Below, one piece after another: positions 1-64,000 of a stretch of 64,000 bases of DNA; position 1 is the first letter of the stretch; every line of letters starts with the position of its first letter. The stretch spans positions 34,603 to 98,602 of the forward strand of contig JABHBK010000059.1 of the NCBI GenBank assembly GCA_018673915.1, given 5' to 3'. The translations under genes were made by a program, and so were the position numbers. Source of the stretch: Nitrospina sp. (lineage in GTDB: Bacteria > Nitrospinota > Nitrospinia > Nitrospinales > VA-1). A model generated the notes under the pieces. The model saw nothing but the letters and a program-made list of their open reading frames with translations, searched no databases and had not been told where the DNA came from.

Positions 1-39
1 GGACTCACTTCATAATTAAACCTCGACATCAAACTGGAA

Positions 40-64
40 GGGGATGCTAAGTGATAGCATCCCC
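40..64 (+). terminator. Stem-loop, possible terminator of an upstream off-window gene
   Basis: Perfect 10-bp inverted repeat GGGGATGCTA (40-49) / TAGCATCCCC (55-64) with a 5-nt loop. A T5 run lies at 70-74, not immediately adjacent. Confidence 0.4.
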
Positions 65-222
65 TAAGGTTTTTGAAACATACCATGCGGAAGAAATTTT
101 TCTGCCTGTTCCCTCCCCCCTTAATCTGCCAAAGAGACACCGAGCACCCTAAGCCACCCGACCACCAACAGGAGAGGCTAAAACACTCCATAATTTTCAA
201 CATGTTATGATAAAATACTCGC

Positions 223-1323
223 ATGATTGATCAGCGCTTAGCTTCTAATTTCAACTGGATATTTTTTCTAACATGCCTGGGAATATCTATTCTCGGTGTG
301 GTGACAATATACAGTGCCAACCATGGCCGGCCAGAAGCTTTTTTTCGCGGACTTTACATCAAACAAATTTACTGGATTGGCTACGGGCTGGTTGCCATGC
401 TCATCGCCCTTGCACTGGATTACCGCTGGTTTAGTCGCTATGCCTACCTCATTTATATTTTAACTCTGCTAGCCCTTGGTTATGTGCTGGTCAACGGAGT
501 GGTTGCATCCGGTTCTCGTCGCTGGGTTTACATAGGCTCAGTCAGCATCCAGGTTTCCGAATTTGCCAAAGTGTCATTGATCATTGCCTTGGCCAAATAC
601 TTCGAATCGGGAAAGATGTCGGGACAATACACGTTAAAAGATTTAATCATCCCAGCCTTGATGACCTCGGTTCTGGGGGGGCTCATTGTTGTCCAGCCGG
701 ACCTCGGAACCACCATGATGATATTTTTCATTTTCCTGGTTTTCATAGTCGCTATCGAAATGGAAAAATCAACTTTGATAAAACTATTCAGCTGTGGCCT
801 CTTGTTGGCTCCGGCAATCTGGTTCTTCCTCAAGGATTATCAGAAAACCCGACTCTTCACCTTGTTCAATCCGGAATTGGATCCGCTTGGAGCTGGCTAC
901 CATTCTATCCAGTCCAAAATCGCCATTGGGTCAGGTGGATTTTGGGGGAAAGGTCTCCTCGCAGGAACTCAAAGTCGGCTCAACTTTCTGCCAGAAAAGC
1001 ATACAGACTTTATTTTTTCAGTTTTCGCTGAGGAAACCGGTTTTTTTGGTGTCGCCATTCTTTTATCTTTATTTCTCTTTATCATCCTGAAAGGATTGAA
1101 TATCGCTTTTCGGGCTGGAGATCGATTCGGTTTTTTTCTAGCTCTGGGCCTTATCAGTTCCATCTCATTTTATATTATTTTTAATGTCGGTATGACCATC
1201 GGCCTGTTCCCCATCACGGGCATTCCCCTTCCCCTCCTGAGCTATGGAGGCTCTTCTCTCATTACCAATTTTTTTGCAATAGGACTTCTTCTTAATGTTG
1301 AAATGCGAAGAACAATGCATTAA
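223..1323 (+). CDS. rodA: Rod shape-determining protein RodA (FtsW/RodA/SpoVE SEDS family)
   Basis: 366-aa polytopic membrane protein. It carries SEDS motifs QPDLGT, IAIGSGGFWGKG, LPEKHTDFIFSVFAEETGF and PLPLLSYGGSS. Confidence 0.85.
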   Translation: MIDQRLASNFNWIFFLTCLGISILGVVTIYSANHGRPEAFFRGLYIKQIYWIGYGLVAMLIALALDYRWFSRYAYLIYILTLLALGYVLVNGVVASGSRRWVYIGSVSIQVSEFAKVSLIIALAKYFESGKMSGQYTLKDLIIPALMTSVLGGLIVVQPDLGTTMMIFFIFLVFIVAIEMEKSTLIKLFSCGLLLAPAIWFFLKDYQKTRLFTLFNPELDPLGAGYHSIQSKIAIGSGGFWGKGLLAGTQSRLNFLPEKHTDFIFSVFAEETGFFGVAILLSLFLFIILKGLNIAFRAGDRFGFFLALGLISSISFYIIFNVGMTIGLFPITGIPLPLLSYGGSSLITNFFAIGLLLNVEMRRTMH

Positions 1324-1411
1324 GACAAAAATCTCCTGCCTGGTTTTTCTCAAGTTTTGATCTTCATGCCATGTTATAATTTTCTAAACACCCAATATAA
1401 ACAGGATATTC

Positions 1412-2944
1412 ATGTCGTCTGAAATACTTATAAATTCCAACCAGCGCGAAATCCGTGTTGCCCTGATGGAGAACCATCAGGTCGCGGAACTGTTTATTGA
1501 GCATAAAACCAACAAAGGAATTGTAGGAAATATTTATCGCGGCAAGGTCACCAAAATTCTTCCGGGAATGCAAGTTGCCTTCGTCGATATTGGACTAGAG
1601 AAAGCCGGCTTCCTTTATGTTGGGGATATCGACGTCATTGATATGCTCGGCCTCGAAGACGATATGGACCCCCCACCTCTGCATGATGACAAAGATGATT
1701 CCTTTACTGGAAAACCCGGCAGACCCAACCATGAAATCCGTATTCAGGATATTTTGCAGGAAGGCCAGGAAATTCTGGTACAGGTTGCCAAGAATCCGCT
1801 GGGAACCAAAGGAGCACGCATCACCAATTATATTACTCTACCTGGGCGCTACTTAGTCTATATGCCCACGATCAATCATATCAGCGTATCCCGGCGAATT
1901 GAGGATGAAGATGAAAAAGAACGGTTAAAGAACTTGATCAGCAAAATTGGCAACCCCGGCGAAGGTTATATTGTAAGAACCGCGGGGCAAGACGCCGCTG
2001 CTGCTGATTTTGAATCGGATCTCAAATTTTTACATCGCCTTTGGCAAAACCTGGAACTCCAATCTGAAAACAGGAGTGCTCCACATCTTGTTTATGAAGA
2101 CCTGAACCTGATCTTCCGTTCCATCCGCGATCTTTTCGCCAGTGACACCGAGCGGCTTGTGATTGACTCAAAATTGGATTTCACCAAATGCCTGGAATTC
2201 TGCTCCACGTATCTTCCCCATTTGTCCGACAAGATTGAGCAATATAAAGACCCTATGCCTATTTTTGATCACTATGGGATAGAGATGGATATCAGCCGCG
2301 CTTTAGGTCGAACCATATGGCTGAAGTCTGGGGGTTATATCACTATCGACCAAACGGAAGCCCTGGTTGCCATTGATGTCAATACCGGGAAATACGTTGG
2401 ACACAATGATCCAGAAGATACCATCCTTAAAACTAATCTTGAGGCGGTTAAAGAATTTGTTTATCAGCTTCGCCTCAGAAATATTGGCGGTATCATCATC
2501 GTGGATTTCATCGATATGGCAAAGGAAGAAAGTAAGGAAATGGTAACCAACGCTCTCAAGCTGGCACTTAAAGCAGATCGTTCACGAACCCGCATCCTAA
2601 AAATTTCCGAATTGGGCCTGGTGGAAATGACACGCAAACGCGTGCGCGCAAGTTTGGTTCAAACCCTTTGTGACCCCTGTGATTATTGTAATGGGAAAGG
2701 CTATATCAAAGGCACTACGACTGTTTGCCACGAAATCATCCGGGAAATCCAACGCCGGGAAACCGACAACATCACTAAAAAGCAAATTTGCATTGAAGTG
2801 CACCCAACAGTTTATGACATGCTATTTGAGGAAGAGAGCAGCTTTCTCGAAGAAATGGAAAAGCAAAACAATATTGAAATCACCTTTCAAGTAAATCCAA
2901 AATTGCATCGGGAAAAATACAATATTTTGGCGTCATCAAAATGA
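1412..2944 (+). CDS. rng: Ribonuclease G/E family endoribonuclease (Rng/CafA-like)
   Basis: 510 aa with an N-terminal S1-like segment (GNIYRGKVTKILPGMQVAFVDIG). It has the catalytic-core motif ALVAIDVNTGK and a C-terminal Zn-link-like CDPCDYCNGKG. Confidence 0.9.
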   Translation: MSSEILINSNQREIRVALMENHQVAELFIEHKTNKGIVGNIYRGKVTKILPGMQVAFVDIGLEKAGFLYVGDIDVIDMLGLEDDMDPPPLHDDKDDSFTGKPGRPNHEIRIQDILQEGQEILVQVAKNPLGTKGARITNYITLPGRYLVYMPTINHISVSRRIEDEDEKERLKNLISKIGNPGEGYIVRTAGQDAAAADFESDLKFLHRLWQNLELQSENRSAPHLVYEDLNLIFRSIRDLFASDTERLVIDSKLDFTKCLEFCSTYLPHLSDKIEQYKDPMPIFDHYGIEMDISRALGRTIWLKSGGYITIDQTEALVAIDVNTGKYVGHNDPEDTILKTNLEAVKEFVYQLRLRNIGGIIIVDFIDMAKEESKEMVTNALKLALKADRSRTRILKISELGLVEMTRKRVRASLVQTLCDPCDYCNGKGYIKGTTTVCHEIIREIQRRETDNITKKQICIEVHPTVYDMLFEEESSFLEEMEKQNNIEITFQVNPKLHREKYNILASSK

Positions 2945-2955
2945 GAACCTGACAA

Positions 2956-3294
2956 ATGAAAATAATCTCCTTTCATACATTTAATGCAATTCTTTTATCA
3001 GGCTTGCTATTCACCTACGGTTGCGGCACTGCCGGAAAAAACTTTAATGAGTCTCTTTATAAAAACATTGTTATAGGAACAACGACTCAAAAAGAAATCT
3101 ACTCCATGTTTGGAGCTCCTTTTAAAAAAGGTATCCAGAACGGTTATCCGGTTTGGACTTATGAATACAATTTTTACAATTCCTTGGGTGAAGATATCAC
3201 CAAAGATATGGTCATTGTTTTTAATCATCGTGGAGTAGTGAAATCACATCAAATGATGACCAACCAGCCTGAGTCTGTTGATGGCAGATCATAA
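2956..3294 (+). CDS. Small putative lipoprotein, BamE/SmpA-OmlA-like
   Basis: 112 aa with a hydrophobic N-terminus ending in ..FTYGC (non-canonical lipobox). The pattern TTQKEIYSMFGAP..PVWTYEY resembles BamE-like domains. Confidence 0.45.
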   Translation: MKIISFHTFNAILLSGLLFTYGCGTAGKNFNESLYKNIVIGTTTQKEIYSMFGAPFKKGIQNGYPVWTYEYNFYNSLGEDITKDMVIVFNHRGVVKSHQMMTNQPESVDGRS

Positions 3295-3504
3295 AAGAAT
3301 TATGCAATCATCTTCCGTTTTTAGCATTCTCCCTGTCCTGTATTACTCCTGCACATTTTTTTATTCCCCAAAATTTGAATCCGATCCGCCCTCTACGGAC
3401 TCCAAGTAATACCTATCGCAGTTTATTGTTCTCCGCTTATTTGATGAGGTTATGATTTTCTTTCCCAAGTACTTCCGCAAACACTGCCCAAGCGAGGCAA
3501 CAGA

Positions 3505-4920
3505 ATGCTAGGTTTCAGCAAAACCCAATGGGGCACTCTGCACCTGAACTGGGTCGCATTCTTTATGACCTTTGTGGCCTGGTTCAACATGGCACCGTTC
3601 AATACGACAATCATGCACGCCTTGGGTCTGTCCTCCGCTGAAATCAATGTGTTGATGATTTGCAATGTGGCATTAACCATTCCTGCACGGATCATTATCG
3701 GTTTCTGGGTTGATAAATATGGCCCACAAAAAGTATTCAGTAGTCTTTTAATATTTTCCGGCTTGGTTTGTTTCGGGTTTGCCCTGTCACAAGGGTTTAA
3801 ATCGCTGCTTTTCACCCGCTTGCTGATGGGAATTGTCGGCGGTGGATTTGTGGTCGGCATAAAAATGATTGCCGAATGGTTCCCGCCTGAAAAAATGGGA
3901 ACCGCCCAGGGTATTTACGCGGGTTGGGGGAACTTCGGTTCTGCTTTTGCGGTATTTTTCCTTCCGCTTATAGCCCTTCCCTTTTCTGAAGATATCGGGT
4001 GGCGGGTTGCCACAGGTTTCTCAGGGTTATCTTGTCTGATATGGGCAGGGGTCTATTACAAGTTTTGTCCTGATGCCCCAGGAAAAGGCCGGGGTTTCCC
4101 TGTTCACTTGCATGGGGTGATAGAGGTGACTTCCTATCGGGATTTGATCTTGCACATCCTGATTCTCATACCCATTTATGGGGCCATGGCTCTGTTCATC
4201 TGGAAACTTTCCGAACCTCCATTTTCACTGATACCGAACTCTCTTTCTATGGTCTTGATTCTCGGTATGGTATTTCTTTTAATTCTGAATGGCTTTCGAT
4301 GTTGGCAAGTGAACACGGCTAGATTACAGCACACCGTGCCCGAGGAAGAAAAATATGCGTTCAGCCAGATCGCTATATTGAGCCTGGTATATTCTCTTAC
4401 ATTCGGTTCCGAGTTGGCAGTCATTTCGATGTTCCCGCAGTTTCTGCAAACGACTTTTTCACTTTCTGTGGGGTTAGCCGGAATACTGGCCTCCAGTTAC
4501 GCTTTCATGAATCTAATCGCTCGCCCCGGAGGGGGATGGATTTCTGATCGCTTTGGCCGAAAAAGAACCCTTTTCATCATGGTCATGGGTGGAATGGTAA
4601 GTCACTGGTTTATGAGTGATATAAATTCCAACTGGCAACTTACCAGCGCAATAGCCCTTACAATAGTAGGTTCCATCTTTTTAAAAGCCGGCAGCGGTGC
4701 CTGTTTTGCGGTGATTCCCTTGATATCCAAACCGCTTACTGGAAAAATGGCTGGGCTTGCAGGAGCCTACGGTAGTGTTGGAGCAGTTTTTTTCCTCACC
4801 CTGTTCAGTTTCGTGACCCCACAAATATTTTTTAAAATCATCGCTGGCTACTCTTTTCTGGTATTCTTGTGCCTGTTTTTCTTACAACCATTTTCATCTT
4901 CAAAAAAAATCAACAACTAA
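3505..4920 (+). CDS. narK: NarK/NasA-type nitrate/nitrite transporter (MFS)
   Basis: 471-aa 12-TM-like protein. The N-terminal signature WFNMAPFNTTI...ALTIPARIIIGFWVDKYGP is typical of the NNP family. GAGG lies upstream of the ATG. Confidence 0.8.
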   Translation: MLGFSKTQWGTLHLNWVAFFMTFVAWFNMAPFNTTIMHALGLSSAEINVLMICNVALTIPARIIIGFWVDKYGPQKVFSSLLIFSGLVCFGFALSQGFKSLLFTRLLMGIVGGGFVVGIKMIAEWFPPEKMGTAQGIYAGWGNFGSAFAVFFLPLIALPFSEDIGWRVATGFSGLSCLIWAGVYYKFCPDAPGKGRGFPVHLHGVIEVTSYRDLILHILILIPIYGAMALFIWKLSEPPFSLIPNSLSMVLILGMVFLLILNGFRCWQVNTARLQHTVPEEEKYAFSQIAILSLVYSLTFGSELAVISMFPQFLQTTFSLSVGLAGILASSYAFMNLIARPGGGWISDRFGRKRTLFIMVMGGMVSHWFMSDINSNWQLTSAIALTIVGSIFLKAGSGACFAVIPLISKPLTGKMAGLAGAYGSVGAVFFLTLFSFVTPQIFFKIIAGYSFLVFLCLFFLQPFSSSKKINN

Positions 4921-4936
4921 AGGAGTAAGACTTCAA

Positions 4937-6034
4937 ATGGGATTCACCTGTGGCCTCGTCGGCCTCCCCAATGCGGGAAAATCAACTCTATTCGGTGCTT
5001 TGACAAGAACAAAAGCTCAAGCAGGAAATTATGCGTTCACAACTATCGAACCCAATAGCGGAATCGTTCCCGTTCCCGATAAACGCCTGGACACCATCAC
5101 CCACTACGTCCAGACCAAAAAAATTGTTCCCACGACTATGGAATTTGTCGACATAGCCGGACTCATTAAGGGTGCCTCTAAAGGAGAGGGCTTGGGAAAT
5201 AAGTTTCTCGGCCACATTCGTGAGGTAGATGCCATCGCGCATGTGGTCCGCTGTTTCGAGGATGGTAATGTGCCGCATGTCAGCGACATCATCGACCCGG
5301 CTTCCGATATCGATACCATCAATACAGAATTGATCATCTCCGACATAGAGAACCTGGACCGCCGCAAAACCAAAATTGAAAAACTGGCTAAATCCGGAGA
5401 CAAAGAAGCGCGCATGCAGGTAGAAGTGATTGCCAAACTTGCAGAGGCCCTCGATCAAAACCAACCGGCACGAGCGGTTAAAGGATTCAATGATGAGCAG
5501 GAACAGTATGTAAAAAGTCTGACTCTGTTGAGTGCCAAGCCGGTTCTTTATATTTGCAATGTTATGGATCCCGGTGATACCGAAAACGAGCTCGTGCAAA
5601 AGGTCAAACAAATTGCTGAGCAGGATGGCTCATCGGTCGTGGCTCTTGCAGGGAAAATTGAAGGGGAAATTATGGAAATCGAAGACCCCGAAGAACAGCA
5701 AATGTTTATGGAAGAAATGGGGCTGACCGAAACCGGACTCGACCGCATGATCTCCGCTGGGTATGGTCTACTCGAACTCTCCACCTATTTTACAGCAGGA
5801 GAAAAAGAAACCCGGGCCTGGACGATCCCCAAAAATGCAAAAGCTCCGGTAGCCGCAGGAGTAATCCATACCGACTTTGAGAAAGGTTTTATTCGTGCCG
5901 AAGTCTATAGCCTGGAAGACCTGGTTCTGCATAAATCTGAAGCCGCGATTAAAGAAGCAGGGAAATTGAGAGTCGAAGGAAAAGATTACACTGTCCAGGA
6001 CGGCGATATCATGCACTTTCGCTTTAACGTTTGA
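4937..6034 (+). CDS. ychF: Ribosome-binding ATPase YchF (Obg-like GTPase family)
   Basis: 365 aa with the G1 motif GLPNAGKST. It has a TGS-like C-terminus ([11 protein letters not shown]...[13 protein letters not shown]). AAGGAG SD lies upstream. Confidence 0.95.
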
Positions 6035-6040
6035 CTCGCA

Positions 6041-7030
6041 TCATTTTTGCCATGAAGGCACCAGACAACGTGGGGTTTTTCCTCCCAAAGCATCCAACAC
6101 GTTATTCGCCACAAGATCGGCCATTTTATCTCTTGTCTCATGACTTGCACTGCCAATATGCGGCAGCAACATCAGGTTTTCCAGCTCGGTCATACCTTCG
6201 GTAAGCGCCGGCTCGTTTTCATAAACATCCAGTGCTGCGCCAGCAATACCGCCTTTTTTCAACGCTTCAACCAGAGCCTTATCGTCCACCACCTTACCTC
6301 GAGCAGTATGAATGAAGTAAGCCGAAGACTTCATCATTTCGAACTGCTCCTTGCCGATTATATATTGCGTCTGCTCTGTCAACGGAGCATGGACGGTCAC
6401 AAAGTCAGATTCCCGGAGCAATTCTTCCAGCGAAACGTAGACCGCGTTTAACTCCCGTTCCTTTTCTGCTGGCAGTTGGTTGCGGTTGTGATAGAGAACT
6501 CGCATATCGAAACCCGATGCTCTGCGGGCGACCGCCGAGCCGATTTCACCACAACCGATAACTCCCAGGGTTTTGCCATAAACATCGCCGCCAAGATACA
6601 TCTTCGCCTGCCAACCTTTGAACCGGTTTTCGCGGGTAAAGCGTTCAGCGGGAACAATACAACGAGCGGCTCCCAGAATCATTGCCCAGGTTAAATCTGC
6701 AGTGGTTTCATGCAGGACCCCAGGAGTATTTGTCACCCAAATTCCTTTATTTGCAGCATACGCAACGTCAATATTGTTGAATCCGGCCCCATAATTGGCA
6801 ATGAGCTTCAAATTCTCTCCACAATCAATAATGTCCCGGTCTATTTTGTCCGATAAGTAAGTGATAATCGCCGCACTTTCAGACGCGTACTTTTTGAGAT
6901 TATCAGAAGTAGGCGGGTTCTCAGTCTGATTGGTCCGCAATTCACAATGTGAGTCCAGCTTTTCCAAAGCGGCCTCGGGAAACATATTGGTAACGGTAAC
7001 GATGGGCTTCACTCTGAACCGTCCTTTCAT
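6041..7030 (-). CDS. D-isomer-specific 2-hydroxyacid dehydrogenase (glyoxylate/hydroxypyruvate reductase-like)
   Basis: 329 aa with the NAD-binding motif GVIGCGEIGSAVARR. The catalytic-region pattern HIGSAS..TR is typical of the GhrB/GyaR family. Confidence 0.85.
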   Translation of the reverse strand: MKGRFRVKPIVTVTNMFPEAALEKLDSHCELRTNQTENPPTSDNLKKYASESAAIITYLSDKIDRDIIDCGENLKLIANYGAGFNNIDVAYAANKGIWVTNTPGVLHETTADLTWAMILGAARCIVPAERFTRENRFKGWQAKMYLGGDVYGKTLGVIGCGEIGSAVARRASGFDMRVLYHNRNQLPAEKERELNAVYVSLEELLRESDFVTVHAPLTEQTQYIIGKEQFEMMKSSAYFIHTARGKVVDDKALVEALKKGGIAGAALDVYENEPALTEGMTELENLMLLPHIGSASHETRDKMADLVANNVLDALGGKTPRCLVPSWQK

Positions 7031-7072
7031 ATTTTCTGTGGTAAAATGAAATTCTGATTTTAAGGGAAAAAC

Positions 7073-8506
7073 TTGATCAATCCCATGAAAATTTTATTCC
7101 TCGTCCCGCCTGAAACCATTTCGCTGGAATCCTCCGTGCCAAGAGCTCTGGAAGGGGGTAAAGGCTATTATCCGAAACTCGGGCTACTCTACGTCGCCGC
7201 TTACTACGAACGCGAAACTGGAAACACCGCAACTTTTATCGACTGTCCACCGGAAAACGTATCAGAAGAAGCTTTACTCGCCCGTGTCCGGGAAATTGAA
7301 CCAGACATGATAGCCATGAGCATCATGACTTTTAACCTGCTCGATGCTCTTCGCACGGCAAAGGTCCTGAAGCAAGAACACCCGAACCTGAAAGTCTGCC
7401 TCGGTGGACCTCATGTCAACTTATACCCAAAAGAAACTCTCAACCTGCCAGAAATTGATTATGTAGTTTTTGGTGAAGGTGAAAAAATATTTACCCGTTT
7501 GATACAGGCTTTGGGGGACGATGAGCAATCATTATCGTCCATAAACGGACTGGGCTGGAAGCAGAATGGAAACTCACATATCAACCCGGCAGAAACCGAG
7601 CTTCTTGATCTCAATGAATTACCTTTTCCCGCTCGTCATCTGGTGGATATTTCAAGCTACCAGCATATTATTGGGGAAGGTCGGCAGTTTTTCACTATCC
7701 AGGCGACTAGAGGGTGCCCAGCGGCTTGTTCCTTCTGCGATATTCGCAAAACTAAGTTTCGCATCCGCAGTCCCGAAAGCGTTGTCAGCGAAATTGAAGA
7801 GCTGGTCAAGATAGGAGTGGACGATCTGTTTTTTGTTGATGACACCATCACCATCGACAAAAAAAATGTGTTGGCAATTTGCAACCTGATCGTTGAGCGG
7901 GGAATCAAAATAAGTTTTAAAATATCCGCCCGGGTTGACACCATCAACAAGGAAGTGGTGACCGCGCTCAAGAAGGCCGGGTGTTACCGTATCCATTTTG
8001 GAATAGAGTCCGCGAGTCCGAAACATTTAAAGTACTTGCAAAAAGGCCAGACGCCGGAAAAAGTGGAGCGGGCAATTGAAATGACCCGTGAAGCTGGAAT
8101 AGGTTTCTTCGCTTATATGATGATCGGTATTCCTCATGAAACCAAAGAAGAAATGTTCGCCACCGTCGATTTTGCTAAAAAACTGCGGCCCGATTACGCC
8201 CAGTTTTCCATCTGTACCCCTTATCCCAAGGTAGAGCTCTATTACCAAATGCTGGAAGAAGGAATCGTGCCGGAAGACTACTGGCAAGAATTTGCTGAAA
8301 ATCCTACTGCTGAATTTAAAATTAAATTCTGGAATAAGGATTTCACCGAAGAGGAATTGCGCCAGATCCAGGATGAGTGCCACGCCAGATTTTACCGCAG
8401 TCCCACATACATCATGAAACAGATTACCCAATTAAGATCCTGGGCCGACTTCACCGCCAAAGCCCGAATGGGAACCAAAATTCTTACCAGCCGATTAGGG
8501 ATTTAG
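7073..8506 (+). CDS. B12-binding-domain radical SAM protein
   Basis: 477 aa with an N-terminal cobalamin-binding-like domain and the radical SAM motif CPAACSFC (CX3CX2C). The start is TTG 7073 (SD AAGGGA 5 nt upstream) or ATG 7085. Confidence 0.8.
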   Translation: MINPMKILFLVPPETISLESSVPRALEGGKGYYPKLGLLYVAAYYERETGNTATFIDCPPENVSEEALLARVREIEPDMIAMSIMTFNLLDALRTAKVLKQEHPNLKVCLGGPHVNLYPKETLNLPEIDYVVFGEGEKIFTRLIQALGDDEQSLSSINGLGWKQNGNSHINPAETELLDLNELPFPARHLVDISSYQHIIGEGRQFFTIQATRGCPAACSFCDIRKTKFRIRSPESVVSEIEELVKIGVDDLFFVDDTITIDKKNVLAICNLIVERGIKISFKISARVDTINKEVVTALKKAGCYRIHFGIESASPKHLKYLQKGQTPEKVERAIEMTREAGIGFFAYMMIGIPHETKEEMFATVDFAKKLRPDYAQFSICTPYPKVELYYQMLEEGIVPEDYWQEFAENPTAEFKIKFWNKDFTEEELRQIQDECHARFYRSPTYIMKQITQLRSWADFTAKARMGTKILTSRLGI

Positions 8507-8541
8507 GATTAGCAACCAGCAAGCTAGTTTTTTTAATTTCT

Positions 8542-9780
8542 TTAAAGCTTATCTAAATCTATATCACCATAAGTTCCCTGATATTGCTCAATCCATTTGG
8601 GAATACGATGATGAAGACCTACCATTCTTAAGTATCCCTGATCAATTTTAAAAGGCACATTTAGATCGCCTTCCTTTAACATTTCCTCTTCAAATGCATT
8701 GGCAACATGGACAAAAGTTAGCGGAGAAGGAGTGCTGGAGGTACACTCAGCAGGGGTTTCATGAAACAAGATGGCTTCCACAATCGGGTCTGGAAGTCCC
8801 CACAAACCGACCAGGTGGGCACCAATTTTCGCATGGCTGAAACCAAATACCTCCTCCTCCATTTCATGGTTACTTCGATCCCTGTTCCTTAATTTCACCT
8901 CCAAAAATTCTTTAAACTTTTCTGGAAAGTTTATAAGCAAAATAATTTTCCCGATTTCATGAAGCAACCCCGCCGTGAACGCAAAGTTTTCAATTTCCGC
9001 ATCAACCCCTTCATCCCTAGCCAGCAGCATTGACGTCCCCGCAACATCAATGCTGTGCTTCCAAATCCGGTCAAATATTAATTTCCCCGACTTGAAATCC
9101 CCCAGCTTGGAAAACACTTCATAAGTCAAAACAAGATTTTGAATCAAATCCATTCCTAGAATTTGCACGGCGTGAAGGGGACTGGACACTTTTTGAGAGT
9201 AACCAAAGAATCCCGAGTTGGCGACCTGAAGAATCTTGGATGTCATCCCAACATCCCGAGAAATTATATCGCCAATCCTTTCTAAGGATGAATCAGCAGA
9301 CTCCAATTCATTCATCAACTCGCAATACAAATCTGGAAGACTGGGAAGGGAATCAACCTCTAGGAGAAGTTTTTTAATCTCTTTATTACTATGCAAATAG
9401 TTTCTCAAGGACAAACCTCTATTAATGGAGCCTTTCAAAACTTCGAAATCACAAGGTTTGGCCAGGAACTGGTGCATGGAACCCAATGAGCGCAGGAAAA
9501 CTCTTTCTTCGGCCTGGCCCGACAAGACAAACCTCATGGTCTCAGGATAAAGGTGTTTGACTTGAGTTAAAAGCTCCGCTCCATCCATTTCCGGCATGCG
9601 CATATCCGAGACCACCAAGTCATAACTTTCATGGGATAAAACACTTAGTGCTTCCTTTCCACTGCTGACGTATTCGCAGTCCCATTCCTTGTGCATAATT
9701 CGCAGAGAACGAGCGAGCGACTGAAGCATTACTATTTCATCATCTACAAATAGAATTCTTAATTTTCCCGTCTTAGTCAT
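8542..9780 (-). CDS. Response regulator with C-terminal HDOD domain
   Basis: 412 aa. The REC domain shows ILFVDDE...VVSDMRMPEMDG. This is followed by an HD-related segment (GLLHEIGKIIL, HAKIGAHLVGLWGLP). Confidence 0.85.
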   Translation of the reverse strand: MTKTGKLRILFVDDEIVMLQSLARSLRIMHKEWDCEYVSSGKEALSVLSHESYDLVVSDMRMPEMDGAELLTQVKHLYPETMRFVLSGQAEERVFLRSLGSMHQFLAKPCDFEVLKGSINRGLSLRNYLHSNKEIKKLLLEVDSLPSLPDLYCELMNELESADSSLERIGDIISRDVGMTSKILQVANSGFFGYSQKVSSPLHAVQILGMDLIQNLVLTYEVFSKLGDFKSGKLIFDRIWKHSIDVAGTSMLLARDEGVDAEIENFAFTAGLLHEIGKIILLINFPEKFKEFLEVKLRNRDRSNHEMEEEVFGFSHAKIGAHLVGLWGLPDPIVEAILFHETPAECTSSTPSPLTFVHVANAFEEEMLKEGDLNVPFKIDQGYLRMVGLHHRIPKWIEQYQGTYGDIDLDKL

Positions 9781-9967
9781 CTTGATTCCCCTGCCACAAA
9801 TTTCGATTCAATTCTTATTAAGCTATCAGGTCCATTTTTATAACCTCGAATAACATATTGAGATCAATTTGAATCCTAACAATTGCTGATTGTGGTTTTT
9901 TTTAAAGCCACCCCACACGATTAAAAGCCTGGCATTACCATGCAGAAAAAATAATTTTTCCTATTGA

Positions 9968-11443
9968 TCAGCCTAATTCCTTGATAGGCTTTTGTAATAA
10001 AGGAAGTTGAAAGCGAAAAGTTGTTCCAATTCCTACTTCCGACTCAAATTCAATTGTCCCTTGATGCTTTTTAACTATGAGCGCATGAACAATAGCCAAT
10101 CCCTGGCCGGTTCCCTTACCAACATCTTTAGTCGTAAAAAAAGGGTCAAAAATATTTTGTTGAATACTTTCCGGTATTCCCCGGCCCGTATCAGACACCG
10201 AAATTTCCACCCATTTTCCCCGCAACTTGGTTGTGATGCTGATGGTTCCGCTTATTCCCTTATTGATTTCAGCTTTCTCCTTTATGGAATGTACCGCATT
10301 GATGATCAGGTTTAACATTACTTGATTGAAATCATTCAGATAACAAGGCACAAGCGGCAATGTCATATCCAGGCTTGTAACCATTTCGGCAAGGTATTTC
10401 CATTCGTTTCGAGAAACATTCAGGGTAGTATTTATTGCTCTATTGATATCACTGGGTCTTTTTTCGTCTGACCCTGGGTGGGAGAATTCCTTCAGGGCCT
10501 GAACAATTTTATTTACCCGGTCAATTCCTTCCAGTGATTGATTGATTGCCTCTGGAATTTCATCTGCAAGATAATCAAATTCCTTCTCTTTTCTACTTTT
10601 TTCAATAGCGTCCAATTGCTCAAGAGAAAACATACCGGTATTATTAAATTCAACCAACTTGATATATTCTTTAAACAAACTTAAAATATCAACAAATGAA
10701 TCCCTGAGAAACCGAGCATTGTCTCCTATGTATTGCAAAGGAGTATTAATTTCATGAGCGATTCCAGCAGCCATTTGCCCTATTGATTCCATCTTTTGCG
10801 CATGGTTTAGTTGAACCTGCATCAGCTTACGATTTGTAATATCTTCACCAATTCCCATGAGCCCGTTCAGTTTTCCATTGCTGTCATACCTTGGTGATAT
10901 GGCCAGATTCACCCAAATGTTTTCACCAGATTTAGTTTTTTCCTCAACTTCTGCGATCAGTCCAGTACCATCTTTAACAATTGATTGTATATGACTGGCA
11001 ATAACCTGTTTTGTTATTTCATTTGCATATAAGATTTCAATATCCTTTTTGCCGACCATTTCCTCTGCAGTATATCCAAGCATTCGTTCCGCACCTTTAT
11101 TCCAAAAGATTACTTTTCTATCAAGGTCGGTTGAAATAATGGATATATTGGTTGGGCTATTAAGAATATTGTTTAAAAATTCATTGATTTGCTGAATTTT
11201 TTCGCCGTCTTCATCTTTTATACTAATTTCATTTTTGTAACTCGCATTCTTAATAATCTGCCCGGCTAATTCAGCCACCTTTTCTGAAATATCCAAATCC
11301 TCGTTTATTCTCAAGTCCTGAAGTTCTTTTTCAGCAGCATCTAATTTGGACTGGAGTTCCTTTCTCTGTCCAGCGGCTTTAATGAACCCAAATGCCATTC
11401 CAGATAGCAACAACACCCCAAAAATTATTTCTATTTGATTCAT
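9968..11443 (-). CDS. Membrane-anchored PAS sensor histidine kinase
   Basis: 491 aa with an N-terminal TM segment, a coiled coil and a PAS region (IFWNKGAERMLGYTAEEMVGK). It has the H-box AHEINTPLQYI and HATPase N/G boxes (DTGRGIP, GTGQGLAI). Confidence 0.85.
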   Translation of the reverse strand: MNQIEIIFGVLLLSGMAFGFIKAAGQRKELQSKLDAAEKELQDLRINEDLDISEKVAELAGQIIKNASYKNEISIKDEDGEKIQQINEFLNNILNSPTNISIISTDLDRKVIFWNKGAERMLGYTAEEMVGKKDIEILYANEITKQVIASHIQSIVKDGTGLIAEVEEKTKSGENIWVNLAISPRYDSNGKLNGLMGIGEDITNRKLMQVQLNHAQKMESIGQMAAGIAHEINTPLQYIGDNARFLRDSFVDILSLFKEYIKLVEFNNTGMFSLEQLDAIEKSRKEKEFDYLADEIPEAINQSLEGIDRVNKIVQALKEFSHPGSDEKRPSDINRAINTTLNVSRNEWKYLAEMVTSLDMTLPLVPCYLNDFNQVMLNLIINAVHSIKEKAEINKGISGTISITTKLRGKWVEISVSDTGRGIPESIQQNIFDPFFTTKDVGKGTGQGLAIVHALIVKKHQGTIEFESEVGIGTTFRFQLPLLQKPIKELG

Positions 11444-11445
11444 TT

Positions 11446-12678
11446 TTAGGTTCCGTTGCCCGTCAGAACTTCTTCCGAGTCCAATTTTATTACAGGAATC
11501 TCAAGAGTGAATGTAGACCCCACCCCAATTTCACTTTCTACCAAGATATCTCCTCCCAGAAACTGTGCCAGGCTTTTACTAATAGCCAGGCCCAAACCTG
11601 CCCCCCCGTATCTCCGTGTGGAGGAAGAATCACCCTGCACAAATGGTTTAAAAAGACCATCAATCTGATCTCGAGTCATCCCAATTCCAGTATCCGAAAT
11701 TTCAAAATTGATAGTATCTTTGTTTGGCTTTCCTCTTATTACCGTAAAAGTAATTTGGCCTTTTGGAGTAAACTTTATCGCATTATTCATTAGATTAAGT
11801 AAAATTTGCTTTAGTTTTGCCCGATCCACAAATAAACTGGGACCTTCAAGATCTCCTTCATACGAAATGGTATCCTGTTCTTTTTCAGCCAACGGATGAA
11901 GAGTCATATCCAGTTCTCTCACCAACTCAGGAATATCAACACGGCCCAATTCTATTTCTATTTTTTCTGTTTCAAACCTTGAAAAACTTAAAATATCATC
12001 AATAAGTTGCAGCAAATGCCTCCCTGCCTTATTGATTATTTTTAATTCCCGCTCAATCTCTCCTCCCTCACTTTTTGGAAATGATTTTAATCCCAACAAA
12101 TCGCTAAAACCAATAATGGAGTTTAGCGGCGTCCTCAGCTCATGGCTTATATTATTTAGAAAAATACTTTTCGCCTTACTGGCCAACTCCGCCTCCTGTC
12201 GGGCTATCTCCAAATTTTTATTTGCCTCCACCAATTCTCTGGTCCTTTCATTTACCTTCTTCACAAGAGTAGCATTAAATTCTGTAATCTGATCCAAGTA
12301 CTCCTTTTCACGAAGAGAGCTGACCAAACGTGCTATAAGTTCTTCCGACTCAATGGGTTTGTTCAGAATATCTGCAGCTCCCAGACTTAATGCCCGACGT
12401 TTTAATTCCGCATCATTCCTTCCCGTGATCATAATTATTGGGATGGTGTGTGCTTGAACTCCATTTTTTAAATACTCCAACAATTCCATACCGCCTGTTC
12501 CCGGCATAAAAACATCAGAAATAATCACATCTATTTCATTCTCTCTTATTGTCTTAAACGCCTGAGATACACTTGTATTCAGAACCAATTCCCACTCCTG
12601 CTCGCGATGTCTTAATCGGCGAGCAATACTAGCCAGAAAATTTTGATCGTCATCCACAAAGAGCAGCTTTTTCCTCAT
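11446..12678 (-). CDS. Hybrid REC-histidine kinase (N-terminal receiver + HisKA + HATPase)
   Basis: REC shows LLFVDDD...ISDVFMPG..GG. The H-box is SHELRTPLNSI, followed by HATPase (DTGIGM, GGAGLGLAIS). I moved the start to ATG 12678, because the track's GTG at 12684 lies inside the SD AAAGAGGGTGACT. It lies 2 nt from the downstream kinase gene. Confidence 0.85.
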   Translation of the reverse strand: MRKKLLFVDDDQNFLASIARRLRHREQEWELVLNTSVSQAFKTIRENEIDVIISDVFMPGTGGMELLEYLKNGVQAHTIPIIMITGRNDAELKRRALSLGAADILNKPIESEELIARLVSSLREKEYLDQITEFNATLVKKVNERTRELVEANKNLEIARQEAELASKAKSIFLNNISHELRTPLNSIIGFSDLLGLKSFPKSEGGEIERELKIINKAGRHLLQLIDDILSFSRFETEKIEIELGRVDIPELVRELDMTLHPLAEKEQDTISYEGDLEGPSLFVDRAKLKQILLNLMNNAIKFTPKGQITFTVIRGKPNKDTINFEISDTGIGMTRDQIDGLFKPFVQGDSSSTRRYGGAGLGLAISKSLAQFLGGDILVESEIGVGSTFTLEIPVIKLDSEEVLTGNGT

Positions 12679-12750
12679 AGTCACCCTCTTTATATCAGCG
12701 AGGTTAGATAACTTTAATACCGGTAATAGAGATGGAGTATTTTCTCAGCC
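12317..12750 (-). repeat. Copy A of the duplicated REC module (coding part plus SD plus about 70 nt of leader)
   Basis: Aligns by eye with 12861-13297. A 39-nt identical run at 12500-12538 equals 13046-13084. Confidence 0.8.
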
Positions 12751-12828
12751 CATTTCAGCATTTCATTTGGCTTCACTAATCTCAGGCATTTCCATTTACT
12801 TTGGCCACCCGAGTTACATCAATCTTTG

Positions 12829-13224
12829 TTACTTAGTCTGGTGTTTTTCATTTGGATAAAGAGCACTAACCAAACTTGCTATAAGTTCCTCAGGCTCAAA
12901 AGGTTTCTTCAATAAATCTACAGCGCCCAGATTTATAGCCCGACGTTTCAATTCCTCATCATTTTTTCCGGTTATCATAATTATGGGAATCGTTTTCGTA
13001 TGAATTCCCTCTTTTAAAAACCCCAAAAATTCCATCCCCCCTGCTCCCGGCATAAAAACATCAGAAATAATCACATCTATTTCAGATTCTCTTATTTTCT
13101 GAAAAGCATCTAACACGCTTGTTGCCAGAATCATTTCCCACTCCTGCTCGCGAGATCTTAAACGTCGAACAATGCCCGCCAGGAAATTCTCATCATCATC
13201 CACAAAGAGCAGTTTTTTCTTCAT
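12829..13224 (-). CDS. Stand-alone CheY-like receiver protein (paralogue of the hybrid kinase REC)
   Basis: The start is at MKKKLLFVDDD, preceded by SD AAAGAGGGTGATT. By manual count it is about 70-75% identical to the N-terminus of the 11446-12678 product. Confidence 0.85.
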   Translation of the reverse strand: MKKKLLFVDDDENFLAGIVRRLRSREQEWEMILATSVLDAFQKIRESEIDVIISDVFMPGAGGMEFLGFLKEGIHTKTIPIIMITGKNDEELKRRAINLGAVDLLKKPFEPEELIASLVSALYPNEKHQTK

Positions 13225-13297
13225 AATCACCCTCTTTAAATTCAGCAAGGTTAGACAATTTTAATACCTGCAATTGAAATAGAGCAATTTCAAAGCC
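12861..13297 (-). repeat. Copy B of the duplicated REC module
   Basis: See copy A. It is offset by 546 nt, and the leader similarity extends past the start codon. Confidence 0.8.
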
Positions 13298-13434
13298 AAA
13301 CGAAAAAAATTCCTAACTACTCTTTATTAAAGGCGTTACAAATTAGGTGGGAACAGGGGGATTTCAATTATCAACGAGGATCCGTTTATTCAGTGATCTA
13401 AAAAACGGTTTTCCGTTAAAATCCCGAACAAAAT

Positions 13435-14805
13435 CTAGATATAATTTTCTCGCTGGAATCCAAATTTTTTCATCTTGTCGCGGAGAGTCTGGCGGGGGAT
13501 TTGGAGAGCATTTAGTGTTTTATTAATATTACCTTTACTGCGGATCAATTCATTTTCAATCAATTTTTTCTCATATTCGGAGACTTTTTTAGACAGGGTC
13601 AGCCCATCCAATGCTATTGCTTGGGTTGAATCTGCAGTTCCATGAATTGCCGGGGCACTCATGAAATCATCGGTCATTCCAAGAGCATATTTTTCCGCTT
13701 CATTTTTTAATTCACGGATATTGCCCTCCCATGGGGATTCAATTAGGCGGCTATAATATTTACTGGATATGACTGAAGGTTTTTTATTATGGTTTTTGCA
13801 ACATTGTTCTACGAAGTACTGAAACAAAAGAGGAATATCCTCTTTACGTTCCCTTAGTGGAGGAAGGCAAACCTGAATCACATTTAATCGGTAAAAAAGA
13901 TCCAATCTAAATTGACCTCTATCGCAGGCATCTTTTAAATCAACCTTGGTAGCAGCAATCACTCTAATATTTATAGGAATTAGTTTATTGGAACCCATTC
14001 TTTCAACAACTCTTTCCTGTAAAACACGCAACAATTTTACCTGCATATTGAGCGGCATACTTTCAATTTCGTCCAGAAAAACAGTTCCTTGATTGGCAAA
14101 TTCAAATTTCCCAATACGTTTCTGATCTGCTCCGGTAAATGCCCCCGCTTCATGCCCAAAAAGTTCACTTTCAAAAATTGCTTCCGGAATCGCTCCACAA
14201 TTTATGGCCACAAAAGGTTGATCCCGCCTTTGACTTTGGTTATGCAAACACCGGGCGACCAAATCCTTACCCGTTCCCGTTTCACCACAAATCAGAATAT
14301 CTGACTGCGAATCCGCAACATTTCGTATGATCTTCCTAAGTTGTTCCATGGACGGAGAAGTACCCATTAATGTCAATGAACTTTGATCGTAGCTGGCAAT
14401 TTGGGCACGAAGCTTTCTTAACTCCAAAACAAAACGTCGCTTTTCCAACGCATGTTCCATAACTTTTTGAAGCGATTCCATTTCAACGGGTTTTTCCAGA
14501 AAGTCATACGCCCCATCTCTTATAGCTTCAACCGCCATTGGAATGTCTCCTCTGCCGGTGACAAGAACCACAGGAAGATCCGGATCAAAATATTTCACTT
14601 TTTTCATTACAGTTAATCCATCTATTCCAGGCATCATAATATCTGTCACCACGATACCCGGCCAATCGCTTGTCAGGTCGGAAAGAGCCTTTTGAGCAGA
14701 ATCATAGATTTCTATTTCCAAGCCCAATCGCTTCAGGCTTCTTTTATAGGACTGTCCTAATTTCTGGTCATCATCAACCATCATTATTTTGCCACATGTA
14801 TTCAT
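13435..14805 (-). CDS. Sigma-54-dependent (NtrC-family) response regulator
   Basis: 456 aa combining REC (MMVDDD...DIMMPGIDG) and an AAA+ domain. The AAA+ domain has Walker A GETGTGK and the GAFTGA loop (EAGAFTGA). A C-terminal Fis-type HTH is present. Confidence 0.9.
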   Translation of the reverse strand: MNTCGKIMMVDDDQKLGQSYKRSLKRLGLEIEIYDSAQKALSDLTSDWPGIVVTDIMMPGIDGLTVMKKVKYFDPDLPVVLVTGRGDIPMAVEAIRDGAYDFLEKPVEMESLQKVMEHALEKRRFVLELRKLRAQIASYDQSSLTLMGTSPSMEQLRKIIRNVADSQSDILICGETGTGKDLVARCLHNQSQRRDQPFVAINCGAIPEAIFESELFGHEAGAFTGADQKRIGKFEFANQGTVFLDEIESMPLNMQVKLLRVLQERVVERMGSNKLIPINIRVIAATKVDLKDACDRGQFRLDLFYRLNVIQVCLPPLRERKEDIPLLFQYFVEQCCKNHNKKPSVISSKYYSRLIESPWEGNIRELKNEAEKYALGMTDDFMSAPAIHGTADSTQAIALDGLTLSKKVSEYEKKLIENELIRSKGNINKTLNALQIPRQTLRDKMKKFGFQRENYI

Positions 14806-14971
14806 ATTGCCTCATTTTCCTATTGATGCAAATCGATCATGTATTATGCCTATCTCTAACTATAAACAGGTGCCAAGCATTAAAATGTTACAGTTTGGAA
14901 AACTTTTTAATGCTATTAATAAGCCATCAATTTTTCAATGATTTTAATAACATAATTTTTACAAAAGATGT

Positions 14972-15011
14972 CCTGATTCCCCCCATCTTCTATCAACTAT
15001 CGGGAATCAGG
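14972..15011 (-). terminator. Hairpin downstream of the PNPOx-family gene
   Basis: Perfect 10-bp stem CCTGATTCCC / GGGAATCAGG with a 20-nt loop, 18 nt after the stop. On the minus strand it is followed by ACATCTTTTG, a weak U-tract. Confidence 0.45.
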
Positions 15012-15028
15012 CTTGGGCAATCTGTGCT

Positions 15029-15574
15029 TCAATCGTTGAAAATTTTGGTGGGTTTGCCGTCAATACTAGTTTGATTGTTTTTCTTCCAGTACTTTTTGAC
15101 CCCTTCATCACCAATTTTTTCTGTCCATTGAACAAGGTCTTCCCGATCCTGCTTGTATTGATAATTGGGGACCGCGAAGCCACAGGAGGTCTGTGCCGAT
15201 TCGACATCGAGCAAAAATATCTGCCGCGAGCCGGGGTATTCCGGGAACAATTTGATCCAGTTCTCCCACTCATCATCTCTGGGGTGTATGGCCCGGGCTT
15301 TTCCGTAAACTCTTAATATCCACGGTTTCCCCTCAAACGCACAGAACATGAGGGTCATGCGAGGTTGCTCCAGCAAGTGAGCGGTGGTTTCGTTGCCACT
15401 CCCTGTAAGGTTGAGCCATATCAACTGGTTGGAGTTAAGGACTTTAAGACTGTCCATACCCTTTGGGGATACATTGACCCGGCCTTCAGAAGCGGCAGTG
15501 CCGACAAAGAATATTTTCTGGCCAGCAATAAATTCCTGCAGTTTATTATCCAGTTCCGTATAGAATTTAGCCAA
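15029..15574 (-). CDS. Pyridoxamine 5'-phosphate oxidase-family FMN-binding protein
   Basis: 181 aa with the split-barrel family pattern (FFVGTAASEGRVNVSPKG...LTGSGNET). Confidence 0.65.
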   Translation of the reverse strand: MAKFYTELDNKLQEFIAGQKIFFVGTAASEGRVNVSPKGMDSLKVLNSNQLIWLNLTGSGNETTAHLLEQPRMTLMFCAFEGKPWILRVYGKARAIHPRDDEWENWIKLFPEYPGSRQIFLLDVESAQTSCGFAVPNYQYKQDREDLVQWTEKIGDEGVKKYWKKNNQTSIDGKPTKIFND

Positions 15575-15660
15575 AGTTTAGTGAACCCCCTGTCAAAAAT
15601 AATGTAAAATTAAGCTAACTCATTTAACGGTTAAAATCCATACAGAAACTCGAAAACCGC

Positions 15661-16299
15661 ATGCTTAAAGTCAACGAAATCTATGCCAGCATTCAGGGGG
15701 AATCGTCTCACACTGGCCTGCCCTGTGTTTTTATCCGTTTAACGGGATGCAACCTGCGTTGTTCATGGTGTGACACCGCCTATGCATTTCATGACGGCAA
15801 AAATCTTACTTTGGCGCAAACCCTGGAGCAGGTGGAAACCTTCAATTTACCACTGGTCGAAATCACGGGTGGAGAACCTTTAATGCAGGAAGAAGTTTAT
15901 CCGCTTATGGAATCACTCCTGAAAAAGGGATATCGCGTTATGTTGGAAACAGGAGGGTCTCTATCGATTGACAAAGTCCCGGAAAAAGTAATAAAAATTC
16001 TCGACATTAAATGTCCCGGTAGCGGTGAGGAAAAAAAGAATCATCTTGAGAATCTAAAGCACCTTTCCCCGCACGATGAAATCAAGTTCGTTCTTCTTGA
16101 TCGCACTGACTATGAATGGAGCCGCAGTTTGATGCAAAAACATGATCTGGCCTCCTTTACGCAGGTATTATTTTCCCCGGTTTATGACAAGCTTGACTTG
16201 AAAGATCTCTCACAATGGATACTTGAAGACCAGCTACCGGTTCGCCTGCAAACCCAACTTCACAAAGTCATCTGGAGCAAAGATGCCATCGGTGTGTGA
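15661..16299 (+). CDS. queE: 7-carboxy-7-deazaguanine synthase QueE (radical SAM)
   Basis: 212 aa. The N-terminal IQGES..G.PCVFIRLTGCNLRCSWCDT is the QueE cluster motif. Confidence 0.9.
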   Translation: MLKVNEIYASIQGESSHTGLPCVFIRLTGCNLRCSWCDTAYAFHDGKNLTLAQTLEQVETFNLPLVEITGGEPLMQEEVYPLMESLLKKGYRVMLETGGSLSIDKVPEKVIKILDIKCPGSGEEKKNHLENLKHLSPHDEIKFVLLDRTDYEWSRSLMQKHDLASFTQVLFSPVYDKLDLKDLSQWILEDQLPVRLQTQLHKVIWSKDAIGV

Positions 16300-17405
16300 C
16301 CGGTAGCATGCCCCCCCGCTTTTCTCCTAAAACTTTGCAACGACAATTGCTGAACTGGTATGAAGAAGAAAAACGTGAGATGCCCTGGCGGAATAACCGG
16401 GATCCCTATCGCATTCTCGTGTCAGAGTTCATGTTGCAACAGACTCAGGTAAAGACGGTCATTCCGTATTTTGAACGTTGGATAAAATCTTTTCCCACTT
16501 TGCAAAAACTGGCACAGGCTCGGGAGTCCACAGTATTAAAACACTGGGAGGGGCTGGGTTATTATTCCCGCGCCCGCAATTTGAGGAAAACCGCACAAAT
16601 AATCCAACAGGAATACTCAGGAAAAGTTCCGGAATCCTTGAGTGAAATCATGAAACTTCCCGGAGTCGGTCGTTACACAGCCGGTGCTGTCCTCAGCATT
16701 GCTTTCGACCAAAGGGTTCCCGTACTCGATGGAAATGTCAAAAGAGTTTTGTCACGGATTTTTCTGCTCAAGGAAAACGGAGGTAATCGCAAATCAGAAA
16801 ATGTATTGTGGGAAGTCATGCAGAACCTTCTCCCAAAAATGGAAACCGGCAATTTCAATCAGGCTTTTATGGAACTGGGCGCTACGGTATGCCTCCCGAA
16901 AAAACCCCTCTGCCTTCTTTGCCCCCTGAAGCGAACCTGCCAGGCACAGGAATCGGGAAAGCAAAATCATTACCCACCTCGCAAACAGCCCCCGCCTTCT
17001 TCCAAAATTGAAGTCAGCGCGGGAGTCATCCTCCGTCGAAATAAAATCTTTATTCAAAAGAGAAAGACAGGTGGGCTGATGGGAGGACTATGGGAGTTCC
17101 CCGGAGGAAAATTTGAACCAGGAGAATCTCCGGAACAATGTCTGCATCGTGAAATTCAGGAAGAGTTAGGGGTGACTCTTCATATTGATGAAAAACTTAT
17201 GGTGGTCAAACACAGCTACACCCGGTTCCGAGTCACTCTGCATGTTTTCTTTTGCAGGATCCGTTCTGGCCGACTTTCACCTACCGCTTGCGAGGAATGG
17301 GATTGGGTGAAAATGGAAGAATTGGAAACGTATCCCTTTCCAGCAGCAAATGTTAAAATTATAAAGAGATTGATGACCACTAGAGGTAGGGCCAGTAGCA
17401 CGTGA
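16296..17405 (+). CDS. mutY: A/G-specific adenine DNA glycosylase MutY
   Basis: 369 aa with an HhH-GPD domain (LPGVGRYTAGAV) and a 4Fe-4S loop (CLPKKPLCLLCPLKRTC). The C-terminal domain is NUDIX-like. The start is GTG 16296, overlapping the queE stop (GTGTGA), or ATG 16308. Confidence 0.9.
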   Translation: MTGSMPPRFSPKTLQRQLLNWYEEEKREMPWRNNRDPYRILVSEFMLQQTQVKTVIPYFERWIKSFPTLQKLAQARESTVLKHWEGLGYYSRARNLRKTAQIIQQEYSGKVPESLSEIMKLPGVGRYTAGAVLSIAFDQRVPVLDGNVKRVLSRIFLLKENGGNRKSENVLWEVMQNLLPKMETGNFNQAFMELGATVCLPKKPLCLLCPLKRTCQAQESGKQNHYPPRKQPPPSSKIEVSAGVILRRNKIFIQKRKTGGLMGGLWEFPGGKFEPGESPEQCLHREIQEELGVTLHIDEKLMVVKHSYTRFRVTLHVFFCRIRSGRLSPTACEEWDWVKMEELETYPFPAANVKIIKRLMTTRGRASST

Positions 17406-17509
17406 TATTTCTTCATTAGCATTCATGCCCTGAAAGGGTACAACATGCCCTTGCCCAGCACCTTTTTCTGCCAAGGGGCCAGCATTACGCTGGCGCATTT
17501 GAAAAGACT

Positions 17510-18628
17510 ATGACCCCAGGAATCCGAGCCATTGTTGTTGGCATGATTGCCAACATTCTACTTTCCCTTTTTAAATTTGCAGGAGGGATATTAGGAAACA
17601 GTGTGGCTTTAGTGGCCGATGCCATCCACTCCCTTTCCGATCTGGTGACAGATATTATCGTCCTGTTCACCCACCGAATCGGGCAAATGCCGCAGGATGA
17701 AGACCACCCCTATGGGCATGGGCGTGCGGAAACAATTGGAGCCGCCATCATTGGCCTGCTAATCATTGCCACTGGCATCGGGGTCATCCATGAAACCTGG
17801 GAAACAATGTCTGACAACCCCGGTAAAGCACCAGGTTTACTAGCAGCTTCCGCCGCCGTACTTTCCATTCTCATCAACGAAGGACTTTTTCATTATTCCC
17901 TCCGTGTAGGGAAGACCACACAAAGTCCTTCTTTAATCGCCAATGCCTGGCACCACAGAACCGATGCCATTTCTTCTATCGCCGCACTCATAGGGATTGT
18001 CGGGGCCTCACAGGGATTTGCTTTCATGGACCCTCTAGCAGGAGCTATAGTCGGTTGCATGATCGTAAAGGTCGGCATAGACATAGCCCGACAGGGAATG
18101 CGGGACTTGATGGATACTGCTCTGAGCGATGAGCACACAAAACAAATCCATTCCATTTTAAAAGAAATCCCCGAGGTTCTTCATTTTCATGATTTGCGCA
18201 CCCGAGTCATAGGTGGGGAGTTCCTCATCGACGTGCATATCCTTGTCGATCCTGAAATGACAGTCACTGAAGGCCACCGAATAGCCGAAATCGCGCGACG
18301 CAATCTCATCAACGCCATCCACAATATTCAGGATGTTCTGGTTCATGTCGATGGCGAACACGATACAGATGTCGAAGGCATCTACCCCGTAACGAGAAAA
18401 GAGCTGATCGATATTACACGACCAATAATTTCAGAATTGGGTATTTCACCACCCGAAATTCGGGTGCATCATATCAAGGGAAAGAATATTGTGGATGTTT
18501 TTATAAAGATCGATTCGAAGCAAGACATGGAGGCTTCCCGCTCTTTGGTCGCAAACATTAAGTCCAAACTTGAGACCACCCCTCAAATTGATCAAGCGCG
18601 GGTATTTCTGGATCTTAATGCGGAATGA
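17510..18628 (+). CDS. Cation diffusion facilitator (CDF) transporter with an extra C-terminal domain
   Basis: 372 aa with 6 TM segments, HSLSD and HHRTD metal-site motifs and a cytoplasmic ZT_dimer-like domain. A second, similar domain of about 85 aa follows. Confidence 0.85.
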   Translation: MTPGIRAIVVGMIANILLSLFKFAGGILGNSVALVADAIHSLSDLVTDIIVLFTHRIGQMPQDEDHPYGHGRAETIGAAIIGLLIIATGIGVIHETWETMSDNPGKAPGLLAASAAVLSILINEGLFHYSLRVGKTTQSPSLIANAWHHRTDAISSIAALIGIVGASQGFAFMDPLAGAIVGCMIVKVGIDIARQGMRDLMDTALSDEHTKQIHSILKEIPEVLHFHDLRTRVIGGEFLIDVHILVDPEMTVTEGHRIAEIARRNLINAIHNIQDVLVHVDGEHDTDVEGIYPVTRKELIDITRPIISELGISPPEIRVHHIKGKNIVDVFIKIDSKQDMEASRSLVANIKSKLETTPQIDQARVFLDLNAE

Positions 18629-18666
18629 GCAAAAGCACATTAAGCTGAGGGAGGAACGTCGCGACC

Positions 18667-18686
18667 GCTAGCAACGTTGTTCTCGG
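18667..18686 (-). repeat. Copy of the dispersed 20-nt intergenic box (CCGAGAACAACGTTGCTAGC on the minus strand)
   Basis: Matches the boxes at 52019-52038, 52692-52711 and 62684-62705. Confidence 0.6.
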
Positions 18687-18696
18687 ACCAATGGGC

Positions 18697-19809
18697 CTAG
18701 TTACCACCGGGCGTTGCCCGGCGGGCCATTTTTTTCAGGGTATCGCCTTCCCATTCAAAGTCCATTCGAGGGCGCCCTTTATAGAGTCCTTTCTGGAAAG
18801 CATAACCATAAATCATGGGAAGCGAGACACTGGGCTCAACAAATGCCATGCTGTGCGTCGCCTCTTTATTTATTTTCCCCCACGACTGCGCTTCGGCCAA
18901 CGTGCTCCCACTCAACCCTCCCCAATGGGGTGAGTCTGTAGTGACCTGCAAAGCATATTTATGACCCCCGGTATCTTTCCCAAAGATATAGGACATGACC
19001 ACCGAATCGTTGACATAATTTTTAGGAACGCCTCCCGCGACATAAAAGGCTGCCGTTCGTGTTGAGTTCACCACAACCTGGGTCAATTCGTAATTGTCTC
19101 GAATGGAATCGATGGTAATCGGTGTACGCCCTTCTTTACGGGCCGAGTAGTAATGTTCCGTCAACCCTATTCCCAGGCTGGAGTCGTTAATGGCCGGACA
19201 AAAAACTGGAATATTATTTTTTCTGGCAGTTACAAGAATGGAATCTTCATCATCAATGGTTTCGGAAAGCCTGGAGATAAAATCTCTACTGGAATAATTT
19301 CCAGGCTCCAGAGTATCGGCGAACCTTCCCACCAGGGTGTCGTCTTCGACAAATAATTCATCATCCACATAAGTGTCATAAATCCGGTTGATGAAGAGTT
19401 CTCTGAGTTGGGTATCATTGGCATTTGGGCTACCATAATAATGGCCACCACCCAGGGCATTATAATAATCCTGGTATAAAATCGCCCCGGTTGAAACAAT
19501 CACGTCCACCATATTGTAATGAACCATATCCCGGATGACTTTTCTCAGTCCTGCCGCGATCAGAGGACCCGCCAGCCCCAAAATAATAGTGGGTTTCTCT
19601 TCATCCTGAAGCATGTTCCCAAATATTTTAGCGCATTGCCCGAGGTTTCGGGCTTGAATGGAAGCCGATTGGAATGATTCCACCAAGTCAGCCACATCAT
19701 TAATATTTTCAAAATCAACCGGAGCAATCCGGGTATGCAAAATTTCTTTTTTTTTCTTCTTCTTGCCTTCATCCAAGGGTTCAGGCATATAAGATTCTTT
19801 GTACCCCAT
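18697..19809 (-). CDS. Deoxyhypusine synthase-like protein (DHS family)
   Basis: 370 aa. The pattern GLAGPLIAAGLRKVIRDMVHYNMVDVIVSTGA...YDTYVDD is characteristic of the DHS / homospermidine-synthase-like family. Confidence 0.8.
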   Translation of the reverse strand: MGYKESYMPEPLDEGKKKKKKEILHTRIAPVDFENINDVADLVESFQSASIQARNLGQCAKIFGNMLQDEEKPTIILGLAGPLIAAGLRKVIRDMVHYNMVDVIVSTGAILYQDYYNALGGGHYYGSPNANDTQLRELFINRIYDTYVDDELFVEDDTLVGRFADTLEPGNYSSRDFISRLSETIDDEDSILVTARKNNIPVFCPAINDSSLGIGLTEHYYSARKEGRTPITIDSIRDNYELTQVVVNSTRTAAFYVAGGVPKNYVNDSVVMSYIFGKDTGGHKYALQVTTDSPHWGGLSGSTLAEAQSWGKINKEATHSMAFVEPSVSLPMIYGYAFQKGLYKGRPRMDFEWEGDTLKKMARRATPGGN

Positions 19810-19924
19810 TTTTTGCTCCCCGCCAGAAATTTAGTGAAAAGGGATCATACCCCCCCAGTCCGGCAACGTCAACCAGCGCGCCGCTAGACCCAATGAGCTG
19901 CGGATTCATACCCTTGCCAAAAGA

Positions 19925-20362
19925 TTAAAGCCGGGAGCATAGATCTTTGGAATGGCTCTTGGTATCGACACTTTCGATACTCTCGAGAATTTTCCCATCT
20001 TCTCCGATCACATATGTGATGCGAGCCGCGTGTTGCTCTTCAGCACTTTTAACTGCATGATAGCCTAAAGTAATTTCCCGGTTCACGTCACAAAGCAAAG
20101 GATAAGGAAAGGAGAATTTTTCTGCAAAGGCTTTATTATCCGCTTCGTTATCCAGACTCACTCCGAATATTTGAACATTCTTGTCTTCAAAACTTTTAAA
20201 ATCATCTCGAAAACCCTGGCCTTCCATAGTGCAACCGGGGGTGTCAGCCTTGGGGTAAAACCAAAGCACAACTTTTTTCCCACTTAAGTCTTTTAGACTG
20301 ACAGCATTTCCATTATGATCCTTTACAGAAAAATCGGGCGCATCGGTTCCGGGTTGCAACAT
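19925..20362 (-). CDS. bcp: Peroxiredoxin Bcp (thiol peroxidase)
   Basis: 145 aa with the active-site motif FYPKADTPGCTMEG. Confidence 0.9.
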   Translation of the reverse strand: MLQPGTDAPDFSVKDHNGNAVSLKDLSGKKVVLWFYPKADTPGCTMEGQGFRDDFKSFEDKNVQIFGVSLDNEADNKAFAEKFSFPYPLLCDVNREITLGYHAVKSAEEQHAARITYVIGEDGKILESIESVDTKSHSKDLCSRL

Positions 20363-20469
20363 TTTTTTCTCCTTTGATAAAGATAAAATTAATTTTTAGG
20401 CTGGCACAGGTATTAGATGATCCGAGGACTTTTAGGAAGCAGAAAATTTTGGAATGTGCTGAAAAATCT

Positions 20470-21162
20470 TTATAGATCAGGAAACAATTTCCCGGCAATG
20501 CTTTCTCCCAATAGCAAATCTTCTGGGCGGGTGATTTTAAGGTTCCATTCGGACCCATCCACAATCCGGACTTCCTGGCCCAGATATTCAATGAGAGAGC
20601 CTTCATCCGTACCATAAAACGAATCTGCCTGGGCTTTAAGAAAAGCCTCCCCGAGCAGATCAAAACGAAAAGCCTGTGGAGTCTGAACACGCCATAAACC
20701 TTCCCGCTCCACGGTTCGCAAAACCGTTCCGGAATTATTTACCTGTTTGAGTGTGTCATTAACCGGAATAGCCGTGATCGCCGCACCAAATTTATCAGCA
20801 ACTTCAAGGGTTTCTTGAATCATTTCTTTCGACAAAAAAGGCCGCACTCCATCATGAACCAAAACAATATCTGTATTTTTGGGAAGAACTTGGTACCCAT
20901 TAAAAACAGAATCCTGCCTTTTCTCACCCCCCACCACAACTTGTTTAACCACTGGGGGACGATTCAACCAATCGGCACGGGCATTAACCAATTCCTTTTC
21001 CGGCACCACCAAAACCAACGAATCAATGAGATCTGATTCTTGAAGTGTTCTCAAGGTGTAATGCAGGACAGGCTTCCCTTTTAAGGCTTGAAACTGTTTA
21101 GGAACAGTTCCTCCCATTCGGGTTCCCTGGCCTCCAGCCGGAATGATCGCGCAAACATTCAT
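20470..21162 (-). CDS. ispD: 2-C-methyl-D-erythritol 4-phosphate cytidylyltransferase IspD
   Basis: 230 aa with the N-terminal IIPAGGQGTRMG and the VLVHDGVRPF motif. Confidence 0.9.
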   Translation of the reverse strand: MNVCAIIPAGGQGTRMGGTVPKQFQALKGKPVLHYTLRTLQESDLIDSLVLVVPEKELVNARADWLNRPPVVKQVVVGGEKRQDSVFNGYQVLPKNTDIVLVHDGVRPFLSKEMIQETLEVADKFGAAITAIPVNDTLKQVNNSGTVLRTVEREGLWRVQTPQAFRFDLLGEAFLKAQADSFYGTDEGSLIEYLGQEVRIVDGSEWNLKITRPEDLLLGESIAGKLFPDL

Positions 21163-21263
21163 AATTGGTTAATCAACTTTCTCTCCCTAAGCGGACAAAG
21201 TGACTCAATGAAGGTTTCTAAAAATGACGTGGCAAACCGCAGGGGCAAGCCCTGGTTATAGGA

Positions 21264-22631
21264 TTAAAATAAATGCTCAAATACTTCCGAAAGATTTTTT
21301 ACAAAAATCAACTCAACGCCCTCATCGGGCAAACTCTTAACGTTTTTTGCAGAATGTGGGATTATGCAACGCTTAAAACCAAGCCTTTTGGCTTCGATGA
21401 TTCGGGCATCCAACTGCATGACGGAACGCACCTCCCCTGTCAGTCCCACCTCTCCAACTAGCACTGTTAACGGATCTATGACCTTGTCCTGAAAGCTTCC
21501 TGCTATAGCTGCCGCGACGGCTAAATCCAGAGCCGGTTCAGTAATCTTTATCCCCCCTGTCAGATTCACAAAAATATCTTCACCCTGTAAATTGAGCTCC
21601 ATCCTTTTTTCCATTATGGCAATCAACAGAGACATCCGGTTGTGGTCGAAACCCGTAGACATTCTTCTCGGCATTCCTATAGAAGAAGATGTGCTGACCA
21701 AGGCTTGAACCTCTACCAATAAAGTACGACTTCCTTCCAGAGTGGCCGCAATGGCAGAACCTGAGGAGTTTTCAGGTCGCTCAGATAAAAACCATTCAGA
21801 AGGATTTTCCACCGGCACCAATCCCTCGGGTGCCATTTGAAAAACTCCGATTTCTGGAGTGGGACCAAACCTGTTCTTAGTCGCCCTCAAGGCCCTGTAA
21901 GCATGGCCTCGCTCGCCTTCAAAATAAACCACCGTGTCCACAATATGCTCTAAAGATTTTGGACCCGCTATCGCCCCATCTTTATTAATGTGACCGATCA
22001 AAAGAGTAGGAATACTGCGATGCTTAACTGCCTGAAAAATTTTAAATGCCACTTCCCGCACCTGACCGATACTTCCCGGAGCTGATTGCAAATCCGCGGT
22101 GTAAAATGTTTGCACCGAATCCAGCACCAGCACATCGGGTTCAACCTTATCTATCCACTTTAGAATATCCTCCACACATATTTCGGAACACACCAGTAGG
22201 TTTTCTGACAAAGCATTGAGGCGTTCAGCACGGAGCTTGATTTGAGACCCCGACTCCTCCCCGGAAACATAAAGAACCTTTTTCCCGAGCCGGGCCAAAT
22301 GGCCCATACTTTGTAAAGTGATTGTGGACTTTCCGATTCCCGGTTCTCCTCCAATCAGAATGAGCGAACCCTCGACCATGCCTCCCCCCAAGACCCGGTC
22401 GAACTCTCCTATACCCGTCGTCAGACGGTTATCGGCAATAGACTGAACTTCTGTAATTGGGACTAGCACCGAGGAGTTGGAACTTCGTTTAGAGTTGCGC
22501 AAACTTGACTGTTGACGCGAGGCTTCTTCCACCAAGCTATTCCAGGACAAACACTCAGGGCACTTTCCCATCCACTTAGGAGTCTGGTGCCCGCATCCCT
22601 GACAAACAAAAATAGTAGTGGTTTTAGCCAT
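21264..22631 (-). CDS. radA: DNA repair protein RadA/Sms
   Basis: 455 aa with an N-terminal Zn finger (CQGCGHQTPKWMGKCPEC), Walker A GEPGIGKST, a KNRFG motif and a Lon-like C-terminus. Confidence 0.95.
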   Translation of the reverse strand: MAKTTTIFVCQGCGHQTPKWMGKCPECLSWNSLVEEASRQQSSLRNSKRSSNSSVLVPITEVQSIADNRLTTGIGEFDRVLGGGMVEGSLILIGGEPGIGKSTITLQSMGHLARLGKKVLYVSGEESGSQIKLRAERLNALSENLLVCSEICVEDILKWIDKVEPDVLVLDSVQTFYTADLQSAPGSIGQVREVAFKIFQAVKHRSIPTLLIGHINKDGAIAGPKSLEHIVDTVVYFEGERGHAYRALRATKNRFGPTPEIGVFQMAPEGLVPVENPSEWFLSERPENSSGSAIAATLEGSRTLLVEVQALVSTSSSIGMPRRMSTGFDHNRMSLLIAIMEKRMELNLQGEDIFVNLTGGIKITEPALDLAVAAAIAGSFQDKVIDPLTVLVGEVGLTGEVRSVMQLDARIIEAKRLGFKRCIIPHSAKNVKSLPDEGVELIFVKNLSEVFEHLF

Positions 22632-22726
22632 AATGTGGCAGGACAGTGGGATTTAGCGATCGGTCAAACTTTGAAAATAACCGATGCATTTTTATTGAAG
22701 AAAAAGCTTTTTTTCGCCCGGCAGTT

Positions 22727-24166
22727 TTATTTCCCACCGGCTCCACTTTTAGCGGAACTTAATTTCCCAAGAGTTTTCTTAATATCGTCGCCTCGGGAGA
22801 TATTTACATTCGCTTTTCGGCGCAGATCAGCGAGAGCTTTCATGATTTCTTCCTGATTTTTTTTCAAACCTGCCTGAGCCTTTTGCAAAGCTCCCTGCTC
22901 TTTTTGCATAGTACCCAGAGTCGTGGCAACGGGACCCAGCTTTGCCTGTTCCTTAGCAATCGTTTTGAGAATTTCAATCAGTCGGGAGAGCTTTTCATTT
23001 GCCAAATCCACTTTGGTATTACCGGCATCATCTTTTTGCGCTGACTCCTTCAACTGCCCCACCATCGAACTTTCCAGTTCCGTGGAATGAATAGCAAGCT
23101 CTGTGGAAAGGTCTATAAGCTTATTAAACTTTTCATCCGCTAACTTATTAAACTCCCCGGTAAGTTCCAGGTCGACCTTGAGAGCGGAAAGCGCTGCATT
23201 GGAAGCGATGTTTTGAGTTTGCAGAGCTTTCAAGCTTTCTGCCAGCTTATTATTTTTTTCATCTGCCATCAAAAGATTTTTATTCGCAACAACCACAGCC
23301 TTGTGGGTTTGCTCCACCACAGAATTACTGCCAACAATATCTTGCTTTACCTCTTCCAGCCCCACATGAGTGACTCCAATATCTTTCTTGATGCCATCCA
23401 GCATGGATTTAGTTTCCAAACCTTGCTTCAGATTTTCCTGGAGAATCTCTCTTAGCTTCTGGTTCACCTCCTGGTTTTTTGCGAAGAAGGCCGCAAGACT
23501 TTTTCTAGTTTCCAGGTTGGATTGCTCCAAATGCTTCAGAACCAATTGCCGGTTCTTCTCGTTTTCTTCGGCAATGGTGGGAATAACCTCCGTGCGAAAA
23601 AGGGCAATGGTATCATCGAAACCTTTTTGAATCGTGGCGCTCTGAGCCTCCCCCTGCTGAACAACTTTACCCAGGGTGTCGCTATTGGCCGAGGCAAACT
23701 GCCGAAAATTTGTTTTGCTGGATTGTTCAAATTTTTCTATGTCCTGCGCGAGACCCTCTTTCAGTCTTTCCTGGCCTTTCTGGAACTGGTCCAGGATCTT
23801 GTTTTGCTGGTGGATTTTATCCAACACCTGATGTTTTACTTCCGCTTCCAAATCACTTATTTTTAAATTAGTTTTGCCCAGACTACTGATTGTTTCCGCC
23901 TTATTCTGGTCAATCGCTCCCAATAACTGGGGAAGAATCTGCTTGATTTCTTCAATCTGGCGCAACATTTCTTCTTGTTGTCCTTGCAAACTTTTAACCT
24001 GGGTATTTTTTAAATTCTCTAGATGAAAATTGAATTTTTTTAACTCAGTTTCTATTTTTAATAAGTCCTCTTCATCGGCGCCAAATAGCTGGGCAAACGC
24101 ATTGACCGGAGAAAGTATTAGGAGGAGTAAAAATAAAGAAAGTGAATAGAGGGATTTCGCCTTCAT
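22727..24166 (-). CDS. Secreted long coiled-coil protein (hypothetical)
   Basis: 479 aa with a signal peptide (..SPVNAFA-QLF). About 440 aa of Q/E/K/L-rich heptad-like sequence follows, with no recognisable enzymatic motif. Confidence 0.6.
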   Translation of the reverse strand: MKAKSLYSLSLFLLLLILSPVNAFAQLFGADEEDLLKIETELKKFNFHLENLKNTQVKSLQGQQEEMLRQIEEIKQILPQLLGAIDQNKAETISSLGKTNLKISDLEAEVKHQVLDKIHQQNKILDQFQKGQERLKEGLAQDIEKFEQSSKTNFRQFASANSDTLGKVVQQGEAQSATIQKGFDDTIALFRTEVIPTIAEENEKNRQLVLKHLEQSNLETRKSLAAFFAKNQEVNQKLREILQENLKQGLETKSMLDGIKKDIGVTHVGLEEVKQDIVGSNSVVEQTHKAVVVANKNLLMADEKNNKLAESLKALQTQNIASNAALSALKVDLELTGEFNKLADEKFNKLIDLSTELAIHSTELESSMVGQLKESAQKDDAGNTKVDLANEKLSRLIEILKTIAKEQAKLGPVATTLGTMQKEQGALQKAQAGLKKNQEEIMKALADLRRKANVNISRGDDIKKTLGKLSSAKSGAGGK

Positions 24167-24185
24167 GGATTCTGCTCTTTCGTAG

Positions 24186-24214
24186 ATTTCAAGATACCTA
24201 GGTTATTGGTTCAA
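24186..24214 (-). promoter_or_regulatory. Candidate sigma-70-type promoter of the coiled-coil gene
   Basis: On the minus strand it reads TTGAAC-17 nt-TGAAAT. It lies about 20 nt upstream of ATG 24166 and just downstream of the pal terminator. Confidence 0.35.
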
Positions 24215-24227
24215 ATTTCCTTGCCAT

Positions 24228-24269
24228 AAAAAAAACAAGCCGCGCCAGGGATGTCTCCCCAACGCGGCC
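24228..24269 (-). terminator. Rho-independent terminator of pal
   Basis: On the minus strand: GCCGCGUUGGGGA-GACA-UCCCUGGCGCGGC. That is 13 pairs including 3 G-U, followed by UUGUUUUUUUU. Confidence 0.8.
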
Positions 24270-24314
24270 TATTATATACAGATTCCATCCGGAATCATTA
24301 AAAACGCGAAATGA

Positions 24315-25121
24315 TTACTCTGAAACCATGAAATGCGCCCGACGATTTTCTTGCCAGCAGGCTTCGCCGCTACCAAAGCAAAAAGGTTTTTCTTCGCCAT
24401 AGCTTATAACATGCACATTTCTGGAGCTCACACCTTGAGATATCAAATATTTCTTGGTTGAATGAGCCCGTCGCTCTCCCAGAGCTATATTATAATTATT
24501 GGTGCCTCTCTCATCACAATGACCCTGAACCTCCACATGCACGTTCGGATTGCTTTTGAGAAACTCAGCATTTTTTTGCAGTACAGCTCTGGAGTTATCG
24601 TCCAGGTCATATTGATCAAATTTAAAGTGAATATCTTTCAAATCTGATGATGACTTAAAGGACTGTAACCTGGACTCTTGAATTCCAGAGCCTGTTCCAG
24701 AACCACTTCCACCATTTGATGCAAAAGGATTGGCATCAAAAGAACCACTTGAACCATTGCCGATATTGGCTTGACCGCCAGAACCAAAGTCTCCATTACC
24801 GGAACCGCCCAGACTTCCTGGACCTGAATTTCCAGATAGACCGCTTCCCGCAGAGCCACTGGAGCTTCCAGCATCAAAACTTCCTGAGGAGGAACTTTGT
24901 TCCAATACAGGTTCCTCACTGAAGAAACCAGAGTCTCCGGGCCCACCTGATCCGCCAAAGCTATCCTCTGACGATCCTGAAGAAGAGGCTGTGAACTCCG
25001 ACCCTTCACTGATACCCCCTGAAGTTTCGATCTCAGGCGGCATAAGTTTTTTCGAACAAGCCGTCGTTAAGAACAAACAAACTACTGCGGTGATGATTAT
25101 CTTCCAATTCATAGTTTTCAT
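24315..25121 (-). CDS. pal: Peptidoglycan-associated lipoprotein Pal (OmpA-like) with a long Gly/Ser-rich linker
   Basis: 268 aa with the lipobox LTTAC. About 130 aa of G/S/F/D low-complexity sequence follows. The OmpA_C domain shows FDQYDL...GHCDERGTNNYNIALGERRA. Confidence 0.85.
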   Translation of the reverse strand: MKTMNWKIIITAVVCLFLTTACSKKLMPPEIETSGGISEGSEFTASSSGSSEDSFGGSGGPGDSGFFSEEPVLEQSSSSGSFDAGSSSGSAGSGLSGNSGPGSLGGSGNGDFGSGGQANIGNGSSGSFDANPFASNGGSGSGTGSGIQESRLQSFKSSSDLKDIHFKFDQYDLDDNSRAVLQKNAEFLKSNPNVHVEVQGHCDERGTNNYNIALGERRAHSTKKYLISQGVSSRNVHVISYGEEKPFCFGSGEACWQENRRAHFMVSE

Positions 25122-25429
25122 ATATTAGCCCTCGCCTAAAAAAATTTTCCCCAAATTTATCTACTAAATAGTGCCTTCTGCAAACCAAGTTGAACTAAGT
25201 TTCAGAATCTATTGGTCTTAAAAATTTATCGTATAAAAATATCATCCTATAATTATATTAAAATTACAACAAAAATATAGAAATTTTTATTATTTCCTTA
25301 TAACTGCCGATATTCCAAACGTTTTGTTTTTAAAGAAGAAACTGCTGAAAAGGGGTATATAAATATGTTAAAGGAAACGGCTTTTAACCACAACCCCTAA
25401 TTTACATTTATTTTGCCTTTGGAAAGAGC

Positions 25430-26779
25430 TTAGTGTTTGAAATAAGAGGACCATGCGGGACTATGTCCCTTGCCAGAGAAAGTCAATTGCCTTGCCACAT
25501 TACTCCCCACTTTCTGGATGAAAAGATCGAATCGATCATTTTCTCTCCCTCTATATATAATGAATCGGCCATCGGGAGACCAACTGGGTTGCTCATAGCT
25601 TCCAGAACCTGTAGTCACGACCCGGCTCTTATGAGTATTCAGGTCATAGATGCTAATTTTGAACCTTTTCCCAACTCTCGATGTGTATGCAATTTGGTCA
25701 CCATTAGGGGACCAGGCAGGGTTATCGTTATAGGCAGAACCAAAAGAGATTCGAGTTACCTTGGACTGGTCACCTTTTTCAGAATCCATAATATAAATTT
25801 GTGGGGATCCGGTTCCTGAGCGATCAGAAGTGAAGGCTATTTTTTTTCCATCGGGTGACCAGGTGGGGGATGTATCAATATTAAAATGGCGGGTTAAGCG
25901 TTTCAGTTGATGATCTTTATTCAAAATATAAACTTCTGAATTTTGATCTCTACTCAACACCAACGCAATTTTCTGCATATCTGGAGACCATGACGGTGCG
26001 GCATTCAAACCCGGAAGGCGATGCAAGGTCTGCCGTCTTTTTCCTGAGGTATCTATCATGATCAAATCAGGGTTACGGGCAGCATAGGAGGTATAAATAA
26101 TCCACTTACCATCAGGCGACCAGGCCGGGCTAAGGTTGAGGGTTCGATCATGGGTCAACCGCCTCAGATTATATCCGTCAAAATCTATAAGATAGATTTC
26201 CTTGCCTGCATTTTCCTGACTCAGGAAAGCTATTTGAGTTTCTGCAATGCCACGTTTTCCCGTCAACTGCATGACCACTTCATCGGCAAACCGGTGCAGG
26301 GTTGTTCTAAGCAGGTCGCTCGAAGCTTTATAGCGCTTGCCCAAAAGGAATCGTTTGTTCACAGCATCATATAATCGGAAAGTAAAAACCTGACCTTTCC
26401 CATTTTTTAATACGCTGTATTCGGTTTTAATAAGCCATTGAGCTCCTACCTGACGCCAGCTCCTGTAGTCAATCACCGAAGTTGAAGGTTCCATATTTTC
26501 CAGTTCCTGAAATGCCGGCTTTCGCAAAAGAGAAAACCATTCGGAAAGCATTAAGTCCTTCTCCAGAATTTTTTTGGTTTCCTTTCCAATCCCCATAAAA
26601 TCTTCCATGGAACCTTTCAGCACAAAATCTGTAATCGCTATGGTAACTTTTTTCCGCGTCTCGCGTTCCAGATCAATGCGGGCTCGGGATTCCGCCAAGG
26701 CGGTTCCTGCCTGCAACAACACCAGAACCATTAAAATCAGTGATGAATAAAAACTGAACTTACTAGTCTTTGGGAACAT
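25430..26779 (-). CDS. tolB: Tol-Pal system beta-propeller protein TolB
   Basis: 449 aa with a signal peptide. Repeated PxWSPDG blades are present (SPAWSPDGKW, APSWSPDMQK, SPTWSPDGKK, NPAWSPNGDQ, QPSWSPDGRF). Confidence 0.9.
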   Translation of the reverse strand: MFPKTSKFSFYSSLILMVLVLLQAGTALAESRARIDLERETRKKVTIAITDFVLKGSMEDFMGIGKETKKILEKDLMLSEWFSLLRKPAFQELENMEPSTSVIDYRSWRQVGAQWLIKTEYSVLKNGKGQVFTFRLYDAVNKRFLLGKRYKASSDLLRTTLHRFADEVVMQLTGKRGIAETQIAFLSQENAGKEIYLIDFDGYNLRRLTHDRTLNLSPAWSPDGKWIIYTSYAARNPDLIMIDTSGKRRQTLHRLPGLNAAPSWSPDMQKIALVLSRDQNSEVYILNKDHQLKRLTRHFNIDTSPTWSPDGKKIAFTSDRSGTGSPQIYIMDSEKGDQSKVTRISFGSAYNDNPAWSPNGDQIAYTSRVGKRFKISIYDLNTHKSRVVTTGSGSYEQPSWSPDGRFIIYRGRENDRFDLFIQKVGSNVARQLTFSGKGHSPAWSSYFKH

Positions 26780-28040
26780 ATTTAAAATATATATTTATAT
26801 GAAGGTTAGACATCTTTAACTCCCTGGGAAATTCAGGGAAAGGAACCGAATCCAAAACCGCCCTAACAGCCAGCGTATTCAGGGCTTCCACTCCAGAGCT
26901 TTTTTTTATAAATGGCTTATCAATATTTCCACTAGGAAAAATGAAAAAGGAAACCACCACTTCCTGATTATGTTTTTCAGCTAAAGGCTCTCGCCAATTT
27001 TTAAAAATCTTTTCCTGAATCATTCCCACATACAACGATTGCGCATCCGCGCCCGTGGGTCCTTCTTTTTTCGTAAAAACATACGAGTTTCCTGTTTCCG
27101 ACTCATCGGTTACCTGCGAGGCCCTGGGAAGAGTTCGCAATTTACTTTGAAAACTGGAAGAATCGAGCCGGGTATTGGAAACTTCCACATTTATCGGTTC
27201 TGACTCGATGGAAAAGGAACTCAGCTTTTCGATAATAGGGTCATAGGATTCACTGCTTTTCTCTATTCTTTCTACTGGCTCCGGTTCTCCTGCTTTCAGG
27301 TCAGGAACAAGCACGGGCGAGGCATCCAACTTAGCCACCTGCTCTAATTCCTGCAATAAATCCCTTTTAGGGGCTTTAGGTTTTTCAGGTTCTTTGCTTT
27401 CAGAAACTGATTCTTGTAGCTTCGCCAAAGAAGCTGGTGTCTCGGGAAGGCTTTCTTCAATTTCAGGCACTTCAACATCCTCCAGAATTTCTGTTGGAGG
27501 AGGAGGAACGGGAACAATAGTCTTTTTTTCTTTGATGCTTTTATTCTTTAATGCCTCTAAATCTCGAATCGTTTCCTCGTTAATGGGTTTCTGCTTATCC
27601 GGTTTAGGTGGCGAAGGCTTAATTTTGGAGGTTTCCAGCCGTGCCACCTGGGCCAATTCCTCAACAACATTTGGAGTCGCTAGAGCCATCTTTCCTTCCA
27701 GTTTATTCAACGCCTCCAAGACTCCGTTAGTCTTGGGTGTTTTGATCGCAGAAGACTTTTTCACTTTAGCAGGTTTGGAGATCGGACTTTTTTTTGTCGC
27801 AGCTTTCTTTTCAACACTCTTTTTTTTTGCTCTTGCTTTAAGTTCAGAGCGTTTCGACCCAGCCTTTTTAAATCCTGTTGGTTCACTGACAAGGTTTACC
27901 ATAAATGCAGGAACAACCGTTTTTCCTGGGTAAGAAGGTTTCGGAAGAAACATGACGATTGTCAAAAACAGAAGGTGCACGAAAACAGAAAACACAAGCA
28001 TCTGATTAAAGTCAAAAGACTGAGGAAACTCTACTCTCAT
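26763..28040 (-). CDS. tolA: TolA-like protein (TM anchor + K/P/E-rich spacer + TonB_C-like domain)
   Basis: 425 aa with an N-terminal TM segment and a long low-complexity K/P/E/S region. The C-terminal pattern is EVVVSFFIFPSGNI...SSG...LN.LAVRAV. It sits between tolR and tolB, with start and stop overlaps on both sides. Confidence 0.7.
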   Translation of the reverse strand: MRVEFPQSFDFNQMLVFSVFVHLLFLTIVMFLPKPSYPGKTVVPAFMVNLVSEPTGFKKAGSKRSELKARAKKKSVEKKAATKKSPISKPAKVKKSSAIKTPKTNGVLEALNKLEGKMALATPNVVEELAQVARLETSKIKPSPPKPDKQKPINEETIRDLEALKNKSIKEKKTIVPVPPPPTEILEDVEVPEIEESLPETPASLAKLQESVSESKEPEKPKAPKRDLLQELEQVAKLDASPVLVPDLKAGEPEPVERIEKSSESYDPIIEKLSSFSIESEPINVEVSNTRLDSSSFQSKLRTLPRASQVTDESETGNSYVFTKKEGPTGADAQSLYVGMIQEKIFKNWREPLAEKHNQEVVVSFFIFPSGNIDKPFIKKSSGVEALNTLAVRAVLDSVPFPEFPRELKMSNLHINIYFKYVPKD

Positions 28041-28438
28041 GACTCTGCAGGGTCGGTCACCATCCCAATATTCTGTACTCCGGCCTGTTTTACCGTGGAT
28101 AAGATATGCATAACAAAACCATAGTCCAGATTTTTGTCTGCTCGCAGATACACTCCACCATCTTTATTGGCTTCTATATACTGCTCCACTTTACGGGTTA
28201 ACCCCATCAAGTTTGCCAATTCCTCCTGCTTCCAGAATATTTTTTTATTGCTCCGTAAAGTAATGGTGGGGATTTCTTTGAGAGGGATAGGGGAAATCGA
28301 TTCTTTAGGAAGCTGGACCTCCATACCGTGTTGCATGAGTGGCGCTGTTATCATGAAAATAACCAGCAACACCAACATAACATCCACAAAGGGAGTCACA
28401 TTAATTTCCGCTACAAACGGTCTTCGTCGCTTTAACAT
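28037..28438 (-). CDS. tolR: TolR (ExbD/TolR family)
   Basis: 133 aa with the N-terminal EINVTPFVDVMLVLLVIFM motif. Confidence 0.9.
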   Translation of the reverse strand: MLKRRRPFVAEINVTPFVDVMLVLLVIFMITAPLMQHGMEVQLPKESISPIPLKEIPTITLRSNKKIFWKQEELANLMGLTRKVEQYIEANKDGGVYLRADKNLDYGFVMHILSTVKQAGVQNIGMVTDPAES

Positions 28439-28482
28439 AAACGTTTTAATTTAAAAATATGCGGCCAAAACCAACTAACAGG

Positions 28483-29244
28483 TCATGAAAGATCGAACGT
28501 TCTTTCCTTCGCCGGTTCCCGCAAGAAGTTTTTTTCTGCCATATAGATAAAATCCTGCAAAAAATCATCCATTACAGATGTAAAGAGTATAATTTTGTTA
28601 TTGAAGTAATTGAAGAAAATGACAGCCGGGATGGCCGCCACTAGTCCAGCCGCAGTTGCTATAAGCGCCTCAGCTATTCCCGGAGCCACTCCCCCTATAC
28701 TAGCGGTCCCCTGTAAACCAATAGACCTGAATGAATGCATGATCCCCCAAACCGTTCCAAACAACCCTATAAAGGGAGTTGTGCTCCCTGTTGTTGCCAG
28801 AAACTCTAATCTGCGTGACATACGTTCTATTTCCCGATTAATGGCTTTATTAAGAGCGAGACTAATGCCTTTCAGGTCACGGGGTGTTACCGACTCTCCA
28901 CTGGTTGATGGAGGCTCTCCACGTTTTTTACGCTCCTCCTTTGCCATCTCCTGAAAAACATATAGTTCACGATAACCGGTCAAGAAAATCCGGGCCAAAG
29001 GACTCATGCGTAATTCTTTCGCGAAATTATAAATATGCGTCAGGTTTTCCGTTTTCGTGAAGGTTTCCAAAAATCGACTGTCTTCATTTTTTGCCTGCCG
29101 ATAGATCCTGAACTTGCTCACAATAATCGCCCACGATACGATGGAAAATATCATTAGCAAAACCAGAACACCTTTGGCCATCAAACTCGATTGCATGACC
29201 AGTTCAACAATGCTTAAGGGGCTATCAGAAATTACATTTTGCAC
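28483..29244 (-). CDS. tolQ: TolQ (MotA/TolQ/ExbB proton channel)
   Basis: 253 aa with the C-terminal motif FIGLFGTVWGIM..F......G......VAPGIAEALIATAAGL. Confidence 0.9.
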   Translation of the reverse strand: MQNVISDSPLSIVELVMQSSLMAKGVLVLLMIFSIVSWAIIVSKFRIYRQAKNEDSRFLETFTKTENLTHIYNFAKELRMSPLARIFLTGYRELYVFQEMAKEERKKRGEPPSTSGESVTPRDLKGISLALNKAINREIERMSRRLEFLATTGSTTPFIGLFGTVWGIMHSFRSIGLQGTASIGGVAPGIAEALIATAAGLVAAIPAVIFFNYFNNKIILFTSVMDDFLQDFIYMAEKNFLREPAKERTFDLS

Positions 29245-29441
29245 ACGGAACCTCTTGGTAGAAAAGTGAGGCCGAAAGGCAGGACGCCAAAAGGTATAAA
29301 ATTATTTTCTTCTAAATAAATCAACAGTTTACTTTAATTAAATCTCTGGTTTAAGTCAAATCTTATTGGGAAAAGAAGACGAGGGGGAAATAACCGAGGT
29401 AATTTTAATAAGAGAGAGTATTCATTCTCCGGCCTTCATCA

Positions 29442-30014
29442 TCATTTCTTCGCCCGCTCTAAATACTCTCCCGACGTAGTCGAAACATTCACCATCTCAC
29501 CAATTTGAATAAATTGTGGAACCGTCACAACCAGACCCGTTTCAAGCGTTGCAGGTTTGCCTGAGCCGGAAGCTGTAGCTCCTTTTAAAGGAGGTTCGGT
29601 ATCGGTCACCTTGAGAGTCACCGTCTCAGGAAAAGACACACCAATGGGGCTATCGTCACAAAACTCGATTTTGACCCGAGCATTGGGCAAAAGAAATTTC
29701 TTGTCATCACCCATGACTTTATCATCCAGGAACGTCTGCTCATAGGTTTCACAATTCATAAAACATAAGCCCGAAGGATCATCGTATAGATATTCCATCT
29801 CCACCTGTTCCATTTCAGCGCGCTCTACCGACTCATCGGCACGAAACTTAATTTCCGTTTGCGTTCCATCCTTTAGTTTTCTAAGCTTGGCCTGCATGGA
29901 GGCCTTCCCTTTTCCAGGGGTGCGATGTTCGGCCGCCATAACCCGATATAAATCACCTTTAACTTTGATCACATAACCGGGACGAAGCCCGTTACCATTA
30001 ACAAAAGCAACCAT
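29442..30014 (-). CDS. efp: Translation elongation factor P
   Basis: 190 aa with an EF-P KOW/OB pattern. The modification loop EHRTPGKGKASMQAKLR is of the lysine type. Confidence 0.95.
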   Translation of the reverse strand: MVAFVNGNGLRPGYVIKVKGDLYRVMAAEHRTPGKGKASMQAKLRKLKDGTQTEIKFRADESVERAEMEQVEMEYLYDDPSGLCFMNCETYEQTFLDDKVMGDDKKFLLPNARVKIEFCDDSPIGVSFPETVTLKVTDTEPPLKGATASGSGKPATLETGLVVTVPQFIQIGEMVNVSTTSGEYLERAKK

Positions 30015-30043
30015 TTGACAAATTCCTAAAATTTATTGATTAT
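30015..30043 (+). promoter_or_regulatory. Candidate promoter for the methyltransferase/ettA direction
   Basis: TTGACA (30015-30020), a 17-nt spacer, then GATTAT (30038-30043). It abuts the divergent efp start codon. Confidence 0.35.
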
Positions 30044-30160
30044 TTTGAGCAGGATAAAACGAAATACTCACCCCATAGATTGAACGATTATCATAGAGCA
30101 GATGTTAAGAATCAAGGAAAATTTAGATCGCAACCAAAACGCCTCAGAAGAAATAAGAAG

Positions 30161-30826
30161 ATGAAATGTCCAATGTGTGGTTTTTCAGCCGATTTTCTGA
30201 CCTTGGGAGAAAACCGAGAATACTGGCTCTGCCCTCAATGCCGGGCAATATCTGTTCCAGCAGAACTCCATATTTCCCCGGATGATGAGGTTAAGCGCTA
30301 TCTGGAACATGAGAATAGTTTAGAGAGCGAAGGATATGTCCGTATGTTTCAGGAAAAAATTGATATTCTTCAAACCTACCCAATTAAATCAGCACTGGAT
30401 TATGGTTGCGGTTATGAGCCTGTACTGAAAATCCTTCTAACGAGACTGGGAATTGAAGCAGATGGGTATGACCCCAACTTTTTTCCCGAAATTCGTTTAG
30501 ATAAGCGTTATGACCTGGTCATTTCCACAGAAACCTTTGAGCATTTTAGAAATCCGGCTGAAGAAATCCAACGTATAATTGATCGAGTAGTTCCGGGAGG
30601 TTATCTCGCAATCATGACCCGGTTTTACCCAACAGAGGATAATAGATTCCAACCTGATAAATTCGCCAACTGGTATTACAAACGCGATCCGACTCATATT
30701 ATTTTTTACTGCACAAAAACCTTCCAGTGGTTGGCGGAAAATATTGGGTTTAAAATGGTTTTTAACAATGATCATGATTTTGTGGTATTAAAGAAGCCCC
30801 TGCCCACTCCCGTGGGGAAGGGCTAG
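30161..30826 (+). CDS. Class I SAM-dependent methyltransferase with N-terminal Zn-ribbon
   Basis: I moved the start to ATG 30161 (MKCPMCGF...CPQC, a 4-Cys ribbon). The methyltransferase fold motif is LDYGCGYEP. The basic 27-aa extension in the track looks spurious. Confidence 0.7.
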   Translation: MKCPMCGFSADFLTLGENREYWLCPQCRAISVPAELHISPDDEVKRYLEHENSLESEGYVRMFQEKIDILQTYPIKSALDYGCGYEPVLKILLTRLGIEADGYDPNFFPEIRLDKRYDLVISTETFEHFRNPAEEIQRIIDRVVPGGYLAIMTRFYPTEDNRFQPDKFANWYYKRDPTHIIFYCTKTFQWLAENIGFKMVFNNDHDFVVLKKPLPTPVGKG

Positions 30827-30938
30827 CAATAACTTTTACTAACTAACAAATTTTATATCGGATCAAGAAGTCTTTGTCCGATTAAGTATTACGCTGGCGC
30901 TTGATGGGCCGGAATAACTTTTCATATAAAGAGGTATT

Positions 30939-32609
30939 ATGTCGGGAGAATATATTTTTACCATGCAGGACCTGATCAAACGTTATGGACGTAATGAGGT
31001 GCTGAGTGGAATCAATCTTAGTTTTTACCATGGCGCAAAGATCGGAATCGTTGGAGAAAATGGATCGGGGAAATCCACCCTTCTTAAAATTATGGCAGGA
31101 GCAGACACCGAATTTGAAGGACGAGCTGCCCCTTTAAAAGGAACCACAATCGGATTCCTATCCCAAGAGCCCGCTCTGGACAATGAGCAAACCGTCCGGG
31201 AAAATGTTGAACAAGCTTTTGGGGATATCAAACAAATGATTGAGGAGTTCAACGGAATCAGCGCAAAAATGGCTGAACCCATGTCCGATGAGGAAATGGA
31301 AAAAGCCATGGAAAAAATGGGCCGGCTTCAAGATCAAATCGATGCCGCAGATGGTTGGGAATTGGACCGTCAGGTAGAAGTCGCCATGGATGCGCTTGTA
31401 CTACCGCCTGATGACCAAAAAGCAGGAACCCTTTCTGGAGGCGAAGCCCGTCGAGTTGCGCTGTGCAAACTGCTTCTGCAAAAACCCGATATGATCCTTC
31501 TTGATGAGCCCACCAACCACCTGGATGCAGAAACTGTACAATGGTTGGAAAATACACTCGCTAATTATCCCGGCAATATTATCGTTTCCACCCATGACCG
31601 ATATTTTCTCGACAATATTACTAAATGGATTCTGGAGCTTGAAAGCGGCAAAGGAAGACCGTTTGAAGGCAATTACAGTTCCTGGCTGGAACAAAAGGCT
31701 GAAATCTTAAGGAAGAGGGAAAAAACTGCTTCGACCCTGCAAAAACGACTGGAAAAGGAATTGCAATGGTTAAAGGAAACTCCCGGCGCACGGCGTAAAC
31801 ACAATAAAGGTAGAGTCAACGAATATGAAAAGTTGTCTTCACGAAAGGTAGACCTGGATGATAATTCGCTTGAGATTCAGATCGCCCCCGGCCCTCAACT
31901 CGGCGAACAAGTTATTCTGACAGATTCTCTTAGTAAAGGTTATGGAGAACCCATCATAAAAGATCTCACCTTCTCGGTACCTCGTGGAGCGGTTGTCGGA
32001 TTGATTGGTCCCAATGGCGCCGGGAAAACCACCTTATTTCGCATGATAGCAGGAGAAGAACAGCCCGATGCAGGATATCTCAAGCTGGGTTCAACCGTAC
32101 AACTTTCTTACGTAGATCAACATCGTCACGATCTAAATCCTGAAAATACTGTTTTCGAGGAAATCACCGGCGGCACTGAGCATATTGAAGTCGCTGGAAA
32201 AACGATCATCTCCCGAGCTTATGTAGGGCGGTTCAACTTTAAAGGTCCCGATCAACAAAAAAAGGTAGGCGAGCTTTCCGGCGGAGAACGAAACCGGGTC
32301 CATCTGGCAAAGCTACTCAGGAGAGGCGGAAACGTCCTGTTACTGGATGAACCTACAAACGATCTGGATGTAACCACTCTGCGTAATCTCGAAAATGCCA
32401 TTCTCGAATTTAGTGGATGTGTACTGGTTATCAGCCATGACCGGTTTTTTCTGGATCGCATCTGCACGCACCTTCTGGTTTTTGAAGGAAATAGCAAAGT
32501 AAGATGGTTCGAAGGGAATTTTGAAGAATATCAGGAAAAACGCAAAATAGAGTTGGGAGGCAAAGAAGAAAATCGCAGATCCAAATACAAAAAGCTAACC
32601 ATTCACTAA
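30939..32609 (+). CDS. ettA: ABC-F translation factor EttA (YjjK-like)
   Basis: 556 aa with two ABC cassettes (GENGSGKST / LSGGE and GPNGAGKTT / LSGGERNR). The inter-domain linker is typical of the ABC-F family. Confidence 0.9.
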   Translation: MSGEYIFTMQDLIKRYGRNEVLSGINLSFYHGAKIGIVGENGSGKSTLLKIMAGADTEFEGRAAPLKGTTIGFLSQEPALDNEQTVRENVEQAFGDIKQMIEEFNGISAKMAEPMSDEEMEKAMEKMGRLQDQIDAADGWELDRQVEVAMDALVLPPDDQKAGTLSGGEARRVALCKLLLQKPDMILLDEPTNHLDAETVQWLENTLANYPGNIIVSTHDRYFLDNITKWILELESGKGRPFEGNYSSWLEQKAEILRKREKTASTLQKRLEKELQWLKETPGARRKHNKGRVNEYEKLSSRKVDLDDNSLEIQIAPGPQLGEQVILTDSLSKGYGEPIIKDLTFSVPRGAVVGLIGPNGAGKTTLFRMIAGEEQPDAGYLKLGSTVQLSYVDQHRHDLNPENTVFEEITGGTEHIEVAGKTIISRAYVGRFNFKGPDQQKKVGELSGGERNRVHLAKLLRRGGNVLLLDEPTNDLDVTTLRNLENAILEFSGCVLVISHDRFFLDRICTHLLVFEGNSKVRWFEGNFEEYQEKRKIELGGKEENRRSKYKKLTIH

Positions 32610-32731
32610 CCAGCCGGTGGCTAATTGCGATTGCTTATCGAACTATCAACATGATTTGAGCAGGGTAAAGTTATTGATCGCGGTACCCCTTCGAAGCAGG
32701 AAAGCCGAGGAAGAAAATCACCGCCACACAC

Positions 32732-33139
32732 CTATTGGGAGGTGCGAATATAATGAATCAATACCCAGATTTGCCAATCTGCCAGATCAGGATACGCTGG
32801 CATAGCGGTACCGGGGACACCATTCCTGATAACCCAGAACATCTGCCCGTCTGAAATAGTTTCCATCGTTGCAGAGCAAGTGAAGTTTCGCGCGGGAGGG
32901 TTGGCCTCCAGCCCCATATGCCCAACCCCATTTCCTTTTTCGCCGTGGCAATGCCTGCACTGAAGTGGAGCTGACTGCGTTTGATAAATCGATTCCCCTT
33001 TCGCAATCCGTTTGGCCGTAACAGGAAGAGGATTCACCAAACTCAAAAAATCACCTGGAGCCTTTAGGGTCTGCCGCTTTTGAGGACATTGTGCTTTCTC
33101 CGGTTCATGGTCGGCAAATGCCGGTGGCATCCATACCAC
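32732..33139 (-). CDS. Monoheme c-type cytochrome (subfamily 1); N-terminal signal peptide disrupted
   Basis: One CXXCH (CRHCH) with the distal GTAMP Met. It is paralogous to the 37508 and 38019 genes. The ORF begins mid-signal-peptide; see the finding at 33137-33194. Confidence 0.75.
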   Translation of the reverse strand: MVWMPPAFADHEPEKAQCPQKRQTLKAPGDFLSLVNPLPVTAKRIAKGESIYQTQSAPLQCRHCHGEKGNGVGHMGLEANPPARNFTCSATMETISDGQMFWVIRNGVPGTAMPAYPDLADWQIWVLIHYIRTSQ

Positions 33140-33290
33140 TGCTATAAAAAAAAAAGCCAGTTACCCCATATATATTCTTTATAATTTTTTTCAAATTTAA
33201 TTCAAAAGTTACGCGTGATGAGAATTGAGAATAAAGAATTCCCTTTTCAGGGATTGTACTTCACCAGGACAAACAATAAATATAAACTTT

Positions 33291-35726
33291 TCACATCTGG
33301 CTGGCTGGAAATGTCAGGGAGAACGTAGTTCCTTTTCCTTCCCGGGAAGAGACATCAATCGTCCCGCCATATTTCGATACCAGTTGATGGACAATGTTCA
33401 GTCCCAAGCCAGTTCCCTTACCCTGCTCTTTAGTAGTAAAAAAAGGATCATAAATTTTCGACAAATATTCTTTTGGAATTCCCGGCCCCGTATCCCTGAT
33501 TGTCGCATGAACATTCCCATTTTCGCCCCCGGTTGAAATTAGCAACTCTCCCTTGCCTTCCATCGCTTGCACTGCATTAGTCAGCAAGTTGGTAAAAATC
33601 TGCTGAATCTCTTCAGGTTTTGCCTTGATCAGAGGAAGCTCAGAAAACTTTTTATCCAATTTGATATCATTATTATAAGAAGTAAGAATTGCAATATCAA
33701 TGGCCGCATCGATCCGCTCATTGAGATTTACTTCCTTTTCTTCCGTCGACATTGCCGACCGCATATAACCCGACATATTGAGAATAATCGATGCCATGTG
33801 CCGGGAGCGGTCAAAAACTTTATTCGCATATTTATGAATTTTTGCTGAATCTTTTTCGTCAAGAATGGCTTCAGTAAATCCCATTATCGAAACCAGAGGA
33901 TTGTTTAATTCATGGGCAATTCCAGCAGTAAGCGTGCCCAAACCAGAAAGCTTTTCTGCCATAGCCAGTTGGTCATGCAATTCCACATCCTCTGTGACAT
34001 CCCTTAAAAGGAGCCCCAACCGCTTGCCACTGTCGTCATGAATGACAATATCAAAAATCTGAAAGGCAAAAATCTTTCCATCCAGCTTGACGGTTTGCTT
34101 CATGCTTTGCAGGGAGGGAGATTCTTTAGGGGCAAGAGGATCTTGGGCGGTATAACATTGTATGGTCTGGTTCCCCAGGTTTCGGGAACCAATGGGAACT
34201 ACTTCACTATAAAAATTCAGAAGCGCATCCTGCACCTCTTGCCAAGTGGATGCAGATTCAGGACCCAAGTCTATTAAAGTATGCCCAAGAAGTTGGTCGG
34301 CAGTTTGCTGGGCAACCCTTTCAAACTCCGCATTCATATATTCTATTTTTAGATTGGGATCAAAAATAACCACTGCATCGGGGACGCTTTTTAGAATGCT
34401 GTCAGTGTATTCCTTAAGATATTGAACCTCCTCAGTTTTTTCAAGCACCTGGTGTTCTAATCCTGAAAAAGATTTTTGTAGCAAATCATTCATTTGATTT
34501 ACTTCATTGGCGAGTGCCTCAAGCTCGTCACCAGTTTTAATTTCCAGCGCATCTACTTTTTCGCCTTTACCAATACGTTCTGCGGCTTTCTGAAGTTTGC
34601 GAATCGGTTGGACAATTTTCTTCGCCGCCAGAGAACCCATACCCCCAATCAACAGAATGGAAACCCCCCCTGCCATTGAGATCCATAAAAAAAGTTTTTG
34701 CATGGGGGCAAATAGCTCATCCGAAGCCTGCCACGCAAAGGTATACCAGGTTTTCCCTTCGGACTTGACAATCCACTCTCGTGTTTGCTTTAAAGGTGAA
34801 AACCCAATAATAGAAAGCTCTTCGCCACCATGGCCGTCACCCATGGTCTTGACCCAATCTGGGTTTCGCCCTGTAACACTCTTTACCAGAACCGGGTCCG
34901 GCAACATAAATCCCGTTGGCAATATAGGGCAGTCGAGTACCATTCCTCCCGAATCGATCAACATGACATGGCCTGTCTCGCCAAAAGTAATTGGTTCCAG
35001 ATAACCGGAAAAAAATTCCTTCACGTCAAATATATGGTGGAGAACCCCGATGGTCTTTTCTTTTTCATTCAGAATTGGGAAGGCAAAGGTCGTCAAAAAA
35101 GATTCGGTCTTTTTGTTATGGTTGGCTGGTCCTATATAAACAAAATCTTTACCGCTGGAAATGGTTTTTTCCCAATCGGGTTTTCCAACATGAACAAACT
35201 CAGGAAAGTCATTAACGCTGGCCCTGAGAACCCCGAACGCGTCGGTGATATACAAGGCCTGAGTCGCGAGGGAAGAGAGGGTTTTTCTTTTTAGGAAACT
35301 TTGAAGCACTGCGCTGGCTTCTTCTTCCAGAAGGGACCGGGAAGAACCTGTGGCTTGCTCCTGAATATTTTTTTCCCGCGTTACCGGGTCAAGCGAAAGA
35401 AGACCTTGATTGAAGCTCTCGACAGTAGACCTGATGACCGGGTGCGCCGCATGGCGGATATTGCTGGAGATTTCACCCTCAATCAACAAGTCTATCTTGG
35501 TGGAGGTTTCATGCGCCAAGGCCTTGAAGCTGGTTCCAATCACTCCCTGCAAAGATTTTGTTCCTTGCAAATAGGAAAGGATCATCGCCAGCATCAAGGG
35601 CAAGGCCCCAACCCCAAGCATGGTCCAGATCAGTTTATTTTTTAATCCGGTCCTTATGCCCTTTCGTGTTTCATTTTCCTCGGAGCTTCCTCTGTGAATA
35701 GAGGAACCACCATGAGCGGTATCCAT
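33291..35726 (-). CDS. Sensor histidine kinase (periplasmic Cache-like domain, HAMP, PAS, HisKA, HATPase)
   Basis: 811 aa. Two TM segments flank a sensor domain of about 300 aa. A HAMP-like linker and a PAS region follow. The H-box is AHELNNPLVSI, and HATPase shows DTGPGIP and GTGLGLNIV. Confidence 0.85.
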   Translation of the reverse strand: MDTAHGGSSIHRGSSEENETRKGIRTGLKNKLIWTMLGVGALPLMLAMILSYLQGTKSLQGVIGTSFKALAHETSTKIDLLIEGEISSNIRHAAHPVIRSTVESFNQGLLSLDPVTREKNIQEQATGSSRSLLEEEASAVLQSFLKRKTLSSLATQALYITDAFGVLRASVNDFPEFVHVGKPDWEKTISSGKDFVYIGPANHNKKTESFLTTFAFPILNEKEKTIGVLHHIFDVKEFFSGYLEPITFGETGHVMLIDSGGMVLDCPILPTGFMLPDPVLVKSVTGRNPDWVKTMGDGHGGEELSIIGFSPLKQTREWIVKSEGKTWYTFAWQASDELFAPMQKLFLWISMAGGVSILLIGGMGSLAAKKIVQPIRKLQKAAERIGKGEKVDALEIKTGDELEALANEVNQMNDLLQKSFSGLEHQVLEKTEEVQYLKEYTDSILKSVPDAVVIFDPNLKIEYMNAEFERVAQQTADQLLGHTLIDLGPESASTWQEVQDALLNFYSEVVPIGSRNLGNQTIQCYTAQDPLAPKESPSLQSMKQTVKLDGKIFAFQIFDIVIHDDSGKRLGLLLRDVTEDVELHDQLAMAEKLSGLGTLTAGIAHELNNPLVSIMGFTEAILDEKDSAKIHKYANKVFDRSRHMASIILNMSGYMRSAMSTEEKEVNLNERIDAAIDIAILTSYNNDIKLDKKFSELPLIKAKPEEIQQIFTNLLTNAVQAMEGKGELLISTGGENGNVHATIRDTGPGIPKEYLSKIYDPFFTTKEQGKGTGLGLNIVHQLVSKYGGTIDVSSREGKGTTFSLTFPASQM

Positions 35727-35756
35727 TGAATGGACTCCTTTTTATGGATACGCAAC

Positions 35757-36179
35757 TCATACATAATTAAAATCTTGTGGAGCCGCAAGCACTTCGGCAA
35801 CTTTCTCTAACAGCTTCGCCTTCTCAATGGGCTTGACCATATAATCCTTCACACCCTTCTTTAATAAAGAAACTGCCAAGTCTGAATCCGGATAACCCGT
35901 GACCACTATAATTGGAATGGAGGGAGCGTTTTTCTTTAAAAAATCAATCGCCTCGATGCCATTGACCTTTGGCATTCTGATATCACAAATAATCATTCCT
36001 ACTTGAAGCAGGTTGGAACCCGACTTCATCATGTTGACTCCTTCTTCACCATCGGTGGCTTCAATCACATTGTAATTGGCAGATTCCAAATGAAGCCTTA
36101 ATACTTCTCTCACCTCTGATTCGTCATCAATGATCAGAATTTTTCCTTTGGTGCTGGATGCGTTATCTATAAGGGACAT
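35757..36179 (-). CDS. Stand-alone CheY-like response regulator
   Basis: 140 aa with ILIIDDE...ICDIRMPKVNG...VTGY..KP. AGGAGG SD lies upstream. Confidence 0.85.
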   Translation of the reverse strand: MSLIDNASSTKGKILIIDDESEVREVLRLHLESANYNVIEATDGEEGVNMMKSGSNLLQVGMIICDIRMPKVNGIEAIDFLKKNAPSIPIIVVTGYPDSDLAVSLLKKGVKDYMVKPIEKAKLLEKVAEVLAAPQDFNYV

Positions 36180-36430
36180 GACAACCTCCTACTCAGGAAT
36201 TAGAAACAAGGTCCACTGCTTGGAAAAAACTAGCAAACTTAATTTTTCACAAAAAGTGAACTTGACTACTAACTTTAGGGAATATAATTCCTAAAAATGG
36301 ATCCCGCCATAGTTTGCAAATTAAAAATTTTAATTAAAAAATTTTTAGGAACAAAGTTCGGAGTGGAAAGCCTGACTTAAGGCCTTGTATTTAAAGAAAG
36401 AAGATTTTCGGATTGGAGCCAGCGGGAATA

Positions 36431-36460
36431 GGCTTTGTGCCCTGGACAGGGCGCAAAGCC
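36431..36460 (-). terminator. Hairpin immediately 3' of the triheme cytochrome gene
   Basis: 13-bp stem GGCTTTGTGCCCT / AGGGCGCAAAGCC (one G-U pair) with a 4-nt loop, 9 nt after the stop. No clean U-tract follows. Confidence 0.4.
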
Positions 36461-36468
36461 TTAGTCCC

Positions 36469-37470
36469 TTATTGGCCTTTAAAGGTAGATCGGACATAAG
36501 CAATGACATCGGCAAGGCTTTGCTCAGGCAAAGTCAAACCCCAGTCCGGCATATTGGGAGATTTGCCAACACTCTTTCCGCCATAAAAAATCAGGTTATA
36601 TAAATAATCCTCAGGGTAGTCGGATAGCGGTAAATCCGCATGCACTGCTGGTTTCGGGTCGAGACCTTTAGCTCCAGGTCCATCGCCCTTACCCTTAGGC
36701 CCATGACATTGCACACAATATTCTTTATAGACCTGGGCTCCGCGTTTTGCATCTGCATTTTTGAATGCCTTTGAATTCCACGGTTCATGGAATTTAAAAT
36801 CCTTCACACCTAGAGTCATGAGATATCCAATAATATGGCGCGCCTTACGAAGGCTAATGTCAGCAAGGTATTCTCCGCTATGTGGGGTAAAGTCTTGCGG
36901 GTTTTCTGCAAACCGACTCCACCAATCCAAGGTATAGCGATTGCCCGCATCAAAGAGATCGACGCTGATCGGTCCGCCCATTTTATTCCCCTCGTCATCT
37001 TTAAGCTGATGACAACCTAAGCAGGAATATTCCCGAAAAATATCGGCTCCCAAGCTGGCTTCCATTTCTGTAAAAGTTGACATGTCGACAAAGCTTTTCT
37101 TTATTCGTGGGTCGCGGTAAGTTTTTTCCATATATTCAGCGAGCACTGTGGCTTCTTCGCGTGTCGAGATCATGTGTTTGGGGGAGAATCTGGATTTGTC
37201 CCAGCGGTAACTGTTGGGGTAGAGATTGTCCTCCTGCCCCATCAACCAGCGAATTAACCAGGGACGCTGGTATTTCACTCCACTCCACATTAAGTCGGGG
37301 GCTTTTAATTTAAATTTTGATTTTGGTTTGCCTTCAAAGCGATGACAGTTACTGCATTGACTGCCGATTATTTTTTCGGCGAACCCGTCATCGCCCGCCC
37401 ACAAGACAGATGGTGCTGAAAACATAACCAGTAACAAAACTGCGAAACTCCTGATCGATAATTTCCACAT
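36469..37470 (-). CDS. Triheme c-type cytochrome (secreted)
   Basis: 333 aa with the signal peptide ..APSVLWA. Three CXXCH motifs are present (CSNCH, CLGCH, CVQCH). Confidence 0.8.
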   Translation of the reverse strand: MWKLSIRSFAVLLLVMFSAPSVLWAGDDGFAEKIIGSQCSNCHRFEGKPKSKFKLKAPDLMWSGVKYQRPWLIRWLMGQEDNLYPNSYRWDKSRFSPKHMISTREEATVLAEYMEKTYRDPRIKKSFVDMSTFTEMEASLGADIFREYSCLGCHQLKDDEGNKMGGPISVDLFDAGNRYTLDWWSRFAENPQDFTPHSGEYLADISLRKARHIIGYLMTLGVKDFKFHEPWNSKAFKNADAKRGAQVYKEYCVQCHGPKGKGDGPGAKGLDPKPAVHADLPLSDYPEDYLYNLIFYGGKSVGKSPNMPDWGLTLPEQSLADVIAYVRSTFKGQ

Positions 37471-37507
37471 AACTTTTCTCCTGATTACATTTAAAAGTTA
37501 CTAAACT

Positions 37508-38017
37508 TCAGGCCCTAAGAAACCCCTTTATAAACCAAATCAGCTGCCAGATTTCCTCAGGTTTCAATGTCGATTTATGAGGCGGCATGTCGGTACCACG
37601 AGATCCGTTCTGAATAATCCAGAACAACTGACCGGCTGGCAGGTCTTTCATCACCTCTGCACAGGTAAAGTTTCGTGGCGGAGGATCCATCCTTCTTGCA
37701 AGACTGCCATTGCCATTTCCCTTTGCCCCATGGCAAAGTTTACATGCCGTCGGTTTAGCATCCTGATTAAAAAGTTTTTCTCCCTTGGTAATATTTTCAA
37801 GAGTGAGTGGAATTGGGTTCTTCTTGTTCAAATACCTGCTCGGGGCTTTTCTGGTTTTGCGGTTTTGTGGACAAATCCCCGAAACCCGTTGCATTTGAAA
37901 CGACCCTTCCAGACCTTTAATTTCTGAAAACCCAGGTAAAATATAATCCGCCAAGGCCTCTTTCACTCCGCTGACCGAAAACAATACAACGATCAGAACC
38001 AACGCCCGGATCATCAT
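37508..38017 (-). CDS. Monoheme c-type cytochrome (subfamily 1)
   Basis: I moved the start to ATG 38017 (MMIRALVLIVV..., a signal peptide), 1 nt after the upstream stop. It has CKLCH, GTDMP, and conserved extra cysteines (CPQNR, NFTC). Confidence 0.8.
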   Translation of the reverse strand: MMIRALVLIVVLFSVSGVKEALADYILPGFSEIKGLEGSFQMQRVSGICPQNRKTRKAPSRYLNKKNPIPLTLENITKGEKLFNQDAKPTACKLCHGAKGNGNGSLARRMDPPPRNFTCAEVMKDLPAGQLFWIIQNGSRGTDMPPHKSTLKPEEIWQLIWFIKGFLRA

Positions 38018-38018
38018 T

Positions 38019-38564
38019 TCACCTGCGCCGAGGTTGAGAGAGCTTGCGCAAATAATGAACGATTTGCCAAATTTCACGGTCCTTGAGATTCTTAAAAGCA
38101 GGCATACCTGTTCCCGGCGAGCCATTGCGAATGATCCAGAACATCTGACCATCGGAAATTTCTTTCATCGTTTCCTTGCAGTTGAAGTTTCGAGGTGAAG
38201 GATTCAGTCCCTGTGCCATGATACCCAACCCGTTCCCATTCACTCCGTGACAAATTTTGCAGGCAACCGGTTGTACATCCACCTGAAATAAGGTTTCCCC
38301 GGAGTAAAGAGTTTCCTGACTCGCCTCCAAAGGGTTGGCCTGATTACCGATTGCATCAGGAGCCTGAACGGTGGTCCGCAACTGCGGACAAAACCCATCT
38401 CCCGCAAAACCCTGCCCATGATGTCCCTGATGGCTTCGCAAATGATGCCGACGTCCATGCCCTAAAGGCGGCCCGGCCCAGACCTCGGCAATCAACCCGA
38501 ACAACAACATTCCCAAGACCAACCCCACTATAGACTTTCGATTCCTGCATATACCCTGATTCAT
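38019..38564 (-). CDS. Monoheme c-type cytochrome (subfamily 1) with His-rich N-terminal segment
   Basis: 181 aa with a signal peptide, then GPPLGHGRRHHLRSHQGHHGQG. It has CKICH, GTGMP, and extra cysteines CPQLR and NFNC. Confidence 0.8.
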   Translation of the reverse strand: MNQGICRNRKSIVGLVLGMLLFGLIAEVWAGPPLGHGRRHHLRSHQGHHGQGFAGDGFCPQLRTTVQAPDAIGNQANPLEASQETLYSGETLFQVDVQPVACKICHGVNGNGLGIMAQGLNPSPRNFNCKETMKEISDGQMFWIIRNGSPGTGMPAFKNLKDREIWQIVHYLRKLSQPRRR

Positions 38565-38594
38565 AAATTTGTTACCTATGAAAATTTATCCCTA

Positions 38595-39029
38595 TTAATC
38601 GGCTTGAGAAAAAGTACGGATGAAGTGGATCACGTTCCAACCTTCTTCCTCGCTGATAACTTTTCCTACCCGGACCGGCATCTGCGTTCCAGGGCTTCCG
38701 TTTCTCAACACCCACATCATCTCCCCATCGGTGCGAATATCCTGCCATTTTGGATCGGTGAAATCTCTCGGCGTATGGCCAGGAAGTTCAACTCCTTTTC
38801 CGTCATGGCTATGGCAGGTAACACACAAACCTTTACCAAAATATATTTCTCGCCCGGCCTCAATCCTTTCCGGGCTCGGAGGATAGGGGTTATCCATATC
38901 CTGAAGATATTCCAAAAGCTTTGGAGGAACCCTCGGCTCATAGATATCCAGGTGAAACGCACCTGCTAAGCTCCCCCATGCAAGTAGAGAAACAAAGCTA
39001 GTTATTAGATTTAAATGGATCATTCGCAT
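38595..39029 (-). CDS. Monoheme c-type cytochrome (subfamily 2)
   Basis: 144 aa with a signal peptide, CVTCH, the PRDFTD motif and GTQMP. Confidence 0.8.
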   Translation of the reverse strand: MRMIHLNLITSFVSLLAWGSLAGAFHLDIYEPRVPPKLLEYLQDMDNPYPPSPERIEAGREIYFGKGLCVTCHSHDGKGVELPGHTPRDFTDPKWQDIRTDGEMMWVLRNGSPGTQMPVRVGKVISEEEGWNVIHFIRTFSQAD

Positions 39030-39094
39030 TGTTTAGATCCATTATTATCAAAATTTTCGAAGGGATGCCACCCCTACTGGCAACAAGGCTTTAT

Positions 39095-39538
39095 TCATTT
39101 ACCAAAGGATCGAACATATAAAATCACGTGCCAGGCTTCCTCCTCTGTTAAGACAAGAGGAATGAATGAGGCCATTGCTGTTCCCTCGCTACCATTTTTC
39201 AATATCCACAACAGTTCACCATCCTTCCGCACAGCTTGCCATGCCTTGTCGGTAAAATTTCGTGGGAGTTTCCCTACCAACCCCGGGACATCGATATACC
39301 CTCTACCATCCCTTCCATGACAAGTAACACAAAATGCCTTGCCGTGAAAAAGCACTTTGCCCTTTTCAATATTTTCTTGGGTCGAGGGAAATGGGTTGAC
39401 CCATGTTTTTGCTTCTTCAATTTGGTCAGAGGGCACACGAGGATTCAATACTTCCGAATCAGTAGCTTCAATCCATCCAGGCCAAAATCCCAGACACAGC
39501 GCAAAAAAGACCCATAGACTAATTTTATTCCCAATCAT
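39095..39538 (-). CDS. Monoheme c-type cytochrome (subfamily 2)
   Basis: 147 aa with a signal peptide, CVTCH, PRNFTD and GTAMA. It is paralogous to the 38595 gene. Confidence 0.8.
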   Translation of the reverse strand: MIGNKISLWVFFALCLGFWPGWIEATDSEVLNPRVPSDQIEEAKTWVNPFPSTQENIEKGKVLFHGKAFCVTCHGRDGRGYIDVPGLVGKLPRNFTDKAWQAVRKDGELLWILKNGSEGTAMASFIPLVLTEEEAWHVILYVRSFGK

Positions 39539-39608
39539 GTCTTTACTCTCATGATGTATTGTTAAACACAGGGAGAACGTATCAACGTCCTCCCTGTATC
39601 CTGATCGT

Positions 39609-40124
39609 TTATTTGGTTCGATAAACGTGACCCACAGAAGTCGGTATTGTCACAGTTCCATCTGGTACCACTTGATCTTTTCCCCAAAGATGAAAAATCA
39701 CACCATCTGTTTTACCGGCGGCTTCCGCAAGGGCTTTCACTTCCTTTGGATCTTCAATATCAAGAATTACCACTCGACCTGTATCAATCTCGACCTGATG
39801 ATCATGAAATGCCCGGTTCCACTGAATCAATGGCACATTTTTTCTAGCGAGATCCTTGGCAATAAAATATTCTACCGCCACCAGCTTGGCATCGGGTGCA
39901 GTAGTTTGAAAGAGGAGGCATTGTAGAATTTCTCCCCCCTGAATCCCTTTGCAGTAATGGTGGTAAGGTCCACCCACAGTGCCATCAGCCATCATATGAG
40001 GAGCCTGGACGTGGATATCATATCCATCAGCGGGTCCTGCGCTCATAGCCGGGTTTACCAGAAAACCTAAACCCGCCAGGCTTATGACACCCATCATCAA
40101 AATCGTTTTAATTGTATGTTTCAT
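39609..40124 (-). CDS. Secreted DUF1264 (OBAP-like) family protein
   Basis: 171 aa with a signal peptide. The pattern HHYC...LQCLLF..., AKLVAVEYFI, FHDHQVEI and GVIFHLW matches my recollection of the DUF1264 / oil-body-associated-protein family. Confidence 0.65.
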   Translation of the reverse strand: MKHTIKTILMMGVISLAGLGFLVNPAMSAGPADGYDIHVQAPHMMADGTVGGPYHHYCKGIQGGEILQCLLFQTTAPDAKLVAVEYFIAKDLARKNVPLIQWNRAFHDHQVEIDTGRVVILDIEDPKEVKALAEAAGKTDGVIFHLWGKDQVVPDGTVTIPTSVGHVYRTK

Positions 40125-40192
40125 TGTTACCTCCTAATTAAAAATAAATAGAATTAAAATTTGGTCCTACACATTTAACGTCCAAAACATAT

Positions 40193-40756
40193 TTAAAGTT
40201 TTTTCTGTTCCAGACGTGCTATCAGGTTAAAAATACCCATAGCTAATACAAACAAAGCCAAAATAAACCACCATGCAGACCAGCCTGTCATGGATGGCAA
40301 AGTTGCTTTTCCTATGTTTCCAATATTCAGAATATTTGCCTTTACCCAGGGATAAACTTCCGCATATAAACCCGCACCCACAATCATTCCAATAACTCCC
40401 GGTACCGCATGCCTGGAACCCTCACCTATTGCAGCTACAGCGGTGCCGGGGCAATAACCCAAAACAGCCATACCCGCGCCAAAAATCAGTCCACCTAAAG
40501 CATTTCCAAGGAGGGCCGTGGCCTTGATATGCAGATCGATGTCAAACCCCAAAGCTCGCATGCCATAAATACCAACACTACCCACCACTATCGCCGTCAA
40601 CATTATTTTGAGAACTGTAAAATCTTTGAGCAGGAATTGGCCAACAATCACGCTGAATCGGGTCACACCACCTTTTTGCAGTAAAAAGCCAAATAGAAAT
40701 CCAGTGACTCCCCCCATCAAAATGGTAGTCGGGTTTGCAAAAAAATTCTCAAACAT
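40193..40756 (-). CDS. YeeE/YedE-family sulfur-compound transporter, second half-protein
   Basis: I moved the start to ATG 40756, with SD GGGAGG 8 nt upstream and an ATGTTTGA overlap with the upstream stop. It is a polytopic protein with the GYCPG motif typical of Sulf_transp. Confidence 0.75.
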   Translation of the reverse strand: MFENFFANPTTILMGGVTGFLFGFLLQKGGVTRFSVIVGQFLLKDFTVLKIMLTAIVVGSVGIYGMRALGFDIDLHIKATALLGNALGGLIFGAGMAVLGYCPGTAVAAIGEGSRHAVPGVIGMIVGAGLYAEVYPWVKANILNIGNIGKATLPSMTGWSAWWFILALFVLAMGIFNLIARLEQKKL

Positions 40757-41309
40757 GATCTTTGCCTCCCTTGCCATATAGTAGCCAAGCGGTAACAATT
40801 CCCGAAGCGAACAAACAAAGAAAAAATATCCAGGACGAGACCGCTAACTGCAGGCCACCTGAAATCCCATGACCTGAGGTGCAACCTCCAGCCAGACGTG
40901 CTCCGAAAATCACAACGATCCCTGCCAAAAAAGCCCCAGCGAAACGAAGCCTCTTAGAAGAACCAAACCGCCATCTCCAAAGATCCGGAACTGCTTCCTG
41001 TATTCGAGAGGACGAAAGAAGCGATGCACAAAACGCACCGACAACGAGCATGACCACTAATGAAAATTGCCACTCGAGAATAGGATTGGGTTCTGCAACC
41101 GTTCCCAGATATTTCAAAAAATAGGGATTTGACTTCACATAGGTTTCAGATACCAACCCTTCAACAGCTCCGGCGGTCCGGACCATGGTTGTGGAAACCC
41201 CTAAAGCTTTATTCATCAAAGCAAAGGTAATCCAGGAAAGTATACCTATTCCTGTTCCCACTGCATAAGGGGACCACCGGGCTTTTTTAAATATTGAAAT
41301 CATTTTCAT
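40749..41309 (-). CDS. YeeE/YedE-family sulfur-compound transporter, first half-protein
   Basis: 186-aa polytopic protein with the GGCTSGHG motif typical of Sulf_transp. Confidence 0.75.
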   Translation of the reverse strand: MKMISIFKKARWSPYAVGTGIGILSWITFALMNKALGVSTTMVRTAGAVEGLVSETYVKSNPYFLKYLGTVAEPNPILEWQFSLVVMLVVGAFCASLLSSSRIQEAVPDLWRWRFGSSKRLRFAGAFLAGIVVIFGARLAGGCTSGHGISGGLQLAVSSWIFFLCLFASGIVTAWLLYGKGGKDHV

Positions 41310-41332
41310 CTTTCCTTTTCAATGATCTCCGA

Positions 41333-41536
41333 TTACATCTGGTGATGTTTACAGGTATTGATGCCAAATAATGTGTAGGCTGGGCAATTCCCCATTAAAC
41401 CCGTCCCAAGTGGTACCAATCCGACAACACCTATGATTATTCCCTGGGACCCTGATGTTACGACCCCAACAATTACCAATACTACTCCCAAGGCTACTCT
41501 CAACAGTCGATCTGTTTTTCCAATATTACAATTCAT
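41333..41536 (-). CDS. DUF2892 (YgaP-like) small membrane protein
   Basis: 67 aa with the pattern NIGKTDRLLRVALG...PLGTGLMGNCPAY. GGGAGG SD lies upstream. Confidence 0.75.
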   Translation of the reverse strand: MNCNIGKTDRLLRVALGVVLVIVGVVTSGSQGIIIGVVGLVPLGTGLMGNCPAYTLFGINTCKHHQM

Positions 41537-41626
41537 TATTTTCTTGCCTCCCTGATAAAGTTTTTAATGTAGGCCTTCCGGTTGAGATCATCGAAAAGCC
41601 CTAATTGAGATGTTTCCAGATACCAG

Positions 41627-41827
41627 CTAAAGAAGTAAAAAGCCTGGTATCTGCGCATCCAGTTTTCTTTTCAACTCTCCGGATAATTTTCTAACCTTGC
41701 CAGGCCCTGGATTTAAACCCAACTCCTGGTCCTTAATATTTTTCCAGTAATTACGACTCAACTCCTGACTGGAAAGTGTTTTTTTTAGTTTCATCTTCGC
41801 ACTATAAATTCGAACTTCATGAAACAT
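41627..41827 (-). CDS. Small basic hypothetical protein (66 aa)
   Basis: A strong SD (AAGGAGGTGG) lies 3 nt before the ATG, directly after the REC gene stop. I recognise no family. Confidence 0.5.
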   Translation of the reverse strand: MFHEVRIYSAKMKLKKTLSSQELSRNYWKNIKDQELGLNPGPGKVRKLSGELKRKLDAQIPGFLLL

Positions 41828-41848
41828 AATCCACCTCCTTCAAATGAA

Positions 41849-42238
41849 TCAAAAGGCAAGTTGACTTCCCTTTTGTTTTTTACTCAGCTGACTTAGAATT
41901 TTCACAATCAACTCAAACTCCAGTGATTTATTAAAAACGAAACCTGCTCCCGCTATTTTCAATTGAACTTCAATATCCTCATAGGGTTGCTCCGTCAAAA
42001 TCATAAAGGAAGGTTTCATTGTTGAGGACCTCATTTTCTCCATGACATCCAAGGCTGTTCCGTCCAATAGGTACAAATCAAGCACCAACACATCCGGTTT
42101 TAGACTATTGATAGACTCGGTGATCTCTTTTACTTTGATCAACGTAATCATTGGGTCCACTCCGGGAATGCTCTCAATCAATCGATATAAACGGTCCAAA
42201 ACGCCCTTTGAATTATCCACCGCCAGCAAGACTTTCAT
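41849..42238 (-). CDS. Stand-alone receiver-domain protein
   Basis: I moved the start to ATG 42238 (SD AAGGAG with a 7-nt spacer). The REC pattern is VLLAVDN...VLVLDLYLLDG...ILTE...NKS. Confidence 0.7.
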   Translation of the reverse strand: MKVLLAVDNSKGVLDRLYRLIESIPGVDPMITLIKVKEITESINSLKPDVLVLDLYLLDGTALDVMEKMRSSTMKPSFMILTEQPYEDIEVQLKIAGAGFVFNKSLEFELIVKILSQLSKKQKGSQLAF

Positions 42239-42396
42239 TACTCGGCTCCTTAGTTTCATTCACTAGAATTAGTATGGGCGACAAACAGGAAATAAAATAT
42301 CGTTGTGCTTGGGGTTTTAGGGGTCAGTGAAAGAGGATTTAGCTTGTCGTAGATATTCGACAGGGGGGGGTTGCGAATTGAGTCAGTGTCAGGAAA

Positions 42397-43044
42397 TTAT
42401 TCTATGAGTTGGTTTTTCAGCGCGTAATGGATGAGCTCGGCGTTGGACTTCAGGTTCATCTTTTCCAATATTCGCGATCGGTGGGTACTTACTGTGGTAA
42501 CACCTACCGAAAGTTCCTCGGCAATATCTTTCAATGATTTACCGGACGCAATGGAACAAAAGACCTGAAACTCTCTAGGAGAAAGAGTTTCGTGTGGAGA
42601 CTTGTCAGAATCCTTCCCCAGTTCATCGACCAGCCGCTCGGCCATTTCAGGGCTGATAAATTTTCCTCCACTCGCAACTTTGCGGATCGCCTGAACAAGC
42701 TGGTCAGGTGCGCCAGCTTTGGTCAAATATGCCGAAGCTCCGGCTTTGAGAAATCTCATTCCATACATATCCTCGGAATGAATGCTCAAAATGATAATAG
42801 GAAGCTTTGGGTACAGACTTTTCAATTGCGGGAGGACTTCCCAGCCACTTTTTACAGGCATTTCAATATCCATGACGACCACATCAGGAGGGGAGGCTTT
42901 AACCTTTTCCAGTACCTCTTTGCCATTTTCCGCCTCATCAACGACAGAGAGATCAGGAGTCTTGGACAATATCTGTTTGATGCCCTGACGGACCACGGCA
43001 TGGTCATCCGCAACAAGGACTTTGATCATATCTGATTTAGTCAT
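42397..43044 (-). CDS. NarL/FixJ (LuxR-type HTH) response regulator
   Basis: 215 aa with REC (VLVADDH...VVMDIEMP) and a C-terminal LuxR HTH (LSPREFQVFCSIASGKSLKDIAEELSVGVTTVSTHRSRI). Confidence 0.9.
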   Translation of the reverse strand: MTKSDMIKVLVADDHAVVRQGIKQILSKTPDLSVVDEAENGKEVLEKVKASPPDVVVMDIEMPVKSGWEVLPQLKSLYPKLPIIILSIHSEDMYGMRFLKAGASAYLTKAGAPDQLVQAIRKVASGGKFISPEMAERLVDELGKDSDKSPHETLSPREFQVFCSIASGKSLKDIAEELSVGVTTVSTHRSRILEKMNLKSNAELIHYALKNQLIE

Positions 43045-44357
43045 GGTTCAAGTGGGATATTAACAACAACCTTTGTCCCCTCACCCGGTTTACTTAAAAA
43101 CTCAACGTCTCCATCTAAAAAAAGAATCCGCTCGCGAATTCCTATTAGTCCAAGAGATTGAGAATGATCGATTTTTTCTAGAGGCATGCCTTTACCATTA
43201 TCCTCAATTTCCATAGTCAAGCGGTTACCTTTCTGGAGAAAACCAACACGAACCCGATCTGCCTCAGCATGGCGAACAACATTGGTCAACGCTTCCTGAA
43301 AAATCCTGAACAAATCTGTAGTCAACTCCTTGTTCAATGGAATATGCTCACAATTAAGATCAAACTGAAGGTTTGTTCTTTTCTGATATTCCTTGGCCTG
43401 CCAGGCAATGGCCTCACACAATCCCATTACATCCAAAATCTGAGGCCGCAATTCTGAAGATATTCTTTGAACCGAGGTAATGGTTGAGTCAATCAAGCCG
43501 GACATGGACTGGACCCTCTCCGCCAGTTCAGCCCGTTGCTCGGGCAATTCATCTTTCAAACATACCAGATCCATTTTAAGAGCTGTTAAAGACTGGCCCA
43601 ATTCATCATGAACTTCGCGGGCGATCCGGGTTTTTTCTTCCTCACGGATGTTCTGCAAATGGTTACTCAGATTGCGCAATTGCTCCCGAATATTTTTTAA
43701 CTCGTTTTCCGCATTGGTCCTTTCCACCACCTCCTTCTGCAATGTGGTGTTGACCTGTTTTAAATCTATGTTCCTTTCGACCACCCGTTCTTCTAATTCG
43801 TTTCGGTATCTGGTCAATTCTTCTTCCACAAGACTATGTTCAATAGCATCAGCCACCAATCCCCCGATAGAAAGAAGAACCTCCTGGCTATGCTTGTACC
43901 AGGAAGGATTCGTGTTGGTGTACAAAAACATCACCCCGAGGAGTTTTTCCCTTGTTTTAAGAGGAACAATATAATGACCGTGAGCCTGCATGCCTTCATA
44001 CCTGCGTTCATGCCGGGCATCGCTGAAACAACTTTCACTCATCAGTAACTCACCCGACTCGGCAACCCTGCCGCAAAGGCAATCACCATAGGGAATCACC
44101 TGCTCATTTTCCAGAAACACGGAAGTGAACTCACCCAAAGTGCAATACAAGTTGAGAACTTTTTTATCAGGATCGGCAAGAAAAATGCCAGCCTTTCTTT
44201 CAACTTTCAATTCATCGAATCCGGTGAGAACCAACAGAACATTCTCCAACATGCTTTTCATTCCCTGGGAAGAATGGAGAACACGGGCAACTTCATGGAG
44301 CACTTCGTATTCCTGGGTCAGGAGCCGGGATTCAGATTCGGTCGGTTTGGATGACAT
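43041..44357 (-). CDS. Cytoplasmic GAF-domain sensor histidine kinase (HisKA_3 / NarL-partner class)
   Basis: 438 aa with no TM segment. The GAF region contains YGDCLCGRVA and SESCF. The H-box is REVHDELGQSLT, and a HATPase domain is present. A 4-nt overlap links it to the RR gene. Confidence 0.85.
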   Translation of the reverse strand: MSSKPTESESRLLTQEYEVLHEVARVLHSSQGMKSMLENVLLVLTGFDELKVERKAGIFLADPDKKVLNLYCTLGEFTSVFLENEQVIPYGDCLCGRVAESGELLMSESCFSDARHERRYEGMQAHGHYIVPLKTREKLLGVMFLYTNTNPSWYKHSQEVLLSIGGLVADAIEHSLVEEELTRYRNELEERVVERNIDLKQVNTTLQKEVVERTNAENELKNIREQLRNLSNHLQNIREEEKTRIAREVHDELGQSLTALKMDLVCLKDELPEQRAELAERVQSMSGLIDSTITSVQRISSELRPQILDVMGLCEAIAWQAKEYQKRTNLQFDLNCEHIPLNKELTTDLFRIFQEALTNVVRHAEADRVRVGFLQKGNRLTMEIEDNGKGMPLEKIDHSQSLGLIGIRERILFLDGDVEFLSKPGEGTKVVVNIPLEP

Positions 44358-44393
44358 AGGATTTAATATAAAAGGACGGGTTAAAAGCCATTA

Positions 44394-44927
44394 TTAGTTG
44401 CCGCCGGTCACCGGCCGAACCAGTCTTAAGAAAGCATCGGTGCCGGATATTTTATCCTGATAAGCCTGGCCGCCTTCGTCTTTATAAGAGACCGCTACTG
44501 CTTTATTACGTTTTTCTTCACTGGTCCAGGTACTCCAACCCGCGCCTTTTGGGAACATGCTGTCGATAAAGATTTTATCGCCGTCTTTATCCAGATTGCG
44601 TTTTCTTCGGTCATACAACGTAGCGGCTTCTTTGGGAGTGGGTAAACGCCAGTCCTGGTACCCAGCAAAATTTTTATTATTCATACGCTGGGCAAACTCG
44701 TTAGCGGTGTACCAGTTGACCCACTTAGCATTCACCTGCCAGTAGTCGTTGGTCATCCAAAGCAAACTCGTTTTTCTATCCAGAGTTGTACCGTCTGCAA
44801 AATTGGCAAAACGTTTATCGGCGGATTCGGCAATCGTTTTTTGATCCGCCCAAACACTTGTAGTAAAAAGCAGAGCCATAAAAATGATCCCCACCCTTGA
44901 AATACTTAGTGATGACATAACCTTCAC
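44394..44927 (-). CDS. Secreted DUF1566 (Lcl C-terminal / C-lectin-like fold) protein
   Basis: 177 aa with a signal peptide ..TSVWA. It has the motif GYQDWRLPTPKEAATLY. Confidence 0.6.
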   Translation of the reverse strand: MKVMSSLSISRVGIIFMALLFTTSVWADQKTIAESADKRFANFADGTTLDRKTSLLWMTNDYWQVNAKWVNWYTANEFAQRMNNKNFAGYQDWRLPTPKEAATLYDRRKRNLDKDGDKIFIDSMFPKGAGWSTWTSEEKRNKAVAVSYKDEGGQAYQDKISGTDAFLRLVRPVTGGN

Positions 44928-44961
44928 TCCATTGATGAAAAATTCACAGCTTCCCTAATAT

Positions 44962-44981
44962 CGTAGAATGTAACAATTCTA
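44962..44981. promoter_or_regulatory. Perfect inverted repeat GTAGAAT-N6-ATTCTAC in a divergent promoter region
   Basis: Read directly from the sequence. It lies 35-54 nt upstream of the DUF1566 / GAF-kinase / LuxR-RR operon start and is a candidate operator. Confidence 0.3.
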
Positions 44982-45074
44982 CCTGCTCACCAAACCCAAG
45001 TAAACGGGAAATCCCCTTGAACAGGTTTTGTGCTTCCGGTAAACTGAAAGGACAATTCACTCTAGGGTTCTCCT

Positions 45075-45710
45075 ATGAAAACTTATCGCGATCTTCAACG
45101 CATTATACTTTTAACGACGCTTTTCCTTTTAATTTCCTGCTGGTCTGTATTTGCCCATCCCAAAGATAAGGACCGTTGGGACAATAAATACAGTACCGAG
45201 GTTTATCTGTTTGGGGAAAAACCTATTCCATTTCTAGTGGAAAATGTTCGCCTGCTCCCGAAGGGCAAGGTTCTGGATATCGCTATGGGAGAAGGCAGGA
45301 ACGGAGTTTATCTCGCCACTCAAGGGTTCGATGTGACGGGCCTGGATATTTCCGCAAAAGGACTGGAAAAAGCTCATAAATTAGCGGAAAAAAATAACGT
45401 CACCATTGAGACAAAAGTGGTCGATCTTGAAAGTTTTCAACTGGAACCTAATACCTATGACGTAATCCTTTGCTCTTACTATATGCAAAGAGATCTTTTC
45501 AAACAGTTCCAGTCAGCACTGAAACCGGGTGGCATGATCGTGGTCGAAACCTATAATGTCGATTACCTGAAATATGCCCGGTTCAGCCGTAAGTGGGCCC
45601 TTGATACCAACGAACTGCTTGATATCTTTAAGGACATGCGAGTCATCCGTTATCAGGATTATGATGACGGCAAAGAAGCCTATTCCAGCATCATCGCGCA
45701 GAATCCCTGA
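45075..45710 (+). CDS. Class I SAM-dependent methyltransferase (TehB-like) with hydrophobic N-terminus
   Basis: 211 aa with the motif VLDIAMGEGRNGVYLA. The N-terminal 27 aa look like a signal peptide or membrane anchor. Confidence 0.7.
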   Translation: MKTYRDLQRIILLTTLFLLISCWSVFAHPKDKDRWDNKYSTEVYLFGEKPIPFLVENVRLLPKGKVLDIAMGEGRNGVYLATQGFDVTGLDISAKGLEKAHKLAEKNNVTIETKVVDLESFQLEPNTYDVILCSYYMQRDLFKQFQSALKPGGMIVVETYNVDYLKYARFSRKWALDTNELLDIFKDMRVIRYQDYDDGKEAYSSIIAQNP

Positions 45711-45721
45711 CCACTCATTTA

Positions 45722-46699
45722 GTGAATTCTGTCGAACGATTTTTTATTGCGCTGGCAAATCTATTTCCCATCTGGGTACTGACCGGAGCCGGGCTCGCCC
45801 TCTGGAAACCGGAAACCGCCACCTGGTTTCAACCTAATTGGATCCCTTATTTTCTCGGTCTCATCATGCTGAGTATGGGGCTGACCCTGAACTTAGAAAA
45901 TTTTTCCCGCGTCCTGAGGATGCCGAAATCCATCTTGCTTGGTGTTGGCCTGCAATACACCATCATGCCGGGGTTGGGCTATGCATTGGCACTGGCTTTC
46001 AACCTGCCCATCGACTTTGTTATCGGGCTCGTTCTGGTTGCCTGCTGTCCCGGCGGCACTGCCTCCAATGTAGTCTGCTTCATTGCCAAAACCCATGTCG
46101 CCCTTTCCGTCAGCCTGACCACCTGCTCAACATTGCTGGCTGTTCTTCTCACTCCGTTTCTAACTACATGGTGGGTGGAGTCCATATCTCTTGAATTAAC
46201 CGGACTGAAAGTGGATGTCGACACCCTGGGGCTTTTACTTAAAACCTTGAAGGTGGTCATCCTGCCCGTTTTGATTGGGATCTTTCTGAATCATTTTTTC
46301 CACCGCGCGGTAAAAAGAGTGGAGGCCTATACCCCTTTTATCGCTGTGTTGTCTATCGTATTCATCGTGGACTTTATCCTGGCGGCTAAAAAATCTGCCA
46401 TTCTGGAAATTGGGACTTCATTAATTTATGCGGTGATTTTGCTTCACTTGGCGGGGTTTATATTGGGATATGTTTTATCGCGCCTGCTGCATTTTTCCGA
46501 GGGAGATGCTCAAACAGTATCGATTGAGGTAGGGATGCAAAATTCCGGTCTGGCAACCGAACTGGCGAGGAGCAATTTCCCCGCTTACGGTTTGGCGACC
46601 GTACCGGGAGCTATATCCGCCCTCACCCATTGCATATTAGGCAGCATTGCCGCTGGCCTGTGCCGATGGCGCAATAAAGATAAGACAGAGCCTCGTTAA
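45722..46699 (+). CDS. Bile acid:Na+ symporter (BASS) family transporter
   Basis: 325-aa polytopic protein with CCPGGTASNV and VGMQNSGLA motifs. The start codon is GTG. Confidence 0.85.
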   Translation: MNSVERFFIALANLFPIWVLTGAGLALWKPETATWFQPNWIPYFLGLIMLSMGLTLNLENFSRVLRMPKSILLGVGLQYTIMPGLGYALALAFNLPIDFVIGLVLVACCPGGTASNVVCFIAKTHVALSVSLTTCSTLLAVLLTPFLTTWWVESISLELTGLKVDVDTLGLLLKTLKVVILPVLIGIFLNHFFHRAVKRVEAYTPFIAVLSIVFIVDFILAAKKSAILEIGTSLIYAVILLHLAGFILGYVLSRLLHFSEGDAQTVSIEVGMQNSGLATELARSNFPAYGLATVPGAISALTHCILGSIAAGLCRWRNKDKTEPR

Positions 46700-46703
46700 A
46701 GCT

Positions 46704-47753
46704 TTAGAGAGAAAACATTTCCCATGTGAGGATTTGTTCGGCAGATATGGCGACCTTGGAAGATTTTCCCAGTACACGATCTAACTCGTTGGGTGGGATT
46801 CCCGTGCCCGGACGTTTGCAAGCCAGCATGGTTGGTTCTAAAAGGGTTCCAGCCGGAATATCGACCCGTGCCACCAAACTGCGTCTGGCGGATAACCGGA
46901 CAGGGATTTCCGACTCCTGGATTTCCTTTTTTCCTTCACCCAGAATTTTTGTAACATTAAGAATATCTGATTTCAACTGGCGAAGGTCTGTCGGTTGCAT
47001 CGAAATGGACTGATCGACTCCAGGAAGTTTGCGATCAAGAGTAAAATGTTTTTCTATTAGTACCGCCCCTTGAGAAGCCGCAACCACAGCGGACAAATTA
47101 TCCAAAGTATGGTCGGATAAGCCCACCGGCAATTCAAATTCACCACTCAATCCTCTTAGGCACCCGAGATTCATCTCTTCATATTGCGAAGGATAATTAG
47201 AAACACAATGAAGAAGAATCACAGATTTTGCTTCGCGCAGAGCATGCAGAGCCTCACCGATTTCCTCGTCATTGCCCATTCCCGTCGAGAGCACAATGGG
47301 CAATCCCGTTTCGGCCGCTTTTTTCAGAAAAGGCGTGTAGGTTAAATCTGGAGAAGCAATTTTCAGCGCGGGCACACCCAGATCCACCAGCATTTCCAGC
47401 GAGGCATCATCAAAAGGCGTGGAAAACAGTGGGATATTTAAACTGCGGGCATGGGTAATGAGAACCTCGTAGTCCTCACGGGAAAGTTCGTAGCGTTGAA
47501 AAAATTCATAGAAAGGGATTTCGTTACCCGGGTTGTCCGGGTCATCGGCCATCAAGGTATTTGAAATCATCTCACGGGCCAGGAAGGTTTGCAGTTTCAC
47601 CGCATCAGCGCCATTCTCTGCGGCGGAATCAATCATACGTTTGGCCAGGTCCACATTCCCGTTATGGTTGAAACCTATTTCTGCCACGAGAAACGCAGGA
47701 TGCCCCGCTCCCAAAAGTTTTCCGCAAAACTCGAAACTATCGTTATATATCAT
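46704..47753 (-). CDS. N-acetylneuraminate-synthase family enzyme (NeuB/PseI/SpsE-like) with SAF domain
   Basis: 349 aa with AEIGFNHNGNVDLAKRMIDSAAENGADAVKLQTF. The C-terminal domain is antifreeze-like / SAF. Confidence 0.8.
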   Translation of the reverse strand: MIYNDSFEFCGKLLGAGHPAFLVAEIGFNHNGNVDLAKRMIDSAAENGADAVKLQTFLAREMISNTLMADDPDNPGNEIPFYEFFQRYELSREDYEVLITHARSLNIPLFSTPFDDASLEMLVDLGVPALKIASPDLTYTPFLKKAAETGLPIVLSTGMGNDEEIGEALHALREAKSVILLHCVSNYPSQYEEMNLGCLRGLSGEFELPVGLSDHTLDNLSAVVAASQGAVLIEKHFTLDRKLPGVDQSISMQPTDLRQLKSDILNVTKILGEGKKEIQESEIPVRLSARRSLVARVDIPAGTLLEPTMLACKRPGTGIPPNELDRVLGKSSKVAISAEQILTWEMFSL

Positions 47754-47765
47754 TTAATTCCATCC

Positions 47766-48746
47766 TTAATTTTTCTCCAAATAGACAACGGCCTGATCCC
47801 CTTTCGACTCCAAGTTTAACTCATGGGCCATTTTCTTGTAGTTTTTTATCTCTGCCTCAGAAAAAATCGATTGTGATGGATTCCTTCCATAAGAGTTCTC
47901 TGACATTAAAGGTATATTTTCTAAGTATTGTTGGCTCCCCCAAAACTGAAATTCATTGGAGTCATAGGCAATTTCCCTAATTCTAAATTTAGTTTTCTCG
48001 GCAAGCACTTTCAAGCTTTCAATAGAATATAAAAAGAAATGTCGAGGCGCATCCAACTGCACCCAATGGACTCCATACTTTTTCCAGGCTTCAGACGAAA
48101 CTATGGGAATTCTAAGCAAACAGGTTCCACCCGGAGGCATCAAGCGATAAACCTTTTCAAGAGTCTCGATCGGGTTCGGCAAATGCTCAAAGGAATGATG
48201 AAACATAACCACATCCTGCTCTTCTTCTAATTCATGTAGCCATGCTTTTTTTATAGTTAAGCCATTGGGATACTCGATATCCTTTTCTATATGGGGTTCT
48301 ACTCCCAATACATTTTCGAATCCTGCTTCTTTAAGAAAATAAAGCAGGAAGCCCGTTCCGCACCCCACATCAACAATTCTTTTTTTGCGGTCCAATTTTA
48401 AACGCGACATGCTGGACATATCATCGTCCTCCGGGTGAAACAGCCTTATCAGGCTGCCCCATATCCCCTCATTTAAAACACTATAGCTATCCCTTTTTCT
48501 TCTAGCCCAACCCACAACAGAATTCGGATATAAATTTTCCGGGCTCTGCGAAAGACTGTAATAATCTTGCTGATAGTAAGAGGACATGTCTGGAGGAAAT
48601 TCTGATATTTGCAGACACTCGCATTTTGCGCACTGAAAGTAATCAAACTCTTCCTTCAATCCAAACATCATTTCACGAACGGTATAAACAGGGTTTTCAC
48701 CTGAAAACCCGCAAATACGACAAGGACGACTCTCAATATTGTTCAT
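47766..48746 (-). CDS. Class I SAM-dependent methyltransferase with N-terminal Zn-ribbon
   Basis: I moved the start to ATG 48746 (MNNIESRPCRICGF...CAKCEC), 8 nt after the flippase stop. It has the motif VDVGCGTGF. Confidence 0.7.
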   Translation of the reverse strand: MNNIESRPCRICGFSGENPVYTVREMMFGLKEEFDYFQCAKCECLQISEFPPDMSSYYQQDYYSLSQSPENLYPNSVVGWARRKRDSYSVLNEGIWGSLIRLFHPEDDDMSSMSRLKLDRKKRIVDVGCGTGFLLYFLKEAGFENVLGVEPHIEKDIEYPNGLTIKKAWLHELEEEQDVVMFHHSFEHLPNPIETLEKVYRLMPPGGTCLLRIPIVSSEAWKKYGVHWVQLDAPRHFFLYSIESLKVLAEKTKFRIREIAYDSNEFQFWGSQQYLENIPLMSENSYGRNPSQSIFSEAEIKNYKKMAHELNLESKGDQAVVYLEKN

Positions 48747-48754
48747 TATATAAA

Positions 48755-50296
48755 TTAATTCCTTGAAGGACGAACAAACCACTTTGACCAGCGATCCAAT
48801 TTCGGATAAACATTTATAAACAGTTGCCGCTGTTCATCATTAAAAGGCTTCACAAAAATAAGTAATGCCAGCAGTGTGATTAAATATAAAATCAAATTAG
48901 TTACCAAATGTCCGCTACCCAACCAGGACAATATCAGGGGCGGTATGGAGGCTACGAGGCAGTACAAAAAACAATATCCAATAACGGAAAATACCGGGGT
49001 AATTTCCATTTCTGCTGTGAGGGTTTTTAACTGCCTTAAAACCATATAAACCATCACTAGTCCTGTTGCCGTTATAGCTCCCATCATGCCAAAAGTTGGG
49101 ATCAGCATAAGGTTTAACCCAATATTCAATATGCTGCCTTCTACCGTGGAGCGAAGAGCCACACCCTGACGCCGGATAACATATAAGGAAGAGACGGTAA
49201 AATTTATTCCCAAAGCGGTTTGAATGCCTGCAAAGGTTGCATAAACTCCCAATGCGCCAGCTCCCTCTACAAACTCCGAGCCATATATAAAACTGATCAG
49301 ATGAGAAGCGTTTAGAACACAAAAAACATATATGGGAATGGTCAAATAGGAAGCCAGCCCAACAATTTGACAATACAGGTTTGACAGACTCTTAATCCCA
49401 TCCTTTGCAAAGGTCTCAGAAAACAGAGACAGCGCCATGGGCGCCACACCGGCAAGAAGAAAGGCCATCGTTCCCCCGAGCCCTGTAACCAAATGATACA
49501 ACCCTACATCCCCACGACCCACATTAAAAAAATTCAACAATAAGACATCACTTTGCGTCATGAGACCAAAACCCAAAAAGCTGATCCCATAGGACACCCA
49601 GGCTAAATGACCCATGTCGTCCCATTCGGGTTTTTTTGTCGGCCCTATATACTGCCTGCGCGCCAAAACCAAATAAATGATACTGGTCACACTTGCGGAA
49701 AAAATATAAGCATAAAGAACTCCGCTGATTCCATAATCTAGCGAAATAAACAATCCCAGTAAAATTAGGTTGAGCAGAGCTCCTAAAATTTCTGTTTTGG
49801 CCAAAGTTTTAAAGCGCAGCAATGTCATGAACAAAGTGCTCAAGATAGAGTCAACAGTTATGACAATGAAATATAGAATCAATATCCAACGAAATTCTAT
49901 AAGCTGCTGGTAATTAATAAAATCGAGGTAAAACGGCAAAATGAAATACAACAGGATGCAGAAACAAAAGGTTGTCAAAAATCTTAAAACCAGCAACCTC
50001 CCAACCAGATATTTCCCCTGCAAGCCTGAAGGATCTTGAACATTAAGCTCAGGAAGTTTTTTATTAATCAGCGTCTCCAGACCCAAGGAGTTCATAAGTC
50101 TGATAAATACCGGGATCACTAGCAGAGTGGCATAGTCCCCCAAACGTTCTTTACCCAGATAACGTGTGAGAAGAATCGAAACACCAAAAAGCAGGATCTG
50201 TACGCAGACCTTGCCGAGAACACTCCAGGATATATTTGATATGAATCTTTGAAAGGAAGACAAGTGGAATTGCTCCAGCGGGGCGAACACCCCCAT
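48755..50296 (-). CDS. Polysaccharide biosynthesis protein / MOP-superfamily (Wzx-like) flippase
   Basis: 513 aa with about 12-14 TM helices, typical of oligosaccharide flippases. Confidence 0.7.
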   Translation of the reverse strand: MGVFAPLEQFHLSSFQRFISNISWSVLGKVCVQILLFGVSILLTRYLGKERLGDYATLLVIPVFIRLMNSLGLETLINKKLPELNVQDPSGLQGKYLVGRLLVLRFLTTFCFCILLYFILPFYLDFINYQQLIEFRWILILYFIVITVDSILSTLFMTLLRFKTLAKTEILGALLNLILLGLFISLDYGISGVLYAYIFSASVTSIIYLVLARRQYIGPTKKPEWDDMGHLAWVSYGISFLGFGLMTQSDVLLLNFFNVGRGDVGLYHLVTGLGGTMAFLLAGVAPMALSLFSETFAKDGIKSLSNLYCQIVGLASYLTIPIYVFCVLNASHLISFIYGSEFVEGAGALGVYATFAGIQTALGINFTVSSLYVIRRQGVALRSTVEGSILNIGLNLMLIPTFGMMGAITATGLVMVYMVLRQLKTLTAEMEITPVFSVIGYCFLYCLVASIPPLILSWLGSGHLVTNLILYLITLLALLIFVKPFNDEQRQLFINVYPKLDRWSKWFVRPSRN

Positions 50297-50428
50297 GAAT
50301 GCAGATCAGGACAATAATAGTACCCGTGCAAGCCCAGACCCTATGGTTTTAAAACATTACACGTTCTGGACGGCTTATTATACACTAGGCTTTACATATA
50401 TTTTAAATCCTTAAAAAGGAGAAACCTC

Positions 50429-50707
50429 TTGCAGTACAAAGTTTTCATCGCCGTAGAATTTAAAGGTTTAGGGGAAGAGGGCCTTAAGGAGATTGCAGAA
50501 CGGCTGGAAGAACATGGTTTGGAGAAAATTCCTACAGTCAGTTCTGCATGGGAGTACGCCTGCGAAGCGGAGGACGATACCGATGCCAAAGATAAAGCTA
50601 TTCAGGAGGTTGTCAATGTAGTCCGAACTTATCCCTGCGAGATGGGAATTGTCGTTCAGGCCGGGACATCCCAAATACTCAGACGAAAGAAAAAATTCGA
50701 TCCGTAA
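50429..50707 (+). CDS. Hypothetical acidic 92-aa protein
   Basis: The start is TTG, with AGGAG 7 nt upstream. I recognise no family. Confidence 0.5.
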   Translation: MQYKVFIAVEFKGLGEEGLKEIAERLEEHGLEKIPTVSSAWEYACEAEDDTDAKDKAIQEVVNVVRTYPCEMGIVVQAGTSQILRRKKKFDP

Positions 50708-50856
50708 ACATTGCCGACCTTTTCCTAACATCAAATGGTATGATATACACCACTCTAGAAAATAATAGTAAATCCGCAATTTGCCCCATCAGATAAGGGT
50801 ATATACGGCTTGAGGAGCTGAACAGAACCGTTTCGGGTCCTCGAAGAGATAATCCA

Positions 50857-51993
50857 ATGAATATAATTTTAAACAGTTACTGCAATCTAACCTGCAATTA
50901 CTGTTTTGCAGATGAGTACATGGAAGAAACGGTGAAGACACCGGGAAAATCCATGGAATATGAGTATTTCCAAAACGAGTTCCTGCCAAAAATCAAAAAT
51001 GCGCCCATCATCAATTTCATGGGTGGGGAACCTACTCTACATCCCCAGTTCAATGATATTTTTCAAAATACTTTTGACCAGATCCTACCATTTTCTCATT
51101 TAAGTGTATTCACTAATGGGTTGATGCCGGAAAAAGTGTTGGACTTGATACTGAAGACTGCCAGTCCAAGTGGTGCCCACAGCAAACAAATCACCTTTGC
51201 AATTCTATTGAATTGGCAAACAAGGGAAAATATTTCAGAAAAAAACCACGAACGATGTAAGGAAGTCGCCGAACGTATGTTGCGGGTCAATGGGTATAGC
51301 GTTACCTTTAGCATCAACCTTTACTCCAAGGATCAGGATCTCGAAAAACAGTGCGAGGAAATCGATACGATTTACCAGAAAGCCGGCCTACCCCGTGACA
51401 AGCCATACAAAATCCGGGTCAGCCCTGCATTCCCCATCATAGGAGGGGAAGCCAACACTTATCTCCCCATTAGAGATTTTCCAAAAGTTGGAAAACAAAT
51501 GCTTAAAATTATGGAGCGATTCCCGCAATTATGTTTTCGATTTGATTGCTCGCTGCCTCCTTGTTTTCTGGATGATATCAGCGAAGACCAGCTTGCATTT
51601 ACCGATCGGATTTATTATCACGGCAACAAACAGGTTCCCCCGATGGAAGAATGGAACCGAAACGAATTCTATTTCGGATGTGCGGACGGTAGCCCAATGG
51701 ATATTGACTCCAAAGGGGACTGCTTCAACTGTTTTCCCTTTCACAACCTAACACTGGGAAATGTTGCAGATTTTAAAGAGGTGAACTCTATCGCTATGGC
51801 TCAGATGGGAGCTAAATTTCTGACCACGGTATTCGAGAAAACCGAGGCAAAAGAACCTTGCCGATCCTGCCCGCATTATATGGTTCGGTGCTCAAGTGGT
51901 TGCTTTGCTTACAATTTTGTTGGGGAAGGCGGCGAACCGCCGCAGGTAACTGAGCACCCCTTAGCAGGGGAGGCAGATAGGGCTACGCCTTGA
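50857..51993 (+). CDS. Radical SAM enzyme with C-terminal SPASM/twitch-like Cys-rich domain
   Basis: 378 aa with CNLTCNYC (CX3CX2C) at residues 9-16 and GGEPTLHP. C-terminal Cys clusters are present (CFRFDCSLPPC, GCADG...GDCFNCFPF, CRSCPHYMVRCSSGC). Confidence 0.8.
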   Translation: MNIILNSYCNLTCNYCFADEYMEETVKTPGKSMEYEYFQNEFLPKIKNAPIINFMGGEPTLHPQFNDIFQNTFDQILPFSHLSVFTNGLMPEKVLDLILKTASPSGAHSKQITFAILLNWQTRENISEKNHERCKEVAERMLRVNGYSVTFSINLYSKDQDLEKQCEEIDTIYQKAGLPRDKPYKIRVSPAFPIIGGEANTYLPIRDFPKVGKQMLKIMERFPQLCFRFDCSLPPCFLDDISEDQLAFTDRIYYHGNKQVPPMEEWNRNEFYFGCADGSPMDIDSKGDCFNCFPFHNLTLGNVADFKEVNSIAMAQMGAKFLTTVFEKTEAKEPCRSCPHYMVRCSSGCFAYNFVGEGGEPPQVTEHPLAGEADRATP

Positions 51994-52018
51994 GGAAATG
52001 AGCAAATACTTGATTGCA

Positions 52019-52038
52019 CCGAGAAAAGCGTTGCCAGC
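52019..52038 (+). repeat. Copy of the dispersed 20-nt intergenic box (CCGAGAAAAGCGTTGCCAGC)
   Basis: Aligned by eye with 52692-52711, 18667-18686 (minus strand) and 62684-62705. Confidence 0.6.
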
Positions 52039-52077
52039 AACTATTGCATACTGAGTCCAGCGTCACGCTGGTGGCGA

Positions 52078-52473
52078 TTAAAGAATCCGGTCCAGCTTGA
52101 CTTCCTGGCACATGATTCCAATATGAAACCCTTCGTAAGACTCCACCGGACCAAATACTAATCCTTTATGTAAGGTCATTTTTTCAAGCCCGTCACGAAT
52201 AAAGTCATCCAACTCGTCATTCTTCAACATTTTAAAACCGCCGCGTGGTTGCCGGGGGTCGTTCTTATTCCAGCCAACTTCCAGCCAGCCCAGGTTGCCG
52301 CCATCCTCTTTGGAAGCAGAACATACGCTGTATTTTTCGGCCAGAGTCATCAGCATTTTGACTCGAGCCGTTTCCCCAGGAATACTATCGATCGTCTCCT
52401 TGAGCAATTCCGCGACGTCTTTTTTTTCAACCAGAATATGTCGTATCTGAATTTGATGCGTTGCACCCGCCAT
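52078..52473 (-). CDS. Parvulin-type peptidyl-prolyl isomerase (PpiC-like) with an internal insertion
   Basis: 131 aa. The pattern IRHILV...LAEKYSVCSASKEDGGNLGW...GFHIGIM matches the PpiC rotamase pattern. Confidence 0.7.
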   Translation of the reverse strand: MAGATHQIQIRHILVEKKDVAELLKETIDSIPGETARVKMLMTLAEKYSVCSASKEDGGNLGWLEVGWNKNDPRQPRGGFKMLKNDELDDFIRDGLEKMTLHKGLVFGPVESYEGFHIGIMCQEVKLDRIL

Positions 52474-52640
52474 ACCAGTTCCTTAGATGAGTAGATTAAG
52501 ATTTATACTAAATAGGTAATGGAACAATATATAGGATTTGGTTTTCAATTTCCACCCTCTAGCGAGGGAGGCACTGGGCAAAGGCTTGTTAAGCCGCCAA
52601 AACTACTTGCTCGCCAAATAAAGTTATTGCAAATTGTTGG

Positions 52641-52688
52641 CTGCCGCTTGGCCCCTTGGCAGGGGAGGCCGCTGGCAGGAGTTTTTTT
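52641..52688 (+). terminator. Orphan GC-rich imperfect hairpin followed by T7 (terminator-like, plus orientation)
   Basis: 14 pairs can be drawn between 52641-52656 and 52661-52678, with a 4-nt loop and 3 bulges. After 3 nt a T7 run lies at 52682-52688. No annotated plus-strand gene lies upstream. Confidence 0.4.
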
Positions 52689-52691
52689 CAG

Positions 52692-52711
52692 CCGAGAGAA
52701 TCGTTGCTAGC
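52692..52711 (+). repeat. Copy of the dispersed 20-nt intergenic box (CCGAGAGAATCGTTGCTAGC)
   Basis: See 52019-52038. Confidence 0.6.
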
Positions 52712-52729
52712 CAGCGAAAGCCATTGCTC

Positions 52730-52755
52730 ATTGGCCCCACGCTTAGTGGGTTGTG
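52730..52755 (+). repeat. 26-nt box ATTGGCCCCACGCTTAGTGGGTTGTG upstream of maf
   Basis: 22 of 26 nt are identical to 58010-58035. It contains a CCCAC-N5-GTGGG hairpin, and two of the differences lie in the loop. Confidence 0.65.
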
Positions 52756-52788
52756 CCCGAATTTTATTTCATGTATGTTGCGGGGTCT

Positions 52789-53382
52789 ATGACCGAGAAC
52801 ACACCAAAACTTATTCTTGCATCACAATCTCCCCGCAGGTTGGAGCTGTTACAGCAAATTACCGACCAATTTGAAGTTGTCCCCAGCTCGGTGGAGGAAA
52901 AGCTGGATTATGGATTGCGCCCGGAAGAAAATGTCCGGTTATTGGCCCGTGCCAAGGCAGAGAATGTCGCTAAAAATTATCCTGAATGCTGGGTGATCGG
53001 TGCCGATACTCTTGTAGCTCTACACCAGGAAATATTAGGCAAGCCTGTGGATGTTTCTGATGCACATAGAATTCTCAGCCGCTTGAGCGGTAAAGAACAC
53101 CGTGTCATGACCGGCGTTTGTGTTGTCAGTCCGAAAAAAACACTCGACACGGCTGTAACCTCAAATGTCCGTTTCAAATCCCTAACCGATGAAGAAATAT
53201 CAAACTATATCCAAACCGGAGAACCAATGGATAAAGCCGGTGCTTACGCTATACAAGGAAAGGGGAATTTTATGATCCGCGAATTTTCTGGCTCGAAATC
53301 TAATATTATTGGGCTCCCCATAGACGAATTAAAAACCCTCCTGGCAAAAACCGGTTTCCCGCCCACCTCTGTAAACGGATAA
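52789..53382 (+). CDS. maf: Maf-like nucleoside triphosphate pyrophosphatase
   Basis: I moved the start to ATG 52789 (MTENTPKLILASQSPRR). The motifs GADT and DKAGAYAIQG are present. Confidence 0.9.
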   Translation: MTENTPKLILASQSPRRLELLQQITDQFEVVPSSVEEKLDYGLRPEENVRLLARAKAENVAKNYPECWVIGADTLVALHQEILGKPVDVSDAHRILSRLSGKEHRVMTGVCVVSPKKTLDTAVTSNVRFKSLTDEEISNYIQTGEPMDKAGAYAIQGKGNFMIREFSGSKSNIIGLPIDELKTLLAKTGFPPTSVNG

Positions 53383-53571
53383 CCCTTTTTTGCCACACCT
53401 TGAACCTCTGACAATTTTCTAAAACACAAGTGAGCCAACGAAAAACCTTGACTTTTCAACAAGGTTGAGCATTTTAAACATCATAGTTTTTTAAAATTTG
53501 CTTGCGGATTAGGTCTCTTTGTAATTTAATTTATATGTAGCATCTGTTAATCAAAGACTGGAAACAAAAGA

Positions 53572-53802
53572 ATGCACTCATTGCGAAACAATATGGAGAT
53601 CCACGGCAAGTGTCCAAAATGCCAGGGGCCGATTTTCCTGAACAGCAGCATGGACTGGTATGGCAATACCATAATGAGCCTTAATTGTTGGAATGGGCAT
53701 TACCAGTGGATCAACATAGAAAACATTGAAGAGTCCAAGGACCTCTCACCAGAAACCAAGCGGGACCTTGTTGCTCATATCGGATTTTTTGATTTGTCAT
53801 GA
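53572..53802 (+). CDS. Small Zn-ribbon-like hypothetical protein (76 aa)
   Basis: It has CPKC...C..GH. The stop overlaps the next gene's start (ATGA). Confidence 0.5.
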   Translation: MHSLRNNMEIHGKCPKCQGPIFLNSSMDWYGNTIMSLNCWNGHYQWINIENIEESKDLSPETKRDLVAHIGFFDLS

Positions 53803-54590
53803 CCTCACGGTGCGCCAGACCCTATTACCTCTTTTCTTTCCTTTTCCTTTTCACAATTACTTTTCTGCACTCTCCCGCACTGGCTCAACCTAAAGCTCCC
53901 CCAGGAATGATCTATATCCCTAAAGGTTATTTTCAAATGGGGTCTTCATCTGGAAAAGAAGATGAAAAACCCATGCATTTTGTTTTCACCCCCGGTTATT
54001 TCATCGATAAATATGAAGTGAGCAATAAGAACTATGCAGCGTTCATGCTGGCAACAGAACACCAGGCCCCAAAATTCTGGAATGACTCCCGCTTCAATGA
54101 GCCAGACCAGCCTGTTGTTGGAGTGAGCTGGCATGATGCGATGGCATACGCAAAATGGAAAAAACGAAGACTGCCTACAGAAGCAGAATGGGAAAAGGCC
54201 GCACGGGGAAACGACGGACGTCTTTGGCCTTGGGGAAGAAAATTCGATAAAGGCTTCAACTTTTTCTTCGTTAATATTTTTGGAGAAAACGATAACTATG
54301 CCTACACCGCACCCGTTAACTATTACCATTCCGGAGTCAGCCCTTTTGGGTTATACAATACCGCTGGGAATGTCTGGGAGTGGTGCCTGGATTGGTACGA
54401 TAAAAACTATTATAGTGCCAGCCCCGAAATCAATCCGGAAGGCCCGCGAGGACCTTTAAAAATGAAAGTGCTCCGAGGAGGGTCTTGGATCAATAGTGTT
54501 GAAGGCATAAAAGTTGTCAAACGTGCGCGCAATTTCCCCTATATAAAAAACGAAATTTACGGATTCCGCACCGCGCAATCTCCTCAGTGA
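53799..54590 (+). CDS. Secreted formylglycine-generating-enzyme family protein (FGE-sulfatase/DUF323 domain)
   Basis: 263 aa with a signal peptide ..SPALA. It has the motifs RLPTEAEWEKAARG, GNVWEWCLDWY and RGGSW. Confidence 0.85.
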   Translation: MTSRCARPYYLFSFLFLFTITFLHSPALAQPKAPPGMIYIPKGYFQMGSSSGKEDEKPMHFVFTPGYFIDKYEVSNKNYAAFMLATEHQAPKFWNDSRFNEPDQPVVGVSWHDAMAYAKWKKRRLPTEAEWEKAARGNDGRLWPWGRKFDKGFNFFFVNIFGENDNYAYTAPVNYYHSGVSPFGLYNTAGNVWEWCLDWYDKNYYSASPEINPEGPRGPLKMKVLRGGSWINSVEGIKVVKRARNFPYIKNEIYGFRTAQSPQ

Positions 54591-55810
54591 GCCAGACCTC
54601 CAACCCCAAAAAACTCGCGATCTTCTCCTGGTGCCTGTACGATTTCGCCAACACCATTTTTTCCATGAACGTGATTTCACTGTATTTCGCGTTGTGGGTT
54701 ACGGTCGATCATGACGGCCAGGATATTTTATACAGCACCGCTCTTTCCCTTTCCATGCTGGCCGTGGCATTAAGCGTTCCAGTTTTCGGAGCCCTTTCAG
54801 ACACTACCGGAAAACGCCGGGCTCCCCTGATTGGACTCACCCTTCTTTGTATTTTCTCAACCGGTCTGATCGGTACCACCGACCATCTATGGACAGGCCT
54901 GATATTGTTCATGGTAGCTAACTACGGTTATCAATCGGCATTGGTTTTTTATAACGGCATGCTTCCCTCCATTTCGCAAGGCAGCCATGTTGGCCTGGTT
55001 TCAGGATATGGAGTGGCTCTCGGTTATCTGGGTTCCATAATCGGTATGTTAATGGTGAAACCTTTTGTCGAGTCCGGCGGTCGCTCTTCAGCCTTTCTTC
55101 CTACTGCCGGTTTACTGTTGCTCTTTTCTCTCCCCTGCTTCCTGTTTGTTAAAGATCGTGAAACTCGGTCCGTTCCCTTTTTCCGCATTAAGGAAGCATT
55201 CAATACTCTCAAGAAAACTTTTCTTCGTGCCCGGCAATACCATACTTTGTTCCGGTTTATTCTGATTCATTTTCTGGTTCTCGATGCGGTGAACACGATT
55301 ATCGCTTTCATGTCGATATATGCCAGCAAGGTAATAGGATTCGACGACGGACAAATCATTAAATTTCTGATCTCCTCAACGGTAGGAGCAATGATCGGAT
55401 CATTGATCATTGGCATTTTGGTTAAACGTAAAGGAACCATCTGGTCCTACTGGCTGGTATTGGGACTCTGGATCGTTTCTCTTTCTCTGGCTGCCGTAAG
55501 TCAGAGCGAATCCCTGTTCTGGCTGGTAGGCCCCATCGCCGGAGTAGGAATGGGAGGCGTTTGGGTAGTCAGTCGAGCTTTCATTGTAGAACTGTCCCCC
55601 CCAGAAAAAGTCGGTGAATTTTTCGGATTGTATGGGCTTGCAGGCAAAGCGGCATCCATTTTAGGCCCCATGCTCTGGGGAGGTGTAGTATGGGCCCTAA
55701 ATACAACTGGAACGCTCAAGTACCGGGTTGCAGTAACAGTACTGTTGGGCATCGTAATTGCCGCAGCATTCCTCTTTCGCGGTCTAACCCAACGACTAAA
55801 GCCTCAATAA
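54587..55810 (+). CDS. MFS transporter (UMF1/Atg22-like)
   Basis: 407-aa protein with about 12 TM segments. The N-terminus FSWCLYDFANTIFSMNV is typical of the UMF1 family. The GTG start overlaps the upstream stop (GTGA). Confidence 0.75.
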   Translation: MSQTSNPKKLAIFSWCLYDFANTIFSMNVISLYFALWVTVDHDGQDILYSTALSLSMLAVALSVPVFGALSDTTGKRRAPLIGLTLLCIFSTGLIGTTDHLWTGLILFMVANYGYQSALVFYNGMLPSISQGSHVGLVSGYGVALGYLGSIIGMLMVKPFVESGGRSSAFLPTAGLLLLFSLPCFLFVKDRETRSVPFFRIKEAFNTLKKTFLRARQYHTLFRFILIHFLVLDAVNTIIAFMSIYASKVIGFDDGQIIKFLISSTVGAMIGSLIIGILVKRKGTIWSYWLVLGLWIVSLSLAAVSQSESLFWLVGPIAGVGMGGVWVVSRAFIVELSPPEKVGEFFGLYGLAGKAASILGPMLWGGVVWALNTTGTLKYRVAVTVLLGIVIAAAFLFRGLTQRLKPQ

Positions 55811-55908
55811 ATCGGTTGACATCGAGAGATCGAATGATTAGTTTTAATGACATCTCTTAATTTTTAAATCACATTTGTAGAATGCACCGTATAGAAAGGG
55901 TGACCCGC

Positions 55909-56919
55909 ATGAAGCGATTTGTTTCCTTGAGTTTATATTTGATCCTATTAGGCACCGGGCTCTTTATTTCCGCCATTCCGGTAAATGTTTGGGCTCATTC
56001 CGGCCATAAGCACGATGAGTTAAAAGTCAAACTTCCCAAAGTGGTTGCCCAAGTCAATGGTGTGGATATTAGTGGTGATGCCATTTCCCGTGAATTAAAA
56101 AAAGCCGCAAAACAATACAAGAAACGCGGCATGCCTCTCAATACGGATCAGGAAAAAGCCGCCGCAAAACAACTGATTGAAGACGAAATCGGGCGCACCC
56201 TGCTGGTCTTGAAGGCGAAAGATTCGGGAATTAATATAACGAAAAATATGTTGGAAAAGCGGATTCAGGAAGTCCAGGCCAAGTTCAAATCTGAGGCTGT
56301 TTTTGCTCACAAACTTGCTGACCGGGGTATGACCCTGGATCAATATAAAAAAGAACTTGAAACCGATTTATATATGGATCAAATTATCAAAAAAGAAATC
56401 GAACCTAAAATCCAGATCCCTGAAAATGAATCCCGGGACTATTACGAAAAAAATAAAAATAAGTTCACCCGTCAGGAACAAGTCAAGGCCAGCATCATCC
56501 TGCTAAAATTTAATCCTTCAGAGGGGAAAGCCGGAGAACAGAAGACCCTCAAAAAGTTTAATTCTATTCTCGATCAGGCTCGCAGCGGAACCGACTTTTC
56601 GGCATTAGCCAGGAAGTTTTCCCAAGACAGCCTAGCTTCTCTGGGAGGAGATTTGGGTTACTTCACTCGCAAACAAATGCTTCCGGCCTTCAGTGATAGA
56701 GCTTTTAAATTAAAGGTAGGCGAAGTCAGTGATATTTTTCGCACCGGGCACGGATTCCACATCCTTAAAGTCACAGATAAAAAACTGGCGGGAACCAGTC
56801 CTTTTGAAACTGAAAAAGCAAAGATCAAAACCTTTCTCAGCCAAAAGAAAGTTTCACAAGCCACCCGTGACTACATCGAAATCCTGAAAAAACAGGCAAA
56901 AATCAAAACTTATTTTTAA
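55909..56919 (+). CDS. SurA/PrsA-like periplasmic chaperone with parvulin PPIase domain
   Basis: I moved the start to ATG 55909 (MKRFVSLSLYLILLG, a signal peptide). The rotamase motif is GGDLGYF......F......G.VS....T..GFHILKV. Confidence 0.8.
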   Translation: MKRFVSLSLYLILLGTGLFISAIPVNVWAHSGHKHDELKVKLPKVVAQVNGVDISGDAISRELKKAAKQYKKRGMPLNTDQEKAAAKQLIEDEIGRTLLVLKAKDSGINITKNMLEKRIQEVQAKFKSEAVFAHKLADRGMTLDQYKKELETDLYMDQIIKKEIEPKIQIPENESRDYYEKNKNKFTRQEQVKASIILLKFNPSEGKAGEQKTLKKFNSILDQARSGTDFSALARKFSQDSLASLGGDLGYFTRKQMLPAFSDRAFKLKVGEVSDIFRTGHGFHILKVTDKKLAGTSPFETEKAKIKTFLSQKKVSQATRDYIEILKKQAKIKTYF

Positions 56920-57022
56920 GGGCTCCGAATATTGAAAATAGTTTTTAGACAACAAAATCACTCGAGGATTTACAAATGAAAAAAGTCTAACTCTTGGTTG
57001 TTTTGCTTTAGCTGGAATTATT

Positions 57023-57607
57023 ATGACAATGTTTTTATCTAGCTGTGCATCGGTAGTGACTAATGCAGCACAAAAGGCATGGGAAAGCCGCAGTACCGAA
57101 GATCAGGTTACAGATTCAAAAATTCATACTGGCATTCTCGATAAATTAAAGGACAAAGACAAAAGCCTGCTTCTAGATGTGAATGTTGATGTCTGGGAAC
57201 AAAGAGTACTTCTTACAGGAACCCTGGATGATGCGGGATTACGTTCTGAAGTAGAAAGCCTGGTCAAACAAGACTCGCGTATTAAAATCCTTCACAACCA
57301 TATCAATGTAGTTACCCCAGCAGAAAAAGAAGCTCGACGTAAACAGAAAGAAGAAGGCGGCAGTAAAAAAGGCGAGGAAGGTGGAGCTATCAATGACTTC
57401 TGGATCGAGACCAAAATAAAAGCACAATTATTGACCCAGTCTAATGTCACCTCCGTCAATTATTTCTATCGATCGGTTTTGAATCAGGTCTATGTGATTG
57501 GCGAGGCCGCCAATGGTGTCGAAAAAAGCCTGGTTCTTTCAATCATCAATGCTACTGAAGGGGTCCAATCCGTTCAAGAATACATCGCTGTCTCGGATAA
57601 CTATTAA
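57023..57607 (+). CDS. BON-domain (OsmY-like) putative lipoprotein; 5' end probably frameshifted
   Basis: Two BON-like segments are present. The lipobox FLSSC sits only 8 aa from the ATG called in the track. The upstream ATG 56976 has a good SD but is out of frame by one A; see the finding. Confidence 0.7.
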   Translation: MTMFLSSCASVVTNAAQKAWESRSTEDQVTDSKIHTGILDKLKDKDKSLLLDVNVDVWEQRVLLTGTLDDAGLRSEVESLVKQDSRIKILHNHINVVTPAEKEARRKQKEEGGSKKGEEGGAINDFWIETKIKAQLLTQSNVTSVNYFYRSVLNQVYVIGEAANGVEKSLVLSIINATEGVQSVQEYIAVSDNY

Positions 57608-57621
57608 TTAAGGTGGGGCTG

Positions 57622-57644
57622 TCCTCTCCCATACAGGGAGAGGA
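57622..57644. terminator. Hairpin between convergent genes (BON gene and the 57-aa ORF)
   Basis: 9-bp stem TCCTCTCCC / GGGAGAGGA with a 5-nt loop. On the plus strand a T-rich run (TTTATTTTTT) begins 8 nt later. Confidence 0.35.
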
Positions 57645-57652
57645 TAGAGGAT

Positions 57653-57826
57653 TTATTTTTTCTTGGATTTTCCGCCGTCAACCTGGCTGATTTTACGCTT
57701 AACGGTTTTTTGCTTATCTTTGTCGAAATCGACTTTCAGATAAACCGTTTTGGGGAATACTTTATCTACTGTCGCGTCTTTTTTCTTTCCAGCAAAATCA
57801 ATTTTAATCTTATCTCCTGCTTTCAT
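57653..57826 (-). CDS. Unannotated 57-aa lysine-rich small protein
   Basis: Manual translation: MKAGDKIKIDFAGKKKDATVDKVFPKTVYLKVDFDKDKQKTVKRKISQVDGGKSKKK, then a stop. SD GAGGTGGAG lies 3-4 nt upstream, and an in-frame stop lies 8 codons upstream. It falls below the 60-aa ORF-track cutoff. Confidence 0.55.
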   Translation of the reverse strand: MKAGDKIKIDFAGKKKDATVDKVFPKTVYLKVDFDKDKQKTVKRKISQVDGGKSKKK

Positions 57827-58009
57827 AGCTCCACCTCTTCCTAATATTCAAAAAATCTGTTTCTATGCGGCGTATCCGCAACTTAAGCGACCTATATGCT
57901 TTGAAAAAGTTGAGATTAGAGCAAAATCTCCAGCGAGTCAATTTTTTTTACCCCTTAGTAGCGGAAGAAAATAGCCATGGCCCTATCTAGCAGCAAACCA
58001 TCATGACCT

Positions 58010-58035
58010 ATTGGCCCCACGCCGAGTGGGTGGTA
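58010..58035 (+). repeat. 26-nt box ATTGGCCCCACGCCGAGTGGGTGGTA upstream of priA
   Basis: See 52730-52755. Confidence 0.65.
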
Positions 58036-58039
58036 CAAT
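58011..58039 (+). promoter_or_regulatory. Candidate sigma-70 promoter of priA
   Basis: TTGGCC (58011-16), a 17-nt spacer, then TACAAT (58034-39). An extended -10 TG lies at 58031-32, 29 nt upstream of ATG 58068. Confidence 0.45.
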
Positions 58040-58067
58040 CTGGAAAATTTCTGAAAGTCCTGCCCAG

Positions 58068-60356
58068 ATGAATAGCCAGACCCAGTTAAAAATCGAACCC
58101 TTTGACGCGATACCTTCAACAGAAAAGCCATATGCCGAGGTGGTGTTCAATCTTCCCCTCAGGGATCCGTTCACCTATATCATTCCTCCAAAATTGTTGG
58201 GGAAGGTCCGAGTCGGCATGCGGGTTCTCGTACCTTTTGGCAGAAGACGCATTACCGGGTATGTGGTCAATCTTGTGGAAAAATGGGACAAACCCATAGC
58301 CCTCAAGACCATCGCCGAGCTTCCGGACCTCGAACCTATCGTGAGCGAAGAGATTCTATCTCTCACCCGCTGGTTGGCGGACTATTACCAATCCGCATGG
58401 GGTGAGGCCATCAGTTCCGCTCTCCCGGCAGGACTCGATAAGACCAGCTACCAGCTTGTCAAAGCTGTTCGCCTTGCCAGCAATCTGCCAACAGAGGAAG
58501 AAATAACAGACCTGCTCAAGCGCAGTCCCAAACAGAAAAGTGTGTTTGATCTTGTTCGGCAAAAAGAGATCAACCTGGCGGAACTGGAAACTCTGATTCC
58601 TGGTGGTAAATCCGCCCTCCGCAGTCTTAAAGAAAAAAAACTGGTGGAGGTTTTTACCGAGAAAAAAGAGCGCCAGGCTTTGGTGCCTGAAGGCACCATG
58701 GACCAGCCATTCGGATCTCACTTGACCTTTACACCTGAACAGGAAGCCGTATTCAATGAGATTTCCTCAACAATCGATGCAGGTAAATTTCAATCTTTCC
58801 TGCTTCATGGAATCACCGGAAGCGGTAAAACAGAAGTATATATCCGATGCATCCAGCGTATTCTGGAAATGGATAAAACCGCGATCATGATGGTTCCTGA
58901 AATCTCCTTAACCCCGCAAACGGTCAAGCGGTTTCGTCAGCGTTTCGGCGATCGAGTTGCCATTCTGCATAGTGGTTTATCGCAAACCGAACGCTATCTG
59001 GAATGGAAAAAAATCTACGAGGAAAAAGTGTCGATCGCCGTCGGTGCCCGTTCGGCTGTATTTGCTCCCTTTAAAAACCTGGGCATTATAGTTATAGATG
59101 AAGAACACGATGGCTCTTACAAACAGGATTCTAACCCCCGCTATCATGCTCGGGATACCGCTGTAATGCGTGCCCGGTCAGCGAATGCAGTCGTCCTTAT
59201 GGGATCAGCAACCCCTTCCATGGAGTCCGTTCATAATACCCAGTTAAAGAAATATAAATATTTATCTCTGAAAAGCCGGATCGGTGAAAGCATGCTTCCC
59301 ATTGTGAGCATGGTGGATATGAAACGTGAGCGCAAAGAATTTAAAAATTTTGCCATGCTTTCCGGAGTTCTGCGTAGCGCAATTCGCGACAGACTTTCCC
59401 GCAATGAACAGATTTTCCTTTTTCTCAATCGCCGCGGAACCGCACGATTTGTTTTTTGCCCTGACTGCGGTTACGTATTAGAATGTGCCCATTGCAGTGT
59501 CACCCTCACCTTTCACGGCACGGAAGACCGGCTGCTCTGCCATTATTGTAATTTCAAGGCACGAATGCCAAACCACTGCGTGGAATGCCATGGAGAAGTG
59601 ATTCGTTTTAGCGGTTTTGGCACCCAAAAAATGGAGGAAGAAGTAAATAAATTATTTCCGCATGCTCGAACCACCCGAATCGATCGAGACACCACTCGAG
59701 GACGCGACTCTTTTGCCGCTATGCACCGGGATATGAATGCGGGGAATATCGATATCCTCATCGGCACCCAAATGATTACTAAAGGACATGATTTCCCGAA
59801 CGTCACACTGGTCGGGGTGATACATGCAGATTTAGCTTTGAACATACCCGATTTCAGATCATGCGAGAGAGCTTTCCAGTTGTTGACCCAGGTCGCAGGG
59901 CGGGCGGGACGCGGAAAAGTTCCTGGTAAAGTAATTATTCAGACCAACAATCCCGATCATTATATGTTTGAGTTCGTCCAGGAACATGATGTCAACGCTT
60001 TCCACGAAAAGGAATTAAAGTTGAGGCGCCAACTCAACTATCCGCCATTCACCCGACTTGTAGCTATAGAACTTGTCAGCGATAATGAATCGTTGGTAAA
60101 GAGCACCTCTGAAAAACTGGGACGTGCTCTTACTCGGCAGGCAACACGAAATAAAGGAGTTGAAATATTAGGACCCTCTAAGGCGGCTTTGTATCAGATT
60201 CAAAACAAATTCCGCTGGCATGTGATATTACGAGGTCAGAAAATGCAGGCCCTGCAAGGGATTCTGGCAGACAGCCGGGAACTGCAAGAACTCAAATCCG
60301 CTTCGAGTGGTAAACTCAAGATCTCTGTTGATGTTGATCCTTTCAACCTTCAATGA
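58068..60356 (+). CDS. priA: Primosomal replication restart helicase PriA
   Basis: I moved the start to ATG 58068. Walker A is GITGSGKTE and the DEEH box is VIDEEHD. The Cys-rich Zn region is CPDCG...CAHC...CHYC...CVEC. Confidence 0.9.
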   Translation: MNSQTQLKIEPFDAIPSTEKPYAEVVFNLPLRDPFTYIIPPKLLGKVRVGMRVLVPFGRRRITGYVVNLVEKWDKPIALKTIAELPDLEPIVSEEILSLTRWLADYYQSAWGEAISSALPAGLDKTSYQLVKAVRLASNLPTEEEITDLLKRSPKQKSVFDLVRQKEINLAELETLIPGGKSALRSLKEKKLVEVFTEKKERQALVPEGTMDQPFGSHLTFTPEQEAVFNEISSTIDAGKFQSFLLHGITGSGKTEVYIRCIQRILEMDKTAIMMVPEISLTPQTVKRFRQRFGDRVAILHSGLSQTERYLEWKKIYEEKVSIAVGARSAVFAPFKNLGIIVIDEEHDGSYKQDSNPRYHARDTAVMRARSANAVVLMGSATPSMESVHNTQLKKYKYLSLKSRIGESMLPIVSMVDMKRERKEFKNFAMLSGVLRSAIRDRLSRNEQIFLFLNRRGTARFVFCPDCGYVLECAHCSVTLTFHGTEDRLLCHYCNFKARMPNHCVECHGEVIRFSGFGTQKMEEEVNKLFPHARTTRIDRDTTRGRDSFAAMHRDMNAGNIDILIGTQMITKGHDFPNVTLVGVIHADLALNIPDFRSCERAFQLLTQVAGRAGRGKVPGKVIIQTNNPDHYMFEFVQEHDVNAFHEKELKLRRQLNYPPFTRLVAIELVSDNESLVKSTSEKLGRALTRQATRNKGVEILGPSKAALYQIQNKFRWHVILRGQKMQALQGILADSRELQELKSASSGKLKISVDVDPFNLQ

Positions 60357-60402
60357 GTCCGGTTTAGCAGAAACCCATTAACCTTATATTGAAATTACAT
60401 CC

Positions 60403-60990
60403 ATGAAAATTATTCGATCTATGTACGATTGGGTCCTGCAATGGGCCGCTACCCCTTATGCACTCCCGGCCTTATTTTTTGTTTCGTTTGTGGAGTCATC
60501 GTTTTTCCCGATTCCTCCAGATGTTTTATTGATCGCCATGACGGTAGCCGTCCCGGCACTCTGGATCAGGTTTTCTCTCTTTTGCTCCATTGCATCCGTG
60601 CTGGGAGGAATGTTTGGTTATTTTATCGGGTATCAGTTCATGGATCTTATCGGCAACCGCATTGTGGAGTTTTACCATTTGCAGGCCAAGTTTGAGAAAA
60701 TTGGTGGTCTCTATGACGAGCACCAGGCATGGGCCGTTGCCGCCGCCGGCTTCACACCTTTGCCTTATAAAATTTTCACCTTGGCGGCAGGAGCGTTCAA
60801 AATCAATTTCCCGACCTTCGTTCTGGCGTCGGCAATCAGCCGTTCAGCCCGATTCTTCCTGGTCGGATTTATCATTTACAAATTTGGACCACCGATCAAG
60901 GTGATCATCGAAAAATATTTCAATATATTCAGTATCGTATTTTTCATCCTTCTTGTTCTAGGATTTTATCTATTAAAATTTGTACTTTGA
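60403..60990 (+). CDS. DedA/YqaA-family membrane protein
   Basis: 195 aa with FVESSFFPIPPDVLLI, the SNARE-associated/DedA signature. Confidence 0.75.
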   Translation: MKIIRSMYDWVLQWAATPYALPALFFVSFVESSFFPIPPDVLLIAMTVAVPALWIRFSLFCSIASVLGGMFGYFIGYQFMDLIGNRIVEFYHLQAKFEKIGGLYDEHQAWAVAAAGFTPLPYKIFTLAAGAFKINFPTFVLASAISRSARFFLVGFIIYKFGPPIKVIIEKYFNIFSIVFFILLVLGFYLLKFVL

Positions 60991-61002
60991 TGAGGACCTA
61001 CC

Positions 61003-61332
61003 ATGAGTGAGCATTGCGTACTATTCATCACCGTCGAGTCAAAAGAGGAAGCGGATAAAATAAGCCGGGGATTAGTCGAAGACAAACTGGCTTTCTGTGT
61101 CAGCACCGTTCCAGGAATTCAGTCCACCTACCACTGGGAAGGAAAGCTCCATGTTGATGAAGAATTTCTTTTGATCATTAAAACCCGGAAAGACCGCTAT
61201 GATGCCTTGGAAACCTGGGTCAAAATAAATCACAGCTATGAGGTACCAGAAATCATCGCTCTGCCCATCGAACAGGGGCTCCCTGCCTACTTGACGGGAA
61301 TTGACAACTGGGTCACCAATAAGGACTCATAA
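61003..61332 (+). CDS. cutA: Divalent-cation tolerance protein CutA
   Basis: 109 aa with the pattern STYHWEGKL...E..L.IKT...Y..L...V...H.YEVPEI. Confidence 0.85.
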   Translation: MSEHCVLFITVESKEEADKISRGLVEDKLAFCVSTVPGIQSTYHWEGKLHVDEEFLLIIKTRKDRYDALETWVKINHSYEVPEIIALPIEQGLPAYLTGIDNWVTNKDS

Positions 61333-61335
61333 GAA

Positions 61336-62304
61336 ATGGCTCATATCCATTTAAAAAATGAATGGGGGATTGCAGACAATCTGGCCACACCGGAGTCGGC
61401 ATACCTCCGCCGGCGAGAATTTCTAAAAGGAACAGCACTGACCACTGCAGCCACTATTGGGACTCTTTATGGTTGCGGACCCTCCGTTCCCCCGAAGGTT
61501 CTACCTGAAGTGGAATGGAGCGAACTGGATAAATCCATCTATCCCGCAAAAAGAAACACAGCTTATGAGTTGGACCGACCTCTGACTCCAGAAAATATCG
61601 CCTCAAGCTACAATAATTTTTATGAATTCGGATCCGATAAAACCGACCCGGTGCATTACGCGCAGAAACTCACTACCCGTCCCTGGGCCATTCAGGTAGG
61701 CGGTCTGGTCAACAAACCAAAAACTTTCGATACGGATGACTTGCTGAAAACCATGCCCATTGAGGAACGCGTATGCAGACTGCGTTGCGTGGAAGCCTGG
61801 GCCATGGCCGTACCCTGGACCGGGTTTCCGTTGAAAGAACTTCTCAAGCAAGTCGAACCAAAACCTACAGCCACCCATGTGAGGCTGGAAACTTTTTATA
61901 CACCCTTCACCGCCCAGGGCCAACTGGCCTTCTGGGAACCCTGGCCTTATGTGGAAGGATTAACCCTCAAAGAAGCCATGAATGAGCTAGCATTTTTAGC
62001 CACCGGAATTTATGGACATCCGCTATCCAAACAACATGGTGCCCCCATCCGTCTTGTTGTCCCCTGGAAATACGGATTCAAAAATATAAAGTCAATCGTG
62101 AAGATCGAACTGGTAGACTATCGTCCATCAACCTTCTGGAATACGCTTCAAGGACTGGAGTATGATTTTACCGCCAATGTGGACCCGCGGATTCCGCACC
62201 CACGCTGGCCCCAGACCCGCGAGAAGATGATCGGAACCGGGGACATCCGCCCGACTCTTCTCTATAACGGTTATGAAAAATTTGTTGGTAACTTATATTC
62301 ATGA
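61336..62304 (+). CDS. msrP: Periplasmic protein-methionine-sulfoxide reductase catalytic subunit MsrP (YedY, Mo-molybdopterin)
   Basis: 322 aa with the Tat signal RRREFLKG. It is collinear with E. coli YedY motifs (YNNFYEFG, RLRCVEAW.M.VPW.GFPL, PYVEGL, GAPIRLVVPWKYGFK.IKSIV, HPRW). Confidence 0.9.
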   Translation: MAHIHLKNEWGIADNLATPESAYLRRREFLKGTALTTAATIGTLYGCGPSVPPKVLPEVEWSELDKSIYPAKRNTAYELDRPLTPENIASSYNNFYEFGSDKTDPVHYAQKLTTRPWAIQVGGLVNKPKTFDTDDLLKTMPIEERVCRLRCVEAWAMAVPWTGFPLKELLKQVEPKPTATHVRLETFYTPFTAQGQLAFWEPWPYVEGLTLKEAMNELAFLATGIYGHPLSKQHGAPIRLVVPWKYGFKNIKSIVKIELVDYRPSTFWNTLQGLEYDFTANVDPRIPHPRWPQTREKMIGTGDIRPTLLYNGYEKFVGNLYS

Positions 62305-62636
62305 GGAGTTTCTCAGTGATCCCATCCAAAATAAGCAGTTTTCTTTTTTGCGTCCTACTTCTTTTTCCCTTCACCGCATGGTCCGAGGATGGAAAGGTGC
62401 AGGAGGAAAAACACATCTATACCGTCATTGAATTCGAGTCCACCTTCATGAACCGTAGAAAAGAAAAAGTGCTGGAGGTTCTTGGTGAGCCAGATAATAA
62501 ATGGGAACATCAAGGTAAAGAAATTTGGAAGTACTTTCAGGTCATTACAGATCAAGACAAACTATGGGATCAAAATCTCATGTTCGATTTCGGCAGAGTC
62601 AACGCAATGTGGCCCACCAAGCCTAACCCGGAGTAG
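62301..62636 (+). CDS. Secreted hypothetical protein (111 aa) translationally coupled to msrP
   Basis: It overlaps the msrP stop (ATGA). The signal peptide is ..FPFTAWS. I recognise no family with certainty. Confidence 0.5.
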   Translation: MRSFSVIPSKISSFLFCVLLLFPFTAWSEDGKVQEEKHIYTVIEFESTFMNRRKEKVLEVLGEPDNKWEHQGKEIWKYFQVITDQDKLWDQNLMFDFGRVNAMWPTKPNPE

Positions 62637-62683
62637 GGGTTTTGGTTTTCCTACTTGCAAGCGGATATATATTTTTCTATCAA

Positions 62684-62705
62684 CCAAGACAAGTCGTTGC
62701 TAGTC
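62684..62705 (+). repeat. Copy of the dispersed intergenic box (CCAAGACAAGTCGTTGCTAGTC)
   Basis: See 52019-52038. It lies between convergent gene ends. Confidence 0.5.
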
Positions 62706-62713
62706 AAAAAAAA

Positions 62714-63049
62714 TCATCGTTCATCGCCCCCACGACCAGTGGTGAAAAATTGTTGAATTTGTGCGCCCATGAATCCGGCAATGGCACCTCCGCTTCCTGC
62801 GGCAATGATCAATATATCTCGGTCTCCAGTGCGGTAGCCCAAAAAGGCCCCTAGCAAAACTCCCAGGCAGACAATGACCATAAATAATCGACCCCCCAGC
62901 CAGCCGATAAATCCACCTACCACCAAACCCAAAATACCGGCAATGGTCATTAAAAGCGGACTGTGCACCACCCATCCCATAGCCAGGCCGGTCATACCCA
63001 TCAACCCCATTCCCAGGAAAATTTCACTTTTGTTTTGCAATTTAGGCAT
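62714..63049 (-). CDS. Glycine-zipper-type small membrane protein (hypothetical)
   Basis: 111 aa with 3-4 Gly-rich TM segments (GILGLVVGGFIGWLGG, AAGSGGAIAGFMGA). Confidence 0.5.
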   Translation of the reverse strand: MPKLQNKSEIFLGMGLMGMTGLAMGWVVHSPLLMTIAGILGLVVGGFIGWLGGRLFMVIVCLGVLLGAFLGYRTGDRDILIIAAGSGGAIAGFMGAQIQQFFTTGRGGDER

Positions 63050-63099
63050 ACAAGCTTTTCTAAAAATGAAAAATTAGTCACTTATGCTAAAGTTGGACC

Positions 63100-63945
63100 A
63101 TGAAAGCCATCATAGCAAATTTGCTCACCGTCTTTTTGTTTATCCCTCATCCCGCCCAAGCATTTCGCATTAACGCCTTAAAGGCCCCTGCAAGTTTTAT
63201 TGTTGACCCGGCTTTAGGAAATTATTTCATCTCCAACATCAACGGCAATCCGGCGAGCCGAGACAATAATGGGTTCATCGTAAAGTTCGACTCATCTGGA
63301 AAAACCCTGCTTGTGATCCGCGGAGAAGATCCACAAGTGACTCTGCATGCTCCCGATGGACTGGCCCTTCATGGCGACATCCTTTATGTGACAGACATCC
63401 ATTCATTGCGCTGGTTTGACAAGAATAACGGGAAAACACTGGGCCATATTGATTTGACCGGAATCGGGGCGAAGCGATTGAAAGATTTAACATTCGATAG
63501 CGAGGGCAACCTCTACATCTCCGATATTTTTGCGAACGCCATTTACAAGGTTGCCACCAAGGACAACCACAAAGTTTCTGTTTTCAAAAAAGATAATCAG
63601 CTGGGCAATCCCAGTGGAATTATATATGACTCTATACGCCAGCGATTGATTGTAGTGGCTCGGGCTACAGGAAAAATTTTGGGGATTGGGTTGGATGGAA
63701 AGATCGCACAAATCCTCCGTACGAAAACAATATTCAAAAATCTAAATGGAGTGGATTGGGACCGGGAGGGGAACTTGCTGGTGTCCGATGAAGCAGAAGG
63801 AAAAATTTACAGGATCCATAATTTTTCCCGGGTAGAAATTGTCAGGGGAAATATTCTGACTCCGGCAAATATCTCTTTTGACTATGCCCGCAACCTTATT
63901 CTGGTGCCCTCCTCAAAGGGCAACCTGGCTTTCACGATTCCCTAA
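63100..63945 (+). CDS. Secreted NHL/SMP-30-like beta-propeller repeat protein
   Basis: 281 aa with a signal peptide ..HPAQA. Repeated motifs of the form hydrophobic-SD-x-x-x-x-I/Y-K/R-V/I are present (YVTDIHSLRWF, YISDIFANAIYKV, LVSDEAEGKIYRI). Confidence 0.5.
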   Translation: MKAIIANLLTVFLFIPHPAQAFRINALKAPASFIVDPALGNYFISNINGNPASRDNNGFIVKFDSSGKTLLVIRGEDPQVTLHAPDGLALHGDILYVTDIHSLRWFDKNNGKTLGHIDLTGIGAKRLKDLTFDSEGNLYISDIFANAIYKVATKDNHKVSVFKKDNQLGNPSGIIYDSIRQRLIVVARATGKILGIGLDGKIAQILRTKTIFKNLNGVDWDREGNLLVSDEAEGKIYRIHNFSRVEIVRGNILTPANISFDYARNLILVPSSKGNLAFTIP

Positions 63946-63952
63946 AAAAAAA

Positions 63953-63983
63953 TCCCCCTGCCGCTTCAAGAAACGGAGGGGGA
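63953..63983 (+). terminator. Hairpin downstream of the beta-propeller gene
   Basis: TCCCCCT-g-CCG ... CGG-AGGGGGA (7+3 bp with one bulge), 8 nt after the stop. A T-run appears only 13 nt later. Confidence 0.35.
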
Positions 63984-64000
63984 CAAACAGCAATTTTTTA

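Follow-up and report, generated by a model that had tools for sequence, protein, structure and literature searches.

A periplasmic DUF1264 protein and the monohaem cytochrome c encoded beside it form the conserved entity within a 12-kb run of genes in the Nitrospina sp. window, the 64-kb stretch of DNA that was analysed as a whole. The preliminary description of this DNA had presented the entire run as a unit and had not singled out the pair. The cluster is real and uncharacterised: the set could not be assigned to any described pathway, as had been suspected, and full-text literature searches found no paper describing the cluster and none treating DUF1264 in nitrite oxidisers. The run itself is possibly a lineage-specific assembly, in the genome of a marine nitrite-oxidising member of the Nitrospinaceae, around an older module common to Nitrospinota and Nitrospirales. 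We tentatively propose, at a probability of about 0.4, a regulated periplasmic module that would oxidise reduced sulfur species and pass the electrons to cytochrome c. The occurrence of the pair in both Nitrospina-like organisms and Nitrospira, often beside sulfur genes, may reflect a sulfur-linked electron pathway not yet recognised.

Organisation of the 12-kb run

The single-strand block exists as an unbroken run of minus-strand genes from position 44927 down to 32732, with plus-strand genes on either side. It holds 17 ORFs rather than the 20 genes first reported, and the gene list given with that figure likewise sums to 17. Every Pfam assignment made earlier was recovered above cut-off by profile search, except that the 136-aa receiver fell just under its own, and the tally of five monohaem cytochromes and one with three CXXCH motifs was reproduced. 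The three two-component systems described previously resolved into two kinase/regulator pairs and one atypical orphan REC protein. The features are as follows.

45075..46699, plus strand: methyltransferase (weakly TehB-like) and BASS/PanS-like transporter, divergently transcribed (Pfam, NCBIfam)
44394..44927, minus strand: DUF1566 (Lcl_C) protein, secreted/periplasmic, first gene of the run (PF07603, 76 bits)
43041..44357, minus strand: soluble GAF-HisKA_3-HATPase sensor kinase (Pfam)
42397..43044, minus strand: NarL/LuxR-type response regulator, REC and GerE (Pfam, 104 and 63 bits)
41849..42259, minus strand: atypical stand-alone receiver, 136 aa (REC, 29.2 bits against a cut-off of 30.2)
41627..41827, minus strand: 66-aa protein of no family (ORF)
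41333..41536, minus strand: DUF2892/YgaP-like two-helix membrane protein (PF11127, 77.5 bits)
40749..41309, minus strand: split YeeE/YedE, C-terminal-half type, PmpA-like (PF04143, 67 bits, positions 170-309)
40193..40756, minus strand: split YeeE/YedE, N-terminal-half type, PmpB-like (PF04143, 67 bits, positions 7-152)
39609..40124, minus strand: DUF1264, periplasmic, cluster core (PF06884, 51.7 bits)
39095..39538, minus strand: monohaem cytochrome c, cytB, the DUF1264 partner (Pfam Cytochrom_C/CBB3)
38595..39029, minus strand: monohaem cytochrome c, cytC, a cytB paralogue (42% identity)
38019..38564, minus strand: monohaem cytochrome c, cytD, second subfamily (alignment)
37508..38017, minus strand: monohaem cytochrome c, cytE, cytD subfamily (alignment)
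36469..37470, minus strand: trihaem cytochrome c, 333 aa (CXXCH at residues 39, 150 and 252)
36424..36468, minus strand: strong RNA hairpin directly 3' of the trihaem cytochrome stop codon
35757..36179, minus strand: stand-alone receiver (REC, 98 bits)
33291..35726, minus strand: membrane dCache-HAMP-PAS-HisKA-HATPase sensor kinase (Pfam)
32732..33139, minus strand: monohaem cytochrome c, cytF, cytD subfamily, doubtful start (Pfam)

Intergenic distances range from -8 to 151 nt except that 289 nt separate the trihaem cytochrome from the REC gene; the earlier statement that a single gap exceeds 150 nt is correct for this interval and borderline at the 151 nt separating the kinase from the last cytochrome. 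All six cytochrome ORFs of the window lie within the block, and elsewhere in the 64 kb the CXXCH motif occurs in PriA only. Signal peptides read off the sequence place five of the cytochromes in the periplasm, including cytE with the start chosen by the gene callers (38014-38017). The periplasmic location claimed for all six did not extend to cytF, for which no canonical start gives a signal peptide. Upstream of cytF stands ATG GGG TAA, then an in-frame signal-peptide-like stretch with a T10 run, and in L038 the cytF orthologue carries a normal signal peptide. Pfam and NCBIfam profile searches found no Sox, Dsr or Sor genes in the block, in agreement with the preliminary description, and neither a terminal oxidase nor a quinone-linked enzyme nor any known sulfur oxidoreductase is encoded there.

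The hairpin behind the trihaem cytochrome (MFE -28.4 kcal/mol, z = -4.0, with none of 200 shuffles folding as well) is probably a transcript end or stabiliser and precedes the block's single long gap. It suggests more than one transcription unit, as do the hairpins found upstream of DUF1264 in relatives. Scans for promoters, terminators and sigma-54 sites performed at chance level and lend no support to co-transcription. The divergent methyltransferase and transporter genes also adjoin DUF1566 in L005, L008, L009, L038 and L090 and represent syntenic context, with a putative functional tie to the block. The transporter was considered as an arsenite or selenium carrier and proved to be BASS/PanS-like instead.

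Conservation of the DUF1264-cytochrome pair and its surroundings

DUF1264 carries a signal peptide, likewise read off the sequence. Within a family-wide alignment of 50 sequences, H56, C69 and E112 are invariant, while H55, C58, E85, H107 and H109 are present in at least 90%. The AlphaFold2 model (pLDDT 91.7) matched nothing in the PDB by Foldseek (best E-value 0.22), nor did the sequence. Molybdenum, flavin and haem enzymes would be among the solved structures in such a comparison. DUF1264 is probably a redox protein of unknown fold with a putative His/Cys/Glu metal-binding site.

Pair counts were taken from the 80 best DUF1264 genome loci, all of which belong to Nitrospinota or Nitrospirales and show 58-92% DUF1264 identity. 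A cytB gene lies immediately downstream in about 76 of these 80 (65-86% identity), and one soil contig (L089) has the pair as well. In NCBIfam, cytB scores best against cytochrome 579 (97 bits, cut-off 280). In a Geobacteraceae genome, a DUF1264 homologue stands without a cytochrome partner; genes close to it encode a multicopper oxidase domain (Cu-oxidase_2) and a weak match to cation-efflux proteins.

Both phyla further share the trihaem cytochrome and a receiver protein. The former, with no Cys outside its three CXXCH motifs, aligns at 50-57% identity with residues 18-341 of a cytochrome encoded near DUF1264 in Nitrospirales. The receiver at 35757..36179, 30 nt past which the dCache/PAS kinase gene begins, is 45-55% identical to the REC gene adjoining the trihaem cytochrome in Nitrospirales and other Nitrospinota. 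In Nitrospira, a 477-aa cytochrome consists of the trihaem protein fused to a cytD-type domain, its C-terminal domain being 54% identical to cytD, a fusion that links the individually encoded Nitrospina cytochromes in function. The cytD protein also has a His-rich N-terminus and two additional conserved Cys residues (CPQxR...RNFxC). In L090, a more distant Nitrospinaceae-like locus with a divergent DUF1264, a cytC orthologue (63%) follows DUF1264 and cytD-type cytochromes recur around it. The DUF1566 gene, whose product has an N-terminal signal peptide, may belong to the ancestral unit because it directly precedes DUF1264 there.

A second type of Nitrospinaceae locus comprises four genes, namely kinase, regulator, DUF1264 and cytochrome, flanked by ankyrin, MBOAT, ArsC and CBS genes and by no sulfur genes. 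The kinases preceding DUF1264 in it are orthologues of the GAF kinase (51-81% identity), and the NarL-type regulator, whose gene overlaps that of the kinase by 4 nt, is co-conserved with the kinase beside DUF1264. Among 10 orthologues, residues C93, C95, C110, H116, H126, H128 and H156 of the GAF domain are invariant. The atypical receiver (41849..42259) is kept in Nitrospinaceae relatives only, at 59-75% identity. The 66-aa ORF, with no match in Pfam or NCBIfam, is probably a real gene because it is conserved in eight Nitrospinaceae loci (tblastn, 61-83% identity).

Gene order was found to be conserved in related Nitrospinaceae, against the earlier proviso that no relative might share it, and the full order is restricted to close relatives of this family. 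The 12 kb does not form a single module, given that the split YeeE/YedE and DUF2892 genes, on which the original sulfur argument was based, vary between relatives and are its least conserved parts. Split YeeE genes lie near DUF1264 in 7 Nitrospinaceae loci. The DUF2892 gene is found only in this lineage and L009 and is missing from four YeeE-bearing relatives, and L008 and L014 have neither YeeE/YedE nor DUF2892. The PmpA-like half carries the cysteine motif GGCTSGHG and the PmpB-like half GYCPG; assignment of the latter as TsuA was rejected (equivalog 42 bits against a cut-off of 400). Short PmpAB-type YeeE proteins have been described as sulfur or zero-valent-sulfur transporters, and their genes elsewhere adjoin non-sulfur systems (PMC11582611).

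Sulfur neighbours, proposed function and alternatives

The sulfur link is strengthened by genes near the pair in relatives. CstB-like persulfide dioxygenase (PDO)-rhodanese, rhodanese-YgaP_TM, SorAB and CoADR-rhodanese genes flank it at roughly half the loci of Nitrospirales, a synteny that may largely be inherited, in which case the loci are not independent observations. The CstB-like protein, a cytoplasmic persulfide dioxygenase-rhodanese-rhodanese, is encoded in 23 Nitrospirales loci, and a persulfide dioxygenase-rhodanese also in two Nitrospinota-type loci (L075 and L090). CoADR-rhodanese occurs in 17 loci. In 32 Nitrospirales loci a rhodanese fused to a membrane domain of the YgaP/DUF2892 kind is encoded a short way upstream of DUF1264, adjoining it directly or across a 74-aa zinc-ribbon ORF. 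SorA (586 bits against a cut-off of 600) and SorB lie a few genes downstream of the pair. One Nitrospirales arrangement places a sigma-54 activator, persulfide dioxygenase-rhodanese, rhodanese-YgaP, DUF1264 and the cytochrome in this order on one strand. Another, in about 20 loci from small genomes, runs cupredoxin, 584-aa protein, sigma-54 activator, DUF1264, cytochrome and trihaem cytochrome, with no sulfur genes within 10 kb. A type-1 blue copper protein is encoded upstream in 34 Nitrospirales loci, and some loci have a second cupredoxin gene after the pair. At certain Nitrospirales loci a SelO gene is found about 8 kb upstream, in the opposite direction. N. marina has been reported to be without SQR yet to possess SorAB (PMC8115632).

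The recurrence of sulfur neighbours in separate arrangements lends tentative support to a role in sulfur oxidation. DUF1264 would oxidise reduced inorganic sulfur, either sulfide/sulfane sulfur or thiosulfate, in the periplasm; we know of no catalytic precedent for this protein. The core module would consist of DUF1264 and its dedicated class-I monohaem cytochrome c, encoded by the gene immediately downstream. Electrons would pass from DUF1264 to this partner, then to the other cytochromes, the cytochrome c pool and a terminal oxidase, entering at the level of cytochrome c as in nitrite oxidation, with the paralogue of the partner, the cytD-type monohaems and the trihaem cytochrome as candidate further periplasmic carriers. 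A PmpAB-type split YeeE/YedE channel, joined by DUF2892 in some relatives, would have been inserted upstream in this lineage, and these proteins may carry sulfur species across the inner membrane. Expression would be controlled by the cytoplasmic Cys-rich GAF kinase and NarL-type regulator and also by the REC protein and Cache/PAS kinase. The preliminary proposal of a regulated periplasmic electron-transfer and sulfur-import module thus keeps its sulfur link, through the genes of relatives, and loses its 12-kb unit, whose parts vary. Set against the sulfur reading are the dispensability of YeeE and DUF2892 in close relatives, the sulfur-free loci of small-genome Nitrospirales and of the second Nitrospinaceae type, the possibly inherited Nitrospirales synteny, the non-sulfur neighbours of PmpAB genes elsewhere, the absence of known oxidoreductases and terminal oxidases from the block, and the Geobacteraceae homologue with no cytochrome partner.

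The block could instead be a respiratory accessory branch, a set of high-potential periplasmic carriers for nitrite oxidation or a low-oxygen chain in which DUF1264 is an accessory, for example a metallochaperone or redox partner, and the sulfur genes are incidental. This we consider rather unlikely. The pair is common to Nitrospinota and Nitrospirales among the 80 best loci at unusually high identity, the block encodes no substrate-specific enzyme of known type, type-B Nitrospirales and type-2 Nitrospinaceae loci lack sulfur genes, and cytoplasmic GAF/PAS sensors are of types that often detect O2, NO or redox state. Among named families, cytochrome 579 comes nearest; it is a periplasmic carrier in the aerobic iron respiratory chain of Leptospirillum. 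However, NXR or a terminal oxidase adjoins the cluster in none of the 80 loci, the dedicated regulators and variable copy number disfavour a constitutive core-respiration role, the pair extends to a soil contig and DUF1264 by itself to a Geobacteraceae genome, and the repeated, variously arranged sulfur neighbours are left unexplained. The same cytochrome resemblance, pointing as it does to iron oxidation in Leptospirillum, would also suit a metal module in which DUF1264 binds or oxidises Cu(I), Fe(II) or Mn(II) and delivers electrons to the cytochromes. Such a role would draw on the invariant DUF1264 core rich in His, Cys and Glu, the blue copper proteins of Nitrospirales, the second cupredoxins of some loci, the His-rich cytD N-terminus and the Cu-oxidase-domain and weakly matching cation-efflux neighbours in Geobacteraceae. 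It is nevertheless distinctly improbable: metal transporters, metal-sensing regulators and outer-membrane cytochromes are all missing from the block, cupredoxins ordinarily act as electron carriers, the cytochrome 579 match is far under the family cut-off, and sulfur-gene associations outnumber metal ones and lie closer to the pair.

That the 17 genes are several unrelated same-strand operons, with only the pair meaningful, would accord with the modular content of close relatives, the hairpin and 289-nt gap after the trihaem cytochrome, the hairpins upstream of DUF1264 in relatives and the chance-level scans. We judge this improbable, since the trihaem cytochrome and REC accompany the pair in both phyla, the GAF kinase and regulator stand directly upstream of DUF1264 in an independent four-gene locus, all six cytochromes of the window are in the block, and DUF1566 and cytD-type cytochromes surround the divergent DUF1264 of L090. 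Least credible is the chalcogen idea raised in the preliminary description, which found little support; it was examined as selenium or tellurium uptake and detoxification through YedE-like transport and a TehB-like methyltransferase. The YeeE halves match selenium-linked YedE models at 31-33 bits, and the divergent methyltransferase is syntenic with the block, but these scores are far under their cut-offs (33 against 200 for YedE, 64 against 303 for TehB). YedF, SelD and selenoprotein machinery are absent from the window, no part of the cluster is more dispensable than YeeE, and the SelO of some Nitrospirales loci is a general AMPylase transcribed in the opposite direction.

Comparison with known systems

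Cytochrome 579 of Leptospirillum (NF033864) is the top named family for five of the six block cytochromes, the trihaem protein excepted. Like them it is monohaem and periplasmic, and its family comes from Nitrospirota. The block cytochromes were rejected as members (48-97 bits against a cut-off of 280), and the organism context, unlike that of cytochrome 579, is neither iron oxidation nor acidophily. The YeeE/YedE family includes TsuA-TsuB, SoxT and PmpA/PmpB. The window genes resemble PmpA/PmpB (PMC11582611) in that two neighbouring half-size genes correspond to the C- and N-terminal parts of PF04143 and each product has a single conserved cysteine motif, and the proteins differ in length (186-187 aa against about 130 aa). 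In contrast to TsuA(YeeE)-TsuB, no TusA/TsuB/YeeD partner lies near the window halves, which score far below the equivalog cut-offs for TsuA and YedE.

SorAB sulfite dehydrogenase, FccAB flavocytochrome c sulfide dehydrogenase and TsdAB thiosulfate dehydrogenase each combine an enzyme with a dedicated cytochrome c, and the pair shares with them a secreted, putatively catalytic protein and a monohaem class-I cytochrome gene immediately downstream. Genuine SorAB is encoded a few genes from the pair in Nitrospirales. Unlike these enzymes, DUF1264 has no detectable sequence or fold likeness to solved structures, and its oxidoreductase activity is entirely putative.

SQR-PDO/cst clusters contain CstB, rhodaneses, a sulfur transporter and sometimes a sigma-54 activator. 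Correspondingly, the CstB-like MBL-rhodanese-rhodanese, membrane rhodanese and CoADR-rhodanese of relatives are co-stranded with DUF1264 and headed by a sigma-54 activator, and the YeeE-family transporter of the window occupies the equivalent position. Unlike in cst clusters, SQR, CstA and CstR were recognised in none of the loci examined, in which the unlabelled ORFs were not all annotated, and the window is without PDO or rhodanese. A further difference from cst is the periplasmic DUF1264-cytochrome pair that stands among the sulfur genes in the examined loci, and electrons would therefore enter at cytochrome c rather than at quinone.

Gene content and regulation of the block

The minus-strand run from 44927 down to 32732 is real, with plus-strand genes on both sides, and constitutes an uncharacterised cluster. 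Seventeen ORFs were counted in it, fewer than the 20 consecutive genes of the preliminary description, and every domain named there was confirmed by Pfam. Intergenic gaps measure -8 to 151 nt, except for a single one that reaches 289 nt.

Genes of the block (window coordinates)
44394-44927 (-): DUF1566 protein
43041-44357 (-): GAF kinase
42397-43044 (-): NarL-type regulator
41849-42259 (-): orphan receiver (REC)
41627-41827 (-): 66-aa ORF
41333-41536 (-): DUF2892 protein
40749-41309 (-): YeeE half, PmpA-like
40193-40756 (-): YeeE half, PmpB-like
39609-40124 (-): DUF1264 protein
39095-39538 (-): monohaem cytochrome c, cytB
38595-39029 (-): monohaem cytochrome c, cytC
38019-38564 (-): monohaem cytochrome c, cytD
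37508-38017 (-): monohaem cytochrome c, cytE
36469-37470 (-): trihaem cytochrome c
35757-36179 (-): REC
33291-35726 (-): Cache/PAS kinase
32732-33139 (-): monohaem cytochrome c, cytF

The flanks of the window hold housekeeping genes (Tol-Pal, EF-P, an ABC-F protein, NeuB with polysaccharide genes, and PriA), and Rfam and tRNA scans returned no RNA genes in the window. The 20-kb neighbourhood of the DUF1264 gene was identical in GCA_018692775.1, in an ENA assembly and in a Saanich Inlet metagenome, and sample 3300022931 contains the identical locus. The exact DUF1264 protein was indexed in 127 blocks of the searched collection, the closest species-level genomes to the locus were Nitrospina and Nitrospinaceae MAGs, and the organism is hence a common Nitrospina-like marine bacterium. 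As had been claimed, genes for SoxXAYZB, DsrAB and SorAB were not found in the block with Pfam and NCBIfam profiles.

Three two-component systems had been proposed. Two are clear kinase/regulator pairs by Pfam, the GAF kinase with its REC-GerE regulator and the REC with the Cache/PAS kinase; the third reduces to the orphan receiver (41849-42259), which falls below the Pfam cut-off and has neither a partner kinase nor an output domain. Residues 93-156 of the GAF kinase contain a CxC...C arrangement and four histidines. C93, C95, C110, H116, H126, H128 and H156 were invariant in 10 orthologues of 51-81% identity, a pattern pointing to a site that senses through metal, Fe-S or thiol chemistry. 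A separate regulatory cluster ~20 kb away (9968-14805, minus strand) encodes a PAS kinase, a hybrid REC-kinase and a REC-sigma-54 activator that is 39% identical to the activator heading the Nitrospirales DUF1264 cluster, together with a small ORF (12829-13248) of REC-like similarity.

Scans of the block for promoter, terminator and sigma-54 consensus sequences gave counts equal to the shuffled expectation and therefore yielded no operon map. Directly after the trihaem cytochrome stop, before the 289-nt gap, the sequence can form a strong hairpin (-28.4 kcal/mol, z = -4.0); in relatives, hairpins separate DUF1264 from YeeE or from the 66-aa ORF. The element TTTTRGACGTTAAA, ~55 nt upstream of DUF1264, is common to the window (40125-40192) and to three DUF1264 loci from relatives' genomes (L004, L008 and L009), and may serve as a promoter or as a binding site for a regulator; it is kept in L008, which is without YeeE. 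The block likely comprises at least three transcription units, of which one likely contains the regulators, possibly with the transporter genes, another likely runs from DUF1264 through the trihaem cytochrome, and another likely joins the REC to its kinase, possibly with the last cytochrome.

The DUF1264-cytochrome pair

Loci were retrieved from 185,579 species genomes with an alignment of 29 DUF1264 homologues. A DUF1264 relative was encoded in 324 stretches, the best 80 of which were all from Nitrospinota or Nitrospirales. Within these best 80, an orthologue of cytB directly follows DUF1264 in ~76 loci, with identities to the window of 58-92% for DUF1264 and 65-86% for cytB. These counts come from a BLAST-based table; greedy ORF calling sometimes placed antisense ORFs ('unk237', 'c25') where DUF1264 or cytB lies. 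Most of the more distant DUF1264 proteins were on contigs <2 kb, the informative loci being L089 and L090.

The full 17-gene order was restricted to close Nitrospinaceae (L005, L009, L038, L064). Both YeeE halves and DUF2892 are missing from L008 and L014, and L005, L011, L038 and L064 have YeeE and are without DUF2892. A second type of Nitrospinaceae locus has the GAF kinase, the NarL-type regulator, DUF1264 and the cytochrome alone (L007, L010, L012, L019), among unrelated neighbours; several MAGs hold both types, so that the pair is duplicated there. In one Nitrospirales locus (L036), DUF1264 is present three times within 20 kb. The part of interest is the DUF1264-cytochrome pair together with the cytochromes downstream of it, and the YeeE and DUF2892 genes are accessory.

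DUF1264 matched PF06884 with 51.7 bits (cut-off 25) over profile positions 3-132 of 171 and belongs to a short, secreted bacterial subfamily. The family is small, with 627 clusters at E<1e-3 and 38 at E<1e-30 among 1.84 billion representatives. Many histidines are invariant within the Nitrospinota/Nitrospirales clade in the 29-homologue alignment; in an alignment of 50 sequences from the whole family, H56, C69 and E112 do not vary, and at least 90% of the sequences keep H55, C58, E85, H107 and H109. This residue pattern and the obligatory cytochrome partner suggest that DUF1264 is a metal-binding redox protein. A sequence search of the PDB gave no match. An AlphaFold2 model based on 29 close sequences (pLDDT 68) had no fold match; a second, from 50 diverse sequences, reached pLDDT 91.7 and likewise found none in the PDB with Foldseek (best E-value 0.22, TM-scores <0.25). 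Full-text searches turned up no paper that deals with DUF1264 in nitrite oxidisers. In a Beggiatoa paper, 'DUF1264' refers to a membrane protein with a fused cold-shock domain, and the paper is not relevant here.

All six cytochromes of the block, the only ones in the 64-kb window, scored above the cut-offs of the class I c-type families PF00034/PF13442; they contain 1, 1, 1, 1, 1 and 3 CXXCH motifs and a conserved GTxM motif. The monohaem proteins form two subfamilies, cytB with cytC, and cytD, cytE and cytF, the latter with an extra conserved cysteine pair. Among named families they come closest to cytochrome 579 (NF033864), the scores for which (97 bits for 39095-39538, 48-74 bits for the others) fall below its cut-off of 280 bits. 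A homologue search with the partner cytochrome reached only close Nitrospina and Nitrospira relatives and no Leptospirillum cytochrome 579 contexts. The claim that all six are periplasmic held for five, which have evident signal peptides, as do the DUF1264 and DUF1566 proteins; the last (32732-33139) has no canonical start that would give one.

Upstream of this last gene, cytF (33139-33180, minus strand), ATG GGG TAA precedes an in-frame hydrophobic LAFFFIAVVWMPPAFA with a T10 homopolymer, and three independent assemblies agree on this layout at 100% identity. In L004 the ATG lies in a different frame, and in L038 the orthologue carries a normal signal peptide. The gene may be decaying, it may use a non-canonical start, or its expression may depend on slippage. 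In cytD (181 aa), a His-rich GHGRRHHLRSHQGHHGQG just after the signal peptide (window 38400-38470, residues ~33-56) could be a metal-binding tail and is missing from its paralogues.

The trihaem cytochrome (50-57% identity) and a 140-aa receiver (45-55%) also lie near the pair in Nitrospirales and other Nitrospinota. Residues 18-341 of a 477-aa Nitrospira cytochrome align with the trihaem protein of the window, and residues 359-477 with the cytD/E/F type (54% identity to 38019-38564). The two are thus fused in ~23 Nitrospirales loci (L084:18638-20071 and equivalents) and separate in Nitrospina. The fusion indicates a joint role of the unfused Nitrospina cytochromes and the trihaem protein.

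Sulfur gene contexts and competing readings

Around half of the Nitrospirales loci share one gene order.

Gene order in ~half of the Nitrospirales loci
1: cupredoxin
2: 584-aa periplasmic protein, no known family
3: PAS-sigma-54 activator
4: cytoplasmic MBL-rhodanese-rhodanese, CstB-like
5: rhodanese fused to YgaP/DUF2892 membrane domain
6: small zinc-ribbon protein
7 and 8: DUF1264, then cytochrome
9: 135-aa protein, no known family
10 and 11: SorA (586 bits, cut-off 600), then SorB
12 and 13: pyruvate kinase, then CoADR-rhodanese
14 to 16: REC, fused cytochrome, kinase

Upstream of DUF1264, the sigma-54 activator is invariably preceded by the type-1 blue copper protein and the 584-aa secreted protein (L084:3465-5791 and 45 other Nitrospirales loci); the latter matched no Pfam or NCBIfam family. 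Secreted proteins of 135 and 182 aa without a known family also recur beside the Nitrospirales pair. In the more distant, Nitrospinaceae-like L090, DUF1566, a divergent DUF1264 and a cytC orthologue are followed by a lipase-like gene, the CstB-like enzyme again and then three cytochromes of the cytD type, and in L075 the CstB-like gene adjoins the trihaem cytochrome. Counting the PmpAB-type YeeE halves of the window lineage, association with the handling of persulfide, thiosulfate and sulfite comes in several different arrangements.

Regulated periplasmic electron transfer tied to sulfur compounds, as first proposed, is the best-supported reading, with a probability of roughly 40%. Counting against it are ~20 small-genome Nitrospirales loci in which the pair and the trihaem cytochrome have no sulfur gene within 10 kb, the four-gene Nitrospinaceae locus, which has no sulfur genes either, and the occurrence elsewhere of PmpAB genes beside non-sulfur systems (PMC11582611). 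That the cytochromes form a branch of respiratory carriers is rather unlikely. A largely fortuitous juxtaposition of genes is improbable. Metal oxidation or homeostasis is quite improbable, and chalcogen handling very improbable.

With Nitrospira SorA as the tblastn query, the window gave a single weak match, a Mo-domain protein (61336-62304). The region 61336-62636 (plus strand), ~17 kb from the block, encodes this 322-aa protein, which has a molybdopterin-oxidoreductase domain only and is MsrP/YedY-like or a small sulfite-oxidase-family member, and then a 111-aa ORF without a family. Published genome analyses report at most putative SorAB in nitrite-oxidising Nitrospinia (PMC10839748, PMC8115632) and the absence of SQR from N. 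marina (PMC8115632); a transcriptome paper on N. moscoviensis discusses other cytochrome clusters.

Under the sulfur reading, DUF1264 might be the catalytic subunit of a new class of periplasmic metalloenzyme, a reduced-sulfur:cytochrome c oxidoreductase that would replace SQR/FCC/Tsd in Nitrospina and Nitrospira, with sulfide, sulfane sulfur or thiosulfate as substrate and a fold unseen in solved structures. This proposal is unlikely as it stands; if true, it would provide sulfur-driven electron input at the level of cytochrome c for the ocean's main nitrite oxidisers. Most oceanic nitrate is made by Nitrospina and marine Nitrospira, which also endure in oxygen-minimum zones, the site of cryptic sulfide and thiosulfate cycling. 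For these nitrite oxidisers, the pair is small, clonable, common to both phyla, regulated and repeatedly found among persulfide, thiosulfate and sulfite genes, and offers a direct way of testing whether they take electrons from reduced sulfur. Through it, a DUF family without a solved fold representative would also gain a function and an entry point for biochemistry. Should the sulfur reading be wrong, the pair is still an unexplained component common to the sampled Nitrospinota and Nitrospirales genomes.

Transporter genes and known systems

Divergent from the block, a weakly TehB-like methyltransferase and a BASS/PanS-like transporter (45075-46699, plus strand) stay beside DUF1566 across Nitrospinaceae, including the distant L090. 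An arsenic/chalcogen reading of these two genes was rejected because of these family resemblances. Selenium-linked YedE (TIGR04112/NF033796) was likewise rejected for the YeeE halves, with 31-33 bits against cut-offs of 200-350, and no YedF or SelD was found in the window.

Each YeeE half matched PF04143 with 67 bits, 40749-41309 over profile positions 170-309 and 40193-40756 over positions 7-152, and the GGCTSG and GYCPG cysteine motifs are present. Two adjacent short genes thus encode the N- and C-terminal halves with one conserved cysteine each, which is the split PmpAB-type form (described in PMC11582611). The thiosulfate transporter TsuA/YeeE (NF041049/NF052577) was rejected with scores of 34-42 bits where the cut-offs are 645 and 400; it has nine helices in one chain and an adjacent TsuB/YeeD, whereas the window protein is split in two and the block has no TusA-like gene. 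DUF2892 matched PF11127 (DUF2892/YgaP-like_TM) over its full length with 77.5 bits (cut-off 25.3). The window protein is without a rhodanese domain, whereas E. coli YgaP and the Nitrospirales neighbours carry one.
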